Shown here one piece after another: positions 1-64,000 of a stretch of 64,000 nucleotides of DNA. Origin of the DNA: Bacillota bacterium (GTDB taxonomy: Bacteria > Bacillota_I > Bacilli_A > RF39 > UBA660); NCBI GenBank assembly GCA_015059335.1, contig SVAP01000007.1, forward strand, positions 1,752 through 65,751. Direction: 5' to 3'. The notes beneath the pieces are model-generated. The model searched no databases, was not told the origin of the DNA, and saw only the letters and a list, made by a program, of their open reading frames with translations. The translations under genes were made by a program, and so were the position numbers. How positions within the stretch are numbered: position 1 is the first letter of the stretch; the number at the start of each line of letters is the position of its first letter.

Positions 1-233
1 AAGATTTAGGATTAGAAACACCAAGTTTTCCTTTATCTAATGCATTAACTCCAATAATATTTCCAAATGATAATGCAAAAGAAGTATTTGAATATTTAAA
101 AAATAAATATGAAATATATGTTAATCCAACTGGTGGAGAAATGGGTAATAAGTCGCTAAGAGTTGCGCATATTGGTAATTTAAAAAAAGAAGATTATGAT
201 ATATTAATCGAAAAAATGAAGGAAGTGTTATAA
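1..233 (+). CDS. 3' fragment of a class-V aminotransferase (AGXT/PhnW-like); 5' end lies outside the window
   Basis: Frame is open from the window edge to TAA 231-233, with a TAATG overlap onto the next gene. The tail ...GGEMGNKSLRVAHIGNLKKEDYDILIEKMKEVL resembles C-termini of serine-pyruvate / 2-aminoethylphosphonate-pyruvate aminotransferases. Confidence 0.5.
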   Translation, partial: DLGLETPSFPLSNALTPIIFPNDNAKEVFEYLKNKYEIYVNPTGGEMGNKSLRVAHIGNLKKEDYDILIEKMKEVL

Positions 234-940
234 TGAAAGCTATATTAATGGCTGCAGGTTATGGTGGAAGAATTAGTCAATTTACTAATGAGCCTAAAAG
301 TTTACTAAAAATAAATAATAAATCAATAATTAGACATACAGTTGAGATGTTACTAAAAAATAATATTTCTGTAACAATAATTGTTGGATTTAAACATGAG
401 TTAATTATAAATGAATTAAAAGATTTAAACGTTAAATTCTATTATAATCCATTCTTTAGAGTTACGAATAGTATTGGATCATTGTGGCTTGCAAAAGATG
501 AATTAAATACAGATGAAGATATCATTTTAGGAAATGCTGATGTATATTGGGATCAAGATATACTTGACTCACTACTTTCAGATAAACGTGAAGTTGTAAT
601 GTTAGGTGATAAAACAAGAGCGCTTACTGGTGATTATTTCTTTGGATGTAAAAATGATGTGATTGAAAAATATGGAAAAGAATTAGTACCAGAAGAAAGA
701 ACATGTGAATATGTTGGTCTTGCAAAATTAGAAAATAGCTTTGTTAAACCGTTTAAAAATCAAATGGAACATTTAGTAGAAAATGGTGAATATAATCTTT
801 GGTGGGAAAATACTTTATATACTATTGCCGATAAGTATCCGATTTATGTTCAAGATGTAGACGGAAAATTTTGGGCAGAAGTAGATTATATTGAAGATTA
901 TGAAAGAATAAAAAAACAAATTGAAGAAACTACTTTATAA
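233..940 (+). CDS. LicC-family nucleotidyl (cytidylyl) transferase
   Basis: N-terminal MKAILMAAGYGGRI NTP-transferase loop. LicC-like blocks NLWWENTL and FWAEVDYIEDY near the C-terminus. ATG overlaps the upstream stop. Confidence 0.75.
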   Translation: MKAILMAAGYGGRISQFTNEPKSLLKINNKSIIRHTVEMLLKNNISVTIIVGFKHELIINELKDLNVKFYYNPFFRVTNSIGSLWLAKDELNTDEDIILGNADVYWDQDILDSLLSDKREVVMLGDKTRALTGDYFFGCKNDVIEKYGKELVPEERTCEYVGLAKLENSFVKPFKNQMEHLVENGEYNLWWENTLYTIADKYPIYVQDVDGKFWAEVDYIEDYERIKKQIEETTL

Positions 941-957
941 TTAAAGTAGTTTTATTT
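927..957 (+). terminator. Hairpin, 11-bp perfect stem AAACTACTTTA/TAAAGTAGTTT, stop codon in the loop
   Basis: Inverted repeat 927-937 / 942-952 followed by a T-rich tract. AT-only stem, so it is weak. Confidence 0.45.
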
Positions 958-1042
958 ATAAAAAAATTAATATTTTTAATGTTTTATATGCTAATAAGTT
1001 TATATTTTATTTTTATTATGATACAATTAATATGGTGATGTT

Positions 1043-2026
1043 ATGACATTAAAAAGAGACTATTTAATAGATAACATTAAGGGAATTATGATATTTTTAG
1101 TTGTATTAGCACATTTATTTGAGTTTAATATTACACCTAAAATTTCTTTTTTGCTGATTATTATTTATAGTTTTCATATGCCTGTTTTTGTTTATTATTC
1201 TGGATATCTTGCTAGATATAACGCATCTAAAATAATAAAAGGAATATTGTTTCCATATTTGGGTATTCAAATATTCAGTTGGCTTGTTTATAATTCTTTT
1301 GGCTTTTTTACTGATTTTCGTTTGATAACTGCATATACATCTTTATGGTATATGATTTCGCTATTTTTTTGGTATATTTCTATTCCGTTTGTAGAAAATG
1401 TAAAACATCCTAAAATACTAATACTATTATTATTTTTATTTGGATTAATTATAGGATATGATGCAACAGCTGGTACAATATTAAGTGCGTCTCGTACTAT
1501 TGTATTTGTTCCAATTTTTTATTTAGGATATTTTTCTAGAAAGTATAATTGGTTTAATTTCAAAAAAAATAGTAGACTCTTTAAATTAATTTTACCAATT
1601 TTAATTTGTGCCATAATTATAATGTTTTATTGCTTGAGAAATGCTATAAATGTCGAATGGTTCTATGGATATGCTAATTATTCGTTATTAGAATATAATC
1701 CATTAATAAGGTTTTTGATATATTTGATATCAGTTATTTGGATATTATTCTTTAAATTGTTTGTGCCTAATAAAAAAACATTTATTTCAAAGGTTGGTAA
1801 AAACTCATTATCTGTATATTTATTACATTACATTACGATATTTTTAATAGTTAATAATACTAATTTGTTGAAAATTGGGAGTTATCCTATTTTAAATTGT
1901 TTGATTCTTGCCATTTTAATTACATGTTTTCTATCACAAAATTGGTTGAATGATATTATGAGGGGTAATTTTAACAAAAATAGTTTTTCAATAAAAACTT
2001 TTAGAAGTAATAGAGGTGAAAAATGA
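1043..2026 (+). CDS. Acyltransferase-3 family membrane O-acyltransferase
   Basis: N-terminus RDYLIDNIKGIMIFLVVLAHL is typical of the family. Polytopic hydrophobic protein. Confidence 0.8.
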   Translation: MTLKRDYLIDNIKGIMIFLVVLAHLFEFNITPKISFLLIIIYSFHMPVFVYYSGYLARYNASKIIKGILFPYLGIQIFSWLVYNSFGFFTDFRLITAYTSLWYMISLFFWYISIPFVENVKHPKILILLLFLFGLIIGYDATAGTILSASRTIVFVPIFYLGYFSRKYNWFNFKKNSRLFKLILPILICAIIIMFYCLRNAINVEWFYGYANYSLLEYNPLIRFLIYLISVIWILFFKLFVPNKKTFISKVGKNSLSVYLLHYITIFLIVNNTNLLKIGSYPILNCLILAILITCFLSQNWLNDIMRGNFNKNSFSIKTFRSNRGEK

Positions 2027-3477
2027 AAAAATCAATTTTTAAAAATACTATTTATAAATCAATTTTAAGTTTTGTTAATATTGTTATACCATTATTAGTT
2101 GGTCCATATATTGTAAGGTTATTAGACGTAGAATTATATGGGATATACAATAAAACATTCGCAAATTTCCAATTATTTCTAACTTTTGCATCATTTGGAA
2201 TATATGTTTTTGGTGTAAGGGAAATAAGCAAAATTAGAAATGATAAAGAAAAAGTATCGATATTATTAACTAATTTGTTTTTAATATCAATTATTACTAA
2301 CCTTATAATAACAGCAATATATATTATATTTGCGCTAGTAACATCTAGTGGTATTACTACAACAATATATTTGCTAATGATTATTCAAATTGTTGGTAAT
2401 ATATTTTATATCGAATTTGTAAATGAAGCGTTAGAAAATTATAAATTTATAACAATTAAAACATTAGTAGTAAAAATAATATATATCCTTTCATTGTTTT
2501 TGTTGGTTAGAAAACCTGACGATATTATTATATATACTATAATTATAAATGGAACTGTGTTACTAAATAATATAATAAGTTTTATATATGCAAAAAAGAA
2601 AATTAATTTTAATTTTAAAAATGTACAAATTAAAAAATACATTCCTTCATTAGTTATGATTTTAATTATTACAAATGTTGATTTGTTATATAGTCAATTA
2701 GATAGAGTAATGTTAGGAAATTTTGTTAGTAATGTTTCGGTTACAATATATTATATTCCTTATTATATTGTTTCTACGTTGGCTTCTATTCCATATTCAA
2801 TTATTAACGTATCAATACCTAGATTATCATATTTAATTGAGAATGAAGGAAAAGAATCCTATGAAAATATGTTGAATAAATCAGTATCTTCATTGTTATT
2901 TATAATAATTCCTATTTGTTTTGGTGTGTTTGTATTAGCACGTGAAGTAGTTATTTTATATGCCGGTGAAAAGTATTTATCAATTATACCGGTTTTGATG
3001 TTGGCGTGTATAATACGAATTATAATTAGTGTAGAATCGACAATGACTAATTTGGTAATGTATCCGAATAACAAAGAAAAGAAAATAATGCAATACACAC
3101 TGTTTTGTGGAATATTAAATTTGTTGTTAAACAGTATATTAGTTATGTTAAATATCTTAACACCTTTTTCTGCAATGTTTACTACTGGTATTTCAGAAAT
3201 TGCTTTATCCACTTGTTTATATTTATATATAAAGAAAAATTTAAAGATAAAATATACTGTATTTTCAAAACAAAATCTATTTTATTTATTGTTAGGAGTG
3301 TTATTTATCCCAGTATCATTAACAATAAGAATGTTTAATTTAGGGTTTATAATGAATATAATTCTTATTATAATATCATGTATTATACTTTATGTTGGTA
3401 TATTATATATAAAAAAAGATGAAAATATAATTCTGATTTTAAAAAAAGTATTTAGTAAGGTGGTTAATATAAGATGA
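2023..3477 (+). CDS. wzx: Wzx-type (MOP superfamily) polysaccharide/teichoic-acid repeat-unit flippase
   Basis: 484 aa, about 12-14 hydrophobic helices. ATGA overlap with the upstream gene. Lies within a glycan locus. Confidence 0.8.
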   Translation: MKKSIFKNTIYKSILSFVNIVIPLLVGPYIVRLLDVELYGIYNKTFANFQLFLTFASFGIYVFGVREISKIRNDKEKVSILLTNLFLISIITNLIITAIYIIFALVTSSGITTTIYLLMIIQIVGNIFYIEFVNEALENYKFITIKTLVVKIIYILSLFLLVRKPDDIIIYTIIINGTVLLNNIISFIYAKKKINFNFKNVQIKKYIPSLVMILIITNVDLLYSQLDRVMLGNFVSNVSVTIYYIPYYIVSTLASIPYSIINVSIPRLSYLIENEGKESYENMLNKSVSSLLFIIIPICFGVFVLAREVVILYAGEKYLSIIPVLMLACIIRIIISVESTMTNLVMYPNNKEKKIMQYTLFCGILNLLLNSILVMLNILTPFSAMFTTGISEIALSTCLYLYIKKNLKIKYTVFSKQNLFYLLLGVLFIPVSLTIRMFNLGFIMNIILIIISCIILYVGILYIKKDENIILILKKVFSKVVNIR

Positions 3478-4532
3478 AAAAGTTAATTGTTCCAATGGGT
3501 TATATGGGTTCTGGTTCATCTGCAATAACAGATTTATTATCTGAATTTGAGGATTGTTCAAATGAATTTAAATCTTATGAGTATGTGTTTTTGCATTGCC
3601 CAAATGGATTATTTGATTTGGAAGATAAATTATTAATAGGAAATAACGCAATAAAAAGTGATGAGTCAATTAGAAGTTTTAAAACACAAATGGATAAGTT
3701 ATATGATAAAAAATTTTGGTGGATTGGAAATTATAAAAAAATCGTTGGTCCGGAATTCCAAACGCTAACTAATAATTTTGTGGAAGAAATAACGCAATTT
3801 AAATTTAAAGGATATTGGTATACTCATGAAGAAGTAAACACTAAAATGTTTTTAAAACTTTTAATACGTAAACCAATTAAGATGATATCTAGAAACAAAA
3901 TATGTAATAAAAAAATATTAAAATATAAAGATGGAATGATGTTATCTTATATAAAACCTGATGAATTTTATAAATTTGCAAAAAAATATATAAATGATGT
4001 GTTAAATGTGATTTCCAGAGGTCATGAGAATGTTATAATGGACCAATTATTATTACCATTTAATTTATTTAGAGTTGATAACTATTTTGGAGAAGAACTT
4101 AAAGCTATAGTTGTTGAAAGGGATCCTAGAGATGTATTTATATTAAATAAATATATATGGGATTCAAAGCAAATTGGTGTTCCATTTCCGAAAGATGTTC
4201 GCGAATTTTGTAGGTTTTATAAAAGTATGCGTGAAAGTGAACATATTGCAGAGTCTAAAAAAATTTTGAGAATTAAATTTGAAGATTTAGTTTATAATTA
4301 TGATAAAACAGTATCAATTATTAGTGAATTTATTGGTTTTGATAGTACTCAACATATTGCACCAAAAACTCGTTTTATCCCTGAACTTTCTATTAAAAAC
4401 ACACAAGTGTTCAATGGAAAAGAAGAATATAAAAAAGAAGTGAAAGTAATTGAAAAAGAATTAAAGGAGTATTTATATAATTTTCCATATTTGTTAGAAA
4501 ATAAGGTAGAGGATACAGTAGAATTTGATTAG
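3474..4532 (+). CDS. Sulfotransferase-like protein (tentative)
   Basis: Soluble 352-aa protein. N-terminal PMGYMGSGSSAITDLL loop sits where the PAPS 5'-phosphosulfate loop would be. VVERDPRDVFIL matches the R(D/N)PxD block, and KFEDLV lies near the C-terminus. Confidence 0.4.
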   Translation: MKKLIVPMGYMGSGSSAITDLLSEFEDCSNEFKSYEYVFLHCPNGLFDLEDKLLIGNNAIKSDESIRSFKTQMDKLYDKKFWWIGNYKKIVGPEFQTLTNNFVEEITQFKFKGYWYTHEEVNTKMFLKLLIRKPIKMISRNKICNKKILKYKDGMMLSYIKPDEFYKFAKKYINDVLNVISRGHENVIMDQLLLPFNLFRVDNYFGEELKAIVVERDPRDVFILNKYIWDSKQIGVPFPKDVREFCRFYKSMRESEHIAESKKILRIKFEDLVYNYDKTVSIISEFIGFDSTQHIAPKTRFIPELSIKNTQVFNGKEEYKKEVKVIEKELKEYLYNFPYLLENKVEDTVEFD

Positions 4533-4544
4533 TAGGAGATTGTT

Positions 4545-5369
4545 ATGAAAAAAGAGTACAAAAGAGATTTACAATTAAAAATGTTAGAGATGATAAAAGA
4601 TTTAGATGATATATGCAAAAAACATAATATTAAATATTATTTGGCATATGGTTCTTGTTTAGGCGCGGTAAGACATAAAGGATTCATTCCTTGGGATGAT
4701 GATTTAGATATTATTATAAAATATGATGATTATTTAAAATTCCTTGAGGTTTGTCAAAAAGAGTTGGATAATGATACATATTTTGTTCAAACTCTTGATA
4801 CTGATCCTAACTATTATCTATCTTTTGCAAAGATTAGAAACATTAAAACCACTTTAATTGAGGAAAACAATAAAGATGAAAAAATGGTTAATGGTGTATA
4901 TATTGATGTATTCCCACTAGTAGGCTATCCAGATAATAAAATCAAACAATTAATATTAAAAATAAATAGAGCTTTTGTATTATCTGCTAATAGAAATATT
5001 ATTAATAATAAATTGTTATATAATATTTTTAAAGTTATTTTAAAAATTGTTGGTAAAAAAAGAATTATTAAATATTGTACACAACAATGTGTTAAATATA
5101 AATGTAATGATTATAAACAAGTAATTAGTATTTTTGATGGTGATGGAGTACAAATTGGATTAACAACTAATAGTATTTTAGGTGATCCAAAAAGAGTGAA
5201 ATTTGAAGATATAAAATTGCCAATACCAGAAAATTATGATGCATATTTAAAAAATTTATTTGGTGACTATATGAAAATTCCTTCAAAAGAACAAATCCAA
5301 TTTAAAACACATACACCATATTTTTTAGATTTAAATAAACATTATGAAATAGATGAAGTAGGTGATTAA
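4545..5369 (+). CDS. licD: LicD-family phosphotransferase (phosphocholine/phospho-alcohol transferase)
   Basis: YYLAYGSCLGAVRHKGFIPWDDDLDI is the LicD signature. Confidence 0.85.
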   Translation: MKKEYKRDLQLKMLEMIKDLDDICKKHNIKYYLAYGSCLGAVRHKGFIPWDDDLDIIIKYDDYLKFLEVCQKELDNDTYFVQTLDTDPNYYLSFAKIRNIKTTLIEENNKDEKMVNGVYIDVFPLVGYPDNKIKQLILKINRAFVLSANRNIINNKLLYNIFKVILKIVGKKRIIKYCTQQCVKYKCNDYKQVISIFDGDGVQIGLTTNSILGDPKRVKFEDIKLPIPENYDAYLKNLFGDYMKIPSKEQIQFKTHTPYFLDLNKHYEIDEVGD

Positions 5370-8133
5370 ATTGAATGAAAAAAAAATTAATTTATTATTA
5401 TACATATATATAATTGCTTTACCAATATTAGATATTATGAAATTTTTATTTGGAAATGGGTTTCAAGTGTTTGGTATTTCAATCGTTGAAATACTAAATA
5501 TATTATTTTGTTTTACATTTGTTGTTTTAGCAATTATATATAAATTTAAAAACAAGAAAAATATTTCCTATTGGTCCATCATTTTTTTACTTTTGTTTTT
5601 TATATATATGATTTTTCATGTTTTTAATACATTACAATTCAATGTAGATATTGTTGGTAAAATAAGTAATCCCTTTGTGGAAGTATATTATATTTTTAGA
5701 TCATATTTTCTTCCGTTTTGTTTATTATATTCTTTTATGAATCTGAAAATGGATAAGAATAATGTAATTAAAAATTTATCATTATTATCATTTATAATTA
5801 GTTTTATAATAGTAATATCTAATTTACTAGAAATTGGGTATGTTTCATATGATTCTTATTTAGATGGTAAAACCGTAATATCTGGAAGCATTTTCGATTG
5901 GATTTCAAAAGTTGCTACTAACAATTGTGATTTATTTACATCAAAAGGATTTTTTTATTCAACAAATCAAATATCACTAGTTTTAATTGCACTATTAGTA
6001 ATTTCTTCACTATATTTACAAGAAAATAAAAAATGGTATATGTATATATCTTTTATAATAAAGATATTAGCAATGATTATGATTTCAACTAAAACATGTT
6101 TTTTAGGTATATTGATTACAATAGTATTTAATATATTTATCAATATATTATTTTTGATATTAAAAAAAGAAAAGTTTGATTTGAAATTCAATGTTTTTTT
6201 ACTTTTATGTTTTATAGGAAGTATCTCTTTATTTTATATTTCACCAATTTCATATAAGTTAGGTTATAATGAGAGATATATTGATAATAATTTAATACAT
6301 GAAATATTACCGGAAAAATTGCCGGTTATTGATGGTGATTACCATTCAAGTAACATACAAAATTATATTTATAATATGAATGTTTTAGAATCTAAAGAAT
6401 ATCGCAACTTATACGCTAATTTAGATGAATATGAAATTTTCGAAATAATAAAGAAAAAAAGTCTATCAACTGATGAAAAAGAAATTATGATTTCTGTTTT
6501 AGATAAGTGTAATTCATTTTTTGGAATTCATGGTTCTTATAAAATTCTTTTTCCAATAGAGGATAATTTTGAATTTTGGTTCAATTCTGTTAAACTTGGA
6601 CATAGTGTAGTAAATGACTTTAGAGGATTCAAATTTAGAATATTTGATCATGTTATTTCTTTAAATAATAATATAACTGGCGACAAATTATTTGGGATTG
6701 GTTATACTTCTAATTTCCCGTATACTGAAACAGATATTATTGGACAATATACATGGTTTGGAATTTTTGGCGTTATATTATTTGTTTTGCCGTTTTATGT
6801 GTTATTTTTATACAATTTGATTTTGTTTTTAATTAATATAAAAAACAATTTTAATAAACTAAATATATATTTATTATTTTCTGAATTACTAATATTACTA
6901 GTATGTCTAGTTACGGGACACTGTTTTGGTAATATTTTTCCGATGTCGATATTGATAATTCTTTCGTGTTTAAATAATCAAATATTGAAAGAACAAAAGA
7001 TTAATGTTACTAGTAATAATAAGAAAAAAATATTATTTATAATTTGGTCTTTTACATATGGTGGCGGTGCTGAAAAAATATTGGCCAATCTCGTTAATAA
7101 TATGGATCTAGAAAAATATGAAATAGATATAATTGAATATTGGCATTCGGATAAAAAGATTAATAATATTAATGAATCTATTACATTATTAAAACCAATT
7201 GTTGATTCTACAAAAGCGTCAAAAATAGAAAAGTTAATTAAGAAAATTTTAGTATACAATTTTCCATCTATTCTTAGAAAATTTTACATAAAAAAGAAAT
7301 ATGATTATGAAATTTCTTTTAACTATATGATACCTACATTTTTATTAGATAAAAATGCTAAATCATTTGCATGGTTGCATGGAGATATATATGAACTTCA
7401 AGATAACAAATATGAATATCGAATTCAAAAGAAAAGTTTAAATTATGTTGATAGAATTATTACAATATCACAAAACACTTACAATTCTGTTATTGACTTA
7501 TATCCAGAATATAAAGATAAAACAAGAATTATATATAATTCATATGAATTTGAACAAATTGAACATATGTCTAATAGTATTAAATTATCTACTAATAAAT
7601 ATCCAACTTTATTATTTCTTGGACGATTAGATGATAACAAGAATCCTATGTATATGTTGGAAGTTGCTAAAGTATTAAAAGAAAAGAAATATAAATTTAT
7701 TCTAAATATTATTGGTCATGGGAGTTTATTTGATTTGTTGACAGAAAAAATAAAAGAATATAAGTTAGAAAACTATGTGAAACTTTTAGGATTTAAAGAG
7801 AATCCATATCCATATATAAAAAATTGCGATATATTATGTTTAACATCACATAGTGAAGGATTTCCAACAGTTTTAATAGAATCATTAATTTTAAAGAAGA
7901 CTTTTGTTTCTACTAATGTAGGAGGAGCATTAGAAATTTCTAATAATAATAAATGTGGTTTTGTAGTTGATAGCCAAGAACAATTTATTGAAAAACTTGA
8001 AGTATTAATTAAAAATAAAAAAATATATGATGATATGTGTATGAATAGTGATACATTTGTAAAGAAATTTTCTTCTGATACGCAAATCGCATCATTAGAA
8101 AAAGAATTTATGGAGGTGGAAAATGAGGATTAG
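5362..8133 (+). CDS. Fusion protein: N-terminal polytopic Wzy/O-antigen-ligase-like domain plus C-terminal GT4 glycosyltransferase
   Basis: About 540 aa of multi-TM sequence with a large loop, then KKILFIIWSFTYGGGAEKI ... SHSEGFPTVLIESL (the GT4 'EGFP..LEA' block). One uninterrupted frame. Confidence 0.7.
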   Translation: MIKLNEKKINLLLYIYIIALPILDIMKFLFGNGFQVFGISIVEILNILFCFTFVVLAIIYKFKNKKNISYWSIIFLLLFFIYMIFHVFNTLQFNVDIVGKISNPFVEVYYIFRSYFLPFCLLYSFMNLKMDKNNVIKNLSLLSFIISFIIVISNLLEIGYVSYDSYLDGKTVISGSIFDWISKVATNNCDLFTSKGFFYSTNQISLVLIALLVISSLYLQENKKWYMYISFIIKILAMIMISTKTCFLGILITIVFNIFINILFLILKKEKFDLKFNVFLLLCFIGSISLFYISPISYKLGYNERYIDNNLIHEILPEKLPVIDGDYHSSNIQNYIYNMNVLESKEYRNLYANLDEYEIFEIIKKKSLSTDEKEIMISVLDKCNSFFGIHGSYKILFPIEDNFEFWFNSVKLGHSVVNDFRGFKFRIFDHVISLNNNITGDKLFGIGYTSNFPYTETDIIGQYTWFGIFGVILFVLPFYVLFLYNLILFLINIKNNFNKLNIYLLFSELLILLVCLVTGHCFGNIFPMSILIILSCLNNQILKEQKINVTSNNKKKILFIIWSFTYGGGAEKILANLVNNMDLEKYEIDIIEYWHSDKKINNINESITLLKPIVDSTKASKIEKLIKKILVYNFPSILRKFYIKKKYDYEISFNYMIPTFLLDKNAKSFAWLHGDIYELQDNKYEYRIQKKSLNYVDRIITISQNTYNSVIDLYPEYKDKTRIIYNSYEFEQIEHMSNSIKLSTNKYPTLLFLGRLDDNKNPMYMLEVAKVLKEKKYKFILNIIGHGSLFDLLTEKIKEYKLENYVKLLGFKENPYPYIKNCDILCLTSHSEGFPTVLIESLILKKTFVSTNVGGALEISNNNKCGFVVDSQEQFIEKLEVLIKNKKIYDDMCMNSDTFVKKFSSDTQIASLEKEFMEVENED

Positions 8134-9109
8134 TGTAATTGTTCCTGTATATAATGTTGAAAAATATCTATCAAGATGTCTAGATTCATTGGTAAACCAA
8201 ACATTTAAAGATTATGAAATAATTGTTGTTAATGATGGTTCACCAGATAACAGCAAAAAAATTATAAATGAATATTTGAAGAAATTTCCTGAATTGATTA
8301 AATCATATACTAAAAAAAATGGAGGATTAGGTTCAGCAAGGAATTATGGACTAAAAAAATCAATCGGTGAATATATTATGTTTGTTGATAGTGATGATTT
8401 TGTTGAAACTAATATGTTAGAAAAAATGTATAGTGTTGCAAGGAAAAAAAATAGTGACATGGTTATTTGTAACATTAATGATTATTATGAAAAAAGTTCC
8501 ATTAACAAATTAAATTACAATATATATACAGGAAATAATGTGTTTAAAAACCCTGAAATAATATTAAATCGTCCTGCAGCATGGAATAAACTTTATAAAA
8601 GAGAATTATTTAATAATTCTGATATGAAGTTTGTTGATAATAAATGGTATGAAGACTTAAGGTTGACTACAAAATTGTATTTGGAATGTAATAAAATTTC
8701 TTTTATCAAAGATCATTTATATAATTATGTGATTAGAGAAAATTCTATTATGAATAATAAAAACATAAGTAGAAATTATGAAATAATAGAAGCATTTGAA
8801 GATGTAATTTCTTATTACCGTGAAAAAAATCTTATTGATAAATTCAATGACGAAATTGAATTTCTTGCTATTAATCACTTGTTCATTGCAGCAAGTGTTA
8901 GAATAATTATAAATAGTAGAAATAAAGATATTAGAAAAAATTTGACACCTATATTAGAATATTTTAAAACTAATTTTAATATCAATAATAAAAATAAGTA
9001 TTTAAAGGATTTGTCATTCAATCAACACCTTATCTATACTTTAATGAAATCTGAATGCTATGTTTTAATTAAATTTATTTTCAAAATAAAAGAGTTTATA
9101 TCAGCATAA
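8123..9109 (+). CDS. GT2 family glycosyltransferase
   Basis: MRISVIVPVYNVEKYLSRCLDSLVNQTFKDYEIIVVNDGSPD and the DSDD motif. Confidence 0.9.
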   Translation: MRISVIVPVYNVEKYLSRCLDSLVNQTFKDYEIIVVNDGSPDNSKKIINEYLKKFPELIKSYTKKNGGLGSARNYGLKKSIGEYIMFVDSDDFVETNMLEKMYSVARKKNSDMVICNINDYYEKSSINKLNYNIYTGNNVFKNPEIILNRPAAWNKLYKRELFNNSDMKFVDNKWYEDLRLTTKLYLECNKISFIKDHLYNYVIRENSIMNNKNISRNYEIIEAFEDVISYYREKNLIDKFNDEIEFLAINHLFIAASVRIIINSRNKDIRKNLTPILEYFKTNFNINNKNKYLKDLSFNQHLIYTLMKSECYVLIKFIFKIKEFISA

Positions 9110-9114
9110 TCGAT

Positions 9115-10239
9115 ATGTCTAAAATTTCATTTTTACTTTTACATTTAGGTTATGGTGGAATTGAAAGTTCTACAATAAATACTGCTAATGCTTTATCTGA
9201 TAAATATGAAATTGAATTAGTTGTATTTTATAATTTAACCAGAAATCAAGAAAATAAATTAAATAAAAACATTAAAATTAGATATATGTATGATGGTGGA
9301 CCTAATAAAGAACAATTTTTAAGTTGTATTAAAAATAAAAAGTTTTTTTCTATGATAAAAGAAGGTTTTAAATCATTAGATATTTTAATTAAAAAGAAAT
9401 TATTAATAATTAAATATATTAAAAATTGTGATTCAAAATATATTGTTTCTACTAGGATTGAATTTAGTGAGTTATTAAATAAATATGGAAAAAATAACAC
9501 TGTTAAAATCGCACAAGAACATCATCATCATAATAATGATAAAAAATATATAAAGAGATTAAAAAATAATTATAATAGAATTGATTATCTTTGTGCTTTA
9601 ACAACGACTCTAAAGAAAGATTATGAAAATTTTTTAAGTAATAATAATCACACTAAAATAATTTTAATGCCGAATATGTTATCTGATTTACCTACAAAAA
9701 AAACTGATTTAAAAAACAAAAATTTTATTTCTGTGAGTAGACTAGATGAAGGTAAAAAAATAGATGAAATAATAAAAATCTTCTCAAAAGTTGATAATAG
9801 AAATAGTAATTTATATGTTATTGGTGATGGTAAAGAATTCAATAATTTGCAACTATTGGTAAAAGAATTAAAATTATCAAAAAAAGTTCATTTATTAGGT
9901 TATCTTGATAAAAAAGAAATAGAAAAATATATGTTAAAATCGAGTGTATTTTTAATGACTTCAGTTAGTGAAGGATTACCAATGGTATTATTAGAAGCAA
10001 TGAGTTATGGGCTTCCTTGCATTGCTTATGAAACAGATAGTGGTACAACTGATATAATTGATGATGGAAAAAATGGGTATATAATCAAAAATAGAAACGA
10101 AGATGAATATATAGAAAAAGTTAATAATTTAGTTAATGATTCAAAAATGCTAAAAGAATTCTCAAATAGCTCAATGAAAAAATCAAAGAAATTTTCTAGC
10201 GTTGAAATACTAAAAATATGGTATAAAATATTAAAATAA
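9115..10239 (+). CDS. GT4 family glycosyltransferase
   Basis: C-terminal SVSEGLPMVLLEAMSYGLPCIAYE block. Confidence 0.85.
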   Translation: MSKISFLLLHLGYGGIESSTINTANALSDKYEIELVVFYNLTRNQENKLNKNIKIRYMYDGGPNKEQFLSCIKNKKFFSMIKEGFKSLDILIKKKLLIIKYIKNCDSKYIVSTRIEFSELLNKYGKNNTVKIAQEHHHHNNDKKYIKRLKNNYNRIDYLCALTTTLKKDYENFLSNNNHTKIILMPNMLSDLPTKKTDLKNKNFISVSRLDEGKKIDEIIKIFSKVDNRNSNLYVIGDGKEFNNLQLLVKELKLSKKVHLLGYLDKKEIEKYMLKSSVFLMTSVSEGLPMVLLEAMSYGLPCIAYETDSGTTDIIDDGKNGYIIKNRNEDEYIEKVNNLVNDSKMLKEFSNSSMKKSKKFSSVEILKIWYKILK

Positions 10240-10259
10240 AAGACTTTTGTCTTTTTTTT
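10238..10259 (+). terminator. Short hairpin AAAAGAC/GTCTTTT followed by a T-run
   Basis: Stem 10238-10244 / 10249-10255, then T8. Confidence 0.5.
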
Positions 10260-10311
10260 CTTTATGCCTTTTGATATAATTAACTTAGTAAGAGAAATGG
10301 TAGGGTTATGT

Positions 10312-12477
10312 ATGAAAGAGTATTTTAAAAGATTATACAATAAAACAGCAGATAGTTTTTATAAACTTGTTAAAAAAAATTTAAAAAATAATGCAAAGCA
10401 ATTTATAGTTACAGCAAATCCTGAAACATTTATGAAAGCAACGCAAGATGAAGAGCTTAATAAAATGTTAATGGATGAAAATACTACTATTGTTCCAGAT
10501 GGGATAGGAATAGTTAAAGCTGCTAGAATTTTAGATTATGATATTAAAGAAAGAATACCGGGAATAGATATTGCAAATAAACTATTAGAATATGGTAACG
10601 AATTAAATAAAAGTATATACATGTTCGGGGCACAAGAAGAAGTTATTGTATCTTTAAAAGAAGTATTAACTAAAAATTATCCTAATTTAAAAATTGTTGG
10701 TGCACAAAATGGTTATGAAAAAGATCGTGATAAGATTTTTAAAGATATTATAAAAAAAGAACCGGATATTGTTTTAGTTGCATTAGGTATACCAGAACAA
10801 GAAAAACTTATATATAAATATTTAGATAAATTTCAAAAAGGAATATTCGTTGGTGTAGGTGGATCATTTGATGTAATAAGTGGTCATAAAAAAAGGGCAC
10901 CTAAAATTTTTCGAAAATTAAACTTAGAATGGTTATACAGAATATTAAAAGAGCCTAAAAGAATTAAAAGATTTTATGATAGTAATGTAAAGTTTTTATT
11001 TAGAGTTAGGAAATTAAAAAAAAAAGAGAACAAAGTAACTTTTTCTGATTATTTAACAAAATTTTTCTTTGTTTCCTATTTTATATTTTCAATATATTGG
11101 TTAATTATAGTCTTTAATCATAACAAATCTAGGTTTGGTGTATATTTTATAATATTAGCATTTTTATTTGCATTAATATTTTATCTTTTTAAAAAATATA
11201 AATTAAAAATTAACACAAAAATAATTGTTATTGCTTTAATTATATTATCTATACTATTTAGATTGCCATTGATATTTTTAGATTATGCAGATCCTACTAG
11301 TGATTATGCAACATTTTATTATAATGCAGTATATATTGCGACTGGAACAGGATCATTTAGTTCTAAATACATATCAGCATTTCCATATTTATATGGTTAT
11401 ATATTTGTTTTAGGACAATTTATGAAAATATTTGGCAGTTCATATAGTAGTGTAATTATTTTAAATATATTATTAGATTTATTGGGTGCATCATTCATAT
11501 ATTTATTTACTAAAAAAATTAATAAGAAAGCAGCTGTTTATTCATTATTAATTTGGCTATTTAATCCTTTTAATATATACTTTTCTATTATATGTTCTCC
11601 TATCATTATAGTTAATACCTTCTTTGCATTAGTATTATATATATCATCATTATTATTTTCTAATTTGGATAACAGAAAACTTGTTATTATATATAGTTTA
11701 TTATTAGGAATTAGTTTATCTATTGCCAATGTTTTTCGACCAATAATGATTATTTTTGTTATTGCAATATTTATATATTTAACGTACCTTATTTTCGAAG
11801 AAAATAAAATTAAAACATCAAATTTAATAATTGGGTTTTTACTAGTATTTTGTACATATCAAATTGGAAACCAAGTTTACTATAAAATAATATCTAACGT
11901 AACTTGCTATGAAATAAATAAAAGCTTATCAGGGTGGACAATTTTTGTTGGCTCAAATACAGAAACGAGTGGTACATGGAGTGAATTGAATTCTGATACT
12001 TATGACAAATATTACTATAGCTCTGATTATACGCCAGAAAAGTTTAGCGATAAATTACAAAAGTTGGGTATAGAAAGATATAAAAATAATGGAATTATAA
12101 ATAATACAAAATTATTTATAGAAAAAAGTAAAGTTTTAGCTGCTAAAACGAATGAATACAATTATATTTCTTTTGTTGATACAAATATTACAAATAATGT
12201 TTTTTTGGATAAATTTGTTCAAGCATTTACAAGTATATATTGGTATTTTGTTGTGATATTTAATTTTATTTTTTCAATTATTATATTCAAAATAGAAGAT
12301 TATAAAAAAATGATTGCATATTGTCTGTTAGTTGTTGGATTGTGTGCTTCAACATTAATCGTAGAAGTAAGTCCTAGATATTTTTATCCAATATTTGCTC
12401 CGCTAACAATAGTATTAGCACTATCTATATATAAAATCAGTAATTTTTTTAGAAAAGGTGAAAAATATAATGATTAA
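10312..12477 (+). CDS. tagA: Fusion: TagA/WecG-family N-acetylmannosaminyltransferase domain plus C-terminal GT-C (ArnT/PMT-like) membrane glycosyltransferase
   Basis: FIVTANPETFM...PDGIGIVKAAR...PEQEKLI...GVGGSFDV are WecG/TagA blocks. These are followed by about 480 aa of polytopic sequence with a first-loop SDYA acidic motif and a C-terminal VEVSPRY. ATG 10312 was chosen over 10264 because of the terminator at 10238-10259 and the GGTAGGG RBS. Confidence 0.75.
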   Translation: MKEYFKRLYNKTADSFYKLVKKNLKNNAKQFIVTANPETFMKATQDEELNKMLMDENTTIVPDGIGIVKAARILDYDIKERIPGIDIANKLLEYGNELNKSIYMFGAQEEVIVSLKEVLTKNYPNLKIVGAQNGYEKDRDKIFKDIIKKEPDIVLVALGIPEQEKLIYKYLDKFQKGIFVGVGGSFDVISGHKKRAPKIFRKLNLEWLYRILKEPKRIKRFYDSNVKFLFRVRKLKKKENKVTFSDYLTKFFFVSYFIFSIYWLIIVFNHNKSRFGVYFIILAFLFALIFYLFKKYKLKINTKIIVIALIILSILFRLPLIFLDYADPTSDYATFYYNAVYIATGTGSFSSKYISAFPYLYGYIFVLGQFMKIFGSSYSSVIILNILLDLLGASFIYLFTKKINKKAAVYSLLIWLFNPFNIYFSIICSPIIIVNTFFALVLYISSLLFSNLDNRKLVIIYSLLLGISLSIANVFRPIMIIFVIAIFIYLTYLIFEENKIKTSNLIIGFLLVFCTYQIGNQVYYKIISNVTCYEINKSLSGWTIFVGSNTETSGTWSELNSDTYDKYYYSSDYTPEKFSDKLQKLGIERYKNNGIINNTKLFIEKSKVLAAKTNEYNYISFVDTNITNNVFLDKFVQAFTSIYWYFVVIFNFIFSIIIFKIEDYKKMIAYCLLVVGLCASTLIVEVSPRYFYPIFAPLTIVLALSIYKISNFFRKGEKYND

Positions 12478-13579
12478 AGTTATGACAGTTTTTGGTACAA
12501 GACCAGAAGCAATTAAAATGGCTCCATTAGTTAAGGAGTTAAAAACAAGAGAAGAAATTGAAACAATAGTATGTGTTACTGCACAACATAGAGAAATGTT
12601 AGATCAAGTATTAAATGTGTTTGAAATAACACCTGATTATGATTTAAATATTATGCAACAAGGACAAACTTTAGCAGATGTTACAACTAGAGCGTTACAA
12701 GGATTAGAAAAAGTAATTAAAGAGGTACAACCTGATATAGTTTTAGTACATGGTGATACTACTACAACATTTGCAGGAGCACTTGCTGCTTTCTATAATC
12801 AAGTAGCAATAGGACATGTTGAAGCAGGTCTTAGAACATGGGACAAGTATTCACCATATCCAGAAGAAATGAACAGACAAATGGTAGGATGTATGACAGA
12901 TATGCATTTTTCACCAACTGAAAAAAGTGCCCAAAATTTAATTAATGAAGGTAAAAATAAAGATAATATTTATATTACTGGTAATACAGCTATTGATGCA
13001 ATGTCAACAACTATTAAAGATAACTACCATCATGAAGTATTTGACTGGATTGGTAATGATAGAATGATTCTTTTAACTGCCCATAGAAGAGAAAATTTAG
13101 GTGAACCAATGTATAACATATTTAGAGCAATTAAAAAGATTGTTGATGAATTTAATGATGTGAAAGTTGTTTATCCAATTCATATGAATCCTAAAGTTAG
13201 AAGTATTGCAAATGAAGTATTAGGTGATACTGATAGAGTTAAAATTATTGAACCATTAGAAGTAGTTGATTTCCATAACTTTCAAAATAAAAGTTATATT
13301 ATATTAACTGATAGTGGTGGAATCCAAGAAGAAGCACCATCATTAGGGAAACCAGTATTAGTACTTCGTGATACAACTGAAAGACCAGAAGGAATTGATG
13401 CTGGGACATTGAAATTAGCCGGAACTGATGAAGAAATAATATATAATTTAACAAAGGAATTATTAACTGATAAAACGGTATATGAATCAATGAGTCATGC
13501 TTCAAATCCTTACGGGGATGGATTAGCAAGTAAAAGAATTGCAGATGCAATAATTTGGAGGTATAAAGAGCATGAATAA
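12470..13579 (+). CDS. mnaA: UDP-N-acetylglucosamine 2-epimerase (non-hydrolysing)
   Basis: MIKVMTVFGTRPEAIKMAPL..., HGDTTT, TDSGGIQEEAPSLGKPVLVLRDTTERPE. Start 12470 is preferred (RBS AAAGGTG); the ORF opens at 12458. Confidence 0.95.
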   Translation: MIKVMTVFGTRPEAIKMAPLVKELKTREEIETIVCVTAQHREMLDQVLNVFEITPDYDLNIMQQGQTLADVTTRALQGLEKVIKEVQPDIVLVHGDTTTTFAGALAAFYNQVAIGHVEAGLRTWDKYSPYPEEMNRQMVGCMTDMHFSPTEKSAQNLINEGKNKDNIYITGNTAIDAMSTTIKDNYHHEVFDWIGNDRMILLTAHRRENLGEPMYNIFRAIKKIVDEFNDVKVVYPIHMNPKVRSIANEVLGDTDRVKIIEPLEVVDFHNFQNKSYIILTDSGGIQEEAPSLGKPVLVLRDTTERPEGIDAGTLKLAGTDEEIIYNLTKELLTDKTVYESMSHASNPYGDGLASKRIADAIIWRYKEHE

Positions 13580-14947
13580 ATTAAAAAAATTTTGGATATA
13601 TTGTTTTATAATATGCTTTTCCTTGATTCCTATTTTATTTATTAGTATACCATTTTATTTAATGTTATTGACATTTTTAAGTATAATTTTTATATGTTTA
13701 AAATTTAAACTTCAAAAGTTTCCTATATTTTTGTTTATAGTATCACTCGTTATCAGAATAATTTTTAACATTATAATTAAAACCCCACCAGTATCTGACT
13801 TTGATGTTCTTTTGAATGCGTCTAGAAGTTTATTAGGAGGAGATACTTCTTTTAATAATTCAACTTACTTTAATTTGTGGGCATATCAAATTGGATTTGT
13901 AACTTACCAAACCTTATTATTAAAGATTTGTAATAGTGTATTTTTCTTAAAAATAGTAAACTGTATTATTTCATCAAGTATTTGCGTGTTAATATATTTA
14001 ATTTCAAAAGAATTTGTAAAAGAGAAGAGTGCACAAATAGTATCAATAATTTACTCGTTTTTAGTTTTTACAATATCTTATACATCCGTCCTATCTAATC
14101 AGCATATATCTACATTTTTAATATATTTATCACTTTATATTTTAATTGCAAAAAAATTAAAATTAGAAAAAGTTATAAATATTTAATTGCGGGAATATTA
14201 ATTGCTATTTCAAACATTATAAGACCAGAAGGAATAATAACAATTTTAGCTATTATTATTTATTTAATATTTGAAATGAAAAAAAATAACTTTAAAAAAA
14301 TAATACTTAATATATTGATGTTATTGATATCGTATTATGCAGTTTTAGGAGTTTCAAATCAGATATTTATTAGTACAAACATTGGGCCATATGGGTTAAA
14401 AAATAATGCCCCTTATTGGAAATTTGTATTAGGGTTTAATCATGATACTAAAGGCAGTTATAGTAGTGATGATTATTATGTTTTAAATGATAAAGAGTCT
14501 GCTATAAAATTAATTAAGGAAAGAGTATATGTTAATCCGGTTAAACATATTACTTTATTTAAAAGTAAGATTCAAACATTTTGGAATAGTACAACATTAT
14601 CATGGTCTTTCCATCATATATTTTATAAAAATATAGATGTTGGATTTTTTACAATTAATTTATCTGAAATTTTAATAATATTGGAAGAATATAATAATTT
14701 GATGTTCTTTGGACTATATATGCTAATTTTAGTAGGGTTAGTATATAATTTAAAGAAACAAAAAATTGACAAAAGATTATTCTTAATTATAAATCAGATA
14801 TTTGTAACATTCGGAGTTTATTTATTAATTGAAGTACAACCTAGATATTCATATTTTATTCAAATTTCAGTAATAATTTTGTCAGCTCTCGGTATTGATA
14901 TTTTGATAAATATATATAATAAAAAGAAAAAAGAAAAGGAGAGATAA
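13572..14947 (+). pseudogene. GT-C (ArnT/PMT-like) membrane glycosyltransferase, split by a -1 frameshift (ORFs 13572..14186 and frame-shifted 14099..14947)
   Basis: The first ORF ends at TAA 14184-14186. The downstream frame is open from 14099 and continues as ...YKYLIAGILIAISNIIRPEGIITILAIIIYL. This aligns with ...LLLGISLSIANVFRPIMIIFVIAIFIYL of the paralogous C-terminal half of 10312..12477. Both end with an E-V-x-P-R-Y motif. Confidence 0.7.
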
Positions 14948-14948
14948 C

Positions 14949-15686
14949 ATGAAATGTATTTTATTATGTGCTGGATATGCGACGAGATTATTTCCATTAA
15001 CTGAAAATTTTCCAAAAGCTCTTTTAGAAATTGGAAATAGACCACTTCTAGATTATATTTTAGATGAAGTTAACACTATTGATGAAGTAGATAATATATA
15101 TGTTATTACTAATGATAGGTATTATAAACATTTTGATAAATGGGCAACAGAAAAAGATAATATCAAAAAGATAAAAGTTATTAGCGACAATACAACATCA
15201 AATGATGATAGACTAGGCGCAATTGGTGATATAATGTATGTGATTAATAAAGAAAATATTAACGATGATTTATTAATTATTGCTGGTGATAATTTATTTA
15301 CATACAAACTCAAGGATGTTATTAATTTCTATAATCAAAAACAAAACACTGTTGTTTGTGCTAAAGAATTGGATGATATTGAATTGTTAAAAAGATTTGC
15401 TGTAGCACAAATTGATAATACTGATAAAGTTATAGATATAGAGGAAAAACCTAATGAACCTAAGAGTAATTTAGGGGTATATGCTACTTATATATATCCA
15501 AGGGAAGTATTAAATTATTTTGAAACTTATAAAAATGAAGGAAACAACATGGATTCACCGGGACATTTCCCTCAATATTTATATAAGAGAGAAGATATAT
15601 ATGTGTATAAATTCAATGGTGAATGTTATGATGTTGGAACACATGAAACATTAAAAGAAGTTAACAAAATATATTCAAGGAGGTAG
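14949..15686 (+). CDS. Sugar-1-phosphate nucleotidyltransferase
   Basis: MKCILLCAGYATRLFPLTENFPKALLEI is the NTP-transferase signature. RBS GGAGAG. Confidence 0.8.
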   Translation: MKCILLCAGYATRLFPLTENFPKALLEIGNRPLLDYILDEVNTIDEVDNIYVITNDRYYKHFDKWATEKDNIKKIKVISDNTTSNDDRLGAIGDIMYVINKENINDDLLIIAGDNLFTYKLKDVINFYNQKQNTVVCAKELDDIELLKRFAVAQIDNTDKVIDIEEKPNEPKSNLGVYATYIYPREVLNYFETYKNEGNNMDSPGHFPQYLYKREDIYVYKFNGECYDVGTHETLKEVNKIYSRR

Positions 15687-15694
15687 AATTAAAA

Positions 15695-16639
15695 ATGAAA
15701 AAAGATAAAATAAGTATAATAGTGCCATGTTACAATGAAGAACAGGCTTTACCATACTTTTATAACGAAGTAATTAAATTACAAAAAGAAATGAAAAATG
15801 TTAATTTTGAATATTTGTTTATAAATGATGGCAGCAAAGATAATACGTTAAATGTACTAAGAGAATTATCTAAAAAAGATAAGAAGGTTAGATATATTTC
15901 TTTTTCGAGAAATTTTGGAAAAGAAGCAGCAATATATGCGGGACTTGAAAATTCTACAGGTGACTATGTTGCAGTGATGGATGCTGATTTACAAGATCCT
16001 CCAAGTCTTTTACCACAAATGTATGATTCAATTAAAAATGAGGGTTATGATTCGGTTGGAACAAGGAGAGTAACCAGAAAAGGGGAACCTCCAATTAGAA
16101 GTTTCTTTGCTAGAATGTTCTATAAAATTATAAATAAACTATCTAAAGTTGAAATGGTTGACGGTGCTAGAGATTATAGATTAATGTCAAGGCAAGTTGT
16201 TGATTCAATAATAAGTTTAAAAGAATATAATAGATATTCAAAGGGATTATTTAGCTTTGTTGGTTTTAATACAAAATGGATAGAATTTGAAAACGTAGAA
16301 AGAGTAGCTGGTGAAACTAAATGGAGTTTTTGGAAATTATTTTTATATGCGATTGAAGGGATAATAGCATTTTCTACTGCTCCTCTAGCAATTGCTTCAA
16401 TAATAGGAATAATATTTTGTATTGTTTCAATGTTAATGATTTTAATAATAATTGTTAAAACCTTGGTATTTGGTGATCCGGTATCTGGATGGCCTTCTAT
16501 GATGTGTGTAATATTTTTAGTGGGTGGAATACAATTATTTTGTATGGGAATTATTGGACAATATTTATCAAAAACTTATTTAGAAACAAAAAAAAGACCT
16601 ATTTATATTATTAAAGAAACTGAAGATAGAAATAGGTGA
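15695..16639 (+). CDS. gtrB: GT2 polyprenyl-phosphate glycosyltransferase (GtrB/CsbB-like)
   Basis: ISIIVPCYNEE..., DADLQDPP motif, two C-terminal TM helices. Confidence 0.9.
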   Translation: MKKDKISIIVPCYNEEQALPYFYNEVIKLQKEMKNVNFEYLFINDGSKDNTLNVLRELSKKDKKVRYISFSRNFGKEAAIYAGLENSTGDYVAVMDADLQDPPSLLPQMYDSIKNEGYDSVGTRRVTRKGEPPIRSFFARMFYKIINKLSKVEMVDGARDYRLMSRQVVDSIISLKEYNRYSKGLFSFVGFNTKWIEFENVERVAGETKWSFWKLFLYAIEGIIAFSTAPLAIASIIGIIFCIVSMLMILIIIVKTLVFGDPVSGWPSMMCVIFLVGGIQLFCMGIIGQYLSKTYLETKKRPIYIIKETEDRNR

Positions 16640-17070
16640 TTAATTTGAAAAAATTAGTTAATATTATATTTGAATTAATAAAAAAAAATAAAGAAATAAT
16701 TATGTATGGAATATTTGGAGTATTAACTACATTAGTAAATATTTTTGTATACTTTATTCTTGTTAGAGTATTCAATTTTCATTATTTGATTAGTACTATT
16801 ATTTCTTGGATAATTTCTGTATTGTTTGCATATTTTACAAATAAAAAATATGTGTTTGAAAGCAAGGGGAATAATTATTTAAAAGAGATTTTTGCTTTTA
16901 TTGGATTTAGAATCCTATCAGGAATAATTGAAATTGTGTTAATGTATTTATTTGTAGATACATTAACATTTGATGATTTAATTTCAAAAGTTATAACTAA
17001 TATAGTTGTTGTATTATTAAATTATATATTTAGTAAATTATTCGTATTTAAAAATAAATCATGTAATTAA
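16636..17070 (+). CDS. gtrA: GtrA-family membrane protein
   Basis: 144 aa, 4 TM helices. YGIFGVLTTLVNIFVYFIL and a FVFKN tail. Overlaps the gtrB stop. Confidence 0.85.
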   Translation: MINLKKLVNIIFELIKKNKEIIMYGIFGVLTTLVNIFVYFILVRVFNFHYLISTIISWIISVLFAYFTNKKYVFESKGNNYLKEIFAFIGFRILSGIIEIVLMYLFVDTLTFDDLISKVITNIVVVLLNYIFSKLFVFKNKSCN

Positions 17071-17128
17071 TATATTAATTTATGTTATAATAAAATTATC
17101 ACAAGTGAAGTTATGGATGGTGTAATAT

Positions 17129-18208
17129 ATGAATTTAAATATTAATGAAATAATTAAGATAGTACTAATAACATTTTTATGTTCTGCATTATTAGTGCCT
17201 TTTATAAAAAGTATTGCAGAACATGTTGGTGCATTAGACATACCTGACAAAAGAAAAGTTCATAAAGAACCTATTCCTAGATTAGGTGGACTTGCAATAT
17301 TTTTCTCATTTTTGCTTGGATACATGTTATTTTCAAGACAAAGTATCGAGATGATTGCAATCTTAATAGGTAGTTTTATTGTTGTATTAACAGGTATAAT
17401 AGATGATATTAAACCATTACGTGCTAGACACAAATTTGCAGGACAAGTTGTTGCTGCACTTGTTGTAGTGTTGTATGGTGGTATAGTTTTAACAAATATT
17501 TCGGCATTTGGTCTTTCTATCACATTTAATCCAATTGTTGCTAAAATATTAACAACAATATTTATACTTGGATGTATAAATTGTATTAACTTAATTGATG
17601 GGTTAGATGGTCTTGCTGGAGGAATTAGTTCAATATATTTCTTAACTATTGGTGTAGTAGCAGTTATTATGGGACAATCTAGTCTTGATACATCATTAAC
17701 TTTTATAATGCTTGGTGCTACATTAGGATTTTTAGTTCACAACTTTCATCCTGCAAAAATATTTATGGGTGATTCTGGTTCTATGTTTTTAGGTTTTATA
17801 ATTTCGGTAATCGCACTTTTAGGATTTAAAAATGTAACATTTACATCATTTATCGTTCCTTTATTTGTTCTTGCAATTCCTATACTAGATACGTTATTTG
17901 CAATAATTAGAAGATTACTAAAAAAACAACATATATCTGAACCAGATAAAAGTCATTTGCATCATCAATTTTTAAATATGAGATTCTCGCACAGAAATAC
18001 TGTTTTAATAATTTATATTATTGATATTTTATTTGCGTTAGCTTCTATTATTTATGTATTAAAAGATCCATTCTGGGGTCAAGTAATATACTCAATTCTT
18101 TTAATAATAGTAGTATGGTTAGTTTCATTTACTGACATTATTACTTCTAAAAAACCTTTAAAAAAAGGATTCGATAAAATTAAAACTAAACTAAAAAAAA
18201 ATAAATAA
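17129..18208 (+). CDS. tagO: Undecaprenyl-phosphate GlcNAc-1-phosphate transferase (WecA/TagO, MraY family)
   Basis: HKEPIPRLGG, NLIDGLDGLAGG, MGDSGSMFLGF motifs. Confidence 0.9.
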   Translation: MNLNINEIIKIVLITFLCSALLVPFIKSIAEHVGALDIPDKRKVHKEPIPRLGGLAIFFSFLLGYMLFSRQSIEMIAILIGSFIVVLTGIIDDIKPLRARHKFAGQVVAALVVVLYGGIVLTNISAFGLSITFNPIVAKILTTIFILGCINCINLIDGLDGLAGGISSIYFLTIGVVAVIMGQSSLDTSLTFIMLGATLGFLVHNFHPAKIFMGDSGSMFLGFIISVIALLGFKNVTFTSFIVPLFVLAIPILDTLFAIIRRLLKKQHISEPDKSHLHHQFLNMRFSHRNTVLIIYIIDILFALASIIYVLKDPFWGQVIYSILLIIVVWLVSFTDIITSKKPLKKGFDKIKTKLKKNK

Positions 18209-18232
18209 CGATGTATTATACATCGTTATTTT
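18207..18232. terminator. Bidirectional terminator between convergent genes
   Basis: 9-bp stem AACGATGTA/TACATCGTT (18207-18215 / 18219-18227), with A/T runs on both sides. Confidence 0.7.
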
Positions 18233-19107
18233 GTATATAATCTATAAAAATTTATTGAAGGTTTATTCATAAATCTAAATGGATAATTACTTGTACCTAA
18301 TCCATAAGATACATATAAATTTGTATCATTAACTTTATAATAATTATTAGGATACTTTATTGCTCCTTGTATTTTAAATACAGGACCGATAATTGGTAAT
18401 CTAATTTGTCCACCATGTGAATGACCCGATAGAGCTAAATTTACACTTTGATATTCTAATAATTTATCAATATTGTCTGGTTCATGAAGTAACATAATAG
18501 AAAATATATTTTTGTTAACGTTTTCATCTTTAAAGTATTCAGTAGTTTTTTCATAATCAATTTCAGTTTTAATGCTACTACTTAATCCACCTAAATATAT
18601 ATATTCATTAACATCATTATATACTAAATCATAACTGTTTTCTAAAACATTAAATTCACTTCTTTGCATAATTTCAATAAATGAATCAGATGTATAATCA
18701 TGATTTCCCTTAACTGCGTATTTACCATGGGATGATTCTATTTTATTTAATATGTTAGATAATTCATTAATAACACTATCAGTTATTTTTATATCCTTAT
18801 CTAATAAATCTCCAGTAAACAAAACTAAGTTAGGTTTTATTAGATTAATTTTATCTACAATTTTTTCTAAACTGTTTTTATCAATTGTTTTTCCATAATG
18901 AACATCTGAAAAATGAACTATTTTAAATCCGTGAAATGATTCTGATAACTTTTGATCTACTATTTTTATTTCATTTACTTTTAACCCACTTGTACTTATA
19001 AACCTAGCCCAAAGAAGTACTAATAAGCAAAATATAATAATATATAGTAAAATTTTAAAAAACACTATTATCTTATTTTTTCTATATTTATCTGATCTCT
19101 TTTTCAT
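18226..19107 (-). CDS. Membrane-anchored calcineurin-like metallophosphoesterase
   Basis: HFSDVH, GDLLD, GNHD, GHSHGGQ motifs with an N-terminal TM helix. Confidence 0.85.
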   Translation of the reverse strand: MKKRSDKYRKNKIIVFFKILLYIIIFCLLVLLWARFISTSGLKVNEIKIVDQKLSESFHGFKIVHFSDVHYGKTIDKNSLEKIVDKINLIKPNLVLFTGDLLDKDIKITDSVINELSNILNKIESSHGKYAVKGNHDYTSDSFIEIMQRSEFNVLENSYDLVYNDVNEYIYLGGLSSSIKTEIDYEKTTEYFKDENVNKNIFSIMLLHEPDNIDKLLEYQSVNLALSGHSHGGQIRLPIIGPVFKIQGAIKYPNNYYKVNDTNLYVSYGLGTSNYPFRFMNKPSINFYRLYTK

Positions 19108-19108
19108 T

Positions 19109-19801
19109 TTACATCACCGTAATTAATTGTATTGTAACAAGTAGGGTATTGTGTATAATGTGTACTAAAATTGGAACCCAAATATTATCTGTTTTAACAT
19201 ACATGTATGCAAATGTTCCACCTAATATTCCATAAGGAATAAAATATAACATTTCTATAAGACTAGAACTTACACCAATAACATGTAGTAAGCCAAATAC
19301 TGCTCCAGATATAATTATAAATAAAATCTTATTATTTATAATATCTTTAAATATTTTTCTAAATACCATTTCTTCTTCAAACGGACCAATGAGACAAGCA
19401 CTTATTGACATATATAATGGTAATGTACTAAGTAATTCTCTTACACCTTGTTCATTAGCTGCAATTTGTTGATTAAAACATAATTGAATTATTAAATTTG
19501 AAACTACCATAAGTATTATACCAATAGTATAAGCTAAAACACTTATTTCTATGTACTTCCTATAATTATCCTTGATTTTTTTTATATCAGTTATTAACTC
19601 TTTTCTATAAACTATAAACATAATAGTAGGTAATATTAAAGATATTATTATCGCAATTATTTGTCTAGGAATTAATGGTAATAATGATATGTCAATTCCA
19701 AATAAATTTAATAACATTGTTATAAAGCTATTAAAAATAAAGAATAGTCCAAAAAATAGTATACCGATAATTATTTTTTTTAATTTATCATTTATTTTCA
19801 T
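19109..19801 (-). CDS. CPBP-family intramembrane glutamic endopeptidase (CAAX protease-like)
   Basis: EEMVFRK, FGLLHV and HIIHN motifs. Start moved to ATG 19801 because AGGTG lies 5 nt upstream, inside the longer ORF. Confidence 0.8.
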   Translation of the reverse strand: MKINDKLKKIIIGILFFGLFFIFNSFITMLLNLFGIDISLLPLIPRQIIAIIISLILPTIMFIVYRKELITDIKKIKDNYRKYIEISVLAYTIGIILMVVSNLIIQLCFNQQIAANEQGVRELLSTLPLYMSISACLIGPFEEEMVFRKIFKDIINNKILFIIISGAVFGLLHVIGVSSSLIEMLYFIPYGILGGTFAYMYVKTDNIWVPILVHIIHNTLLVTIQLITVM

Positions 19802-19969
19802 ATTACACCTCATTCTATTATTAATTATAACATAACTCCTAATTTTTTATAATTATAAAGTAAAAATATATTTTATAAGTGTAAATAAAGGGTTTTGATA
19901 TATATAATTAACATATAATATTATAAAGATGTTATGTTGTTACTATGTAGATGGTATGTTGACATTTAA

Positions 19970-20194
19970 AAACAAGGAAAAGATATTTCTAAACTTAAAA
20001 CAGTTATTGAAAAACTTGCGAATGGAGAAGAGTTGGAAGTAAAGAATAAAAATCATAATTTAGGTGATGATAAACTGTATAAAAATTGTAAGGAATGTCA
20101 TATTGAACCAGATTGGTTATTAATATACCAATATATTGATGAAGAAATAGTACTATTACTTGTATCTACAGGTAGTCATAGTGAATTATATTAA
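19970..20194 (+). pseudogene. 5'-truncated YafQ/RelE-family type II toxin remnant
   Basis: Translation GKDISKLKTVIEKLANGEELEVKNKNHNLGDDKLYKNCKECHIEPDWLLIYQYIDEEIVLLLVSTGSHSELY* matches the C-terminal two-thirds of YafQ-type toxins. In-frame TAA at 19967-19969. No start codon and no antitoxin ORF. Confidence 0.7.
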
Positions 20195-20274
20195 TATATA
20201 TATGTCAACTGAATAAAAAAAGTAAAAAAAGATATACAAAATAAAGATTTTGTGTTAGAATAAATGTGCAACAA

Positions 20275-20300
20275 GGAGTGGGCTAAACCCACTCTTTAAA
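20275..20300 (+). terminator. Terminator-like or regulatory hairpin in the rimP-nusA leader
   Basis: GAGTGGG-CTAAA-CCCACTC (20276-20282 / 20288-20294) followed by TTTAAATATTATTTAT. This is the GC-richest hairpin in the window. Confidence 0.4.
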
Positions 20301-20321
20301 TATTATTTATAGGAGGTAGCG

Positions 20322-20570
20322 ATGAATATAACAGATACAGTAAAAGAATTAGTAACAGATCCATTAAAAAAAGAAGGAATTGAAGTGGTAGAAGTTACTT
20401 ATGAAAAAGAAGATGGTAATTATTTTTTGAGAATTATTATTGATACTAAAGTAGGAGTAGATTTAGATACTTGTATAAAGGCTACAAATATTATTAATCC
20501 AATATTAGATAGTCATAATTTAGAAATAGAAAACTATATTTTAGATGTATGTTCAAAGGGAGGTAATTAA
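20322..20570 (+). CDS. rimP: Ribosome maturation factor RimP, N-terminal domain only (82 aa)
   Basis: LRIIIDTKVGVDLDTCIKATNIINPILD...YILDVCSKG matches the RimP N-domain up to the 'LEVSSPG' block. Strong RBS AGGAGG. Sits immediately upstream of nusA. Confidence 0.7.
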   Translation: MNITDTVKELVTDPLKKEGIEVVEVTYEKEDGNYFLRIIIDTKVGVDLDTCIKATNIINPILDSHNLEIENYILDVCSKGGN

Positions 20571-20571
20571 A

Positions 20572-21645
20572 ATGGACGCCAAAGCATTTATTAAAGCATT
20601 AGATAATCTAGCAGAAGAAAAACAAATTAGTAAAGATACAATTTATGAAGCAATGGAATTAGCGCTTTCAACAGCTTACAAAAAAAACTTTAATTCACTT
20701 ACAAATGTTAGAGTAGATATTAACAAAGACACTGGTGATATTAAAGTATTTAGTGTATATACTGTTGTTGAAGATGATTATGATGATTTTGATGAAGATA
20801 CTGAAATCTTATTATCAGTAGCTAAAGAAAGAGTTAAAGATATCGAAGTAGGTGAAACAATCGAAGAAGAAGTAACACCTAAAGATTTCGGTAGAGTTGC
20901 CGCAGCAACAGCAAAACAAGTAATTATTCAAAAAGTAAAAGAAGCAGAAAAAGAAAGTTTATTAAATGAATATAAAGATAAACAAGATGAATTAGTAGTT
21001 GGAATAGTATCAATGGAAGATGAACAAAATTACCTTATTGATTTAGGTAGAACAATGGGTATTTTACCTAAATCAGAATTAATTGGTGATGAGAAAGTAG
21101 AAATGGGTTCATCAATTAAAGCATATGTTAGTAAAGTTAATGCAAGTCAAAAATCAATTACTGTATTATTATCAAGAAAACATTATGGATTTGTAAAAAG
21201 ATTATTTGAAGTTGAAATTCCAGAATTATCAGATGGAACAATAATCTTACATGGGGTTTCACGTATTGCAGGTGAAAGAAGTAAAGTAGCTGTATATTCT
21301 ACAAACGATAAAGTAGATGCAATTGGTGCATGTATTGGTGAAAGAGGAAGTAGAATTGCAAATATTATAAAAGAATTAAATGGTGAAAAAGTGGATTTAG
21401 TATTATATGATAAAGATCCAAGTGTATTTGTTAAAAATGCTTTAGCTCCTGCTAAAGATATAACAGTAATTATTACTGATGAAAAGAAACAAGAATGTTT
21501 AGCAATTGCTGATGAAAGTAATCTTTCACTAGCGATAGGTAAAAAAGGTCAAAACGTTGTTCTAGCTAGTCGTTTAACTCATTATAAAATTGATGTTAAG
21601 ACTAAAGAACAATTAGGAGACGATGTTGGAATTAATATAAAATAG
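20572..21645 (+). CDS. nusA: Transcription termination/antitermination factor NusA
   Basis: S1 and tandem KH blocks (GACIGERGSRI, AIGKKGQNV). Start at ATG 20572 after AGGGAGG; the track ORF opens at 20545. Confidence 0.95.
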   Translation: MDAKAFIKALDNLAEEKQISKDTIYEAMELALSTAYKKNFNSLTNVRVDINKDTGDIKVFSVYTVVEDDYDDFDEDTEILLSVAKERVKDIEVGETIEEEVTPKDFGRVAAATAKQVIIQKVKEAEKESLLNEYKDKQDELVVGIVSMEDEQNYLIDLGRTMGILPKSELIGDEKVEMGSSIKAYVSKVNASQKSITVLLSRKHYGFVKRLFEVEIPELSDGTIILHGVSRIAGERSKVAVYSTNDKVDAIGACIGERGSRIANIIKELNGEKVDLVLYDKDPSVFVKNALAPAKDITVIITDEKKQECLAIADESNLSLAIGKKGQNVVLASRLTHYKIDVKTKEQLGDDVGINIK

Positions 21646-21659
21646 GGAGTTGGTAGAAA

Positions 21660-21923
21660 ATGAAGCAAAGAAAAGTACCAATGAGAAGTTGTTCAGTTAC
21701 TAATGAAAAATTTCCTAAATTAGAGTTACTTAGAGTAATAAGAACTCCAGAAGGTAATGTAATCATTGAAACTGATAAAAATGGTAAAACTAACGGAAGA
21801 GGAGCTTATCTAAAAAAAGATATTGAAGTAATAGAAAAGGCTCAAAAAACAAAAATTTTAGAAAAAAAATTAGAAATTAAGATTCCAGACAGTATTTATG
21901 ATGATTTAAAAGAAATGATATAA
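21660..21923 (+). CDS. ylxR: YlxR/RnpM (DUF448) RNA-binding protein
   Basis: RKVPMRSCSV...ELLRVIRTPEG...NGRGAYL pattern. Conserved position after nusA. Confidence 0.85.
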   Translation: MKQRKVPMRSCSVTNEKFPKLELLRVIRTPEGNVIIETDKNGKTNGRGAYLKKDIEVIEKAQKTKILEKKLEIKIPDSIYDDLKEMI

Positions 21924-21931
21924 GGTGTATC

Positions 21932-22411
21932 ATGAAAAGAGAAGATTATTTAAATTGGGATGAATTTTTTATGGGAGTTGCGCTTTTAGCTGCACAAAGA
22001 AGTAAAGATCCTTCTACACAAGTTGGTGCTTGTATTGTAAATGAAGATAATAATATTATTTCAACAGGATATAATGGTGCGCCAAGAGGTTATAGTGATG
22101 ATACATGCATGTGTTGGGATAGAGAAGGAGAATTCTTAAATACAAAATATGCATATGTATGTCATGCAGAATTAAACGCTATTTTAAATTCACCATCAAT
22201 TGTTAAAAATTGTAAAATATATGTTGCATTATTTCCATGTAACGAATGTGCAAAAGCAATTATTCAATCTGGTATAAAAGAAATAATATATGTTTCTGAT
22301 AAATATAAAGATACAGATAGTGTTATTGCTTCTAAAAAAATGCTTGATGCATGTGGAGTTAAATATAGACAGTTAATAAGTAATAATAAAGAAATAAAGT
22401 TAAATATTTAA
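21932..22411 (+). CDS. Deoxycytidylate (dCMP) deaminase, ComEB-like
   Basis: Zinc motifs CHAELNA and PCNECAK. WDEFFMGVALLAAQRSKDPSTQVGA N-terminus. Confidence 0.85.
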   Translation: MKREDYLNWDEFFMGVALLAAQRSKDPSTQVGACIVNEDNNIISTGYNGAPRGYSDDTCMCWDREGEFLNTKYAYVCHAELNAILNSPSIVKNCKIYVALFPCNECAKAIIQSGIKEIIYVSDKYKDTDSVIASKKMLDACGVKYRQLISNNKEIKLNI

Positions 22412-22428
22412 AGAAAGAGGTGATATCT

Positions 22429-24525
22429 ATGATGAGTGTATTAGAGTATGCTCTAGATGTTAATAAAAGTGTAGGAGAAGTAATCAATAAATTAAATTAT
22501 TTAGGTTTTGATATTACAAATGAGAATGATGAACTTACAGATGAGATGATTATCGAATTAGATAATGAATTTCAAAATGAAGAAGTAGATGATATGATTG
22601 AAAGTGATTTAGAAGATACTGCTACAAAAGTAGCCAATACTTCTAATATCGATATGGATAATACTGTTAAGAAACAAAAATTAAAGAAAAAAGATAATAA
22701 ATCTAATAAAGAAGAATATTCAAAACTTAAAAAAGATATGTATAAACATAAGGAAAAACTAACATCTAACACTGCTGAAAATGAAAATGTTGTTTTATTT
22801 AAAGAAGGAATGACAGTTAGTGAGTTTGCAGCAGCATTAAATGTTAATCCAACTGAATTAATTAAAAAATTAATTGGTCTTGGAATGATGTTAGGCGTTA
22901 ATAATGTTATTGATTATGATACTGCAGAAATTATTGCCTTAGATTATAAAAAAGAATTGAAAAGTGAAGAAAAAAGTGATATATCAAATTTTGAAGAATT
23001 TGAAATAACTGATGATGAAAAAGATTTAACTGAAAGACCTGCTGTTGTAACAATAATGGGACATGTTGATCATGGTAAAACAACATTACTTGATACAATT
23101 AGAAATGCAAATGTAGTTAGTGGTGAAGCAGGTGGTATTACACAACATATCGGAGCTTACCAAGTAGAACACAATGGTAAGAAAATTACATTTATCGATA
23201 CTCCAGGACATGCTGCATTTACTGAAATGAGAGCACGTGGAGCTTCTGTTACTGATATAGTTATAATTATAGTAGCTGCAGATGATGGTGTAATGCCTCA
23301 AACAAGAGAAGCTGTAGACCATGCTAAAGCCGCTGGTGTACCAATTATTGTAGCAGTAAATAAAATTGACAAACCAGAAGCAAACGTTGAAAAAGTAATG
23401 ACAGGTTTAACTGAATGTGGACTAACTCCAGAAGAATGGGGTGGAGATACATTATTTGTTAAAATAAGTGCAAAAACTGGTGATGGTATTGATGAATTAT
23501 TAGAAAATATTCTATTAATTAGTGAAATGGAAGAGTTAAAAGCTAATCCAAATAGATATGCTCTTGGATCAGTTATAGAATCAAAACTTGATAAAAACGT
23601 TGGTAGTGTAGTTACAATACTTATCCAAAATGGAACACTTCGTATAGGAGATCCTATAGTAGTAGGTACAACATTTGGTAAAATAAGAACTCTTAAAAAT
23701 GATAGAAATCAAGACTTAGTTGAAGCTCTACCATCTACACCAGTTACAATTACAGGTCTTAATGGAGTACCAAGTGCTGGTGATAGATTTATGGCTTTTG
23801 AAACTGAAAAAGAAGCTAGAAATATTGCTGAAAAAAGAAGTCTAAACGAAAAAGAAAAATCTAATAAAAATAATTCGATTTCTCTAGAAGATTTATTTAG
23901 TAAAATTCAAAGTGGTACCAAAGAAATTAATGTAGTACTTAAAACTGATGTTAAAGGTAGTGAAGAAGCAGTTAAAAATTCACTATTAAAAATAGATGTT
24001 GAAGGCGCTAAAATAAATGTTATAAGAAGTGGTGTAGGTACTATTACTGAAAGTGATGTAGTACTAGCAAATGCTTCACATGCTATTATTATTGGATTTA
24101 ATGTTAGACCAAGTACTAAAACTAGTGAAATGGCTAAAGAATATAGTGTAGATATTAGATTACACAATATTATATATAAAGTAGTAGAAGAAATGGAAGC
24201 TGCTATGAAAGGTATGTTAGATCCAGAATATGAAGAACATATCTTAGGACATGCTGAAATTAGAAAAATATTCAAATTCTCTAAAGTTGGTAATATTGCA
24301 GGTAGTTATGTTACTGATGGTGTTGTAAAACAAAATAGTGATGCAAGATTAATTCGTGATGGTATTGTTATCTATGAAGGAAAAATTGCTTCTATTCAAA
24401 GAGAAAAAGATCAAGCTAAAGAAGTTAAACAAGGATTTGAATGTGGTATTACTCTAGAAAACTACAGTGATATAAAAGAAAATGACGTTATAGAATGCTT
24501 TGAAAACGTTGAAATTAAAAGATAG
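22429..24525 (+). CDS. infB: Translation initiation factor IF-2
   Basis: [24 protein letters not shown] GTPase motifs. ATG 22429 sits 6 nt after GAGGTG; the track ORF opens at GTG 22420. Confidence 0.95.
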
Positions 24526-24534
24526 GATGATAAT

Positions 24535-24879
24535 ATGAGTATAAAATCAGAAAAATTATCTCATTTATTTGTAGAAGAAATTTCTTCAATTATTAGAGAA
24601 GAAGTTAAAGATAAAAAAATTGGATTTGTAACTATTACTGGTGCAAATGTAACAAGTGACTTAAGTTATGCTAAAATATATTTTACTACATTAGGAGTAG
24701 ATATTAACGAAGCAACTAAAGCACTAAATAGAGCTAGTGGATTCATAAAAATGGAATTATCTAAAAGAATTGAAATTAGAAAAATGCCAGAAATGGAATT
24801 TATTTATGATGAATCAATTAGTTATGGTGAAAAAATAGAAAAAATTATCGACAAAATTAATGAAAAAGAAGATAACTAA
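24535..24879 (+). CDS. rbfA: Ribosome-binding factor A
   Basis: Size, position after infB, and VTITGANVTSDLSYAKIYF block. Confidence 0.9.
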   Translation: MSIKSEKLSHLFVEEISSIIREEVKDKKIGFVTITGANVTSDLSYAKIYFTTLGVDINEATKALNRASGFIKMELSKRIEIRKMPEMEFIYDESISYGEKIEKIIDKINEKEDN

Positions 24880-24916
24880 TCTTCTTTTTCTTGAATAACA
24901 AAAAGTGGTGTTTTAT

Positions 24917-25768
24917 ATGGATGGAATAATATTAGTAAATAAACCTAAAAATGTAACAAGTAGAGATGTAGTTAATAAAGTAGGTAGTCTATTAAAAACT
25001 AAAAAAATAGGTCACACCGGAACATTAGATCCAATCGCAACTGGTGTTTTAGTTTTATGTATTGGAAAATATACTAAATTGGTGGATCTAATTACTAGTT
25101 ATGAAAAAGAATATATCGCAACAGTATTAGTTGGTATGAAAACAGATACGCTAGATGTTACAGGTAATGTTTTAGAAAATATAGATATAAAAATAGAAAA
25201 AGATAAATTAATACAAGCACTTAATTCATTTAAGGGTAGTTATATGCAAGAAGTACCAATTTATTCTGCTGTAAAAATTAATGGTAAAAAATTATATGAA
25301 TATGCTAGAAATAATGAAGTAATTGATTTGCCGAAAAGAGAAGTGGAAATTAAGAACATCGAATTACTTGATATTAATAATAATGAATTTACTTTTAAAG
25401 TTACAGTATCTAAAGGAACATATATAAGAAGCTTAATTAATGATATTGGACTAAAGTTAAATATTCCAATGTGTATGAAAGAATTAAAAAGAACAATGCA
25501 AGGTAACTTTAAAATAGAAGATTCTAATACAATAGATGATATTGAAAATAATAAATTTAATATTCTTGATATTAAAGATATATTAAATTATCCAGTTATT
25601 AAAATCGATAATGATGTTTTAGAATTTCAAATAAAAAATGGTTCTATTATTGAAAATAAGTATGATAATGAAATTATTATGTTTGAATTAGATAATAAAA
25701 CAATCGCAATCTATAAAACATATGAAAAGGATACAACAAAATTAAAACCATATAAAATGTTTTTATAA
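24917..25768 (+). CDS. truB: tRNA pseudouridine-55 synthase TruB
   Basis: MDGIILVNKP...GHTGTLDPIATGVL catalytic Asp motif. The track ORF opens at 24905. Confidence 0.9.
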   Translation: MDGIILVNKPKNVTSRDVVNKVGSLLKTKKIGHTGTLDPIATGVLVLCIGKYTKLVDLITSYEKEYIATVLVGMKTDTLDVTGNVLENIDIKIEKDKLIQALNSFKGSYMQEVPIYSAVKINGKKLYEYARNNEVIDLPKREVEIKNIELLDINNNEFTFKVTVSKGTYIRSLINDIGLKLNIPMCMKELKRTMQGNFKIEDSNTIDDIENNKFNILDIKDILNYPVIKIDNDVLEFQIKNGSIIENKYDNEIIMFELDNKTIAIYKTYEKDTTKLKPYKMFL

Positions 25769-25825
25769 ATATTAGAATTTTCTAATATTTTTTTTATTAT
25801 AAAATAAAATTTAATAGGTGGTTGT

Positions 25826-26050
25826 ATGTTAGTTCGTGTATTTACATTTCTATTTGGATTTGTAATGATGGTTATAGGTTTTTCGTTCTTAATTTTATAT
25901 TTAAATTTATTAACTATTGGGTATAGTTTTATAGAATATGTTAATTTTATAATTAGAAGACCAGAAATTTATTGTTTAATAGTAGGCATGATTGTTGTAA
26001 TACTTATCACTATAATACCAGGAGGAAATAAAAATGAATTACATTTATGA
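25826..26050 (+). CDS. Small membrane protein, unknown function
   Basis: 74 aa, two hydrophobic helices, RBS GGTGG. Confidence 0.5.
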   Translation: MLVRVFTFLFGFVMMVIGFSFLILYLNLLTIGYSFIEYVNFIIRRPEIYCLIVGMIVVILITIIPGGNKNELHL

Positions 26051-26690
26051 TATTTTAGTTAATTTTAATGATAAGGAAGTTTATGAATTCTTTGAATGGG
26101 AAAAAGATGATAATATTGAACATATAAGAAAAATTCCAATATTTAAAGTTAAACCACAAGAATTTAATGACTTCAAAAATAATAAAATAAAAGTTGATCA
26201 AAGTTTTTTAAATAAAATTAAAAATAAGACTGAAATGTTTTGTAATACATCAATTGAGTATATAGAATATTGTGCGATTATAACAGATGGAATGGATTTA
26301 GTTGTTATAGAATTTGATAAAGAGGGGGAGTATATTCTAAAAAGTAGTATGCTTTTAGATGAGATGGAAGATACTTTAGATGAAAGTGAATTAATTGATG
26401 ATGAAAATATTAAATATACTGTATTAAATAAAGAAATTAATATTAACAGATTTGTTACAAGATTTGAAAATAAAATTAAAAGTGAAATTGAGTTGGAAAT
26501 TAAGAAATTAGTAGAAAATAAAAATTTTAAAAAACTTAAATATTTATATTATGAATGGTTTAATAAAAAAAATAATGATATAGATAGCATTATTAATAAT
26601 TTGAGTAATATTACAAACGAAGAAATTTCTAAAAAACACATTTCATTTTTAGAACTTATTAATTTATCAAATATGAAAAAACAATTATAA
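26034..26690 (+). CDS. Hypothetical cytoplasmic protein
   Basis: 218 aa, RBS AGGAGG, overlaps the upstream ORF. No family recognised. Confidence 0.5.
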   Translation: MNYIYDILVNFNDKEVYEFFEWEKDDNIEHIRKIPIFKVKPQEFNDFKNNKIKVDQSFLNKIKNKTEMFCNTSIEYIEYCAIITDGMDLVVIEFDKEGEYILKSSMLLDEMEDTLDESELIDDENIKYTVLNKEININRFVTRFENKIKSEIELEIKKLVENKNFKKLKYLYYEWFNKKNNDIDSIINNLSNITNEEISKKHISFLELINLSNMKKQL

Positions 26691-26698
26691 AAAATAGA

Positions 26699-27703
26699 TT
26701 ACTCAAAGTAATCTATTTTCATTTTGTTTCTAATAATTTCCATTGTCGCAATTGCTTTTTCTCTTGCTTTTTTTGTTCCTTCTATTAAAATTTTATCCAC
26801 AATTTCAGGATGTTCTTCATAATATTTTCTTTTTTCTTGCATTGGTTTTAGAAAATTAACCATGTTATCTATTAATTCTTTTTTACAAGATACACAACCT
26901 CTTGTACCATTTTCACACTCATCATGTATTGTATTAAGATTATTATCACTAACTAATTTATGGTAGTAATAAACCATGCATATATTAGGATTAGCAGGGT
27001 CATCTTTTTTTATTTTATCAGGATCAGTAACTGCCCCCATAACTTTTTTTCTAATTTCTTCAAAAGTATCATTTAAATTAATTGCGTTTCCTAAACTTTT
27101 ACCCATTTTTTCATTACCATCTAATCCTTTTAATCTTGTAATATTACTTAATAATGGCTCTGGTTCAGTAAAAGTTTCTCCATATATACTATTAAATTTT
27201 CTAACAATTTCTCTAGTTTGTTCAATAAGAGGCAATTGATCTTCACCAACTGGAATAACTTCTCCACCAAATAAGGTAATATCGGCAGCTTGACTCACTG
27301 GATATCCCAAAAATCCATATGTAACACTTTCTCCAGTATTACCAAATAATTCTTTCTTTTGTTTAATTTCAGTTTTTATAGTAGGATTCCTTTGTAATCT
27401 TGATACAGTTACTAAATTTGAAAAGTAAATAGTAAGTTCTGCAATTTCTGGAATCATCGATTGGATAAATATAGTAGATTTTGATGGATCAATTCCTGCA
27501 GATAACAAATCTATTACTAATTCTCTTACATTTTTTCTAACTTTATCAGGATTATCAAAATTATCAGTAAGAGCTTGTACATCAGCTATTTCAATAAAAG
27601 TATTATATTTATCTTGTAATTCTACCCAGTTTTTAACTGCACCATAGTAATGACCTAAATGTAAATTACCAGTTGGTCTTATCCCAGTTAAAATTGTTTT
27701 CAT
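26699..27703 (-). CDS. trpS: Tryptophan--tRNA ligase
   Basis: TGIRPTGNLHLGHY (HIGH) and KMGKS (KMSKS). ATG 27703 follows AGGAAGGA; the track ORF opens at 27733. Confidence 0.95.
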   Translation of the reverse strand: MKTILTGIRPTGNLHLGHYYGAVKNWVELQDKYNTFIEIADVQALTDNFDNPDKVRKNVRELVIDLLSAGIDPSKSTIFIQSMIPEIAELTIYFSNLVTVSRLQRNPTIKTEIKQKKELFGNTGESVTYGFLGYPVSQAADITLFGGEVIPVGEDQLPLIEQTREIVRKFNSIYGETFTEPEPLLSNITRLKGLDGNEKMGKSLGNAINLNDTFEEIRKKVMGAVTDPDKIKKDDPANPNICMVYYYHKLVSDNNLNTIHDECENGTRGCVSCKKELIDNMVNFLKPMQEKRKYYEEHPEIVDKILIEGTKKAREKAIATMEIIRNKMKIDYFE

Positions 27704-27768
27704 AAAAATCACATCCTTCCTAAATTTTATCATAAATTTTTAGCGGTGTAAACTGTGAATAAAAAGTA

Positions 27769-27796
27769 TTGTTCTATAATTAAAATATGGTATAAT
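27769..27796 (+). promoter_or_regulatory. Candidate sigmaA promoter of the prepilin operon
   Basis: TTGTTC (27769-27774), 16-nt spacer, TGgTATAAT extended -10 (TATAAT 27791-27796). Confidence 0.45.
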
Positions 27797-27832
27797 AATA
27801 TTATAAAATAGGATGATATCGGAGGCATTATT

Positions 27833-29800
27833 ATGAAAAATAAGAAAGGGTTTACATTAGTCGAATTATTAGCAACAATCGCAATAATGTTATTACTAGT
27901 AACTATCGCTGTACCAGCTATTACAAATTTAGTTAATAGAAATAGCAAAAAAGTTAATCAGGCACAAGAAGAAGAATTTATTTCTCTTGCAAAAATATAT
28001 ATGTCATCAAATTCTATAGAACTTGGTAGTGATGATGAATACTTATTATCACTCCAAGATATGTTGGATATTGATTTAATAAGTAGTATTCCAACACTTA
28101 ATAATGTAACATTTGATTATAATGTAGATGGTATTAGAATATATAAGAATAATGGTAAAGTCGCATATGAATTTGTTAAAAACTATTCATGTGATACCAC
28201 AAAATATCCAACTGGATGTTCAATATTTAATGCACCATCAAAAGAAGTTGTATATGATGATTTAACAATACCATCAACAGGATCTGGTGGAGTTAACTAT
28301 GATTATTTATATAATGGTAATGTAAAAGATGAAAATGTTAGTATTCCTAATATAGAAATTATGTCATCAGAGTTTGAAGGAGAAGGATTTATAATTCCTA
28401 TTGTATATGATGAATCTTGTGATGAGGGATATGGTTGTTGGAGAAAAGCGGATACAACAAAGGTGTGGTATGATTATTCAAAAGGAATATGGGCAAATGT
28501 GGCCTTAGTTAATCCTGAAAGAAGTTATTGTACATATTCTTCTGAAGCAACTTGTTATGACAATCTAACTAAACATACTGGATATTGGTATAAAAACGCA
28601 AAACCTGGTATTGAAATTTCAATGGATGATATATCTGGAATGTATGTATGGATTCCTAGATTTGATTATAAAATTGAAGGAGACTTTGGTATTGGTGGTA
28701 CATCAGTTACAAATCCTGGAAAAATTTCAATTCAATTTAACAGTGATTTAAATACTGAACAAACTGGAGATGCTAAAACTAGTTGGTATACTCATCCTGC
28801 TTTTAAAAAGGAAAAAATTGTTGATACAGCTTCTACATTAGAAAGTATAAGTGGATTTTGGGTTGCTAAATTTGAAGGGGCTAGTTATGATGATAGCGTA
28901 CCATTTCGATATGAATCACTTAATTTTGATATTACTGGTAATGACTATACTGTACATCTTTTTAATGAAAAAGTTTATTACTTTAATTCTCATAGTTCAC
29001 ACGAAATATATAATTTTGAATGGGCTGCAATTGCGTATCTATCGCAATCAAATTATGGTATAGCAAATAATAATAGTTGTCAGGATGGAATGTTAAAAAC
29101 AAAAGTAACTGTTGGTGAGTCAGTCACAGACACTTCCACTACAATAACAGGAATTATTGGAAATTATACATATGATGGGAAACACATAAGAGATTATACG
29201 ATTTCAGGAAATAAAATAAGTAATCTACAAACCGCAATAGATGAGCTACCTCCCTTTACTAATAGGTATAAAGGATACTGTGGAAGTACCACTGGAACAA
29301 TATATGGTGTATATGATATGGCTGGTGGTTATGATGAATATGTTGGTATTTTTATGAAAAATGAAAATGATCAAGTAACTAGTGCAGCTTACTACAAAGG
29401 CTCTGTGAAATCTCCTAAGTCTGATCCAACAGCTCCAGGAACATGTGATGGAAAAGATTTAAGTGCTGAATTTTCGTTTTCAGAATTTCAAACATATACA
29501 CAATATCATTTGTATGATTATGTGTATTGTGAAGATTGTAGTAATGAGTATCCTTGGGTTTCTAATTATTATGATTATCCAGTAGATTATCCTTATAAAA
29601 AAGGGGATGCTACTAAAGAAACAGAAAATTGGTTTAATAGTTTCCATGTTTTTATTCATTGTCAAGATGCCAATATGGAAAGACAAAATAACGGTGAATC
29701 TCATGCAATAATGAAACGTGGTAGAAATAACATTTTTGATTTTGAAGCATCAGATGGTTATAGTGAAGTTGCTACAACAACAAGGAGAGCGTATTACTAA
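27833..29800 (+). CDS. Giant (655 aa) type IV pilin-like protein with a large Cys-rich globular C-terminal region
   Basis: MKNKKG|FTLVELLATIAIMLLLVTIAVPAI is a class III (prepilin) signal with Glu5. RBS GGAGG. The rest is hydrophilic with paired Cys residues. Confidence 0.8.
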   Translation: MKNKKGFTLVELLATIAIMLLLVTIAVPAITNLVNRNSKKVNQAQEEEFISLAKIYMSSNSIELGSDDEYLLSLQDMLDIDLISSIPTLNNVTFDYNVDGIRIYKNNGKVAYEFVKNYSCDTTKYPTGCSIFNAPSKEVVYDDLTIPSTGSGGVNYDYLYNGNVKDENVSIPNIEIMSSEFEGEGFIIPIVYDESCDEGYGCWRKADTTKVWYDYSKGIWANVALVNPERSYCTYSSEATCYDNLTKHTGYWYKNAKPGIEISMDDISGMYVWIPRFDYKIEGDFGIGGTSVTNPGKISIQFNSDLNTEQTGDAKTSWYTHPAFKKEKIVDTASTLESISGFWVAKFEGASYDDSVPFRYESLNFDITGNDYTVHLFNEKVYYFNSHSSHEIYNFEWAAIAYLSQSNYGIANNNSCQDGMLKTKVTVGESVTDTSTTITGIIGNYTYDGKHIRDYTISGNKISNLQTAIDELPPFTNRYKGYCGSTTGTIYGVYDMAGGYDEYVGIFMKNENDQVTSAAYYKGSVKSPKSDPTAPGTCDGKDLSAEFSFSEFQTYTQYHLYDYVYCEDCSNEYPWVSNYYDYPVDYPYKKGDATKETENWFNSFHVFIHCQDANMERQNNGESHAIMKRGRNNIFDFEASDGYSEVATTTRRAYY

Positions 29801-29801
29801 T

Positions 29802-30359
29802 ATGAATAAAAGTGGTTTTAGTATTGTTGAAATAATTATAGTAACTGTAATAGTATTTATTTCTTCTGTTGGTTTATATGTAACTGTTACACAAGTTTTA
29901 GCGCATTCAGAACAAATATCAAAATATGATTCAGCTAAAAATGTTTACAATTTAAATACAATTAAAGTGTTTTTATATAAAAATTATGATGTTAATAAAT
30001 TATGTAATTATGTATATGATGAAGAAAAAGGAGAATATAAAACTTTTCCAATATTAAATATAACTTCTGGTAAAGAAATATATAATTTAGATATAGATGC
30101 TGAAAAGTTAAAGATGTTTAAAAGTATTACAAATGATATGAATATTAAAACATTGATTTTTGCAGAATATTCTAATATACTTAGCGGGACTGATAGTACC
30201 ACTACTAAAATTAAAAGTGATGCTGGTTTATATAAATACATTAATTATATTTTAGATAAGAATCCTAAAAATAGTGATGATAAGCTCTTATATTTACTAA
30301 TAGCAGAATTTAATGACAATACATATGCATCTATAAATATGTATAAGGTAAGAAGGTGA
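29802..30359 (+). CDS. Pilin-like (minor pilin/pseudopilin) protein
   Basis: MNKSG|FSIVEIIIVTVIVFISS prepilin motif. ATG 29802 lies 2 nt after the upstream stop, with RBS AAGGAGAG. The track ORF 29718 start lies inside the upstream gene. Confidence 0.7.
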   Translation: MNKSGFSIVEIIIVTVIVFISSVGLYVTVTQVLAHSEQISKYDSAKNVYNLNTIKVFLYKNYDVNKLCNYVYDEEKGEYKTFPILNITSGKEIYNLDIDAEKLKMFKSITNDMNIKTLIFAEYSNILSGTDSTTTKIKSDAGLYKYINYILDKNPKNSDDKLLYLLIAEFNDNTYASINMYKVRR

Positions 30360-30889
30360 CTGCTTTGAAAAATAAGGGATTTAGTCTTATAGAATTGATT
30401 GTTGGAATAGCAATTATTTCAGTAATTTCACTTTCACTATTAACAACAATTATACATATTAATAATTTAATTAGTAAAAAATCAAAAGAACACTACATTA
30501 AAAGTGAAACCGCACTGATATATAAAGAAATAGCTACATTATTTTCAACTAGAAATATAGAATCAATTACTAATGATGGCTCTAAATATAAGATTGTTTT
30601 TTCTAAACCTACAAGTTATAATTCAGAAAGTATAATAAAAACAATGTATGAAATGTGTTTAGATAATAATAATTTTTATATCGGTGATAAAGAATTTAAA
30701 TCAAATAAATATTTTAAATACACTGGATTAGAAATTGAAAAAAATATTTCTAGTACTGATAGTAACTATTATTACATTACATTTACTTTAATATATAAAT
30801 TCCAAGGAAAAGAAGAAATGATTAGAATACATTATTTAAATGATCCAGTTGATTCATTTGTTAATATTAGGGAGAATAAATATGGATAA
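30356..30889 (+). CDS. Pilin-like (minor pilin/pseudopilin) protein
   Basis: ...KNKG|FSLIELIVGIAIISVISL prepilin motif. GTG 30356 overlaps the upstream TGA. TTG 30365 (giving MKNKGF...) is an equally plausible start. Confidence 0.75.
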   Translation: MTALKNKGFSLIELIVGIAIISVISLSLLTTIIHINNLISKKSKEHYIKSETALIYKEIATLFSTRNIESITNDGSKYKIVFSKPTSYNSESIIKTMYEMCLDNNNFYIGDKEFKSNKYFKYTGLEIEKNISSTDSNYYYITFTLIYKFQGKEEMIRIHYLNDPVDSFVNIRENKYG

Positions 30890-31073
30890 TAAAGGGTTTG
30901 TTGGTACAATATTAATATATAGTTTATTTGTCTTTTTTGTCGCACTAATATTATTTCTAATTAGAATTTCTACAAATTCTGTTTCTTCTAAAGTATATGG
31001 TAGTGATGTAATAAAGGAACATGTGAATAAAATTGTTCCATATGATGTGTGTCTTGAAAAAGAAGAATGTTAA
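30882..31073 (+). CDS. Small pilin-like protein lacking Glu5 (ComGG/PilX-like position)
   Basis: MDNKG|FVGTILIYSLFVFFVALILFLI. ATG 30882 follows GGGAGA and overlaps the upstream stop. Confidence 0.5.
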   Translation: MDNKGFVGTILIYSLFVFFVALILFLIRISTNSVSSKVYGSDVIKEHVNKIVPYDVCLEKEEC

Positions 31074-31075
31074 TT

Positions 31076-31103
31076 AGAGGTATATAGACATATACTTCTT
31101 TTT
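31076..31103 (+). terminator. Rho-independent terminator of the prepilin operon
   Basis: 10-bp stem AGAGGTATAT/ATATACTTCT (one G-U pair), 4-nt loop, TTTT. Confidence 0.65.
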
Positions 31104-31143
31104 ATTTGTTTTAAAATAATATATAATATATATGGTGGTAAAA

Positions 31144-31761
31144 ATGGATTTATTAAAATATGAAAAAGAATTATATGAAAAAAATATAGAATATATAGCA
31201 GGGGTTGATGAAGTGGGTCGTGGTCCACTAGTAGGACCAGTTGTAGCTGCTTGTGTAGTATTACCTAAAAATTATAATTTAGAAGGGCTTACTGATTCTA
31301 AAAAATTATCAGAAAAGAAAAGAGATAAATATTATGATATTATAATGAAAGATGCATTGGGTGTTGGTGTTGGAATAATTAGTCCGGAAATTATTGATGA
31401 AGTAAATATTTATGAAGCAAGTAAATTAGCTATGTTAGAAGCAATAAAAAATGTTAATTGTAAGATTGAACATGTTTTAATTGATGCGATGCCATTAGAT
31501 ATGGAAATTCCTTCTACATCTATTATTCATGGAGATGCACTATCTTTAAGTATTGCAGCTGCAAGTGTTATTGCAAAAGTTACAAGAGATAAGATGATGT
31601 ATGAATTAGATAAAGAGTATCCGGAATACGGATTTTCAAAGCATAAAGGATATCCTACTAAATTACATCTTGAAAATATTAAAAAATATGGTATATTAGA
31701 TAACTACAGGAAAAGTTATAAACCAGTTAAAGAAATATTAGAAGGTGTTAAGAGTGAATAA
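31144..31761 (+). CDS. rnhB: Ribonuclease HII
   Basis: IAGVDEVGRGPLVGPVVAA and GDALSLSIAAASVIAKVTRD blocks. ATG 31144 follows GGTGG. Confidence 0.9.
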   Translation: MDLLKYEKELYEKNIEYIAGVDEVGRGPLVGPVVAACVVLPKNYNLEGLTDSKKLSEKKRDKYYDIIMKDALGVGVGIISPEIIDEVNIYEASKLAMLEAIKNVNCKIEHVLIDAMPLDMEIPSTSIIHGDALSLSIAAASVIAKVTRDKMMYELDKEYPEYGFSKHKGYPTKLHLENIKKYGILDNYRKSYKPVKEILEGVKSE

Positions 31762-32620
31762 AATAATAGTTATAGTGGGACCTACTGGAGTAGGTAAAAC
31801 AAAACTTAGCATTGAACTTGCTAAAAGATATGATGCTGAAATAATAAATGGTGATAGTATTCAAATTTATAAAGATTTAAATATTGGTAGTGCGAAAGCT
31901 ACAATAGAAGAAAGAGAAGGTATACCACATCATTTATTAGATTTTAAAAATATTGATGAAGAATATTCAGTATATGATTATCAAAAAGATTGCAGAAATA
32001 AAATAGATGAAATTAGAAAAAGAAATAAAAATATAATTATAGTTGGTGGGACAGGTTTATATATTAAAGCAGCATTATTTGATTATAGATTTAATAAAGA
32101 AGAGAAAAGTAATAACAATTATGAAAATTATACTAATGATGAATTATATAATATATTACTTGAAAAAGAACCTAATACATTAATACATAAAAATAATAGA
32201 CAAAGAGTTATTAGGGCTATAGAAAAAGAGAATATTAATGAAAATAATAATTGTAATGATTTATTATATGATGCTATATTTATAGGTTTAACTACTGATA
32301 GAGAAAATTTATATGACATAATAAATAAACGTGTTGATATAATGATTAATAGTGGATTAATAGAAGAAACAAAAGAATTATATAATAAATATCCAAATAG
32401 CAAAGCGTTAAATACAGCAATTGGTTATAAAGAACTAATAGAATATTTAAATAATAATATAACATTAGATGAAGCAATTGAATTAATTAAAAAGAATTCA
32501 AGAAGATATGCAAAAAGACAATATACATGGTTTAATAATCAAATAGATATTGACTGGTTTGATGTTGATTATGATAATTTTGATAATACAATCACGAATG
32601 TAACAAAAAGATGTGATTAA
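31754..32620 (+). CDS. miaA: tRNA dimethylallyltransferase
   Basis: IIVIVGPTGVGKTKLSIELAK P-loop and RRYAKRQYTWF block. GTG 31754 is preferred (RBS GAAGGTG); the track ORF opens at 31745. Confidence 0.9.
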   Translation: MNKIIVIVGPTGVGKTKLSIELAKRYDAEIINGDSIQIYKDLNIGSAKATIEEREGIPHHLLDFKNIDEEYSVYDYQKDCRNKIDEIRKRNKNIIIVGGTGLYIKAALFDYRFNKEEKSNNNYENYTNDELYNILLEKEPNTLIHKNNRQRVIRAIEKENINENNNCNDLLYDAIFIGLTTDRENLYDIINKRVDIMINSGLIEETKELYNKYPNSKALNTAIGYKELIEYLNNNITLDEAIELIKKNSRRYAKRQYTWFNNQIDIDWFDVDYDNFDNTITNVTKRCD

Positions 32621-32746
32621 CATTTTTTTGTTTTTATTTTGCTAACAATATTATTTATTATGCCTAATAATATTGAAAGATATTAAAATATCTTTTTATC
32701 TTTATTAAAAAATGTTATAATAAATGAAATAGAATGGAGGAATTTT

Positions 32747-33448
32747 ATGCCAACTGCACATAATGAAGCAAAAATAGGTGAAATTAGTAATATAGTATTA
32801 ATGTCAGGAGACCCTTTAAGAGCTAAATATATTGCTGAAAAATATTTAAATGATTATAAATTAGTAAACGATGTAAGAGGTATGTATGCATATACAGGTT
32901 ATTACAAAGATAAAAGAATTACTGTAATGGGACATGGTATGGGTATGCCTAGTATAGGAATTTATGCGTATGAGTTATACAAATTTTATAATGTTGATAC
33001 CATAATAAGAATGGGTTCATGTGGTACTCATGATAAAAATATAAAACTTGGTGATACTGTTTTAGCAACTTCTGTTAATACCCCAAGTAATTTTTCTATG
33101 GAAATGTTTGACAAAGATATTAAAGAATTAAATGCATTTGATGATATTAACTTTATAATTAAAAGTGTTGCTAAAAAAAATAATATTGAATTAAAAGAAG
33201 AAGTGGTTACAACTTCATCTGTATTTGATGTATATTTTGAGCACATAAAAAATAATGAAGAATATAAAATATTAGAAATGGAAGCTTTCGCATTATTTCT
33301 AATAGCGCATGAATTAAAGAAAGAATGTGCGTGTTTACTTACTGTAGTAGATGAGGCTTACAGTACTAATCAAATTAGTTCTGAAGATAGAGAAAAGAAT
33401 CTTAATAATATGATTTTAATTGCATTAGAAAGTGCTTTAGAATTATAA
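32747..33448 (+). CDS. deoD: Purine nucleoside phosphorylase, DeoD type
   Basis: VLMSGDPLRAKYIAE...VMGHGMGMPSIGIYAYEL...ILEMEAFAL. Confidence 0.85.
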   Translation: MPTAHNEAKIGEISNIVLMSGDPLRAKYIAEKYLNDYKLVNDVRGMYAYTGYYKDKRITVMGHGMGMPSIGIYAYELYKFYNVDTIIRMGSCGTHDKNIKLGDTVLATSVNTPSNFSMEMFDKDIKELNAFDDINFIIKSVAKKNNIELKEEVVTTSSVFDVYFEHIKNNEEYKILEMEAFALFLIAHELKKECACLLTVVDEAYSTNQISSEDREKNLNNMILIALESALEL

Positions 33449-33493
33449 ATCTAATTTTTTTCCATATACTAAATAGAGAAAGTTGGTGATAAT

Positions 33494-34753
33494 TTGGAAT
33501 ACATAAAAAAAGAATATGCTGCATACAATGTACATATTATTAAAACAGATAAATTTAAATCAATTACAATAGATGTTAATTTCTTAAGAAAAATAAAAAA
33601 AGAAGAAATCACCATTAGGAATTTTCTAAGTGAAATTTTACTTCAATCATCAAAAAATTATCCTACTAAAAGATTACTCGCACTAAAATCGATGGAATTA
33701 TATGATTCTAATGTCAGATCTTCTAATAGTAGAATTGGTAATTTTTCAAATTTATCATTTAATTTAAAATTTTTAAATGATAAATATACAGAAGATGGAA
33801 TGTTTGATAAAACACTTGATTTCTTTTTTGACATATTATTTAATCCAAATGTAGAAAATGGAAGATTTGATGAAAAATCATTTAAAATAGTTAATAAATT
33901 AATTTATAATGAAATTAAATCTATTAAAGATAATTTAACAAAGTATTCTCTTATTAAAATGTTAGAACACATGGGCAAAAACGAACCTTATTCATATAGA
34001 GGATATGGTTATATCGAGGATTTAGAAAAAATTACTCCTCAAAAATTATATGAATATTATACTGGGATTTTGAAAAGCGATAAAGTTAATATTTTAATAA
34101 TAGGAGATGTAGATACTGATAAAGTATTAAATATCATTCATGATAAATTTAAAATTAACACAGTTAAAAAAGATATAGGTAATGCTATGATAACTCATGA
34201 AAAGGTAAGAGGAAGATTAAGAAAAGTAGATGATTATGAAAATATCATTCAATCTAAGTTAAATATTGGATTTAAGTTAAAAGATTTAAGTGATTATGAG
34301 CTTAGATATGTACTTCCTATATATAATGAAATATTTGGTGGTAGTCCTAATTCTAAATTATTTCAAAATATAAGAGAAAAACATTCTTTAGCATATTATA
34401 TTACTTCTATGCCCAATATTTTTGACAATTTACTTATTATATATTCTGGTATTAATAAAAATTCATATGATAAAGCAGTAGATTTAATTAAGAAAGAACT
34501 TAATAATATGAAAAAGGGAAAGTTTACTGATGAAGAAATTAATAAAGCTAAAGAAAATATGCTTGCATCTCTAGAAACTATTGAGGATTCTCCAGCTAGA
34601 ATAATTAATATGTATTATGCTAGGGAATTGGCTGGTGGAGATGAAATTGAAGAGAGAATAAGAAAAGTTAAGCAAGTAACAAAAGAGGATATAATAAAAG
34701 TTGCAACAAAATTAAAAATAGACACTATATATCTAATGCATGGGGAGGAATAA
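33494..34753 (+). CDS. M16-family peptidase-like protein lacking HxxEH (YmfF-like, probably the non-catalytic partner)
   Basis: M16 fold blocks. No HxxEH zinc motif found. Paired with the next gene. Confidence 0.75.
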   Translation: MEYIKKEYAAYNVHIIKTDKFKSITIDVNFLRKIKKEEITIRNFLSEILLQSSKNYPTKRLLALKSMELYDSNVRSSNSRIGNFSNLSFNLKFLNDKYTEDGMFDKTLDFFFDILFNPNVENGRFDEKSFKIVNKLIYNEIKSIKDNLTKYSLIKMLEHMGKNEPYSYRGYGYIEDLEKITPQKLYEYYTGILKSDKVNILIIGDVDTDKVLNIIHDKFKINTVKKDIGNAMITHEKVRGRLRKVDDYENIIQSKLNIGFKLKDLSDYELRYVLPIYNEIFGGSPNSKLFQNIREKHSLAYYITSMPNIFDNLLIIYSGINKNSYDKAVDLIKKELNNMKKGKFTDEEINKAKENMLASLETIEDSPARIINMYYARELAGGDEIEERIRKVKQVTKEDIIKVATKLKIDTIYLMHGEE

Positions 34754-34756
34754 TTT

Positions 34757-36040
34757 ATGAAAGAAATAAATATTGATATTGTAAATGAAAAATTATTCTA
34801 TGAAAAATTAGACAATGGATTAGAAATATATATGGTGCCTAACAAAAAAGTTAAAAATATATATGCAACTTTTACTACACGATATGGTTCTATACATGAT
34901 GAATTTATACCAATTGGTGAAAATAAAATGGTGAAAGTTCCATTAGGAATCGCACATTTTCTAGAACATAAAATGTTTGAACAAGAAGATGGTATTGATC
35001 CATTCAACTTCTTCTCAAAAAGTGGGGCAGATTCTAATGCTCATACTTCTTTAAAAAATACTACTTACGAGTTTACTGGTCCAAATAAATTTTTAGAAAA
35101 TTTAGAATTTTTATTAGATTTTGTTCAACATCCATATTTGACTGATGAAAATATCGAAAAGGAAAAAGGTATAATTGAACAAGAATTAAAAATGTATATG
35201 GACGATCCTTTTTGGTCAATGTACGATGGAATTAGAAACAATATATTTATTAAAAATCCTACTAAATATCCAATAGGAGGAACCATAGAAAGTGTTAGAA
35301 AAATAACTAAAAAGGATTTATTAAGATGTTATAAAACATTTTATCATCCTTCAAATATGTTTTTAGTTATAACAGGTAATTTTGATCCTGAAGAAACAAT
35401 AAAACACATTAAAGAAAATCAAAGTAACAAAAAATATGAAAAACTTACTCCTGTTAAACTAAAAGAATATAAAGAACCAGATAAAGTAGTTAAATCAAGA
35501 GAAGTTGTTGAAAAAAACACAGATACTCCTAAACTAAGTTATGGTATTAAAATTAATCTTGAAAAAACTGGATATAAAGATTATAGAAGAAGAGATATGT
35601 ATCTTAATATCATATTTGATTTGGCGTTTGGTATAACATCTAAATTTTATGAGGAGATGAATTCAAAAGGATACTTATCATCATCAATAGATATTGATAA
35701 AGTTTACACTGAAACTCATTTATTAGTTAATCTTATATGTGAAACTAATTTACCTAATGAGTTAATTAAAGAAATAGAAAATATGATTAATAATTTATCA
35801 ATTGATGAATGTGAGTTAAATATTATTAAAAATAAGTTTATTAGTAATTATATTAATTTATTTGACAATATTGTTGCTTTAAATGATACAATTGTAACTA
35901 ATATAATTGATTATGGAAATTTTGATTATAATTACATTGATAATATTAACTCATTAACTATTAATGAATTAAATAATGTTATTAATAGACTTGATTTAAA
36001 TAATACATCTTATTATATAGTAAAACCGTTTGGTGATTAA
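34757..36040 (+). CDS. M16-family zinc peptidase (YmfH-like)
   Basis: GIAHFLEHKMFE carries the inverted zinc motif HxxEH. Confidence 0.85.
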   Translation: MKEINIDIVNEKLFYEKLDNGLEIYMVPNKKVKNIYATFTTRYGSIHDEFIPIGENKMVKVPLGIAHFLEHKMFEQEDGIDPFNFFSKSGADSNAHTSLKNTTYEFTGPNKFLENLEFLLDFVQHPYLTDENIEKEKGIIEQELKMYMDDPFWSMYDGIRNNIFIKNPTKYPIGGTIESVRKITKKDLLRCYKTFYHPSNMFLVITGNFDPEETIKHIKENQSNKKYEKLTPVKLKEYKEPDKVVKSREVVEKNTDTPKLSYGIKINLEKTGYKDYRRRDMYLNIIFDLAFGITSKFYEEMNSKGYLSSSIDIDKVYTETHLLVNLICETNLPNELIKEIENMINNLSIDECELNIIKNKFISNYINLFDNIVALNDTIVTNIIDYGNFDYNYIDNINSLTINELNNVINRLDLNNTSYYIVKPFGD

Positions 36041-36044
36041 TATT

Positions 36045-36098
36045 AGTTTACAGTTGTGAACAAAAAACTCATTGTTTAGTTCACAACTGTAAACTTTT
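36045..36098 (+). terminator. Strong terminator, 17-bp perfect stem
   Basis: AGTTTACAGTTGTGAAC (36045-36061) pairs with GTTCACAACTGTAAACT (36079-36095), then TTTT. Confidence 0.8.
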
Positions 36099-36108
36099 AA
36101 TGTATAAT
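36080..36108 (+). promoter_or_regulatory. SigmaA-type promoter for cse60
   Basis: TTCACA (36080-36085), 17-nt spacer, TGTATAAT (TATAAT 36103-36108). Confidence 0.5.
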
Positions 36109-36177
36109 TATAAGAGGATAAGTCATAAAAAGACAAAATAAATATTTTATATATATTATCATTAAATGGGTGATAAT

Positions 36178-36348
36178 ATGAAAATAAAAGTTATTGATGA
36201 AGCTCATGAAAAAGATTTAGAAACTTCTGTTAATTCATTTCTTCAAGAATTAGAAAGTGAAGTAATTGATATTAAGTTTCAAGTTGCCTTATCTGTTGAT
36301 AACAATGAACAAATATATTGTTTTTCAGCAATGATTATATATAGATAA
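36178..36348 (+). CDS. cse60: Sporulation protein Cse60
   Basis: MKIKVIDEAHEKDLE...IDIKFQVA...EQIYCFSAMIIYR matches the Cse60 family as I recall it. ATG 36178 follows GGGTGA. Confidence 0.7.
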   Translation: MKIKVIDEAHEKDLETSVNSFLQELESEVIDIKFQVALSVDNNEQIYCFSAMIIYR

Positions 36349-36363
36349 TTGGATGTGATATTA

Positions 36364-38019
36364 ATGAAAAAAAGTTCTTTTATAAATGGTGCGTTTATTG
36401 CAACACTTGCAATATTTATATCTAAATTTTTAGGTATCATATATGTAATACCTTTTTATCACATAATAGGTGAACAAAATGGTTCTTTATATGGATATGC
36501 ATATACCATTTATAATTTATTTCTATCTTTATCTACAATTGGTCTTCCTTCGGCTATGAGTAAAATAGTTAGTGAATATAATACTATTGGTTATTATTAT
36601 ACTAAAGAAAGAGCATACAAGATAGGAAATACTTTAGTAACTGTATTGGGTATTTTATCATTTATAATTCTATTTATTTTTGCTCCAAGTATCGCAAAAG
36701 CTATAATAGGGGATAATATTGGTGGTAATACAATAGAAGATATTACTTTTGTTGTTAGAATTATATCTACAGCTATTCTTTTTGTTCCAATATTAAGTAT
36801 GTCTAAAGGATATTTACAAGGACATAAATATATTGCGCCATCATCATTTAGTCAAATACTTGAACAAGTAATTAGAGTAACAGTAATACTTGTTGGTAGT
36901 TATACATTCTTAAATGTATTCCACTTAGGAATTACAAACGCAGTTGGTGTTGCAGTATTTGGCGCAACTGTTGGTGCGGTTGGTGCATTATGGTATGTGC
37001 TTCATAAAATTAAGAAAAATAAAAAACAACTTAATAGAAATGCTAAAATTTCTGAAGAAGAAAAAAATATATCAACTAAAGAAATAGTAAAAAAAATAAT
37101 AACTTATGCAATACCATTTGTGTTATTTGGAATTACAATTTCAGTATACGAATTTATTGATATGTTAACAATAATTAAGACTTTAACTAATTCATTAGGA
37201 TATACCATTAAAGATGCTGAAAGCATAATTGGTGTAATGAATACTTGGGGTAATAAACTTAATAGTATTGTTATAGCAATTTCAGTAGGACTTACTACAA
37301 GTTTAATACCAAGTATAACTAGTAGTTTTGTTGCTAATAAATTAGGAGATGTTAGAAAGAAAATTAATCAATCTCTACAAGTTTTATTATATGTTGCTTT
37401 ACCAATAACATTTGGATTAAGTTTTTTAGCGACACCAGTATTTAACGCTTTTTACGGAGTAAATACATGGGGACCTATAGTATTTAAATACACAATATTT
37501 ATTGCTTTAGCAAATTGCTTATTTAATATAACTGTTGTAATGACGCAATCAATTAATAGATATAAAACAGTATTTATAAGTTTGGTTTGTGGAATACTTT
37601 TTAAATTAATATTTAATATACCACTTATGATTTTAACTAGTAAATTAGGAATGCAAGGATTCTATGGTTCAATAACTGCAACATTATTAGGTCTTGGTAT
37701 TACAATTATTATCAATTTAATTTCTCTAAAAAAATATGTGAAAGTAGATTATAAATCAACAATACAAGAATTATCTAAGATGATTATAGGATTAGTTATA
37801 ATGTTTTTAGTATTACTAATAATAAAATTTATAATTCCGTTATATAATTCATCTAGAATAATATCTATCTTAATTGTAATTTTATATGCTGCAATAGGAT
37901 CTATAATATATATTACATTCACATATAAGACAAAAGTAATAGATAATATATTTGGTAAAAATTTTATTAATAATTTATTAATAAAATTTAAAATACGACA
38001 AAAAAACAATAATAATTAG
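36364..38019 (+). CDS. MOP-superfamily flippase (SpoVB/MurJ/YtgP-like)
   Basis: About 14 TM helices. FINGAFIATLAIFISKFLGIIYVIPF N-terminus is typical of SpoVB/YtgP. Confidence 0.8.
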   Translation: MKKSSFINGAFIATLAIFISKFLGIIYVIPFYHIIGEQNGSLYGYAYTIYNLFLSLSTIGLPSAMSKIVSEYNTIGYYYTKERAYKIGNTLVTVLGILSFIILFIFAPSIAKAIIGDNIGGNTIEDITFVVRIISTAILFVPILSMSKGYLQGHKYIAPSSFSQILEQVIRVTVILVGSYTFLNVFHLGITNAVGVAVFGATVGAVGALWYVLHKIKKNKKQLNRNAKISEEEKNISTKEIVKKIITYAIPFVLFGITISVYEFIDMLTIIKTLTNSLGYTIKDAESIIGVMNTWGNKLNSIVIAISVGLTTSLIPSITSSFVANKLGDVRKKINQSLQVLLYVALPITFGLSFLATPVFNAFYGVNTWGPIVFKYTIFIALANCLFNITVVMTQSINRYKTVFISLVCGILFKLIFNIPLMILTSKLGMQGFYGSITATLLGLGITIIINLISLKKYVKVDYKSTIQELSKMIIGLVIMFLVLLIIKFIIPLYNSSRIISILIVILYAAIGSIIYITFTYKTKVIDNIFGKNFINNLLIKFKIRQKNNNN

Positions 38020-38045
38020 TATAAAATTCTCATAGGTGATTACTT

Positions 38046-38474
38046 ATGAGAATTTATTATATTTTTAACATTAAAGAACCATTATACAACTTATATTATA
38101 AAAAAGAATATGTGTTATACGATGTGTTAGAAGAATTATATAAATTAAACAAGAAAGATTTAGTGTTGGGTTATAAGTTTTTTAATGAATTTGCGTTACC
38201 ATTTAATAAATTACAAATAAATACATATATTTATAATAAAGAAAAGGATAATATTACATATATTAAGAATTTGAACAATCATATAATAAATGATAGATTT
38301 AATAATGAAAATAGTATATTAACTGTATTTAATTCACATCTATTACTTAAGACTAATAAAGATATATCAAAATTTTTAAAAATACTTAATGGATATAATT
38401 CAAATTTATTTATATGTGATTTTAATAATCATGATTATTTTTGGTTAAGTAATATTGTAAAAGTGCTTGTATAA
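38046..38474 (+). CDS. Hypothetical protein, possibly SirA (YneE)-like
   Basis: 142 aa, directly upstream of a yneF homologue, as yneE(sirA)-yneF is arranged in B. subtilis. Sequence resemblance is weak. Confidence 0.4.
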   Translation: MRIYYIFNIKEPLYNLYYKKEYVLYDVLEELYKLNKKDLVLGYKFFNEFALPFNKLQINTYIYNKEKDNITYIKNLNNHIINDRFNNENSILTVFNSHLLLKTNKDISKFLKILNGYNSNLFICDFNNHDYFWLSNIVKVLV

Positions 38475-38514
38475 GTTAATAATTTTTAGTAAAATTAGAT
38501 TGGAGGTAATTATT

Positions 38515-38724
38515 ATGTGGATTGATATTTTACAAGTAGCGATAGGATTAATAATAGGTTTAGTAGCTGGATTTTTTATTTCACAATATGTAACTAAAAG
38601 ATATATGAAAAAAAATCCACCTATTAATGAAGAAATGATAAAAGCAATGATGACGGGGATGGGGAGAAAACCTTCTCAAAAACAAGTTAATCAAATGATG
38701 AAATCAATGAATAAATATTTATAA
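38515..38724 (+). CDS. yneF: UPF0154 membrane protein YneF
   Basis: Single N-terminal TM helix plus NPPINEEMIKAMMTGMGRKPSQKQVNQMMKSM. RBS GGAGG. The track ORF opens at 38467. Confidence 0.8.
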   Translation: MWIDILQVAIGLIIGLVAGFFISQYVTKRYMKKNPPINEEMIKAMMTGMGRKPSQKQVNQMMKSMNKYL

Positions 38725-38755
38725 TATCTATTCATTTTTTTAGTTAGGAGTATTT

Positions 38756-39415
38756 ATGAAAAAAAGAGTAGGTTTAATTTTGAGACCAGATATAAATGGT
38801 ACAAACAAAGATATATTTGAAATATATGATAATTTTAGAAGAATAATTATAGATAATAATTGTATACCTATAGGAATTATCCCTAATATATTAGATATAA
38901 ATAATAAATTAAAAGAAGAAGAAATTAATGAATTAATTAACGAAATAAAAAGATGTGATGGTATAATTTGTCAAGGCGGGGATGATTTCTATGACTATGA
39001 TAAAGTAATAGTTAAATACGCTATAGAAAATGATATACCTATTCTTGGTATATGTTTGGGAATGCAATTAATGTCATCTGTATATGAAGATAATATTACA
39101 TTATTAGATAATACTTATCATAATCATAAAGACTGTAATCATGATATTGTAATTAGTAAAAATTCAAAATTATATGATATTATAAAAAAAGAAAAACTTA
39201 ATGTTAATTCATTTCATAAAGAGCATGTATTAAATTCTGGAATATATGAAATAAACGCTTATAGTGATGATGGAGTAATTGAAGGAATAGAATATAATAA
39301 CAATAATTTTAATATTGGAGTACAATGGCATCCAGAAAGAGATATGGAAAAAGATTATAATAAAAAATTATTTGAAGCTTATTTTGAAGCAATTCAAAAG
39401 AGGAATATAGATTAA
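38756..39415 (+). CDS. Class I glutamine amidotransferase / peptidase C26 (gamma-glutamyl hydrolase-like)
   Basis: GICLGMQL nucleophile elbow and VQWHPE His block. Confidence 0.8.
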   Translation: MKKRVGLILRPDINGTNKDIFEIYDNFRRIIIDNNCIPIGIIPNILDINNKLKEEEINELINEIKRCDGIICQGGDDFYDYDKVIVKYAIENDIPILGICLGMQLMSSVYEDNITLLDNTYHNHKDCNHDIVISKNSKLYDIIKKEKLNVNSFHKEHVLNSGIYEINAYSDDGVIEGIEYNNNNFNIGVQWHPERDMEKDYNKKLFEAYFEAIQKRNID

Positions 39416-39427
39416 TATTCCTCTTTT
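39398..39427. terminator. Bidirectional terminator between convergent genes
   Basis: 11-bp stem AAGAGGAATAT/ATATTCCTCTT (39398-39408 / 39415-39425). Confidence 0.65.
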
Positions 39428-39428
39428 A

Positions 39429-41033
39429 CTATTTAGATATATATTTTTGATTACTAGCATTAATTGATTTTTTATTAGTATACTCAATTAAATTTGAGTT
39501 TAATAATGGTTTTATAATATTTACTGAAATATAACTTCTTGACTTAATTCCCAAATATTCTCTAATTTCTTTTGAGCTTCTAGGTTCTCTACAATATTCA
39601 ATAATTTTTTGTCTATGATATTTGATTTGTTTATATGTTGAAATTTTGCTGACTTGTTCACTGACTTGTTCACCGACTTGTTCACCGACTTGTTCACTGA
39701 CTTGTTCACTGACTTGTTCACCGACTTGTTCACCGACTTGTTCACCAACTTGTTCACTAACATGTGAACAACTACTATTATTATTTATGTTATTTTTAAA
39801 AATCACTTTAAAACAATTACGTTCTTCAATAAACTCTGGTTCTGGCAAACCCAATTTTTTCAATTCTCGTTTCATTGTAGGAATGCCGGTATGTCTATTT
39901 TCTACTAAAGTATTACTTTCTTCTAATATTTTCAGGATAGTCTTATTTCTAATTTGTAACATCTTAGTTGTTCCAAGCTCTTCAATCTTATTTGTCCCAT
40001 ATAAACATCCAGGACTCAATATTTCAATTCTATCATCATACATATAAACTTGTATATATGCACCTTCAGTTTGGACACTATAGTCTCTATGTATTAATGC
40101 ATTAGCGATTGCTTCTCTTAGTGCTTCCATAGGATATTCATTAACGTCTTGTCTTATTCCCGTTTTTGGATTGATTATAACTCTTGTTTTCATATTTTTT
40201 CTTATAAATGATAATGTTCCATGCAACATTTGTTCAATAGTACCTTCAATTCTTTTATTATCATCGAAACGTTGACCTAATATTCCTCTATCGCCTAAAT
40301 TTTTGCCTGGTATGACACAACATGCAATAAATAATTGAGGGAAATATTCTTGAGGATATTCTCCAAACAACATCATTCCAGCTAAAGTAGGGTAAATTTT
40401 TTTACCACATACATCTATTATTCCTGACATTTTCAATATTTTTTTAAAATCATTTTTCGAAAAATTTGGTTTGTTTTCTTTGATCATCTTTACATATTGT
40501 TTTAAATCTTCTTCTTTCAAGTCAGTTATTGATGCTCTTTTAATTACTCTAAGATCTTCAGATATATTATCATTATAACTTTGTAATGAATATAACTCAT
40601 AATCAGTCATTACATCGTCTCGATCACCAACTCTTATATATGAACCTTTAAACATTCCTTTTGGTTTATAATAACACGGTTTCTTATTTTGGGGTATCTC
40701 ATTAATTTTAACAGCTAATATTTTCTTATATTCAAATTCAACTGTTAAAAAATATGGATGTATTTTTGGTTCCATTGAATCATTACACAATGCACTAATT
40801 TGTTTTTGCAAATCATATATATCATAGACACCTTCTGTTTTAAAATTATCATTTTCATTTAATCCGAAAATAATAATCCCGCCATATCTATTTGAGAAAC
40901 TCGAAATAGTATCATAACATTTTTTAGGAAAACCATTTTTTGCGCTTTTAGCTTCTATTGTATTAGTTTCTGTATGAAACATTCTTAATTTATTAATTGA
41001 ATTAATTACTTCTTCTTTAGTAATATAAAACAC
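39429..41033 (-). CDS. AlbA_2 (Schlafen-like) plus HATPase_c_4 'RecG-like' putative DNA-binding regulator with a C-terminal wHTH
   Basis: N-terminus TNTIEAKSAKNGFP...FSNRYGGIIIFGLNE (AlbA_2). Middle REAIANALIHRDY (HATPase_c_4). Repeat linker, then IIEYCREPRSSKEIREYLG (wHTH). The start is ambiguous because GTG 41033 lies within its own SD. Confidence 0.75.
   Translation of the reverse strand: MFYITKEEVINSINKLRMFHTETNTIEAKSAKNGFPKKCYDTISSFSNRYGGIIIFGLNENDNFKTEGVYDIYDLQKQISALCNDSMEPKIHPYFLTVEFEYKKILAVKINEIPQNKKPCYYKPKGMFKGSYIRVGDRDDVMTDYELYSLQSYNDNISEDLRVIKRASITDLKEEDLKQYVKMIKENKPNFSKNDFKKILKMSGIIDVCGKKIYPTLAGMMLFGEYPQEYFPQLFIACCVIPGKNLGDRGILGQRFDDNKRIEGTIEQMLHGTLSFIRKNMKTRVIINPKTGIRQDVNEYPMEALREAIANALIHRDYSVQTEGAYIQVYMYDDRIEILSPGCLYGTNKIEELGTTKMLQIRNKTILKILEESNTLVENRHTGIPTMKRELKKLGLPEPEFIEERNCFKVIFKNNINNNSSCSHVSEQVGEQVGEQVGEQVSEQVSEQVGEQVGEQVSEQVSKISTYKQIKYHRQKIIEYCREPRSSKEIREYLGIKSRSYISVNIIKPLLNSNLIEYTNKKSINASNQKYISK
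39651..39758 (-). repeat. 9 tandem copies of a 12-bp unit (GACTTGTTCAC[C/T] on the + strand), in frame
   Basis: Read directly: 39651-39758 is nine head-to-tail 12-mers differing only at the last base (first base too in the last unit). They encode SEQV/GEQV x9. Confidence 0.95.
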
Positions 41034-41092
41034 CTCCTATATTTTAAATATACTTTTTATTTCAAAAATACTTTTTTTGAAATAAAATATTT

Positions 41093-41115
41093 AAAAAAAA
41101 GAGGATTTTCCTCTT
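41093..41115 (-). terminator. Rho-independent terminator (minus strand) after the transglutaminase-like gene
   Basis: AAGAGGA/TCCTCTT stem (41099-41105 / 41109-41115), with a T-run on the minus strand (A-run 41093-41098). Confidence 0.7.
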
Positions 41116-42029
41116 TAATTTGCTTCAACAAATACATTTTTATCATAATTATGTTGTACGGTTTTATCTTGTTCAATCATAGTTTTTGAATCTATTAGAA
41201 AATAATTGTCATTTAATATATCTTCACCAGTATCAGTTACTGGGTCATCAAACGTTAAATCTAAATTTAACCATTCATTATTAAATAATACTAAATTCCA
41301 AATATGTTTATCGCTAGATACTTTTATATTTTGGATTCCCATTTTATTTAGGAATAATGCCATTGCATCTGTATAACCACTACAAATACCGTATCCATCT
41401 ATTAAAACACCGTATGCATTATTTGAATTATTTTTAGTAACTCCAGTTATTTTTTCGGTATCATATTTAGTATTATTAATAATATAATCATGTATTGTTT
41501 TAATTTTCTCTTTTATTGTCATACTTTCGTATATATTATTTTCAATAATTTGATTTACTTTTTTATCTAATGTTTCTATCATTTCTTTATTATATAGTTT
41601 ATGTGATACTAACGTTACTTCACCACTTGTTGTATAATTTGTTTCAATGGTTTGAAAAGAATTAAATGGGTGAACAAAATTATTTATATTTGATAGTAAT
41701 ACATTATCATTTGTAATACTTATTACATCATCTATACACGAATCATATTCTTTTGGACAATAAAATGTAAATGTATCCCAACCTGAATTAAGAAATGTAT
41801 ATACAATATTCATAATATCTTGTTTTTCACTTGGAATAAATTTGTTAGTGTTTTGAACAAAAGAATAGTCAGATGCAAAAATTTTATATTCATTATCCTT
41901 TGGGATTTTCACTTGCTTTATTGTAGTTTTTTTAGCAGGTTCAGTAAATATTTCAATAATGTCATCCTTAAAATAAAATACTCCAAATATCATTGCAAAA
42001 ACAATTATTATTTTAACACTAATTTTCAT
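41115..42029 (-). CDS. Membrane-anchored transglutaminase-like cysteine protease superfamily protein
   Basis: N-terminal TM helix. Cys-His-Asp core: GYGICSGYTDAMALF ... HIWNLV ... LDLTFDDP. Confidence 0.75.
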   Translation of the reverse strand: MKISVKIIIVFAMIFGVFYFKDDIIEIFTEPAKKTTIKQVKIPKDNEYKIFASDYSFVQNTNKFIPSEKQDIMNIVYTFLNSGWDTFTFYCPKEYDSCIDDVISITNDNVLLSNINNFVHPFNSFQTIETNYTTSGEVTLVSHKLYNKEMIETLDKKVNQIIENNIYESMTIKEKIKTIHDYIINNTKYDTEKITGVTKNNSNNAYGVLIDGYGICSGYTDAMALFLNKMGIQNIKVSSDKHIWNLVLFNNEWLNLDLTFDDPVTDTGEDILNDNYFLIDSKTMIEQDKTVQHNYDKNVFVEAN

Positions 42030-42060
42030 ATAACCACCAATATATATTTTAACATATAAT

Positions 42061-42093
42061 AAAAAAAAATAAAGTAATTAAAATCAATTACTT
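42061..42093 (-). terminator. rpsT terminator (minus strand)
   Basis: AAGTAATT/AATTACTT stem (42072-42079 / 42086-42093), followed on the minus strand by T9. Confidence 0.6.
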
Positions 42094-42342
42094 CATTTCG
42101 TTTACTTTTTTTGTTAAACGTGATTTTTGTCTAGCAGCATAATTTTTATGAACTAAACCTTTTGATACAGCTTTATCTATTTTTTGAATAGCAATATTTA
42201 ATTTTTCTGCTGCAACTGTTTTTTCAGTAGCTTTCTCAACGTTTTTAATTGCTGTTCTCATACTTGATCTAAAATCATTATTATTAACTTTTTTCTTTGC
42301 AATTACTTTAACACGTTTTTTTGCACTCTTAATATTTGGCAT
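42088..42342 (-). CDS. rpsT: 30S ribosomal protein S20
   Basis: MPNIKSAKKRVK... is the S20 N-terminus. 84 aa. RBS AGGAGG. Confidence 0.95.
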   Translation of the reverse strand: MPNIKSAKKRVKVIAKKKVNNNDFRSSMRTAIKNVEKATEKTVAAEKLNIAIQKIDKAVSKGLVHKNYAARQKSRLTKKVNEMK

Positions 42343-42549
42343 AGTAATCCTCCTTTTTATAAGTCAATATAAATTTTAACAAAATATATTAAAAATTGCA
42401 ACATTTTTTCACTTTTAATACAAAAAATAAAGGCACATGAAATAAATCATGTACCAATCTCTAGAAAATAATCATCTCACACTATTATATTATGTAATAT
42501 TTTGTATATTATTCATAAATTTTCAACAAAATAATATTAGGTGATAATA

Positions 42550-43590
42550 ATGGGTAAAATAGATATGTCAAAATATCAAATAAGAACTGATTTAGTACTT
42601 GACGAATTAGATATTGTAAATGATGATACTATAAAAATTGATAAAAGAAAAATAGATGATATTACTGTGACAGATGTATTGGTTAAAGATGAATTTGAAA
42701 ATATACTTAGAAAGAAAAAGGGTAGATATATAACAATTGAATATGAAGATGTTACTGATTATAATAATAGGAATAAAGTTATAAAAGTATTTAGTGATGA
42801 ATTAGGAAAGTTATTAGATAATTTAAATATAAATAATAATGATGAATGTTTGGTAATTGGTTTAGGAAATGAAAAATCCACACCTGATGCACTAGGTCCT
42901 AAAACAATAGATAATATATTAGTAACAAAACATTTATTTCAATTAAAAGGCAATAAAGTAGAATCTGGTTTTAGATGTGTTTCAGCATTTAATCCAGGTG
43001 TAATGGGTGTGACAGGAATAGAAACTAGTGAGTTAATTAAAAGTCTAATACTGACTCTAAAACCTAAATTTATAATTGTAGTAGATGCTTTGGCGGCATC
43101 TTCTGTATCTAGAGTAAATAAAACTATACAAATGACTGATTCTGGAATACATCCAGGTAGTGGGATAGGTAATTCAAGAAAAGAAATTAGTAAAGAAGTA
43201 TTAGGTATACCAGTTATCGCAATTGGAATACCTACTGTTGTAGATGCAGTAACAATTGTTTCAGATACTATTCATTATATGATTAAACATTTTTCATATA
43301 TGGAAAAAAATATTAATAATCCATCAAATAGACTTGCAGTAAAAAAAGTTAATTATCTAAAAAAGAAAATAAACGAACTAAATGTCAATGATAAGAAAAA
43401 ATATATGGGATTACTTGGTGAATTGAATGAAGATGAAATACATTCTTTAATATATGAAGTATTATCACCAATCAATTATAATCTAATGGTAACACCTAAA
43501 GAAGTTGATTTTATAATAGATAAACAGTCTGAAGTGTTAAGTAGTGGAATAAATAGTGTTTTACATAAAAAAGTTAATTTAGAAAAATAG
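42550..43590 (+). CDS. gpr: Spore germination protease GPR
   Basis: YQIRTDLVLDE, GLGNEKSTPDALGP, VVDALAASSVSRVNKTIQMTDSGIHPGSGIGN, VIAIGIPTVVDA. Divergent from rpsT, as in B. subtilis. ATG 42550 follows AGGTGA. Confidence 0.9.
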   Translation: MGKIDMSKYQIRTDLVLDELDIVNDDTIKIDKRKIDDITVTDVLVKDEFENILRKKKGRYITIEYEDVTDYNNRNKVIKVFSDELGKLLDNLNINNNDECLVIGLGNEKSTPDALGPKTIDNILVTKHLFQLKGNKVESGFRCVSAFNPGVMGVTGIETSELIKSLILTLKPKFIIVVDALAASSVSRVNKTIQMTDSGIHPGSGIGNSRKEISKEVLGIPVIAIGIPTVVDAVTIVSDTIHYMIKHFSYMEKNINNPSNRLAVKKVNYLKKKINELNVNDKKKYMGLLGELNEDEIHSLIYEVLSPINYNLMVTPKEVDFIIDKQSEVLSSGINSVLHKKVNLEK

Positions 43591-43633
43591 TACAAATATC
43601 CAATATTTTACATATAATAAATTAGGTGATGTT

Positions 43634-44029
43634 ATGAAAAGTAAAGAAGAATTTAAATCTTTTGTTAAAAAACATCCTGAATTAATTAAATATGTAAAAT
43701 CTGGTGAAATGAATTGGCAAAAGTTTTATGAGTTATATTCTTTGTATGATGAGGATAATGAGGCATGGAGTGAATATATAGATAATCATAATGATAATCA
43801 TAATGATTATAAAAGTTCTACTAATTCATCATCAAATAGTTTTGGAATAAGCGATATAATGAATATGTTTAAAGGTATTAAACCTGAAGTATTGCAACAA
43901 AATATAACATCGATTCAAAAGTTTTTAGGATTTGTTAGTGATTTTGTTGGTGAAAAAACATCTACTAAAACTACAAGTAATAGGGGAATATATACACCAA
44001 GACCAACTAGAAAGATGTTTGATGATTAA
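43634..44029 (+). CDS. ylbD: YlbD-like putative spore coat protein
   Basis: EEFKSFVKKHPELIKYVKSGEMNWQKFYELY resembles the YlbD N-terminus. Followed by a ylbE-like gene. Confidence 0.6.
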   Translation: MKSKEEFKSFVKKHPELIKYVKSGEMNWQKFYELYSLYDEDNEAWSEYIDNHNDNHNDYKSSTNSSSNSFGISDIMNMFKGIKPEVLQQNITSIQKFLGFVSDFVGEKTSTKTTSNRGIYTPRPTRKMFDD

Positions 44030-44250
44030 TGAATTTAGACTTACAATTTAAAATTAAAAACAATCCAAATCTTCAGAGATACTTAAGAGAAAATTCTAAT
44101 TGGTATAAATATTTAAATAGAAATCCCGAGAGTTTAAATGCTTTTACTGAAGAAATGAAAGAAAGATATAAATTAAGACCAGGTGATAAAATTAATAATC
44201 TAGTTGATAAATTAGATTTAATATCATCATTTATAAATGTTTTAAAATAA
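44029..44250 (+). CDS. ylbE: YlbE-like protein
   Basis: 73 aa. NPNLQRYLRENSNWYKYLNRNPE block. ATG overlaps the ylbD stop. Confidence 0.55.
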   Translation: MNLDLQFKIKNNPNLQRYLRENSNWYKYLNRNPESLNAFTEEMKERYKLRPGDKINNLVDKLDLISSFINVLK

Positions 44251-44297
44251 ATCTGTTATGATTTATTTTTTTGTGCTATGATTATGTTGGTGATATT

Positions 44298-44843
44298 ATG
44301 CGTGTAATTAGTGGTGATTTAAAAGGTAGAAATATAAAAGGATTTACACTAGAAGGTACTAGACCAACTATGGATAGAGTAAAAGAAAGTATGTTTTCTA
44401 GTATTCAAACTATTATTCCTGATTCAATATTTTTAGATTTGTTCGCTGGTAGTGGTTCAATTGGAATAGAAGCAATAAGTAATGGTGCATCAAAAACTTA
44501 TTTTGTAGACAACAATAAACTTGCTATTCAAACCATTAGAGAAAATATTGAAACATTTAATATTAAAAATAAATCTGAAATAATAAAAATGGATTATAAT
44601 GACGCATTAAAGTGTTTTTATAATAATAATATTACTTTTGATGTTATTTTTATTGATCCACCATATGCAATGCATGTTATAAACGAAATACTAGATAAAA
44701 TTTCAAATTTTAAATTACTTAATAACGATGGTATTGTTATATGTGAGGTTGACACTAATTATTTAGATGAAAAAGTAGGAGATTTATCTATATATAAAAG
44801 TAAAAAGTATGGTTCATCATATCTATATTTTTACAAAAAATAA
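44298..44843 (+). CDS. rsmD: 16S rRNA (guanine966-N2)-methyltransferase RsmD (YlbH)
   Basis: MRVISGDLKGRNIK, DLFAGSGSIGIEA, IDPPY motifs. The track ORF opens at 44271. Confidence 0.85.
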   Translation: MRVISGDLKGRNIKGFTLEGTRPTMDRVKESMFSSIQTIIPDSIFLDLFAGSGSIGIEAISNGASKTYFVDNNKLAIQTIRENIETFNIKNKSEIIKMDYNDALKCFYNNNITFDVIFIDPPYAMHVINEILDKISNFKLLNNDGIVICEVDTNYLDEKVGDLSIYKSKKYGSSYLYFYKK

Positions 44844-44862
44844 AAATTGTTAAATCTATATA

Positions 44863-44891
44863 TTGATTATTTTATTTTTGTGTGTTATATT
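44863..44891 (+). promoter_or_regulatory. SigmaA promoter of the major pilin gene
   Basis: TTGATT (44863-44868), 17-nt spacer ending in TGT, TATATT (44886-44891). Confidence 0.55.
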
Positions 44892-44923
44892 TGTATTGTA
44901 AACAATATAGGAGGAGTTATATT

Positions 44924-45400
44924 ATGAAAAAAATGAATAGAAAAGGTTTTACATTAATCGAATTATTAGCAGTTATCGTAGTTTTAGCTATTATCTTAGT
45001 TATTACAGTGCCAACAATTTTAAATACTCTTGGAGATACTAGAAAAGATGCTTTTGAAGCGGGTGCAAATTCTGTGGCAGATTGGTTTGAAAAAAATTAT
45101 TCACTTGCACAATTAGATTCAACAAAATCAAATTCAGTATATAACACATGGGCTGGTCTTGATACTACAGCAACAACTGACGATGTAACTGTAGATACTG
45201 AAACAAACCTTACTGCAAATGTTATTGTAGCTGCAGGTTTAAATGCAACTGACGTTAATGCTACATCATCAACTGTTAAAATCAAAAAAAATGGTAGAGC
45301 ATGTGTTAAACTTGTTGCTGGTACAGGTACAGGTGCTAAGTTTAGTGGTCAAGGTACAGTTTATAGTTCTGGATGTGAAGCAGCAGATAAATCTAATTAA
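44924..45400 (+). CDS. Type IV pilin-like protein, candidate major subunit (158 aa)
   Basis: MKKMNRKG|FTLIELLAVIVVLAIILVITVPTIL. C-terminal Cys pair (RACVKL...SSGCEA) resembles a D-region disulfide. RBS AGGAGG. Locally higher G+C and Thr/Ala-rich composition. Confidence 0.85.
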   Translation: MKKMNRKGFTLIELLAVIVVLAIILVITVPTILNTLGDTRKDAFEAGANSVADWFEKNYSLAQLDSTKSNSVYNTWAGLDTTATTDDVTVDTETNLTANVIVAAGLNATDVNATSSTVKIKKNGRACVKLVAGTGTGAKFSGQGTVYSSGCEAADKSN

Positions 45401-45402
45401 TT

Positions 45403-45429
45403 AAAAGCTCAAATGAGCTTTTTTCTTTT
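45403..45429 (+). terminator. Rho-independent terminator of the pilin gene
   Basis: AAAAGCTC-AAAT-GAGCTTTT followed by a T-run. Confidence 0.8.
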
Positions 45430-45473
45430 GTCTAAAATATGATACAATATATGTGTTAGAAAGTAGTGATAAT

Positions 45474-46406
45474 ATGAATTTAATAATTGGTTCTCATGTT
45501 TCCTTTACAAAGGATAAACAATTACTTGGATGTATAGAGGAAACATTAAGTTATGGTGCTAATACATTTATGTTTTATACAGGTGCGCCTCAAAATACAA
45601 ATAGAATAGCGATAGATCCAAATAAAACAATTTTAGCGCTGGAATTAATGAAGGAAAATAATATAGATTATAACAATGTAATTGTTCACGCTCCATATAT
45701 CATTAATCTAGCAAATAACTCCGATGATGAAAAATGGAATTTTGCAATTAATTTTTTAAAACAAGAAATTGATAGATGTGAAACATTAGGTATAACTAAG
45801 TTAGTACTTCATCCGGGTAGTCATGTTGGATTAGGTGAAGAAACTGGTATTCAAAATATTATTGATGCATTAAATATAGTTTTAGATAGACCTAGTAATG
45901 TTATTATTTGTATTGAAACTATGGCTGGTAAGGGTAGTGAATGTGGTAAAAGCATTAATGAAATAAAACAAATAATAAACGGAATTAATAATAAAGATAG
46001 AATTGGTGTATGTTTAGATACTTGTCATTTAAATGATGCTGGATATGATATTGAGAGTTTTGATGAATATTTAGATATGTTTGATAAAGAAATAGGTATT
46101 GATAAAATTAAATGTGTTCATATAAATGATAGTAAAAATGTTAGGGGTATGAGTAAAGATAGACATGAAAATTTTGGATTAGGTACATTAGGGTTTGATA
46201 CTCTTATTAATGTGATATATAATGAGAGACTAAAAGATGTTCCTAAAATTTTAGAAACTCCATATGTTAGTATTGATGATAATAGTAAAGAAAAGATGTT
46301 CCCTCCTTATAAATTTGAAATTGAAATGATTAGAAATAAAAAGTTTAATGATAACTTAATTTCTGATATAAGGGAATATTATAAAAATAAAAATCACAAG
46401 ATATAA
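45474..46406 (+). CDS. nfo: Endonuclease IV
   Basis: IGSHVS, HAPYIINLA, LHPGSH, LDTCH, HINDS metal-ligand blocks. The track ORF opens at 45453. Confidence 0.9.
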   Translation: MNLIIGSHVSFTKDKQLLGCIEETLSYGANTFMFYTGAPQNTNRIAIDPNKTILALELMKENNIDYNNVIVHAPYIINLANNSDDEKWNFAINFLKQEIDRCETLGITKLVLHPGSHVGLGEETGIQNIIDALNIVLDRPSNVIICIETMAGKGSECGKSINEIKQIINGINNKDRIGVCLDTCHLNDAGYDIESFDEYLDMFDKEIGIDKIKCVHINDSKNVRGMSKDRHENFGLGTLGFDTLINVIYNERLKDVPKILETPYVSIDDNSKEKMFPPYKFEIEMIRNKKFNDNLISDIREYYKNKNHKI

Positions 46407-46434
46407 TTTTAAAAATCTTGTGATTTTTTATTTT
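46391..46434 (+). terminator. Terminator, 12-bp stem AAATCACAAGAT/ATCTTGTGATTT
   Basis: 5' arm lies in the last codons of nfo. The T-run follows. Confidence 0.7.
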
Positions 46435-46500
46435 AAATATTCTATTTCTGTAATTATGAAATGTTTTTAGAAAGTGTTACTATGTAGATGGTGATTATAC

Positions 46501-47430
46501 ATGGATAAATATTACAATAATATTAAAGTATTAATAGAAAACAATATAATTGAGGTTAAGAAACAAGAGATAAGTGTGAATAATCATACTTTGATGACTT
46601 ATTTTAATGTAGGTAAATTATTAGTTGAAGCTCAAGGTGGAGAAACGCGTGCGAAGTATGGAAATGGTTTAATTAAAAGGTATTCAAATAAATTAACATT
46701 AGAGTATGGTAAGGGTTATGATTATACGAATTTGAGTAGAATGAGGGATTTATATTTATGTTTTCAAAAAGTTGGCACAGTGTGCCAACAATTGAGTTGG
46801 AGTCATTATAGACGTATTTTGCCAATTAAAAATGATTCAAAAAGAAATTATTACATTAATTTAGTAATAGAAAATAGACTAAGTGTTAGACAACTTATTA
46901 ATGAAATAAAAAATAATTCATATGAAAGACTAATTGGTGACAAAGATAATATTGAACTTAAGTATATAAATGATAATAGTAAACAAATGACAATACTAGA
47001 TATGATAAAAGACCCAATATTAATAAGTATTGGTAATACTAAAGTAGATAGATTAACAGAGAAAGCGTTGAAATGTTACATATTAGATAATATTGAGAAG
47101 ATATTATTAGAATTAGGAGTAGGATTTAGTTTTGTAGGTAGTGAGAAAAAGATAAAAGTAGGAGATAGCTATAGATATATTGATTTAGTGTTTTTTAATT
47201 ACAAATTAAATTGTTTTGTATTGATAGAATTAAAAATAAACAAGTTAGATATAAAAGATATAGGACAATTAGAATTTTATGTTAGATATTATAATGATGA
47301 AATTAAAGAAGATTTTCACAATACTACAATAGGGATAATAGTTTGTAAGAAAAATGATAAAAGTATATCAAAATATGGGGATTCTAATATATATGTATCT
47401 AGTTATGAGTTAGTAGGTGACAGTAAGTAA
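46501..47430 (+). CDS. yhcG: YhcG-like DUF1016 protein (PDDEXK nuclease fold)
   Basis: QQLSWSHYRRILPIK and IDLVFFNYKLNCFVLIELK (D...ELK nuclease core). Confidence 0.8.
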   Translation: MDKYYNNIKVLIENNIIEVKKQEISVNNHTLMTYFNVGKLLVEAQGGETRAKYGNGLIKRYSNKLTLEYGKGYDYTNLSRMRDLYLCFQKVGTVCQQLSWSHYRRILPIKNDSKRNYYINLVIENRLSVRQLINEIKNNSYERLIGDKDNIELKYINDNSKQMTILDMIKDPILISIGNTKVDRLTEKALKCYILDNIEKILLELGVGFSFVGSEKKIKVGDSYRYIDLVFFNYKLNCFVLIELKINKLDIKDIGQLEFYVRYYNDEIKEDFHNTTIGIIVCKKNDKSISKYGDSNIYVSSYELVGDSK

Positions 47431-48158
47431 TGAATTATTATAATGAGATAAAACACGAATTAATAAATAATGAAGTAAATAGAAAAGTAAAAAGTTATTC
47501 AATAAACAGAAGCGATTTAAACACATATTATATCGTTGGAAAAATGTTAAGTGAAGCAGGTAAGCATTATGGCGAGGGTATTATAAGAGAATATTCTGAA
47601 AAATTAACTTTAGAAGTTGGTAAAGGATATGGGATATCTAATTTAAAAAGAATGCGACAATTTTATTATATGATTGAAAAAGGTGCCCCTTTAGGGCACC
47701 AATTGTCTTGGAGCCATTATAGGGAATTATTACCTATAAAAGATATTAATGAAATTAAATATTATATACATCTTTGTGAAAAATTAAACTTAACAAGAGA
47801 TGAATTAAAACTCAAAATAAAAAGTAAAGAGTATGAAAGATTACCAGAAGTTACAAAAGATAAATTAATTAATAATGATAAATCTAGTGTAATTGATTAT
47901 GTGAAAAATCCTATTATTATTAAAAATAACAATTATAAAATTGTATCTGAAAAGCTATTACAAAAACTAATATTAGAAGATATACCAATATTTTTAAAAG
48001 AACTTGGATTTGGTTTTACTTTTATTGATAATGAATACAAAATAATAAGTACGTTATAAAATATTGTTCAGATGAAAGGATAATTGCTAGAGAATATGTA
48101 GTTATATAATAATTCAAATATTTATGTATCTAGTTATGAATTAATTGATAATAATTGA
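47430..48158 (+). pseudogene. Decayed second YhcG/DUF1016 copy (N-terminal 209 aa intact, nuclease core deleted, C-terminal scraps)
   Basis: HQLSWSHYRELLPIK is retained and the ORF stops at 48059 before any D...E-x-K core. Scraps follow: YCSDERIIAREYVVI* (about 48062-48109) and NSNIYVSSYELIDNN* (48111-48158). Confidence 0.65.
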
Positions 48159-48225
48159 CGTAAAATGCTGTAATATATTAGATATTATTAGTTATTTATG
48201 ATACAATTTAATATAGGTGATATAT

Positions 48226-49188
48226 ATGCAAAATATTAAGGTTGTATTTATGGGCACACCAGAATTTAGTGTACCAGTATTAGAAGGATTAATTGAGAAT
48301 TATGATGTGATTGGTGTAGTAACACAACCTGATAAAAAGGTTGGTAGAAAACAAGAAATAAAATTTTCTAGTGTTAAAGAAGTTGCGTTAAAGAACAATA
48401 TAAAAATATTACAACCAGAAAAAATAAGAACTGATTATAATTCTATATTAGAATTAAATCCAGATATAATAATAACATGTGCATATGGTCAAATAATTCC
48501 TGAGGAAATTTTAAACTATCCTAAATATGGATGTATAAATGTACATGCATCACTATTACCCAAATTAAGGGGTGGCGCTCCAATCCATAAATCAATAATT
48601 TATGGCTATGATAAAACAGGAATAACAATAATGTATATGGATAAAAAAATGGATTCTGGAGATATAATAAGCCAGGAAGAAATCAAAATAGAAGATAATT
48701 TTAATACAGGTGTTTTACACGATAAATTATCAATTATTGGAAAAGAGTTACTATTAAAAACATTACCACATATCATTAGTGGTGATATTAAACCAGTTAA
48801 ACAAGTAGAAGAAGAAGTAACATATGCGTGGAATGTTAGTAAGGAAGAAGAAATAATAGATTTTGATAAAACTACAAGAGAAGTTTTTAATCAAATAAGA
48901 GGACTTAATCCATTTCCAGGAGCTTATAGTATTTTAGATGATAAAGTAATAAAAATATATGAATGTAGGATAGGTAATAATAAATCTACTAATCCTGGTG
49001 AGATAATAGAAATATATAACGATGGGATTGGTGTTAGTACTAAAGATGGTGAAATAATTATTACTAAAATTAAACCATTTGGAAAAAAAATGATGGATGT
49101 AAAAGATTATTTAAATGGTATTAAAGATAAAAAAGAATTATTAAAGAAGAGGTTTGAAGATTATGAAAGAATTAAAAAAAGTATTTAG
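48226..49188 (+). CDS. fmt: Methionyl-tRNA formyltransferase
   Basis: KVVFMGTPEFSVPVL, NVHASLLPKLRGGAPI. ATG 48226 follows AGGTGA. Confidence 0.9.
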   Translation: MQNIKVVFMGTPEFSVPVLEGLIENYDVIGVVTQPDKKVGRKQEIKFSSVKEVALKNNIKILQPEKIRTDYNSILELNPDIIITCAYGQIIPEEILNYPKYGCINVHASLLPKLRGGAPIHKSIIYGYDKTGITIMYMDKKMDSGDIISQEEIKIEDNFNTGVLHDKLSIIGKELLLKTLPHIISGDIKPVKQVEEEVTYAWNVSKEEEIIDFDKTTREVFNQIRGLNPFPGAYSILDDKVIKIYECRIGNNKSTNPGEIIEIYNDGIGVSTKDGEIIITKIKPFGKKMMDVKDYLNGIKDKKELLKKRFEDYERIKKSI

Positions 49189-49807
49189 TTATATTAAAAA
49201 AATGTATGAAAATCCAAGAACACGTGCAGCAGTGATACTTGGTATATACTTTGTGTTTTTTGTTTTTCTTTTTATATTAATGAAAGCACCTAATCCAAAT
49301 TCAGATATTAATAATGACAAAATTATTAATTATACTAATATTTCAGAAAATTACAATTATACATATAGTGTTGAAATAGGTAAAAATGATATTACTGATA
49401 AGTATATGTTTACTGGTACAAATGATAATGGGAATATAACTGAAAAAGTAGAATTATATAATAATGTTTCTAAAAAATATGAAGAAATATTTGATTATGA
49501 AGATATTAATCCTAAATTTATTGATTTAAATACTGTTATTTCTTATGTAAATGATATAAAAGAAGAATTTACTACAGAATATAAAGATGGTACAATTCAA
49601 AAAAATTATTTAGTGGAGTTAAATACAATTGATAATAATATTAATCAAAGTGGAACAGTGGAAATAAATGTATATGAAAAAGATTTATTTATTACAAAAA
49701 TAATAATTGATGGAACTAATTTTGATAGTAAATCAAATGAGAATGTAACTAATTCAAAATATATATTAGAATATAGTAAAATAAATAAAGATACTATTAA
49801 AGAATAA
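49163..49807 (+). CDS. Membrane-anchored hypothetical protein
   Basis: One N-terminal TM helix (AAVILGIYFVFFVFLFILM), Asn/Ile-rich ectodomain. Overlaps the fmt 3' end. Confidence 0.5.
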   Translation: MKELKKVFSYIKKMYENPRTRAAVILGIYFVFFVFLFILMKAPNPNSDINNDKIINYTNISENYNYTYSVEIGKNDITDKYMFTGTNDNGNITEKVELYNNVSKKYEEIFDYEDINPKFIDLNTVISYVNDIKEEFTTEYKDGTIQKNYLVELNTIDNNINQSGTVEINVYEKDLFITKIIIDGTNFDSKSNENVTNSKYILEYSKINKDTIKE

Positions 49808-49843
49808 TTATATTTATTCTTTTTTAATAGAACGGTGGTTAAC

Positions 49844-52429
49844 ATGAAAAAAGTAATTTTAATTGATGGGAATAATTTATTGTTTAGAAGCTACTATGCT
49901 ACTGCATATAATGGAAATTTTATGAAAAATTCTAAAAATTTTCCTACAAATGCATTATTTGGATTTGTTAATATGATTAATAAAATTATAGAAGAGGAAA
50001 ATCCAATATATATATTAGTGGCATTTGATAAAGGAAAGACTTTTAGACATGATAAATATGATTTTTATAAACAAGGTAGAATTGAAACTCCAAATGAATT
50101 AAAGGTACAATTTCCAATTGCTAAAGAAATACTTACAAACATGGGTATTAAATATTTAGAAGTAGATAATTATGAAGCAGATGATATTATAGGAACATTT
50201 GCAAGAATGTGTGATGAAAATGATGATTATGATGCTACCATAATAAGTAGTGATAAAGATTTATTACAATTAATTTCATCTGATGTTGATGTAAAGCTTT
50301 TAAAACAAAAAGATTATATTAGAATGAATGAAAATACTTTCTATGAAACATATGGAATTAACCCAATAAATATCATCGATTTAAAAGCATTGCAAGGTGA
50401 TCCTTCTGATAATATTCCTGGGGTAAAAGGTATTGGTGAGAAAACAGCTCTAACTTTACTTAAAGAATATCAAACAATAGAAAATATTTATGAAAATATT
50501 GATAATATAAAAGGTAAAGTAAAAGAAAAGTTAATTGCAGATAAAGATATGGCATTTAAAAGTAAAGAAATAGCTACAATTTATAAATATGTACCAATTG
50601 ACATAAGTTTTGAAGATATAAAATTAGAAAAAGAAAATAATGAAAAATTAATTAGTCAATTTGAGGATTTGGAATTTTATTCATTTATAAAGAAAAGAGA
50701 GAAAACAAGACAACAAGAAATAGTATTAGAAAAAGAACCGATAATAATTAATAATATAAATGAAATACATATAGATGGTGATTGTGGGATATATTTAGAA
50801 CTTAATAGTGAAAATTATCATACTGCCAATATATATGGAATGGGTGTTTATAATAATGATATTAGTTACTATATACCATTTAATATATTAAAAGAAAATC
50901 CTGAATTTTTATTAAAAAATATAAAATATACTTATGACATTAAAAAAGTTATTACTTCTCTTAGATGGCATAATATAAATATTTCTAATATAGCATTTGA
51001 TACGATGATTGCAGCATATCTATTAAATTATAATGTAAAAGATGATATTAGTTATTTAGCAAGTATTAAGGGTTATGATATAGAGTTTTATGATAACATA
51101 AAAAAAGATAAGGAACTTGATGATAAAAAATTAGCTAAAATAACTACTAACAAAGCTAAATTTATATATGAAACATATAATGAATTTAAAAATAATATTA
51201 TTAAAGAAAATGTTAATGATTTATATTATAATATTGAACTACCTTTAGCGTATGTACTTTCTGATATGGAATATACTGGAATTAATGTAGATAAAAATAT
51301 ATTAGATGAAATGGGAATTCAAATACAAAACAAAATTAATTCTGTTCAAAATGAAATTTATGAACTATGTGGTGTTGAATTTAACATTTCTTCACCTAAA
51401 CAACTTGGTGAAGTATTGTTCGAAAAATTAAATTTAAAAGGTGGTAAAAAAACTAAGAGTGGTTATTCAACAAATGTAAGTGTATTACAAAAATTAGTTG
51501 ATAAGCATCCTTCTATAGAAAAAATAATGGAATATAGAACACTAACTAAATTATATAGTACATATGTAGAAGGTTTAAAAAACATGATTTTATCAGATGG
51601 AAAAATTCATACAATATATACACAAACATTAACTAGAACTGGTAGATTATCCAGTGTTGAACCAAATCTTCAAAATATTCCAATTAGATATGAGGAAGGT
51701 AGATTAATTCGTAAGGCATTTGTTCCAAGTAATGATAGTGTATTAATTTCAAGTGATTATTCCCAAATTGAATTGCGTATTTTAGCGCACATTTCAAATT
51801 CAGAAAATCTTGTTAATGCATTTAATTCAGGAATTGATATACATACTAAAACAGCTTCTGAAATTTATGATGTTCCAACAAGTGAAGTAACTAAAAATAT
51901 GAGAAGAACTGCAAAAGCTGTTAACTTTGGTATTGTATATGGAATTAGTAGTTTTGGATTAAGTGAAAACTTAGATATAGATACTAAATCGGCAAAAGAA
52001 TTTATCGATAAATATTTAGATACTTTTAAAGGTGTTAAAGAATATATGGATAGTATTGTAAGCTATGCATATTCTAATGGATATGTTAAAACATTGATGA
52101 ATAGAAAAAGGGTTATTGATGAATTAAATAATACAAACTATATGATTAGACAGCAAGGTGAAAGAATTGCTTTAAATACACCAATACAAGGGACTAGTGC
52201 GGATATAATAAAAAAAGCAATGGTTGATGTGTTTGAAGAATTTAAAAAACAAAATATTAAGAGTAAAATGATTCTTCAAGTACATGATGAACTTATATTT
52301 GATTGTGTAAAAGAAGAAAAAGAGATAGTTTCTAAAATTATTAAAGAAACTATGGAAAATGTAATTAAACTTAATGTGCCGTTGGAAGTTGAAATAGATA
52401 GTGGTGATAATTGGTATGATGCAAAATGA
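49844..52429 (+). CDS. polA: DNA polymerase I
   Basis: 5'-nuclease N-terminus (LIDGNNLLFRSYYA). Pol motifs DYSQIELRILAH, RRTAKAVNFGIVYG, QVHDELIF. Ends with TGA. Confidence 0.95.
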   Translation: MKKVILIDGNNLLFRSYYATAYNGNFMKNSKNFPTNALFGFVNMINKIIEEENPIYILVAFDKGKTFRHDKYDFYKQGRIETPNELKVQFPIAKEILTNMGIKYLEVDNYEADDIIGTFARMCDENDDYDATIISSDKDLLQLISSDVDVKLLKQKDYIRMNENTFYETYGINPINIIDLKALQGDPSDNIPGVKGIGEKTALTLLKEYQTIENIYENIDNIKGKVKEKLIADKDMAFKSKEIATIYKYVPIDISFEDIKLEKENNEKLISQFEDLEFYSFIKKREKTRQQEIVLEKEPIIINNINEIHIDGDCGIYLELNSENYHTANIYGMGVYNNDISYYIPFNILKENPEFLLKNIKYTYDIKKVITSLRWHNINISNIAFDTMIAAYLLNYNVKDDISYLASIKGYDIEFYDNIKKDKELDDKKLAKITTNKAKFIYETYNEFKNNIIKENVNDLYYNIELPLAYVLSDMEYTGINVDKNILDEMGIQIQNKINSVQNEIYELCGVEFNISSPKQLGEVLFEKLNLKGGKKTKSGYSTNVSVLQKLVDKHPSIEKIMEYRTLTKLYSTYVEGLKNMILSDGKIHTIYTQTLTRTGRLSSVEPNLQNIPIRYEEGRLIRKAFVPSNDSVLISSDYSQIELRILAHISNSENLVNAFNSGIDIHTKTASEIYDVPTSEVTKNMRRTAKAVNFGIVYGISSFGLSENLDIDTKSAKEFIDKYLDTFKGVKEYMDSIVSYAYSNGYVKTLMNRKRVIDELNNTNYMIRQQGERIALNTPIQGTSADIIKKAMVDVFEEFKKQNIKSKMILQVHDELIFDCVKEEKEIVSKIIKETMENVIKLNVPLEVEIDSGDNWYDAK

Positions 52430-53348
52430 TTTAGATAATATAATTGATGAAGCAATATTTATGTCTAATAACAATAAAAAATATGTTATTGATAGAAATG
52501 TTAGTATTAAAAATAAAAATGTTAAAAAATTAATAATAAACAAGAAAATGGAAATCTTAGTGGGTATCGGAACTGTTATTATATGTACAAGTATATTGTT
52601 TAATACCTTATCCAAAGTTGATAGCAAATCAACATTGGATAATTATGACAATAATAACAATAATAAAGAAATTATTATACAAATACCAAGGCAGGAAAAA
52701 TATATACAAAAATATTGTGATATATATGGATTAAAACCTGATGTAGTAGGTGAATTGTATAAAACTAATAAAGAATATTTTAATTCTATTAATTATTTAA
52801 AAACTAGCGGTTTTGAAAATTATAATGAAGAAGTAGAAATATTAACATTTGTAAGACATTTATATCAAAAACCAGAAGATTTTAATGTTGATAAATCTAT
52901 AATAATAAATCCAAACTCATATATGAATAATAATCTTAAGGAAGAGGTTTTTGTTAAATATCATTCTGATTTATTGGGGATTGATCCTGCATTAGTTTTA
53001 GCAATAGAGTATCAAGAAACTACTTTTAATGAAGAAAGATACGCAAGTGATGTGTATAATGTATATAATAATCCTGCTGGATTAATTGATTTTAATTCTG
53101 GAAAATATTGGGAATTTCCTAGTAAAGAAGCTGGTATTATTGAACATATATATCAATTAAAAAAATATTATATTGATCAAGGTAAAACAACTCCAGAACA
53201 AATAAAACTAAATTATGCTCCAGATAAAGCAAAAAATGATCCTAATGATCTTAATCAATATTGGGTTGAAAATGTTAATTCATTAATGGAAGATATAAAA
53301 AGTAATCCAAATATTTGGAATAATGGTGATTATAAAACTAAAAATTAA
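52416..53348 (+). CDS. Membrane-anchored protein with a glucosaminidase/muramidase-like C-terminal domain (tentative)
   Basis: TM helix (ILVGIGTVIICTSILF). GIDPALVLAIEYQETTFNE...NNPAGL resembles glucosaminidase/SLT-type blocks. Start uncertain (52401-52461). Confidence 0.45.
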   Translation: MMQNDLDNIIDEAIFMSNNNKKYVIDRNVSIKNKNVKKLIINKKMEILVGIGTVIICTSILFNTLSKVDSKSTLDNYDNNNNNKEIIIQIPRQEKYIQKYCDIYGLKPDVVGELYKTNKEYFNSINYLKTSGFENYNEEVEILTFVRHLYQKPEDFNVDKSIIINPNSYMNNNLKEEVFVKYHSDLLGIDPALVLAIEYQETTFNEERYASDVYNVYNNPAGLIDFNSGKYWEFPSKEAGIIEHIYQLKKYYIDQGKTTPEQIKLNYAPDKAKNDPNDLNQYWVENVNSLMEDIKSNPNIWNNGDYKTKN

Positions 53349-53412
53349 TTTTTTTCTTTGTATTATTTAATATTTATTATATAATTATAGTGTTTATGTG
53401 GAGGTGTATATT

Positions 53413-55095
53413 ATGAAACTTAAAAATAGTTTTTTCTATACATTAAGAGAAAATGTCAAAGATGAAGATAGTATAAGTGGCAATTTATTAGTAAGAAGTG
53501 GAATGATAAAAAAAAGTTCTAGTGGGATTTATATGTTTATGCCATTAGGACTTAGGGTATTAAATAAAATTGAAGATATAGTAAGGGATGAAATGAATAA
53601 AAGTGGTGCGACAGAAATCTTAATGCCATCACTAATTCATAGAGAAGTATATGAAAAATCTGGTAGAACAAAACTTTTCGGTAGTAGTGTTTTTACGTTA
53701 GAAGATAGATTTGATAAACCATATGTATTAGGACCTACTCATGAGGAATTGTTTGTTTTAGCTGCTAAGGAAAAAATTAGATCATATAAAGATATGCCAT
53801 TTAATATTTATCAAATACAAAATAAATTTAGAGATGAACCACGTCCTAGATATGGATTAATACGTGTTCGTGAATTTAAAATGAAAGATGCATATTCATT
53901 TGACAAAGATTATGAAAGTTTAGATAAATCATATTCATTGATGTATCAAGCATATAAAAACATATTTGATAGAATGGGTATTCAATATAAAATTGTTAAA
54001 GCAGATACTGGAGTAATGGGTGGATTATTATCTGAAGAATTTCAAGCAATTACGCCTATTGGTGAGGATAGTCTAATTGTTTGTGATAAATGTGATTATT
54101 CTTCTAATATAGAAGTTGCTGAATGTGTATATGATGAAGCAATTATTGAAGAAGAAAAAGAAAGAGAAATGATTCATACTCCTGGTGTTAAAACTATAGA
54201 TGAGGTATCAAATTATTTAAATCTTCCTACATCTAAATTACTTAAATCTGTTGTAGTTAATGCAGATGGTGAAATTATTCTTTGTTTACTTAGAGGTGAT
54301 AGAGAATTAAATGATGTTAAATTATCTAAACTTATTGGTGCTAATAATATAGAAATGGCTACAGAGGAAGAAATAAATAAAATAAGTGTTCAAGGATTTA
54401 TTGGACCAATTGATATAAATGCTAGAGTAGTAATTGATAGTGAAGTAAAAACTATGTTTAACTTTGTTACTGGAGCAAATATCGAAGATTATCATTATAT
54501 AAATGTAAATTTAAAAGATTTTAAATATGATTTAATGGGAGATATTAGATTAATTAGTGATGATGATAAATGTCCTAAATGTGGTGGTAATTTAAAAACA
54601 GTTAAAGGTATAGAAATAGGTAATACATTTAAACTTGGTACTAAATATTCTGAATGTTTAAATCTTAATTATTTAGATGAAAACAATAAATTAAATCCTG
54701 TTGTTATGGGTTGTTATGGAATCGGTATTGGAAGATGTATGGCAGCAGTTGCTGAACAAAACAACGATGAAAAAGGTCTTGTTTGGCCAATGGATATCGC
54801 ACCATACAAAGTAGCAATCATAACTATTAATAATAAAGATGAAGCTCAAATAGAATTCGCTAATAAGTTATATGATGAATTAAATAACTTAGGAATTGAT
54901 ACATTACTTGATGATAGAGATGAAAGAGCTGGAGTTAAATTTAATGATATGGATTTAATAGGTATTCCAGTTAGAATCGTTGTTGGTAAAGGTTTAATAG
55001 ATAATAAAGTTGAAGTTAAATTAAGAAAAGATACTGAGTCAAAAGATATTAGTATTGATGAAGTTATAGATCACATTAAAGATATTACAAAATAA
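53413..55095 (+). CDS. proS: Proline--tRNA ligase (bacterial type with INS editing domain)
   Basis: Class II motifs: FRDEPRPRYGLIRVREFKMKDAYSF and GCYGIGIGR. 560 aa. ATG 53413 follows GGAGGTG. Confidence 0.95.
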   Translation: MKLKNSFFYTLRENVKDEDSISGNLLVRSGMIKKSSSGIYMFMPLGLRVLNKIEDIVRDEMNKSGATEILMPSLIHREVYEKSGRTKLFGSSVFTLEDRFDKPYVLGPTHEELFVLAAKEKIRSYKDMPFNIYQIQNKFRDEPRPRYGLIRVREFKMKDAYSFDKDYESLDKSYSLMYQAYKNIFDRMGIQYKIVKADTGVMGGLLSEEFQAITPIGEDSLIVCDKCDYSSNIEVAECVYDEAIIEEEKEREMIHTPGVKTIDEVSNYLNLPTSKLLKSVVVNADGEIILCLLRGDRELNDVKLSKLIGANNIEMATEEEINKISVQGFIGPIDINARVVIDSEVKTMFNFVTGANIEDYHYINVNLKDFKYDLMGDIRLISDDDKCPKCGGNLKTVKGIEIGNTFKLGTKYSECLNLNYLDENNKLNPVVMGCYGIGIGRCMAAVAEQNNDEKGLVWPMDIAPYKVAIITINNKDEAQIEFANKLYDELNNLGIDTLLDDRDERAGVKFNDMDLIGIPVRIVVGKGLIDNKVEVKLRKDTESKDISIDEVIDHIKDITK

Positions 55096-55124
55096 TTGAC
55101 TATAATTTAAAAAAAATATATAAT
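55096..55124 (+). promoter_or_regulatory. SigmaA promoter of the T-box operon
   Basis: TTGACT (55096-55101), 17-nt spacer, TATAAT (55119-55124). Confidence 0.65.
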
Positions 55125-55139
55125 TAATTCATAAATTAA

Positions 55140-55337
55140 AACAAATGAAAGACGAGTATTAATATATTATATTTATAGAGAGTTAATGATTGGTGGAAAT
55201 TAACATTATAAATATTAAGAAGCTACTTTTTAGTGTAGTTAATAGCTGCCGGGTAAAACCGTTATCAAATTAAGTTAAAACAAGGATGGTACCGTGAAAC
55301 ATTCACTCCTTTTATGGGGTGGGTGTTTTTTATTTTT
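55140..55337 (+). promoter_or_regulatory. T-box riboswitch leader, alanine (GCU) specifier, with terminator/antiterminator
   Basis: Elements found: GA/K-turn GAAAGACGAGTA (55147-55158); AGAGAG (55177-55182); distal TGGTGGAAA (55191-55199); specifier loop GAA-GCT-A (GCT 55222-55224); T-box AAACAAGGATGGTACCGTGAAA (55278-55299); terminator CATTCACTCC/GGGGTGGGTG (55300-55325) plus a T-run. Confidence 0.85.
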
Positions 55338-55354
55338 GAAAGTGGAGGAACTAT

Positions 55355-55909
55355 ATGAAATTTGAAAATAGAAATCCTAAAATATTTATTATTTCTGGTA
55401 AAGCAAGCAGTGGTAAAGATTTAGTTTCAGATATTATATGTAATAATTATAACGATAAAAAATGTAAAAAATTATCATATGCTTATTATTTGAAACAATA
55501 TGTAAAAAATATAACTGGATGGGATGGTAGTGAAGAATCTAAACCGCGTGATTTATTACAAAGTATAGGAATAGATTTATTGAAAAATAAAATAGATAAT
55601 GATTTCTTAATTAATAGAATGTGTGAAGATATTAGTGTTTATTCTTACTTTTATGATGTAATTGTTATTACTGATGCTAGACTAGTAGATGAAATTGAAG
55701 TAGTTAAAAATAAATTTTTAAACGTTAAAACTATTAGGGTCAATCGTAATAAAGAAAATAATTTAACACTAAATCAAAAAAAACATATTACAGAAACTAA
55801 CTTAGATAATTATCAAAATTTTGATTATATAATTGAAAATAATGAAGATTATGACAAATTAGTTATTGATACAAAAAATATTTTGGAGGTGGAAAATAAT
55901 GAAGCATAA
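55355..55909 (+). CDS. P-loop kinase-like protein (deoxynucleotide monophosphate kinase-like, tentative)
   Basis: FIISGKASSGKD Walker A and SKPRDLLQSIG block. 184 aa. RBS GGAGGA. Confidence 0.55.
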   Translation: MKFENRNPKIFIISGKASSGKDLVSDIICNNYNDKKCKKLSYAYYLKQYVKNITGWDGSEESKPRDLLQSIGIDLLKNKIDNDFLINRMCEDISVYSYFYDVIVITDARLVDEIEVVKNKFLNVKTIRVNRNKENNLTLNQKKHITETNLDNYQNFDYIIENNEDYDKLVIDTKNILEVENNEA

Positions 55910-56486
55910 TATTATAGCTATAGTTGGAATGTGTGGTTCTGGAAAATCTGTTGCATCAGATATATTAGAACAAAAAGGATATAAAAAAGTATATTTTGGT
56001 GGAGTAACGATGGAAAAATTAAAAGAAGCAGGATTAGAAGTTACTCCTGAAAATGAAAAAATGATGCAAGTAAAATTAAGAGAAGAACATGGTATGGGAG
56101 CTTATGCTAAGCTATTACTTCCACGTATTAAAGAATATTCTATTACAAATGACACTGTATTAGATGGACTTTATTCTTGGGATGAATTAAAAATCTTAAA
56201 AGATGAATTTGGTGATGATATCAAAGTTATAGCCATTATAGCTGATAAAGATATTAGATATGATAGATTATCAAAAAGAGAAGTTAGACCATTTACAAAA
56301 GAAGAAGCAATAAGAAGAGACATTAATGAAATTGAAAGAGTAGCAAAAGGTGGACCTATTGCTTTTGCTGATTATTATATTATTAATAATAGTGATTTAA
56401 AAACTTATAAAATGAGATTAGAAGAAATATTAGAAGAGGTGAAAGAAAATGAAAAATCTAAAAGATTTGTATTTAAACTTTTTTGA
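55899..56486 (+). CDS. P-loop nucleotide kinase-like protein (UPF0200/dephospho-CoA-kinase-like, tentative)
   Basis: IIAIVGMCGSGKS Walker A. ATG 55899 follows GGAGGTGG and overlaps the upstream gene by 11 nt. Confidence 0.55.
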   Translation: MKHNIIAIVGMCGSGKSVASDILEQKGYKKVYFGGVTMEKLKEAGLEVTPENEKMMQVKLREEHGMGAYAKLLLPRIKEYSITNDTVLDGLYSWDELKILKDEFGDDIKVIAIIADKDIRYDRLSKREVRPFTKEEAIRRDINEIERVAKGGPIAFADYYIINNSDLKTYKMRLEEILEEVKENEKSKRFVFKLF

Positions 56487-58221
56487 GTCGAAAGGACATA
56501 AAATAATTCCATCAGCTTCAGTTATCCCTGAAAATGATCCTACATGTTTATTTAACACTGCAGGAATGCAACCATTAATTCCATATTTATTAGGAGAAAA
56601 ACATCCGTTAGGTACAAGACTTACTGATGTTCAAAAATGCTTTAGATTAACAGATTTAGATGAAGTAGGAGATAAAACACACCATACATTCTTTGAAATG
56701 TTAGGAAATTGGAGTTTGGGAGACTATTTTAAAAAAGAATCTATCGCATGGAGTTTTGAATTTTTAACTAAAGAATTAAATATACCTATTGAAAAACTTG
56801 CAGTTACAGTTTTCCGTGGTAATGATTTAGTTGATGCAGATAATGAGAGTGCTGAATACTGGATGGAACAAGGTATACCTAAAGAAAGAATTGCATTTTT
56901 AGGTGAAGAAGATAACTGGTGGGGTGTTGCGACTGGAGGACCATGCGGATCAGATACAGAGATATTTTATTGGAGAAGTGAAGAAGAAGCACCTATAGTT
57001 TTTGACCCAGAAGACAAAAGATGGGTTGAAATTTGGAATAATGTATTTATGCAATATAATAAAACTGCTGAAGATAAATATGAATCATTAGAACAAAAAA
57101 ATGTAGATACAGGTATGGGAGTTGAAAGAACTACTGCAATATTAGAAAATGTAGATGATAACTATAAAACTTCTATATGGAAAGATATTATTGGAAAAAT
57201 TGAAGACATCTCTAACAAAAGTTATGAAAATGAAAATGATGCAAGATGCATGAGAATTATCGCAGACCATATTCGTGCTGTAGTAATAATTACAGCAGAT
57301 GATGCTAATATTGTTCCTTCTAATACTGATCAAGGTTATATCTTAAGAAGACTAATTAGAAGAATGATTAGATATGCTAAAAAATTAGAAATAGATATCA
57401 ATAGTGACTTTGATATAGAGTTAGCTAAAATGATATTTAAAAAATATAGTAAATATTATCCAGAAATAGATAGAAACAAGGATAGAATTATAGAAGTATT
57501 AACACTAGAAAAAAATAAATTTTCTCGTACTTTAGAAAAAGGTATTAAAGAATTTCAAAAAATAACAGAAATATTAAAAAAACAAAATATTAATACAATA
57601 AATGGTAAAACTGTATTTAGATTATATGATACATTTGGATTTCCTCCTGAAATGACTGGTGAATTTGCTGGTGAAATTGGTATGGATATTGATATGGAAG
57701 GTTTTAAAAAACATTTTAATGAACATCAAGAAAAATCTAGAGCAGGAGCAACAGAAAAATTTAAAGGTGGATTATCAGATCATTCAGAATCTAATATTAA
57801 ATATCATACAGCAACACATCTTCTTCATCAAGCGCTAAAAGATGTATTAGGTAATGATGTAAATCAAAAAGGATCAAACATAAATTCTGAAAGATTAAGA
57901 TTTGACTTTTCTTATCCAAGTAAACTTACAGATGAACAAAAACAAAAAGTTGAATCAATCGTTAATCAAAAAATAAGTGAAGCTTTAGACGTTACAGTAG
58001 AAGAAATGACTGTAGAAGAAGCTAAACAAAAAGGTGCAGTTGGATTATTTACTAATAAATATGGTGATATTGTAAAAGTATATTCAATTGGTGATTATTC
58101 AAAAGAAATATGTGGTGGGCCACACGTTAAAAATACATCTGAACTAGGAATCTTCAAAATAAAAAAAGAAGAAGCTGTTGGTGCAGGTGTAAGAAGAATA
58201 AAAGCAGTATTAGAAATATAA
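56449..58221 (+). CDS. alaS: Alanine--tRNA ligase, short form (590 aa)
   Basis: FFESKGHKIIPSASVIPENDPT, HHTFFEMLGNWSLGDYFK, GMGVERT, IADHIRA...GYILRRLIRR. Editing core HTATHLLH ... CGGPHV...GVRRIKAV, with the stop 4 codons later. Confidence 0.85.
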   Translation: MKNLKDLYLNFFESKGHKIIPSASVIPENDPTCLFNTAGMQPLIPYLLGEKHPLGTRLTDVQKCFRLTDLDEVGDKTHHTFFEMLGNWSLGDYFKKESIAWSFEFLTKELNIPIEKLAVTVFRGNDLVDADNESAEYWMEQGIPKERIAFLGEEDNWWGVATGGPCGSDTEIFYWRSEEEAPIVFDPEDKRWVEIWNNVFMQYNKTAEDKYESLEQKNVDTGMGVERTTAILENVDDNYKTSIWKDIIGKIEDISNKSYENENDARCMRIIADHIRAVVIITADDANIVPSNTDQGYILRRLIRRMIRYAKKLEIDINSDFDIELAKMIFKKYSKYYPEIDRNKDRIIEVLTLEKNKFSRTLEKGIKEFQKITEILKKQNINTINGKTVFRLYDTFGFPPEMTGEFAGEIGMDIDMEGFKKHFNEHQEKSRAGATEKFKGGLSDHSESNIKYHTATHLLHQALKDVLGNDVNQKGSNINSERLRFDFSYPSKLTDEQKQKVESIVNQKISEALDVTVEEMTVEEAKQKGAVGLFTNKYGDIVKVYSIGDYSKEICGGPHVKNTSELGIFKIKKEEAVGAGVRRIKAVLEI

Positions 58222-58224
58222 TTT

Positions 58225-58260
58225 AAAAAAATCTTGAAAAAATTAATTCAAGATTTTTTT
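58225..58260. terminator. Bidirectional terminator between convergent genes
   Basis: A6-ATCTTGAA ... TTCAAGAT-T7 (58225-58260). Confidence 0.8.
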
Positions 58261-58269
58261 ATTATAAAA

Positions 58270-58809
58270 TTATTTATAGTAGGTATATAATCCGTACTTA
58301 TTATTCGGATAATCATAAAATATTCCTGTTTTAATTGGATAATATGTTAGTAATCCGAAAACAGTAAAAATAATTGGGATACTAATTAAAGATATAGTAT
58401 TTAAATTTTTATATGTTTTATCACTCTTTAAAATCATATGACTTGTAATTTGACCGATAATAATAGAAATTATGTATATTATCATAGTAATAATTATATT
58501 GTCTTGCTTATCCATTAAGTAATATATTGGAGTAAAAATAAGTGTGTTTGTGAGTATTGTAACTAATGTACTAACTAATAATGCGATAGAAAAATTTTTT
58601 TTACCATGATTACTAATAATAAAATATTCTATTAATCCCCATATCATCATAGTAGTAAAAATCATTTTATTATGTTCCCATATACTTTCATTTACTGGAA
58701 AGAATATACTTGTAAATAGATTAGGAACCCATTCATACATAAAATGTGATAAAAAACTAAGTCCAAATATTGCGAAAACGGATATAATTGTAACTTTTTT
58801 AATATTCAT
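58270..58809 (-). CDS. Polytopic membrane protein of unknown function (recalls DUF6512)
   Basis: LSHFMYEWVPN...FPVNESIWEHNK. ATG 58809 follows AGGAGA; the track ORF opens at 58845. Confidence 0.5.
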   Translation of the reverse strand: MNIKKVTIISVFAIFGLSFLSHFMYEWVPNLFTSIFFPVNESIWEHNKMIFTTMMIWGLIEYFIISNHGKKNFSIALLVSTLVTILTNTLIFTPIYYLMDKQDNIIITMIIYIISIIIGQITSHMILKSDKTYKNLNTISLISIPIIFTVFGLLTYYPIKTGIFYDYPNNKYGLYTYYK

Positions 58810-58864
58810 AAACATTCTCCTTTTAAAACAATTAATTTTACCCATAATAGTATTGGGTGATTTT

Positions 58865-59824
58865 ATGAAAATAAGACTTGGATATGTAGCTTTATCAAAA
58901 GCACTAGATAATATTACAACATCAAGTACAATAACCTATACTAATTATCAGAAATTAGATGATAGTATAAGAAATGATAAACTAGATAATATAATAAAAT
59001 CTAATTTCATTAATTTAGAAAAAATTATTAATTATAATATTAAAAATAATATTCATTTTTATAGACTAACTTCAAAATTAATTCCTTTAGCAACGTTATC
59101 TGAGGTTGAGTATGAGTATATTAATGAATATAAAAAAGAATATGAGAGTATTGGTAAAATCATCAATAATTCTAAAATGAGAATTGATACACATCCAGAT
59201 CAATTTTGTGTTTTGAATAGTGTTGACAAAAAAATTGTCGATAACAGTATTAGTATACTTAATTATCACAAAAATATTCTTTCTGCTTTTAAAATTATAA
59301 ATTCAAAGATTTTAATACATGTGGGTAGTAGTAGCTTTGGAAAGGATAAAAGTATTAGTAGATTTATAAATAATTTTAATAAATTAGATGCAAAAATTCA
59401 AAATATGTTACTTTTAGAAAATGATGATAAGGTGTATAATATAGTTGATACCTTAAATCTATGTAAAAGAATAAATGTGCCTATGGTACTTGATTATCAT
59501 CATTATATGTGTAATAATAATGGTGAAAAAATTACTTCTTATATTAAAGAAATATTTGATACATGGAATAAAGAAGAATTAGTACCTAAAATTCATTTTT
59601 CATCTCCTAAAAATAAAACTAAAAAAGATATAAGAAGTCATCATGATTATATTAATTCAGATGATTTTATAAACTTTATAGAACAAATCAAATTCGTCGA
59701 TAGAGATTTTGATGTTATGATAGAAGCAAAAATGAAAGATGATGCATTATTTAGATTAGTTAGAGAGTTAAAATATAAAACCAATTATAAATTTATTGAT
59801 GAGACAACATTTGTAATAGAATAG
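58865..59824 (+). CDS. uvdE: UV damage endonuclease UvdE/UvsE
   Basis: MKIRLGYVALS..., FYRLTSKLIPLAT, RIDTHPDQF, HVGS, LENDD, DYHH blocks (TIM-barrel UvdE). Confidence 0.75.
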   Translation: MKIRLGYVALSKALDNITTSSTITYTNYQKLDDSIRNDKLDNIIKSNFINLEKIINYNIKNNIHFYRLTSKLIPLATLSEVEYEYINEYKKEYESIGKIINNSKMRIDTHPDQFCVLNSVDKKIVDNSISILNYHKNILSAFKIINSKILIHVGSSSFGKDKSISRFINNFNKLDAKIQNMLLLENDDKVYNIVDTLNLCKRINVPMVLDYHHYMCNNNGEKITSYIKEIFDTWNKEELVPKIHFSSPKNKTKKDIRSHHDYINSDDFINFIEQIKFVDRDFDVMIEAKMKDDALFRLVRELKYKTNYKFIDETTFVIE

Positions 59825-59837
59825 GGGAATATAATTT

Positions 59838-60260
59838 ATGAGTAAAGATTTAATGATAAGAAGTAGCAGTGCAGAATTTTTGATTTTTGAAAGACAAACA
59901 CATGATAAAGGAATCTAAGTTAGATTTGAAGATGGTGGTTTGTGGTTAACACAAAAAGCAATAAGTGAATTATACAATGTTGATAGAACTGTAATAACAA
60001 AACATATACAAAACATTTATTCAGAATTAGAACTAAATGAAAACTCAACTAGTGCAAAATTTGCACTAGTTCAAAACGAGGGTAATCGTGAAGTAAAAAG
60101 AAATGTTCAATATTATGATTTAGATATTTTAAAAAATGCAGGTAAGATATCACATGAAATTGCTTGTGACAAAGCATTAACTGAATTTGAAAAATATAGA
60201 GTAAAACAAGATAAATTATATAAATCAGATTTTGATTTATTATTAGAAGAAATGGAATAA
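59838..60260 (+). pseudogene. RhuM-family gene remnant (premature TAA and internal deletion)
   Basis: MSKDLMIRSSSAEFLIFERQTHDKGI*VRFEDGGLWLTQKAISELYNVDRTVITKHIQNIY...YYDLD is the RhuM N-terminal pattern. In-frame TAA at 59916-59918. After YYDLD it jumps straight to a C-terminal-type KISHEIACDKALTEFEKYR tail. Confidence 0.6.
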
Positions 60261-60344
60261 TAATTTAAAAATATAAATTATTTTAATTTACAAATTACTA
60301 TAAATGATATAATATAAGTATTAAAAATTAATGGAGGTGATAAG

Positions 60345-62165
60345 ATGATAACAGAAGAACAAATCGAAGAGATTAAGAAAAAAAGTAATATAGTTGAAGT
60401 AATATCATCTTATATACCACTTAATAAAAAAGGACGTAATTACTTTGGACTATGTCCTTTTCATGATGACCATTCACCATCAATGAGTGTTTCACCAGAA
60501 AAAGGTATTTATACGTGTTTTGTATGTGGTGCGACTGGTAATGCAATTAGTTTTGTAATGAACTATGAAAATTTAAATTATGTTGAAGCATTGAAGGTTT
60601 TAGGAGATAAATGTGGAGTCAATTTAAATGTAAATAATTATAGAAAGAAAGATAATTATGATGAGTTTTATAATATATATGAACTTACTAATAAATTTTA
60701 TCAAAACAATTTGAATACGGTAAATGGACATGATGCTAGGGAATATCTAAAAAATAGAGGTATAACTGATAACATAATAAGAGAATTCAATGTTGGACTT
60801 GCTTTAGGATTTGATAAAAGTGTTACAAAGTTATTAATTCAAAAAGGATATAAAGAAAAAGACTTAGTTGATATTGGTATTAGCAATAAGACGGATTATG
60901 GTTATCAAGATTTATTTATAAATCGTATTATGTTTCCATTATGGAATTTAGACGGTAAAATAGTAGGCTACAGTGGTAGAATTTATAATCAGGAAGATAC
61001 TGCTAAATATATAAATACAAAAGAAACAGTAATATTTAAAAAGGGACTAAATCTTTATAATTATCATAGAGCTAAAAACGAAGTAAGAATGAGTGGTTCT
61101 GTAATAATTATGGAAGGATTTATGGATGTTATTAGAGCTTATTCTATTGATATTAAAAATGCTGTGGCTACAATGGGAACTGCTTTGACAGTTGAAAATG
61201 CCAATCTTATAAAAAAGATGAGTAACAATGTTATATTATGCTTTGATGGTGATAAAGCTGGTAAGAAAGCAACGTATGCTTGTGGTAATGAACTTGTTAA
61301 AATAGGGGTTAATCCAAAAGTAGTTATATTAGAATCAAATTTAGATCCCGATGAATATATAATTAAATTCGGGGCAAAAAAATTTAAAGAAAAAATAAAT
61401 AACTGTATTAGTTTTTTAGATTTTAAATTAAATTATTTAAAAGAGGGTAAAAATTTAAATAATAATGAGGATTTGACTGAATATATTAACGGAGTAATAA
61501 AAGAAGTAAAAACTATAGATGATGAAATTTTGAGAGAACTAACATTAAAGAAAATTGCAAATGAAATTAACATTAGTGTTGAAACTTTAATGGGTAAATT
61601 ATGGAAAGAAATAGAAAATGATAATAAAGAGATAGAACAGTCTATTGATGATGGTTTTGTAGATATGGTACCCCCTAAAGAAGTACCTTATATACCAAAA
61701 GAAGTTAAAAAACATAGAATTTCTACACCATCTACTACAGACAAATATACTAAGGCGGAACGTAAAGTTTTATATTATATGTTGCACGATAAGGAATTAA
61801 CTTATAAGTATGAGAAGGTATTTCCATATCTTCCTACGAAAATTTATCGATTTTTAGCATCAGAAATAATGTATTTTGTCAAAAAATATGATACAATTAG
61901 CATTAGTGATTTTTTAAATTATATGAAAGACAAACAAGAACTAGTAGATTTAGTGGGTGAAATCTTAAATTTTGATTATAATAAAGATTACACGGAAGAA
62001 GAAATAACGGATTATTTCAAGGTTCTTAGAGAATATAATTTTAAAAGCGAAGTAGATAGATTAAGTGTTGAATTAAAACATGAGACAGATTTAGAAAAAC
62101 AAATTGAACTAGCTAACAAAATCATGAACTTAAAAAAGGGAGTGGAAGATAATGGAAGCAATTAA
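60345..62165 (+). CDS. dnaG: DNA primase
   Basis: Zn ribbon [13 protein letters not shown]...CFVCG and [12 protein letters not shown]...DGDKAG. Confidence 0.95.
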
Positions 62166-63228
62166 AACCTTAGAAGAAAGAATGAAGGATTTACTTGAAA
62201 TAGGTAAAGATGGAAAAATTACTTATGAACAACTTGCAGAAGTTTTAAAAGGTCTTGATATGGATAGTGACTCACTAGATCTTGTTTATAATTTACTTAC
62301 TGATAATCATATTGAAGTTGTTAGTGCGACTGAAGACGATACAGAAGAAGATGGTAGTCCATTAATTTTAGATGATGATGCATTAACAAAAGATATTAAT
62401 ATTAATGACCCAGTTAGAATGTATTTAAAAGAAATCGGTAAAATTTCATTATTATCGCTAGATGAAGAGCTTGAATTATCACATAGAATTGCTGATGGCG
62501 ATGAAGATGCAAAAAGATTGCTTGCTGAATCAAACCTACGTCTAGTTGTAAGTATTGCAAAACGTTATGTTGGACGTGGAATGTTATTTCTTGACTTAAT
62601 TCAAGAAGGTAACATTGGACTTATGAAAGCCGTTGAAAAGTTTGATTCATCAAAAGGATATAAATTTAGTACATATGCAACATGGTGGATTAGACAAGCT
62701 ATTACAAGAGCAATAGCAGATCAAGCTAGAACTATACGTGTTCCTGTTCATATGGTTGAAACAATTAATAGAATGACAAGACATCAAAGACAATTAACTC
62801 TTGAGTTAAATCGCGAACCAACTGAAGAAGAGATTGCATCACGTATGAAAATTCCTGTAGAAAAAGTTAGGGAAATTATTAAAATAGCGCAAGATCCAGT
62901 TTCATTAGATACTCCAATAGGTGAAGAAGAAGATTCTCATTTAGGTGATTTTATTCCTGATGAAAGAAGTATGAGTCCTGAAGAATTTGCAACAAATGAA
63001 ATTTTAAAAGATCAAATAAGTACTGTATTAATGACTTTAACTGATAGAGAAGAACAAGTGTTAAAATTAAGATTTGGACTTATTGATGGTACATGTAGAA
63101 CTCTAGAAGAAGTTGGGCAAATATTTGGTGTTACAAGAGAAAGAATTAGACAAATTGAAGCTAAAGCATTAAGAAAATTAAGACATCCATCACGTTCTAA
63201 AAAATTAAAGGATTTCATGGGTGACTAA
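62152..63228 (+). CDS. sigA: Primary RNA polymerase sigma factor SigA/RpoD
   Basis: [70 protein letters not shown]. Confidence 0.95.
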
Positions 63229-63907
63229 AAAAATAAATATCTCCAATAGATTAAAAACTATTGGAGATTTCGTTATAGATAATTCAAAAGTGGTGGATGT
63301 TGGATGCGATCATGCTCTATTAAGTATATATCTTTATCAAAATAGAAATAATATAAATGTGATTTCGACAGATATAAATAATGGACCTTTAAACGAGGCT
63401 AAAAATAATATCAAAAATTATAAGTTAGAAAATAAAATTGAGACTAGACTTTCTGATGGCCTAAAAAACATAGAAAAGAATGAATTTGATACTATAATTA
63501 TTGCTGGTATGGGTGGCAATACAATAGTAGATATATTAGGTTTTGATATTGATAAAACAATTAGTGCGAATAGGATAATTATTCAAGCAAACAATAATGT
63601 TGACAAGGTAAGAAAATTTTTAGTTAATAATAATTTTAAAATAACTGATGAAAAATTAGTAAAAGAAAATAATATTATTTCAATAGTGATTTTATTTACT
63701 AAAAATACTAAAAATATAAAATACAGTAGAGATGAAATTTTATTTGGACCAATTTTATTGAAAGAAAATAATATATTATTTAAAGAATTATTAAGTAATA
63801 CTTTGAAAAAGTATTCGATAATTTTAAATAAAATTCCTAGAAAATATATTATAAAAAGATATAAAATGAATAAATATATTTCAAAAATAAAAAGTTATAT
63901 TTCATAA
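63221..63907 (+). CDS. trmK: tRNA (adenine22-N1)-methyltransferase TrmK
   Basis: RLKTIGDFV...[15 protein letters not shown] and IIAGMGG blocks. GTG start overlaps the sigA stop. Confidence 0.75.
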
Positions 63908-63922
63908 AATATAGCTTTTTTT
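63889..63922 (+). terminator. Terminator after trmK
   Basis: 12-bp stem (63889-63900 / 63909-63920, one G-U pair), 8-nt loop, T-run. Confidence 0.5.
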
Positions 63923-63964
63923 ATGATTTTTGAATAAAAAAGTTAAAAAATACATAAAAATATA

Positions 63965-63993
63965 TTGACACAAAAATTATAAATAGATATAAT
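63965..63993 (+). promoter_or_regulatory. Consensus sigmaA promoter directed out of the window
   Basis: TTGACA (63965-63970), exactly 17 nt, TATAAT (63988-63993). Confidence 0.7.
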
Positions 63994-64000
63994 TGGAATG

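Follow-up and report, generated by a model that had tools for sequence, protein, structure and literature searches.

We identified four co-directional pilin genes, here called P1 to P4, that lie between trpS and rnhB in the window, the 64-kb stretch of DNA analysed here, which comes from an uncultured Firmicute of low GC content. We consider it fairly probable that their products form a self-contained minor-pilin complex that primes or tips a filament, carries on P1 a lectin adhesin of fixed specificity and is assembled by a machine encoded elsewhere.

Organization of the operon

The four genes occupy 27833-31073 on the forward strand, between trpS (26699-27733, reverse strand) and rnhB (31132-31761), both flanks being identified from precomputed Pfam matches on identical contigs. 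They are packed as the preliminary description had reported: P1 (27833-29800, 655 amino acids) is followed by P2 (29802-30359, ATG start, 185 amino acids), P3 and P4 (30882-31073, ATG start, 63 amino acids). NCBI annotates the P1 protein (MBE6153725.1) as a ‘type II secretion system protein’. The open reading frame described earlier for P3 is present, but probably not its length of 177 amino acids or its overlap with P2 (30356/30359), which follow from a GTG start at 30356. A start at TTG 30365 (30365-30889, 174 amino acids) is more probable and would leave a gap of 5 nt between P2 and P3; this TTG is preceded, at a distance of about 9 nt, by a GAAGGTG Shine-Dalgarno sequence, and the gene callers applied to identical contigs chose the same codon. 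Shine-Dalgarno sequences are present for all four genes, that of P1 being GGAGG at 27821-27825, 7 nt 5' of the ATG.

The unit had been credited with its own promoter and terminator. For the latter, an intrinsic-terminator-like hairpin with a U-run follows P4 at 31076-31113 (hairpin part 31076-31099; 10 bp, dG -10.6 kcal/mol, z = -3.0 against shuffles), which a GC-demanding scanner overlooked and RNA folding recovered. The candidate promoter (27769-27796, forward strand) consists of a weak -35 element (TTGTTC, 27769-27774), a 16-nt spacer and a perfect extended -10 element (TGgTATAAT, 27788-27796). A consensus scan of this AT-rich DNA found 38 promoter-like sites against 32 +/- 5 in shuffles, which is no enrichment, and the promoter is therefore plausible rather than demonstrated. 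The best reading of the layout is that P1-P4 form one operon.

At least three further genomes contain the four-gene cassette, among differing neighbours. Its gene lengths are 655/185/177/63 amino acids in the window (P3 counted from the GTG), 639/169/154/60 in L001, 626/183/179/62 in L089 and 605/179/168/64 in L090.

Class III signals and the small pilins

In all four proteins a short, basic leader precedes Gly|Phe and a hydrophobic helix (P1 MKNKKG|FTLVELL, P2 MNKSG|FSIVEII, P3 MKNKG|FSLIELI, P4 MDNKG|FVGTILI), and Glu5 is present in P1, P2 and P3 and absent from P4, as first noted from the sequence. HMM scans recognize these N-termini in two of the four proteins: P1 (29.7 and 25.2 bits) and P3 (29.2 and 27.1 bits) exceed the cut-offs of Pfam N_methyl PF07963 (21.2 bits) and TIGR02532 (16.3 bits), whereas P2 remains below threshold with PF07963 (17.9 bits) and does not match TIGR02532, and P4 matches neither model nor any other pilin HMM scanned. 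A screen of all 226 window open reading frames of at least 35 amino acids with a relaxed pattern for class III signals selected P1-P4, a solitary pilin gene at 44924, one false positive and nothing else, indicating that the class III signals of P1-P4 are more than chance.

The AlphaFold2 model of P2 (pLDDT 85) has an alpha-1 helix at residues 3-41 and an alpha/beta head. Orthologues occur in L001, L089, L090 and L004, and the family comprises 1588 clusters; P2 is pilin-like and forms one half of a P2/P3 minor-pilin pair. Structural comparison of this model yielded no significant match to GspH, GspI, GspJ, GspK or other solved pilins, and the P2 and P3 profiles match PDB pilins over the N-terminal helix only; both results count against a tip complex, as does the lack of any pilin HMM match for P4. 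P4 appears to be a mini-pilin with a degenerate class III signal. Its C terminus bears a conserved motif, N[KH]IVPYDV.L, and Glu5 is missing from all four P4 orthologues, which fits a capping or first-added subunit. Larger subunits without Glu5 also match the P4 profile over their N-termini, one of 482 amino acids with a LamG module in L092 and one of 476 amino acids in L004.

The solitary prepilin (44924-45400, forward strand, 158 amino acids; NCBI MBE6153746.1) is encoded between rsmD and nfo. It scores 32.2 bits with PF07963 and 31.3 bits with TIGR02532, and its best equivalog match, to ComGC, reaches 35 bits where the cut-off is 75. In many related loci a small pilin of this kind is encoded no more than 10 kb from a CLec-family gene, and we regard this one as a candidate major subunit.

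Assembly machinery in the window and in relatives

The reported absence of a PilB/ComGA ATPase, a PilC/ComGB platform and a PilD/ComC peptidase from the window was confirmed and extended to 84 kb in total: phmmer searches with related-locus seeds, open reading frame lists (including that of the downstream flank) and Pfam scans revealed no homologue of T2SSE, T2SSF or the A24 peptidase in the 64-kb window or in the 10 kb beyond either end. In three relatives (L092, L096 and L099) a machinery block follows dnaG-sigA-trmK-yqfQ; the dnaG-sigA-trmK site of the source organism runs directly into gatCAB, and the block is absent there. The absence of machinery from both the 84 kb and this conserved site counts against a tip complex, and suggests that the machine has been either moved or lost. 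ATPase and pilin genes are dispersed singly in at least one related genome, L003, which makes absence from one site weak evidence.

The relatives associate genes of this type with pilus assembly. In L092 the T2SSF, A24 peptidase and T2SSE genes are followed by three others: the first resembles P2 (68.6 bits), the second P3 (43.2 bits), and the third encodes a modular LamG subunit without Glu5 that matches P4 (22.5 bits). L096 and L099 repeat this layout as far as the P3-like gene, so that a P4-like Glu5-less subunit follows it in one of the three. The ATPase of the relatives scores 476 bits with GspE, 463 bits with PilB and 269 bits with ComGA (cut-off 300), and their platform protein 276 bits with GspF, 252 bits with PilC and 140 bits with ComGB (cut-off 240); the GspE and GspF scores are below the equivalog cut-offs. 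The host, a Firmicute, is monoderm and forms spores; the spore markers Gpr, YlbD coat protein, Cse60 and SirA lie in and near the window.

[quoted passage not shown]

The AlphaFold2 model of P1 (pLDDT 74.5, pTM 0.73) shows a modular pilin made of three parts, all encoded on the forward strand. The pilin module (residues 1-131; 27833-28225; pLDDT 78-92) comprises the leader MKNKKG, Phe+1, Glu5, an alpha-1 helix at residues 9-59 and a small beta-sheet. It is followed by a flexible, predicted disordered linker (residues 135-163; 28235-28321) with pLDDT below 50 and poor conservation in the family alignment, and by a globular module of about 490 amino acids (residues ~165-655; 28325-29797). The profile of P1 homologues matches PDB 5vf4 (TaqVP) at E 5.9e-6, and Pfam PF03781 (FGE-sulfatase) is matched by 6 of 14 homologues; the P1 module itself matches no Pfam family at E values up to 10. 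Foldseek returned TaqVP (5vf4, probability 0.99) and a phage SUMF1-like protein (probability 1.00) as the only significant structural matches. The cargo is a C-type-lectin / FGE-sulfatase-like module, of the type used by DGR variable proteins, and is predicted to bind a ligand.

More than 1000 proteins belong to the module family, and about 73% of them have pilin N-termini. In many paralogues of the cargo domain a plain transmembrane anchor replaces the pilin N-terminus, so filament display is not obligatory for this domain. The identical P1 protein occurs on 18 contigs from several metagenomes, which fits a stable, functional gene.

[quoted passage not shown] This architecture and P1 both join a pilin N-terminus to an extra domain, but the module of P1 is not recognized by Pfam, and for that reason modules of the P1 type were probably missed by the InterPro-based catalogue. 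We take IPR011871 to be the Fibrobacter succinogenes major paralogous domain, which we believe to be related to the lectin/FGE fold.

Comparison with known minor-pilin complexes

The closest precedent is the PilA-PilB-PilC set of Streptococcus sanguinis (PMC8179133, PMC9934059), likewise a minor-pilin operon of a monoderm host. The earlier remark that large pilins with extra domains are poorly characterized in Gram-positives was overstated, since PilB (vWA module) and PilC (lectin module) are characterized modular pilins (PMC8179133, PMC9934059). PilA and P4 are both small, lack Glu5 and have a degenerate class III signal; the modular pilins and P1 both bear a bulky module, adhesive in S. sanguinis, on a small pilin module via a short linker; and a tip location and a role in filament initiation are predicted for both sets. 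However, the S. sanguinis cargo is vWA or concanavalin-like and that of P1 a C-type-lectin / FGE-like module of about 490 amino acids, there are three subunits rather than four, and the S. sanguinis genes lie inside the pil locus whereas the P1-P4 operon stands alone among housekeeping genes. P2, P3 and P4 have no detectable sequence similarity to PilA, PilB or PilC.

The HIJK core minor pilins (GspH/I/J/K, FimU-PilV/W/X, ComGD/E/F/G; PMC12153270, PMC9934059) are also four co-encoded pilin-like subunits, and their genes, like those of the P1-P4 relatives, adjoin the ATPase, platform and peptidase. One Glu5-less subunit caps such complexes, Glu5 being absent from the K subunit as it is from S. 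sanguinis PilA (PMC9934059), and the Glu5-less member here is P4. Unlike these sets, in which the Glu5-less subunit is the bulkiest, P4 has only 63 amino acids and the bulky module is on the Glu5-bearing P1. No curated HIJK-type model reaches threshold on P1-P4, and the P2 model has no significant match among these structures.

Alternative explanations

TaqVP (PDB 5vf4, PMC6328139), the sole solved relative of the P1 cargo fold, is a DGR variable protein; no other PDB entry matches significantly, whether sequence profiles or structures are compared. It shares the C-type-lectin fold with TvpA and Mtd. Other members of the P1 family are true DGR targets: a reverse transcriptase (RT) lies beside a family member in 8 of 80 related genome loci, with bAvd in seven of the eight, and adenine-specific VR/TR mismatches were verified in six, including the prepilin-fused target in L053. 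That P1 is itself such a protein, its binding site hypermutated by an RT and a template repeat elsewhere in the genome, is nevertheless extremely improbable. The 3' part of P1 is not repeated anywhere in the window, and neither an RT nor Avd is encoded there or in the flanks. P1 is identical on the 18 contigs, which come from several samples, and no variants fall in its 90% cluster. P1 and its closest relatives have a shortened, divergent C-terminal stretch at the place equivalent to the variable region. The role of P1 as a DGR target is largely refuted. P1 also differs from TaqVP in its fusion to a pilin module and in its large insertions (about 490 against about 380 amino acids). The DGR-diversified type V pilus adhesins of Bacteroides (bioRxiv 10.1101/2024.11.15.621889) likewise are C-type-lectin-fold adhesins on gut-bacterial pili and resemble the hypermutated family adhesins of P1's sister genomes, but they belong to type V pili of diderm Bacteroidota, whereas P1 is a type IV pilin of a Firmicute and its window copy is not diversified.

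Equivalence of P1-P4 to ComGD-GG of a competence (Com, T4dP) pseudopilus, with the ComGC-like pilin at 44924 and a role in DNA uptake rather than adhesion, would suit a monoderm host and the four minor pilins of the Com tip complex (PMC12153270). Among NCBIfam models, P1, P3 and the 44924 pilin match ComGE, ComGF and ComGC best, and P2-family members match ComGD, ComGE and ComGF weakly. These ComG equivalog scores are, however, 20-35 bits against cut-offs of 49-80 and cover the N-terminal helix only, in keeping with the earlier observation that the protein sizes do not fit ComGC-GG; gene order also differs from comGD-GG, comGA and comGB are not adjacent, the relatives' ATPase and platform favour GspE/PilB and GspF/PilC over ComGA and ComGB, and a 490-residue lectin-like cargo is without precedent among Com pili. 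We judge this equivalence unlikely. A type II-secretion-like pseudopilus tip that pushes or presents secreted proteins would agree with the NCBI pipeline name of P1 and with GspE as the top model for the relatives' ATPase, but it is very unlikely in a monoderm spore-former with no outer membrane to cross, given sub-cut-off GspE and GspF scores and a cargo with a ligand-binding fold. It is also conceivable, though doubtful, that the machine has been lost or is unused, that P1 is a surface lectin anchored in the membrane by its N-terminal helix, cleaved or not, and that P2-P4 are relics or membrane partners, with no filament. The empty post-sigA-trmK site, the 84 kb free of machinery genes and the simple anchors of many cargo-domain paralogues point in this direction; against it, the reading frames of P1-P4 and of the solitary pilin are intact, P1 is invariant across its contigs, at least four genomes share the unit and retain the canonical Gly-1/Phe+1/Glu5, and the dispersed genes of L003 show that the machinery need not lie together.

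Proposed assembly and role

The machinery-adjacent P2- and P3-like genes, the Glu5-less P4 and the P1 model lend support to the original proposal of a minor-pilin tip module that displays a large cargo. In such a tip complex, each of P1-P4 would be inserted in the membrane by its class III signal and hydrophobic alpha-1 helix and cleaved after Gly by a prepilin peptidase. P4, lacking Glu5 and barely more than a helix, would enter first and cap the assembly, with P3 and P2 stacking below it and P1 incorporated through its small pilin module. The P1 linker of about 30 residues would project the C-type-lectin / FGE-like module of about 490 residues away from the tip, while a PilB/GspE-like ATPase and a PilC-like platform encoded elsewhere polymerize the major pilin, possibly the solitary pilin at 44924, beneath it. 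The theme of modular pilins is already known, and P1-P4 are not a new kind of system. For this organism, the lectin-like module of P1 may be an adhesin of fixed specificity that binds a glycan or surface ligand in a gut or rumen habitat.

Results

We identified four co-directional ORFs on the forward strand between trpS, which lies on the minus strand, and rnhB: P1 (27833-29800, 655 aa), P2 (29802-30359, 185 aa), P3 (ending at 30889, 174 or 177 aa depending on the start codon chosen) and P4 (30882-31073, 63 aa). Each of the encoded proteins begins with a class III signal, consisting of a Lys/Asn-rich leader of 5-6 residues, Gly/Phe and about 20 hydrophobic residues (MKNKKG/F, MNKSG/F, MKNKG/F and MDNKG/F, respectively). 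A relaxed class III motif scan of 226 ORFs in the window returned only these four, one further pilin at 44924 and one false positive, so that the cluster, already recognized in the preliminary description, is not a chance feature. Glu5 is present in P1, P2 and P3 and is invariant among their orthologues; P4 and its three orthologues (3/3) lack it, as do K-type subunits and PilA. The expectation that profile models would recognize these N-termini held for P1 and P3, which exceed the cut-offs of Pfam PF07963 (29.7 and 29.2 bits, cut-off 21.2) and TIGR02532 (25.2 and 27.1 bits, cut-off 16.3), but not for P2, which is below the PF07963 threshold (17.9 bits), nor for P4, which has no match.

The pilin gene at 44924-45400 is solitary. 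It lies between rsmD and nfo, outside any pilus operon, and encodes a 158-aa prepilin with two C-terminal cysteines. Small pilins also occur as single genes in related genomes, near members of the CLec family, the proteins that share the C-type-lectin/FGE-sulfatase-like module of P1.

The most likely start of P3, judged from the sequence, is the TTG at 30365, because its Shine-Dalgarno spacing is good and gene callers selected it on identical contigs; this replaces the GTG start overlapping P2 that had been proposed before and gives a protein of 174 aa. Upstream of P1 we found a weak -35 element, a perfect extended -10 element (TGgTATAAT) and a GGAGG ribosome-binding site, and 3' of P4, on the same strand, a terminator-like hairpin of 10 bp followed by a U-run (dG -10.6 kcal/mol, z = -3.0). 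The hairpin upholds the terminator that had been proposed for the unit, but the promoter did not stand out, as a promoter scan gave no more promoter-like matches than the background of this DNA. An Rfam scan of the whole window detected zero families, including none upstream of the pilin genes, and there is therefore no known riboswitch. The packing of the genes and their signals indicate that the minor pilins share one operon, in which P4 is the member without Glu5.

The window is very AT-rich (~24% GC). ORF lists and Pfam scans revealed housekeeping genes (nusA-infB-rbfA-truB, trpS, rnhB, miaA, polA, proS, dnaG and sigA) as well as genes related to sporulation, namely those for Gpr, the germination protease, and for a coat protein of the YlbD type. 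GC content rises to ~0.30 at 28001-30000, over P1, against ~0.24 elsewhere in the window, a difference for which amino-acid composition or a separate origin may be the reason. In the NCBI records of this MAG, labelled 'Firmicutes bacterium', P1 is a 'type II secretion system protein' (MBE6153725.1), P2 a hypothetical protein (locus tag E7166_05840), and the following two entries a prepilin-type protein (MBE6153727.1) and a hypothetical protein (MBE6153728.1); the solitary pilin is MBE6153746.1. A 196-aa version of P2 in JGI gene calls on two other contigs (L082/L084; …KVRRWLLWKIRDLVL; window 30357-30359) stems from the annotation rather than from strain variation, since the DNA is identical to that of the window and two TGA codons were read as Trp, as they would be under genetic code 4.

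Elsewhere in the window, the minus strand at 39429-41033 encodes a Schlafen AlbA_2/HATPase_c_4 protein with a run of (S/G)EQV tetrapeptide repeats. It has 534 or 518 aa on otherwise near-identical contigs, suggesting repeat-number polymorphism. Two DUF1016/YhcG PDDEXK-nuclease genes lie in tandem at 46501-48059; the second (209 aa) keeps no more than part of the nuclease domain and appears to be a duplicate in decay.

The AlphaFold2 model of P1, built from 93 sequences (pLDDT 74.5, pTM 0.73), comprises a pilin module that extends to about residue 131, a disordered linker at aa 135-163 (pLDDT below 50) and a large globular module at aa ~165-655. The pilin module has a lollipop fold, with an alpha-1 helix (aa 9-59) and a small sheet (strands within aa 69-131). 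P1 thus combines a pilin module, a linker and a fold not specific to pili, as do modular type IV pilins in the sense of Raynaud et al. 2021 (PMC8179133). P2 is also modeled as a lollipop, with a helix at aa 3-41 and an alpha/beta head (pLDDT 85).

Pfam and NCBIfam did not match the globular module of P1, with zero Pfam families at E values up to 10. Its fold is visible instead from homologues and structure. A profile of 14 P1 homologues matches one solved structure, 5vf4 (E 5.9e-6), and six of the 14 weakly match Pfam FGE-sulfatase PF03781 (best E 2.2e-4). The sole significant Foldseek match of the P1 model in the PDB is again 5vf4 (prob 0.99), and among viral proteins it is a SUMF1-like phage protein with a 'sulfatase-modifying factor enzyme-like domain' (prob 1.00). 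The 5vf4 protein, TaqVP, a variable protein of a diversity-generating retroelement (DGR), has a C-type-lectin fold (PMC6328139). As both sequence profile and structure point to the FGE-sulfatase/C-type-lectin fold, we assign the P1 cargo to a divergent, insertion-rich module of this type. The module is predicted to bind a ligand, and we do not assume an enzymatic role.

More than 1000 proteins are related to P1 at E <= 0.001, the best of them just 35% identical, and 87 of the 120 best matches have both Glu5 and a class III signal. At least 573 loci of this family occur in species-representative genomes, often in several copies per genome, and almost all of the hosts are MAGs from gut or rumen with labels such as Bacilli or Tenericutes. 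Other members have a plain transmembrane anchor in place of the pilin N-terminus, or dockerins (P0018, P0027). Genes just beyond the window (L085:4220-7447, ~4-6 kb upstream of the window start) encode a 615-aa SH3_3 and dockerin protein and a 456-aa cadherin-like protein. The dockerin proteins beside the window and in the P1 family hint at fibre-attached, cellulosome-type surface biology in the habitat.

A reverse transcriptase (RT) gene lies immediately downstream of a family member in eight of 80 fetched genome loci, seven of which also have bAvd. Variable and template repeats (VR/TR) were found in six of the eight (L017, L033, L035, L053, L054 and L064), with mismatches almost exclusively at template adenines. 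Adjacent MutS_I-like, bAvd and RT genes in L007 had no VR/TR pair that we could locate, and the DGR genes of L032 had no verified repeat pair. In L053 (9521-13494) the target is itself a prepilin-fused protein of 548 aa, followed by a MutS_I-like gene, bAvd and the RT; between the last 116 nt of the target (11049-11164) and the template repeat (11416-11531), all 16 mismatches fall at template adenines. These patterns mark the CLec scaffold, pilins included, as a target of diversification by DGRs. In the papers searched, the single trace of DGR-targeted type IV pilins was a GspG-type pilin domain, which one DGR survey counts as a rare target (PMC11661182). DGRs also diversify type V pilus adhesins in Bacteroides (bioRxiv 10.1101/2024.11.15.621889).

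The closest relatives of P1 are followed directly by orthologues of P2, P3 and P4, in differing chromosomal neighbourhoods. The protein lengths of the window cassette (655/185/177/63 aa) are paralleled in L001 (639/169/154/60 aa), L089 (626/183/179/62 aa) and L090 (605/179/168/64 aa), and profiling of the operon across related genomes, proposed at the outset, thus showed it to recur. A related MAG has a larger pilin cluster (L004:5864-12338), whose genes encode, in order, a pilin of 138 aa, a subunit of 476 aa that lacks Glu5 and matches the P4 profile, a pilin of 590 aa that matches P1 (96 bits), a CLec-family pilin of 612 aa, and P2-like and P3-like proteins. Because orthologous sets recur in different neighbourhoods, and a larger one in L004, we conclude that the four genes travel as a unit. 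All P4 orthologues share the C-terminal motif N[KH]IVPYDV.L. For P2, a word-indexed search found 13 relatives and a full HMMER search 1588 clusters, of which 604 had E <= 1e-10; no curated model covers any member of this family. Profile searches of the PDB with P2 and P3 matched the N-terminal helix and nothing beyond. Foldseek returned zero matches in the PDB at E <= 0.001 for P2 despite a confident model, and hence no structural likeness to GspH, GspI, GspJ or GspK, which counts against a tip complex of the HIJK kind.

Using phmmer with seed proteins from related loci, we found no assembly ATPase, platform protein or prepilin peptidase in the window or in 10 kb on either side (84 kb), which extends to the flanks what the preliminary description had reported for the window. 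In a related genome (L092), sigA, trmK and yqfQ are followed by a PilC-like T2SSF platform, an A24 prepilin peptidase, a T2SSE ATPase and pilin genes. The latter encode a P2-like protein (68.6 bits to the P2 profile), a P3-like protein (43.2 bits) and a 482-aa Glu5-less subunit with two Laminin-G lectin domains, whose N-terminus matches the P4 profile (22.5 bits). Two further relatives (L096 and L099), with sigA ~74% identical to that of the window, have the order dnaG-sigA-trmK-yqfQ-[T2SSF, A24, T2SSE], again followed by P2-like and P3-like genes. P2-like and P3-like genes thus accompany the machinery in all three relatives and a P4-like gene in L092, with no such association in the window or its flanks. 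The relatives' ATPase and platform score higher with GspE/PilB and GspF/PilC models than with ComGA/ComGB, all below the equivalog cut-offs.

Comparison with L092, L096, L099 and L087 showed that in the source organism dnaG-sigA-trmK (60345-63907) leads into a 145-aa gene and then gatCAB, so the machine is not at the site kept by the three relatives. In another genome (L003), a lone ATPase gene is divergent from that of a 650-aa CLec-family pilin and the gene of a small pilin lies by itself in another place, so that scattering of pilus genes does occur in at least one related genome. An ATPase profile search returned at least 8000 matches at E <= 1e-50. Two of these were considered as the assembly ATPase of the source genome and rejected: P0403 (MBE6144257.1), the best candidate, comes from a different MAG with its own dnaG-sigA-trmK, and P0374 belongs to another genome.

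Discussion

The interpretation best supported by the analysis is that P1-P4, encoded in an operon that stands alone, form a minor-pilin complex that makes up the tip of a pilus or primes its assembly. The first, Glu5-less subunit would be P4, P3 and P2 would form the core, and P1 would be a modular adhesin with a lectin-like head of fixed specificity. The complex would sit atop a filament whose likely shaft is the 44924 pilin and which is produced by a machine of the PilB/PilC/PilD type, with its genes at another site. Such an arrangement would mirror the PilABC complex of S. sanguinis and the general HIJK principle (PMC9934059, PMC12153270, PMC8179133).

Other explanations are less probable. 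The foremost is that P1-P4 are orphan or membrane-anchored proteins and that no filament is made. The 84 kb searched hold no machine, and plain anchors occur in the P1 family; P2-like and P3-like genes adjoin a machine in three relatives. We consider this alternative improbable. Somewhat less probable again is a role as Com-type minor pilins for DNA uptake. Members of the P2 family have weak matches to ComGD, ComGE and ComGF through the N-terminal helix, but the best scores with the NCBIfam ComG equivalog models are 19.7-26.8 bits against cut-offs of 49-80, and neither comGA nor comGB is nearby; the earlier observation that the set does not correspond to ComGC-GG was borne out. A pseudopilus like that of type II secretion systems, as the NCBI name of P1 would imply, appears quite unlikely.

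The DGRs of its relatives raise the question of whether P1 itself could be a DGR target, which is the least likely of these explanations and, in our view, highly improbable. The 3' region of P1 is not repeated anywhere in the window, and neither RT nor Avd is encoded in the window or its flanks. The P1 protein does not differ among 18 contigs from several metagenomes, and its 90% cluster holds no variants, just P1 and a 247-aa fragment. With no template repeat in the window, no RT there or in its flanks and no strain variation, we reject P1 as a target and retain the tip-complex interpretation with a head of fixed specificity.

The preliminary description had treated large pilins with an extra domain as poorly characterized in Gram-positives, a claim of novelty that was too strong, as modular pilins at the pilus tip are already known. 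Since modular pilins and four-subunit tip complexes are both established concepts, the cassette is no new kind of system. What is new is the large lectin/FGE-type cargo, not seen by Pfam in P1 and common to more than 1000 proteins, mostly from uncultured Bacilli of the gut and rumen; the P2/P3 pair, from an uncharacterized pilin family of ~1600 sequence clusters with members beside the machine in related genomes; the family-level link between the CLec cargo and DGR hypermutation of prepilin-fused proteins; and the portable four-gene format.

We also put forward a wider scenario, which, taken with all its parts together, is speculative and rather doubtful. In a large clade of uncultured Bacilli from gut and rumen, the chromosomes may carry scattered, interchangeable tip modules for type IV pili, with heads built on one lectin-like scaffold that DGRs hypermutate in sister genomes, directly on prepilin-fused targets as in L053. 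Tip adhesins of type IV pili might then be a main cellular target of DGRs in Firmicutes. P1-P4 would represent a version with frozen specificity and its own priming subunits, acting in trans with a machine gone from the ancestral sigA-trmK locus.

If confirmed, these findings would offer a simple way into the attachment of little-known, uncultivated Firmicutes to fibres, hosts or partners, and would suggest natural display scaffolds that pair a pilus with a mutable lectin fold.

Follow-up and report, generated by a model that had tools for sequence, protein, structure and literature searches.

A predicted bimodular type IV pilin of an uncultured gut bacterium, with a TaqVP-like C-type-lectin-fold module and a probable adhesin role

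In the very AT-rich DNA of an uncultured gut bacterium, a gene for a 655-aa pilin raises the question of which fold is adopted by the large C-terminal part of its product and whether this part serves binding or catalysis. The locus was considered in the context of its window, i.e., the whole 64-kb stretch of DNA that was analyzed, and of the homologues of its product.

Prepilin signal and pilin module

The gene and the N-terminal elements of its product are as follows.

27833..29800, + strand: modular (bimodular) type IV pilin gene, 655 aa (ORF list)
27833..27850, + strand: leader peptide MKNKKG, with predicted cleavage before Phe7 (PF07963 E 4.3e-7, TIGR02532 E 9.7e-6; site read from the sequence)
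27851..28237, + strand: predicted pilin module, residues 7 to 135, ending with the Cys120-Cys129 loop (AF2 model; residues 1 to 60 match solved pilins)
28238..28390, + strand: linker between the modules, residues 136 to 186, poorly conserved (pLDDT <50 at 138 to 152)

By its N-terminal sequence, MKNKKG/FTLVELLATIAIMLLLVTIAVPA, in which FTLVE puts a Glu at position +5 of the mature protein, the ORF product is a prepilin with a class III signal, and this N terminus scores above the cut-offs of both PF07963 (29.7 bits versus 21.2) and TIGR02532 (25.2 bits versus 16.3). The six-residue leader would be cut off by a prepilin peptidase. In the AF2 model, whose predicted pLDDT is 80 to 94 across residues 10 to 130, the alpha1 helix (9 to 60) is accompanied by a small beta-sheet made of strands 69 to 73, 100 to 106, and 109 to 115; no pilin head domain was found among the Foldseek structural matches to the model. 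The hydrophobic alpha1 helix and Glu5 would let this small pilin module enter a type IV filament.

Single-sequence searches of the 655-aa query against Pfam, NCBIfam, and the PDB returned the pilin N terminus only, and residue 187 is the point at which the BLAST alignments with non-pilin family members start. The identical protein occurs on at least 18 to 23 metagenome or genome contigs of several origins, where its neighbors are also the same, and its 90% cluster holds no full-length variants.

The family of the C-terminal module

From residue 187 onward, the protein belongs to a family of about 5,460 clusters at 50% identity, found mainly in gut Bacilli MAGs and undetected by standard annotation or Pfam. 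The N termini that precede the module in this family are those of pilins or other signal-anchors, the non-pilin anchors being found in most members, and the module is also joined to dockerin, LamG, Ig-like, and camelysin regions. Thus, the extra module of the window pilin also occurs outside pilins, which places the protein among modular pilins. A reading of the non-pilin N termini as SipW/TasA-type signals was set aside, as NCBIfam gave no confirmation and weak TasA and PF12389 matches were obtained for two members only.

28391..29797, + strand: conserved family domain, residues 187 to 655, predicted TaqVP-like FGE-subtype C-type-lectin-fold module (392-position family HMM; domain-only AF2 pTM 0.82)
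28772..29797, + strand: part aligned by hhalign with the TaqVP family, residues ~314 to 655, from WYTHPAF to the C-terminal strand

Homology to the FGE-subtype C-type-lectin fold

The first-pass annotation had proposed an FGE-sulfatase/C-type-lectin fold for this region. The Pfam check on the query domain itself failed, with no match to PF03781 at an E value of ≤1, nor did the domain consensus sequence match Pfam; the support for the proposal comes from the family. Among 64 homologues, 21 match PF03781 at an E value of ≤1 (best E 5.7e-5), none of them at the gathering score, with a best bit score in the scanned members of 22.6 (locus L060) versus the gathering value of 23.3, and these subthreshold matches always lie over the same motif, the GxYDMxGNxxEW region.

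Since the full-length family profile was swamped by pilins when searched against the PDB, a domain-only profile was rebuilt from related loci. With hmmsearch, this profile retrieved from the PDB sequences TaqVP (5VF4, E 2.3e-4), the sole other match being PvdO (5HHA, E 0.32). Moreover, hhalign against an alignment of the TaqVP family gave a probability of 98.2% and an E value of 4.8e-14, over 149 aligned columns by default and 253 with mact 0.1, and PF03781 is matched above its threshold by the TaqVP fragment itself (32.1 bits versus 23.3). TaqVP has an FGE-subtype CLec fold, in which the C-terminal variable region forms a putative binding site (PMC6328139). The same class includes TvpA and Mtd, which are likewise DGR variable proteins of this fold.

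The structure search agreed with this assignment in its ranking and fell short in its scores: for two AF2 models, Foldseek ranked 5VF4 first in both (probability 0.95 to 0.99, E ~1e-3), with a weak superposition (TM-score 0.19 to 0.38, rmsd 10 to 15 Å, identity ~15%) that makes the match borderline by itself. Neither model retrieved hFGE or a canonical FGE, TvpA, or Mtd chains, and about one-fifth of the domain-only model has a pLDDT of <50. A second, profile-based homologue search yielded close family members only, none with a precomputed PF03781 assignment, so that canonical FGEs were not bridged; Foldseek against viral structures (BFVD) gave no match, and PHROGs gave no informative family. 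On the strength of the profile comparisons, a homology of residues 187 to 655 to the FGE-sulfatase/FGE-subtype C-type-lectin fold is supported.

Motif order and layout of the domain

The six sequence blocks on which the proposal had been based were all recovered in order by exact string search, at residues 269, 317, 339, 394, 488, and 625, and they fall on the most conserved columns of the large homologous family, which argues against chance. Furthermore, the family profile aligns with TaqVP in the same block order; in particular, HPAF, W.GKF, N.EW.A.A.L, G..D..G...E.V, and then the C-terminal RGG...FR strand are common to the two. Hence, the FGE block order that had been claimed holds with respect to TaqVP, with the exception of two assignments, those of block 4 and of RGG. 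Block 4 (NFEWAAIAYLSQSNYG) pairs with 'HLMTNAEWAAVALLT' of TaqVP in the profile alignment and, by our reading of this alignment, appears to be the helix following the W.DA.AYC.W motif rather than the motif itself. AIMKRGRNN (R629) was rejected as the RGG motif, because both MAFFT alignments and hmmalign place the Arg of the family RGG at R617 of the query (ME-R-QNNG). In the hmmalign alignment with DGR-linked relatives, the C-terminal RGG and SFR motifs are degenerate in the window pilin.

The domain opens with a family-specific N-terminal extension (residues 187 to ~265) that features WYDY..WAN. Two further segments are distinguished in its C-terminal half.

29381..29602, + strand: query-specific Tyr-rich insertion, residues 517 to 590, ...YHLYDYVYCEDCSNEYPWVSNYYDYPVDYPYKKGD (gaps in most homologues)
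29666..29797, + strand: counterpart of the variable region of DGR-linked relatives, residues ~612 to 655 (hmmalign, seven such relatives)

The Tyr-rich insertion, which is a candidate extra binding loop, corresponds to a gap fraction of up to 0.86 in homologues and has a pLDDT of <50. In the family alignment, column entropy is high at residues 603 to 655, and the segment at ~612 to 655 ends in the invariant Arg651.

The four Cys motifs that had been taken as signs of a disulfide-stabilized domain are present at residues 120, 196, 233, and 566 (exact string search). This idea gains modest support from the homologues, in which Cys 196/202 and Cys 233/241 are always gained or lost jointly, and short disulfide-bonded loops may stabilize the module.

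Compared to TaqVP, with which it shares ~15% identity, the window protein is longer by the N-terminal extension, of ~80 residues, and by large insertions rich in Tyr. Whereas TaqVP stands free and is encoded by a prophage, the window protein is a pilin fusion in a housekeeping chromosomal context and has no DGR link.

Binding versus catalysis

The annotation had also noted that catalytic residues were not evident and had preferred a binding to an enzymatic role; both points were borne out. Among 47 to 78 aligned family members, there is no invariant or almost invariant Cys or His, which implies that the domain does not belong to the enzymes of the FGE type. In particular, the catalytic Cys pair of hFGE (Cys336/Cys341, with Ser333) has no family-conserved Cys as a counterpart, and the last 45 residues of the query contain none; the FGE catalytic triad is likewise missing from TaqVP. 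No other part of the domain varies as much as the segment that matches the Ser-Cys-Cys region of hFGE, and in relatives this segment is the DGR variable region. It could be supposed that the domain has enzymatic activity as a member of the FGE/EgtB/PvdO superfamily, for example, as an oxidase of an extracellular substrate while tethered through the pilin, as the similarity to PF03781 and PvdO, weak as it is, would suggest and as the occurrence of enzymes within the FGE-subtype fold (PMC6328139) would allow. We regard this as highly improbable, given the lack of invariant Cys and His, the variability of the catalytic-equivalent segment, and the fact that Pfam found no DinB-like iron-binding domain in the query. 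With respect to the FGE/SUMF1 family (PF03781), including the noncatalytic PvdO, the window protein thus shows a distant similarity at GxYDMxGNxxEW and, via TaqVP, the same fold subtype, but it differs in its score below the gathering threshold, its lack of the catalytic Cys pair, and its predicted nature as an extracellular pilin fusion.

The binding role is further supported by the relatives that are DGR variable proteins. A VR/TR pair lies at the 3' end of the domain gene in at least seven related loci (L027, L033, L049, L052, L060, L065, and L079), and the mismatches between VR and TR are at template adenines in 17/17, 16/16, 15/15, 16/17, 19/21, 13/16, and 11/12 cases; bAvd and RT genes were confirmed at L033 and L027, and two of the loci, L033 and L065, are pilin-type. 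The variable region of these relatives consists of the last ~40 residues of the domain, at the same C-terminal place as the VR of TaqVP, and for this reason, the C-terminal ~40 residues, i.e., residues ~612 to 655 of the query, are the predicted ligand-binding surface.

In the window genome, the module is fixed and not hypermutated. When the last 900 nt of the gene were compared by BLAST to the 64-kb window, no template repeat was found, and no RT gene accompanies the pilin in the window. DGRs are able to act on remote targets, and the seven homologous loci are themselves DGR targets, so that the window gene might be a target as well, with its template repeat and RT located beyond the window. 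Such a scenario seems very remote to us, since the 64-kb window holds no repeat, the protein is identical on all the contigs mentioned above with no full-length variants, and the RGG...SFRxV motifs that flank the variable regions of relatives are degenerate in the window pilin.

Neighboring pilin-like genes and genomic setting

The large pilin gene heads a cluster of four genes, and a further pilin gene lies in the same window.

29802..30359, + strand: second pilin-like gene, 185 aa, MNKSG/FSIVE (sequence read; PF07963 E 9e-4, under the cut-off)
30356..30889, + strand: third pilin-like gene, ...KNKG/FSLIE (PF07963 29.2 bits, TIGR02532 27.1 bits, both over the cut-offs)
30882..31073, + strand: fourth, small gene, putatively pilin-like, 63 aa, MDNKG/FVGTI (sequence read; gene called on public contigs)
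44924..45400, + strand: separate pilin gene, 158 aa, MKKMNRKG/FTLIE (PF07963 32.2 bits, TIGR02532 31.3 bits)

A single nucleotide separates the large pilin gene, stop codon included, from the start of the 185-aa gene, whose own stop is overlapped by the third gene; the product of the third gene has 177 aa with a GTG start at 30356 or 174 aa with a TTG start at 30365. The 63-aa gene, which overlaps the third by 8 nt, encodes a hydrophobic helix without Glu5; the protein matches no family model (Pfam, NCBIfam), and its N terminus suggests that it is pilin-like. The same four-gene arrangement is found in the closest relative. The 158-aa protein, which scores 35 bits on the ComGC model, under the cut-off of 75, is a candidate for the major subunit of the same filament and may be tied to the cluster at 27.8 to 31.1 kb.

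Within the 64-kb window, we found no gene for a prepilin peptidase, an assembly ATPase, or a platform protein; a T2SSE-type Walker A motif is absent from every ORF of the window, and the 30 window ORFs scanned against Pfam include no filament machinery, the others being housekeeping or polysaccharide genes. In this DNA of 24% GC, the promoter scan was uninformative (38 sites found versus 32 expected), and no terminator was revealed.

Taken as a whole, we consider it probable that the gene product is a modular minor type IV pilin with a nonenzymatic lectin-fold binding module that acts as an adhesin. The large pilin would probably sit at or near the filament tip with the three downstream small pilin-like proteins; known tip subunits lack Glu5, as does the 63-aa protein. 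A flexible linker would bear the ~470-residue nonenzymatic FGE-subtype C-type-lectin module, nearest to the TaqVP/TvpA class, whose ligand surface may be formed by the C-terminal ~40 residues together with lineage-specific Tyr-rich loops. Its likeliest role would be adhesion to a glycan or protein borne by the host, by other microbes, or by food particles.

The sequence data show the prepilin signal, the homology of the domain, the lack of conserved catalytic residues, the packing of the pilin-like genes in an operon, and the targeting of homologues by DGRs. Leader cleavage, entry into a filament, a place at its tip, and a function in adhesion are the steps that we infer, and an alternative bears on the second of them. 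The class III signal may serve only for export and membrane anchoring, the protein being a binding protein anchored at the cell surface or a component of a short pseudopilus while its CLec module still binds a ligand. This is consistent with the filament machinery not being found in the window and with the non-pilin signal-anchors on which most family members carry the module, which indicate a function independent of a pilus. We hold it to be rather unlikely, as the protein combines Glu5 with a confidently modeled pilin module, heads a translationally coupled four-gene pilin cluster with a further pilin gene nearby (44.9 kb), and would resemble the bulky modular pilins that do enter filaments elsewhere (PMC8179133).

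A different possibility is suggested by the N termini of the cluster, which score best, although under the cut-offs, on the ComGE, ComGF, ComGD, and ComGC models: the cluster could encode ComGD-GG-like minor pilins of a competence pseudopilus, with the large module contacting DNA or the cell wall during uptake. GspH-I-J-K and ComGD-GG are tip-forming minor pilin sets, encoded by clustered small pilin-like genes, one of whose products lacks Glu5; ComGG is such a protein. The organism is a Bacilli-type monoderm, and its window likewise contains several small pilin-like genes, of which the last encodes a product without Glu5. Different from those sets, however, there are three small genes only, no family model is matched over its cut-off, and no machinery is adjacent. 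With ComG scores far under the cut-offs (ComGE, 26.8 versus 49; ComGC, 35 versus 75), with comGA and comGB not adjacent, and with CLec/DGR-variable homologues that indicate diversified ligand recognition rather than DNA binding, we judge a competence function to be improbable. A modular pilin acting as an adhesin is the reading that we retain.

Comparison with known systems and implications

Modular pilins that act as adhesins are an established class (PMC8179133, PMC9934059), and the combination of a pilin with a SUMF domain (IPR012902-IPR005532) has 8 entries in Dataset S1 of Raynaud et al. 2021 (PMC8179133); the architecture, which had been called unusual, was therefore already tabulated in 2021, and that description was overstated. 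The closest parallels in layout are PilB (vWA) and PilC (ConA-like lectin) of Streptococcus sanguinis, which likewise consist of a small pilin module, a linker, and a bulky module, are encoded with other minor pilins, and are expected to be tip adhesins (PMC8179133, PMC9934059). The window protein differs from them in the predicted fold of its module, an FGE-type CLec instead of a vWA or ConA-like domain. A further similarity concerns the DGR-diversified tip adhesins of Bacteroides type V pili (bioRxiv 10.1101/2024.11.15.621889), in which a CLec-type module is also placed on the pilus of a gut bacterium. The pilin-type relatives L033 and L065 are DGR diversified like those adhesins, whereas the window copy is undiversified; moreover, the Bacteroides adhesins belong to the type V pili of diderm Bacteroidota, and the window protein is a type IV pilin of monoderm Bacilli.

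The result obtained for the window gene is an extension of known biology and not a new principle, the protein being most likely a pilus-borne adhesin of the recognized modular pilin kind. Since its module stays under the Pfam thresholds, the family is missed by InterPro-based censuses of modular pilins, which undercount this architecture.

In a wider sense, it is possible to hypothesize, tentatively and as a reading that we do not yet favor, that the window pilin is a fixed member of a very large TaqVP-like lectin family, whose modules reduced-genome gut Bacilli have joined to the N termini of type IV pilins and of other fibres or anchors and, in some lineages, reprogramme by chromosomal DGRs, some of which have as many as five alternative template repeats in an array, so that the family would be the monoderm type-IV-pilus counterpart of the DGR-diversified Bacteroides type V adhesins. 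If this were true, the window operon would offer a natural, genetically stable model of the ligand-recognition scaffold.

As the likely binding site can be placed in the C-terminal ~40 residues from the DGR-linked relatives, ligand-finding experiments and scaffold engineering can be designed. A previously unannotated 655-aa protein thus gains a fold, as supported by its homologues, and a probable function as a pilus-borne adhesin, and by extension, the same may apply to the surface proteins called "hypothetical" in uncultured gut Bacilli, which number in the thousands.

Genomic context and pilin N terminus

The whole finding is held in a single ORF:

27833..29800, + strand: modular type IV pilin gene, 655 aa

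The surroundings of this gene are housekeeping genes, with nusA, infB, rbfA, truB, a DUF3603 gene and trpS (opposite strand) upstream and the RNase HII gene and miaA downstream, and the G+C content is ~24% across the entire window. The N terminus presents a class III (prepilin) signal, MKNKKG/FTLVELLATIAIMLLLV, which exceeds the curated PF07963 and TIGR02532 thresholds, and this pilin N terminus was the sole match when the protein alone was searched against Pfam, NCBIfam and the PDB sequences.

Fold of the C-terminal domain

A homologue search returned >1,000 relatives, and BLAST placed their common region from residue ~187 to the C terminus. The first-pass annotation had pointed out six blocks and four Cys motifs in this protein; an exact string search found all of them (6/6 and 4/4) where they had been placed, and the blocks coincide with the most conserved alignment columns of the family (conserved blocks WIPR.xY; THPAF; GxWxxKFE; NxEWxAxAYLSQSxYG; STTGxIYGxYDMxGGxxE).

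PF03781 (FGE-sulfatase) was matched at E ≤ 1 in 21 of 64 family members (best E, 5.7e-5), always across the GxYDMSGG..EYV region; among the members with listed bit scores, all were below the gathering score (best, 22.6 versus 23.3). Compared with all PDB sequences, a domain-only profile (A2; 47 sequences from related loci) retrieved two entries only, namely, TaqVP (5VF4; E, 2.3e-4), a variable protein with the FGE-subtype C-type-lectin (CLec) fold, and PvdO (5HHA; E, 0.32). In the alignment with TaqVP, a fragment of which passes PF03781 with 32.1 bits, the elements HPAF, IW.G.F, H.M.N.EW.AVA.L and G..D..G..wE.V follow in the same order. Furthermore, when A2 was compared by hhalign with aligned TaqVP homologues, the probability was 98.2% (E, 4.8e-14), with 149 columns aligned by default and 253 with a lower mact, reaching the C-terminal strand.

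AF2 models were obtained for the full protein (pLDDT, 72; pTM, 0.69) and the domain alone (pLDDT, 73.7; pTM, 0.82). With both, the only meaningful Foldseek match was 5VF4 (probability, 0.95 to 0.99), with an E of only ~1e-3 and TM-scores of 0.19 to 0.38; canonical FGE, TvpA and Mtd were retrieved with neither. The structural comparison is consistent with the FGE-subtype CLec fold, not decisive for it. Pfam, profile-PDB, profile-profile and predicted structure are four independent lines, which agree on the fold. From the sequence-profile lines, we therefore take homology of the family domain to this fold as well supported, and the fold first proposed by eye is supported by the A2-TaqVP matches and the hhalign result.

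The order of the blocks stood as first read, while two motif assignments had to be corrected by alignment: block 4 (NFEWAAIAYLSQSNYG) pairs with HLMTNAEWAAVALLT of TaqVP in the A2 profile alignment, and the Arg of the family's RGG corresponds to R617 rather than to KRGRNN at residue 629. The invariant last Arg of the family is R651. In the query and its nearest relatives, divergence is unusually high in residues 350 to 386 and in the C-terminal motifs, and a Tyr-rich insertion (residues 517 to 590) is missing from most homologues. Among modular pilins that carry a CLec binding module of the FGE type, the window gene is a strongly diverged member.

The query contains 12 Cys residues. Cys196 and Cys202 are jointly present in 4 homologues and Cys233 and Cys241 in 11, in both cases never singly, as would be expected from disulfide-bonded loops. 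For the disulfide-stabilized domain proposed earlier, this co-occurrence of two pairs is supportive but indirect.

Distribution of the family domain

At E ≤ 1e-3, an exhaustive profile search returned 5,460 cluster representatives (50% identity), of which 2,627 reach E ≤ 1e-30. The best 80 loci in species-representative genomes are nearly all from uncultured MAGs, mostly labeled Bacilli, Bacillales, Tenericutes or Mollicutes and many from gut metagenomes; several genomes hold multiple copies, some in tandem. About half of the first 236 family sequences retrieved have a pilin-type N terminus, others have a signal-anchor followed by an ...SYA(W/L/F) motif, and a few resemble the Glu5-less small pilin of the window operon. 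Some members carry extra regions (dockerin, LamG, Ig-like, ALK-type Gly-rich or camelysin-type). Since it is joined to such differing N termini and extra regions, the family domain is a portable extracellular module. Some of the cluster representatives, at 2,300 to 4,500 aa (P0257 to P0260), have 4 to 6 matched stretches each, which are tandem copies of the CLec-like module. Two copies apiece occur in P0006 and P0009.

Diversity-generating retroelements in the relatives and role of the domain

In seven related loci, the last 110 to 150 nt of the domain gene are repeated just downstream, and nearly all of the mismatches between the variable region (VR) and the template repeat (TR) fall where the downstream copy has an adenine (L027, 17/17; L033, 16/16; L060, 15/15; L065, 16/17; L052, 19/21; L049, 13/16; L079, 11/12). 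Past the repeat, L033 and L027 also have genes for bAvd (PF22296; E, ~2e-19 to 2e-21; NF033474) and for a reverse transcriptase (RVT_1). Repeats, bAvd and reverse transcriptase constitute diversity-generating retroelements (DGRs), with the family domain as the variable protein. In the window, the copy is not diversified, because no template repeat for it occurs within the 64 kb and the protein is residue-identical on at least 18 to 23 public contigs, with neighbors unchanged; full-length variants are absent from its 90%-identity cluster.

The variable region of the relatives, their last ~40 residues, aligns with query residues ~612 to 655. Because it maps there, it marks this stretch as the predicted ligand-contacting surface and supports a putative binding role for the family domain. 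Alignments of 47 to 78 family sequences have no invariant or near-invariant Cys or His columns, the last 45 residues of the query contain no Cys, and variability within the domain is highest in the segment equivalent to the catalytic region of hFGE. The earlier preference for a binding rather than an enzymatic role is supported by the lack of conserved Cys/His and by the location of the relatives' variable region in the domain.

In L033 (7989-11962; contig CALVIX010000006, uncultured Bacilli MAG), a chromosomal DGR (VR, 9517-9632; TR, 9884-9999), flanked on both sides by ribosomal-protein genes, has a pilin-type family member (548 aa; PF07963 E, 1.6e-7) as its variable protein; a pilin-type member in L065 (7136-9417) has the same DGR signature. 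Arrays of 4 to 5 template-repeat-like copies, ~310 to 340 nt apart, lie downstream of DGR-targeted members and upstream of bAvd and reverse transcriptase in L027 (7389-9062), L049 (6770-8494) and L079 (10337-11748). Every copy is rich in AAY and has the 5' (TGCGCGGCGGT) and 3' (CTCGTTCCGCCTCGTGATGA) flanks in common with the VR, but in only one are the differences from the VR confined to adenines (the first copy in L027 and L049; in L079, the second of four aligned full-length copies, 10913-11066). These arrays may represent multi-template DGRs.

Pilin cluster and other features of the window

Further pilin-like genes are as follows:

1-nt gap after the 655-aa gene: 185 aa, MNKSG/FSIVE, recognized by sequence reading
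overlapping the preceding stop: 174 to 177 aa, KNKG/FSLIE, above the PF07963 cutoff
8-nt overlap with the preceding gene: 63 aa, MDNKG/FVGTI, without Glu5
44924-45400, 14 kb from the cluster: lone type IV pilin gene, 158 aa, MKKMNRKG/FTLIE

The layout of a large pilin and three small pilin-like genes is repeated at the locus of the closest relative. The 158-aa pilin, which has no neighboring machinery genes and scores best against the ComGC family model (35 bits versus a cutoff of 75), may be the major subunit. A Walker A motif of the T2SSE type is absent from all window ORFs, and no peptidase, ATPase or platform protein was found among 30 ORFs compared with Pfam, which cover the window apart from ~19 kb. 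Assembly of the window pilin into a filament is therefore inferred rather than shown.

Elsewhere, a long same-strand polysaccharide-biosynthesis cluster (1043-18208; acyltransferase, two flippase-type proteins, LicD, several GT2/GT4 glycosyltransferases and UDP-GlcNAc 2-epimerase) is probably a capsule or teichoic-acid-type locus. In the minus-strand ORF 39429-41033, which specifies a 534-aa protein, a 12-nt tandem repeat (39625-39777; ~10 to 13 copies) gives (S/G)EQV repeats near the C-terminal third. Two adjoining ORFs (46501-48059; 309 and 209 aa) may be tandem paralogues, because their N-terminal halves are clearly similar (...YSxKLTLExGKGYxxxNLxRMRxxY...) and the second looks truncated.

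Comparison with known systems

We take the InterPro pair IPR012902-IPR005532 to be a pilin motif with a SUMF domain. Dataset S1 of the InterPro census of modular pilins lists this pair eight times (PMC8179133), so that the "unusual adhesin architecture" of the first-pass annotation is toned down to one already tabulated. Pilins extended by a grafted functional module (modular pilins) are an established class, with 264 architectures in that census and PilB (vWA) and PilC (lectin) of S. sanguinis as examples (PMC8179133, PMC9934059). Pilus-borne CLec-fold adhesins also occur in the DGR-diversified type V pili of Bacteroides (bioRxiv 10.1101/2024.11.15.621889). In a DGR survey, the rare domains noted in target genes include a "G-type pilin" (PMC11661182), and beyond that line the literature searched gave no account of type IV pilins diversified by DGRs. 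Such pilins seem barely described. These diversified pilins and the possible multi-template DGR arrays are the more striking material, and they lie in the relatives rather than in the window.
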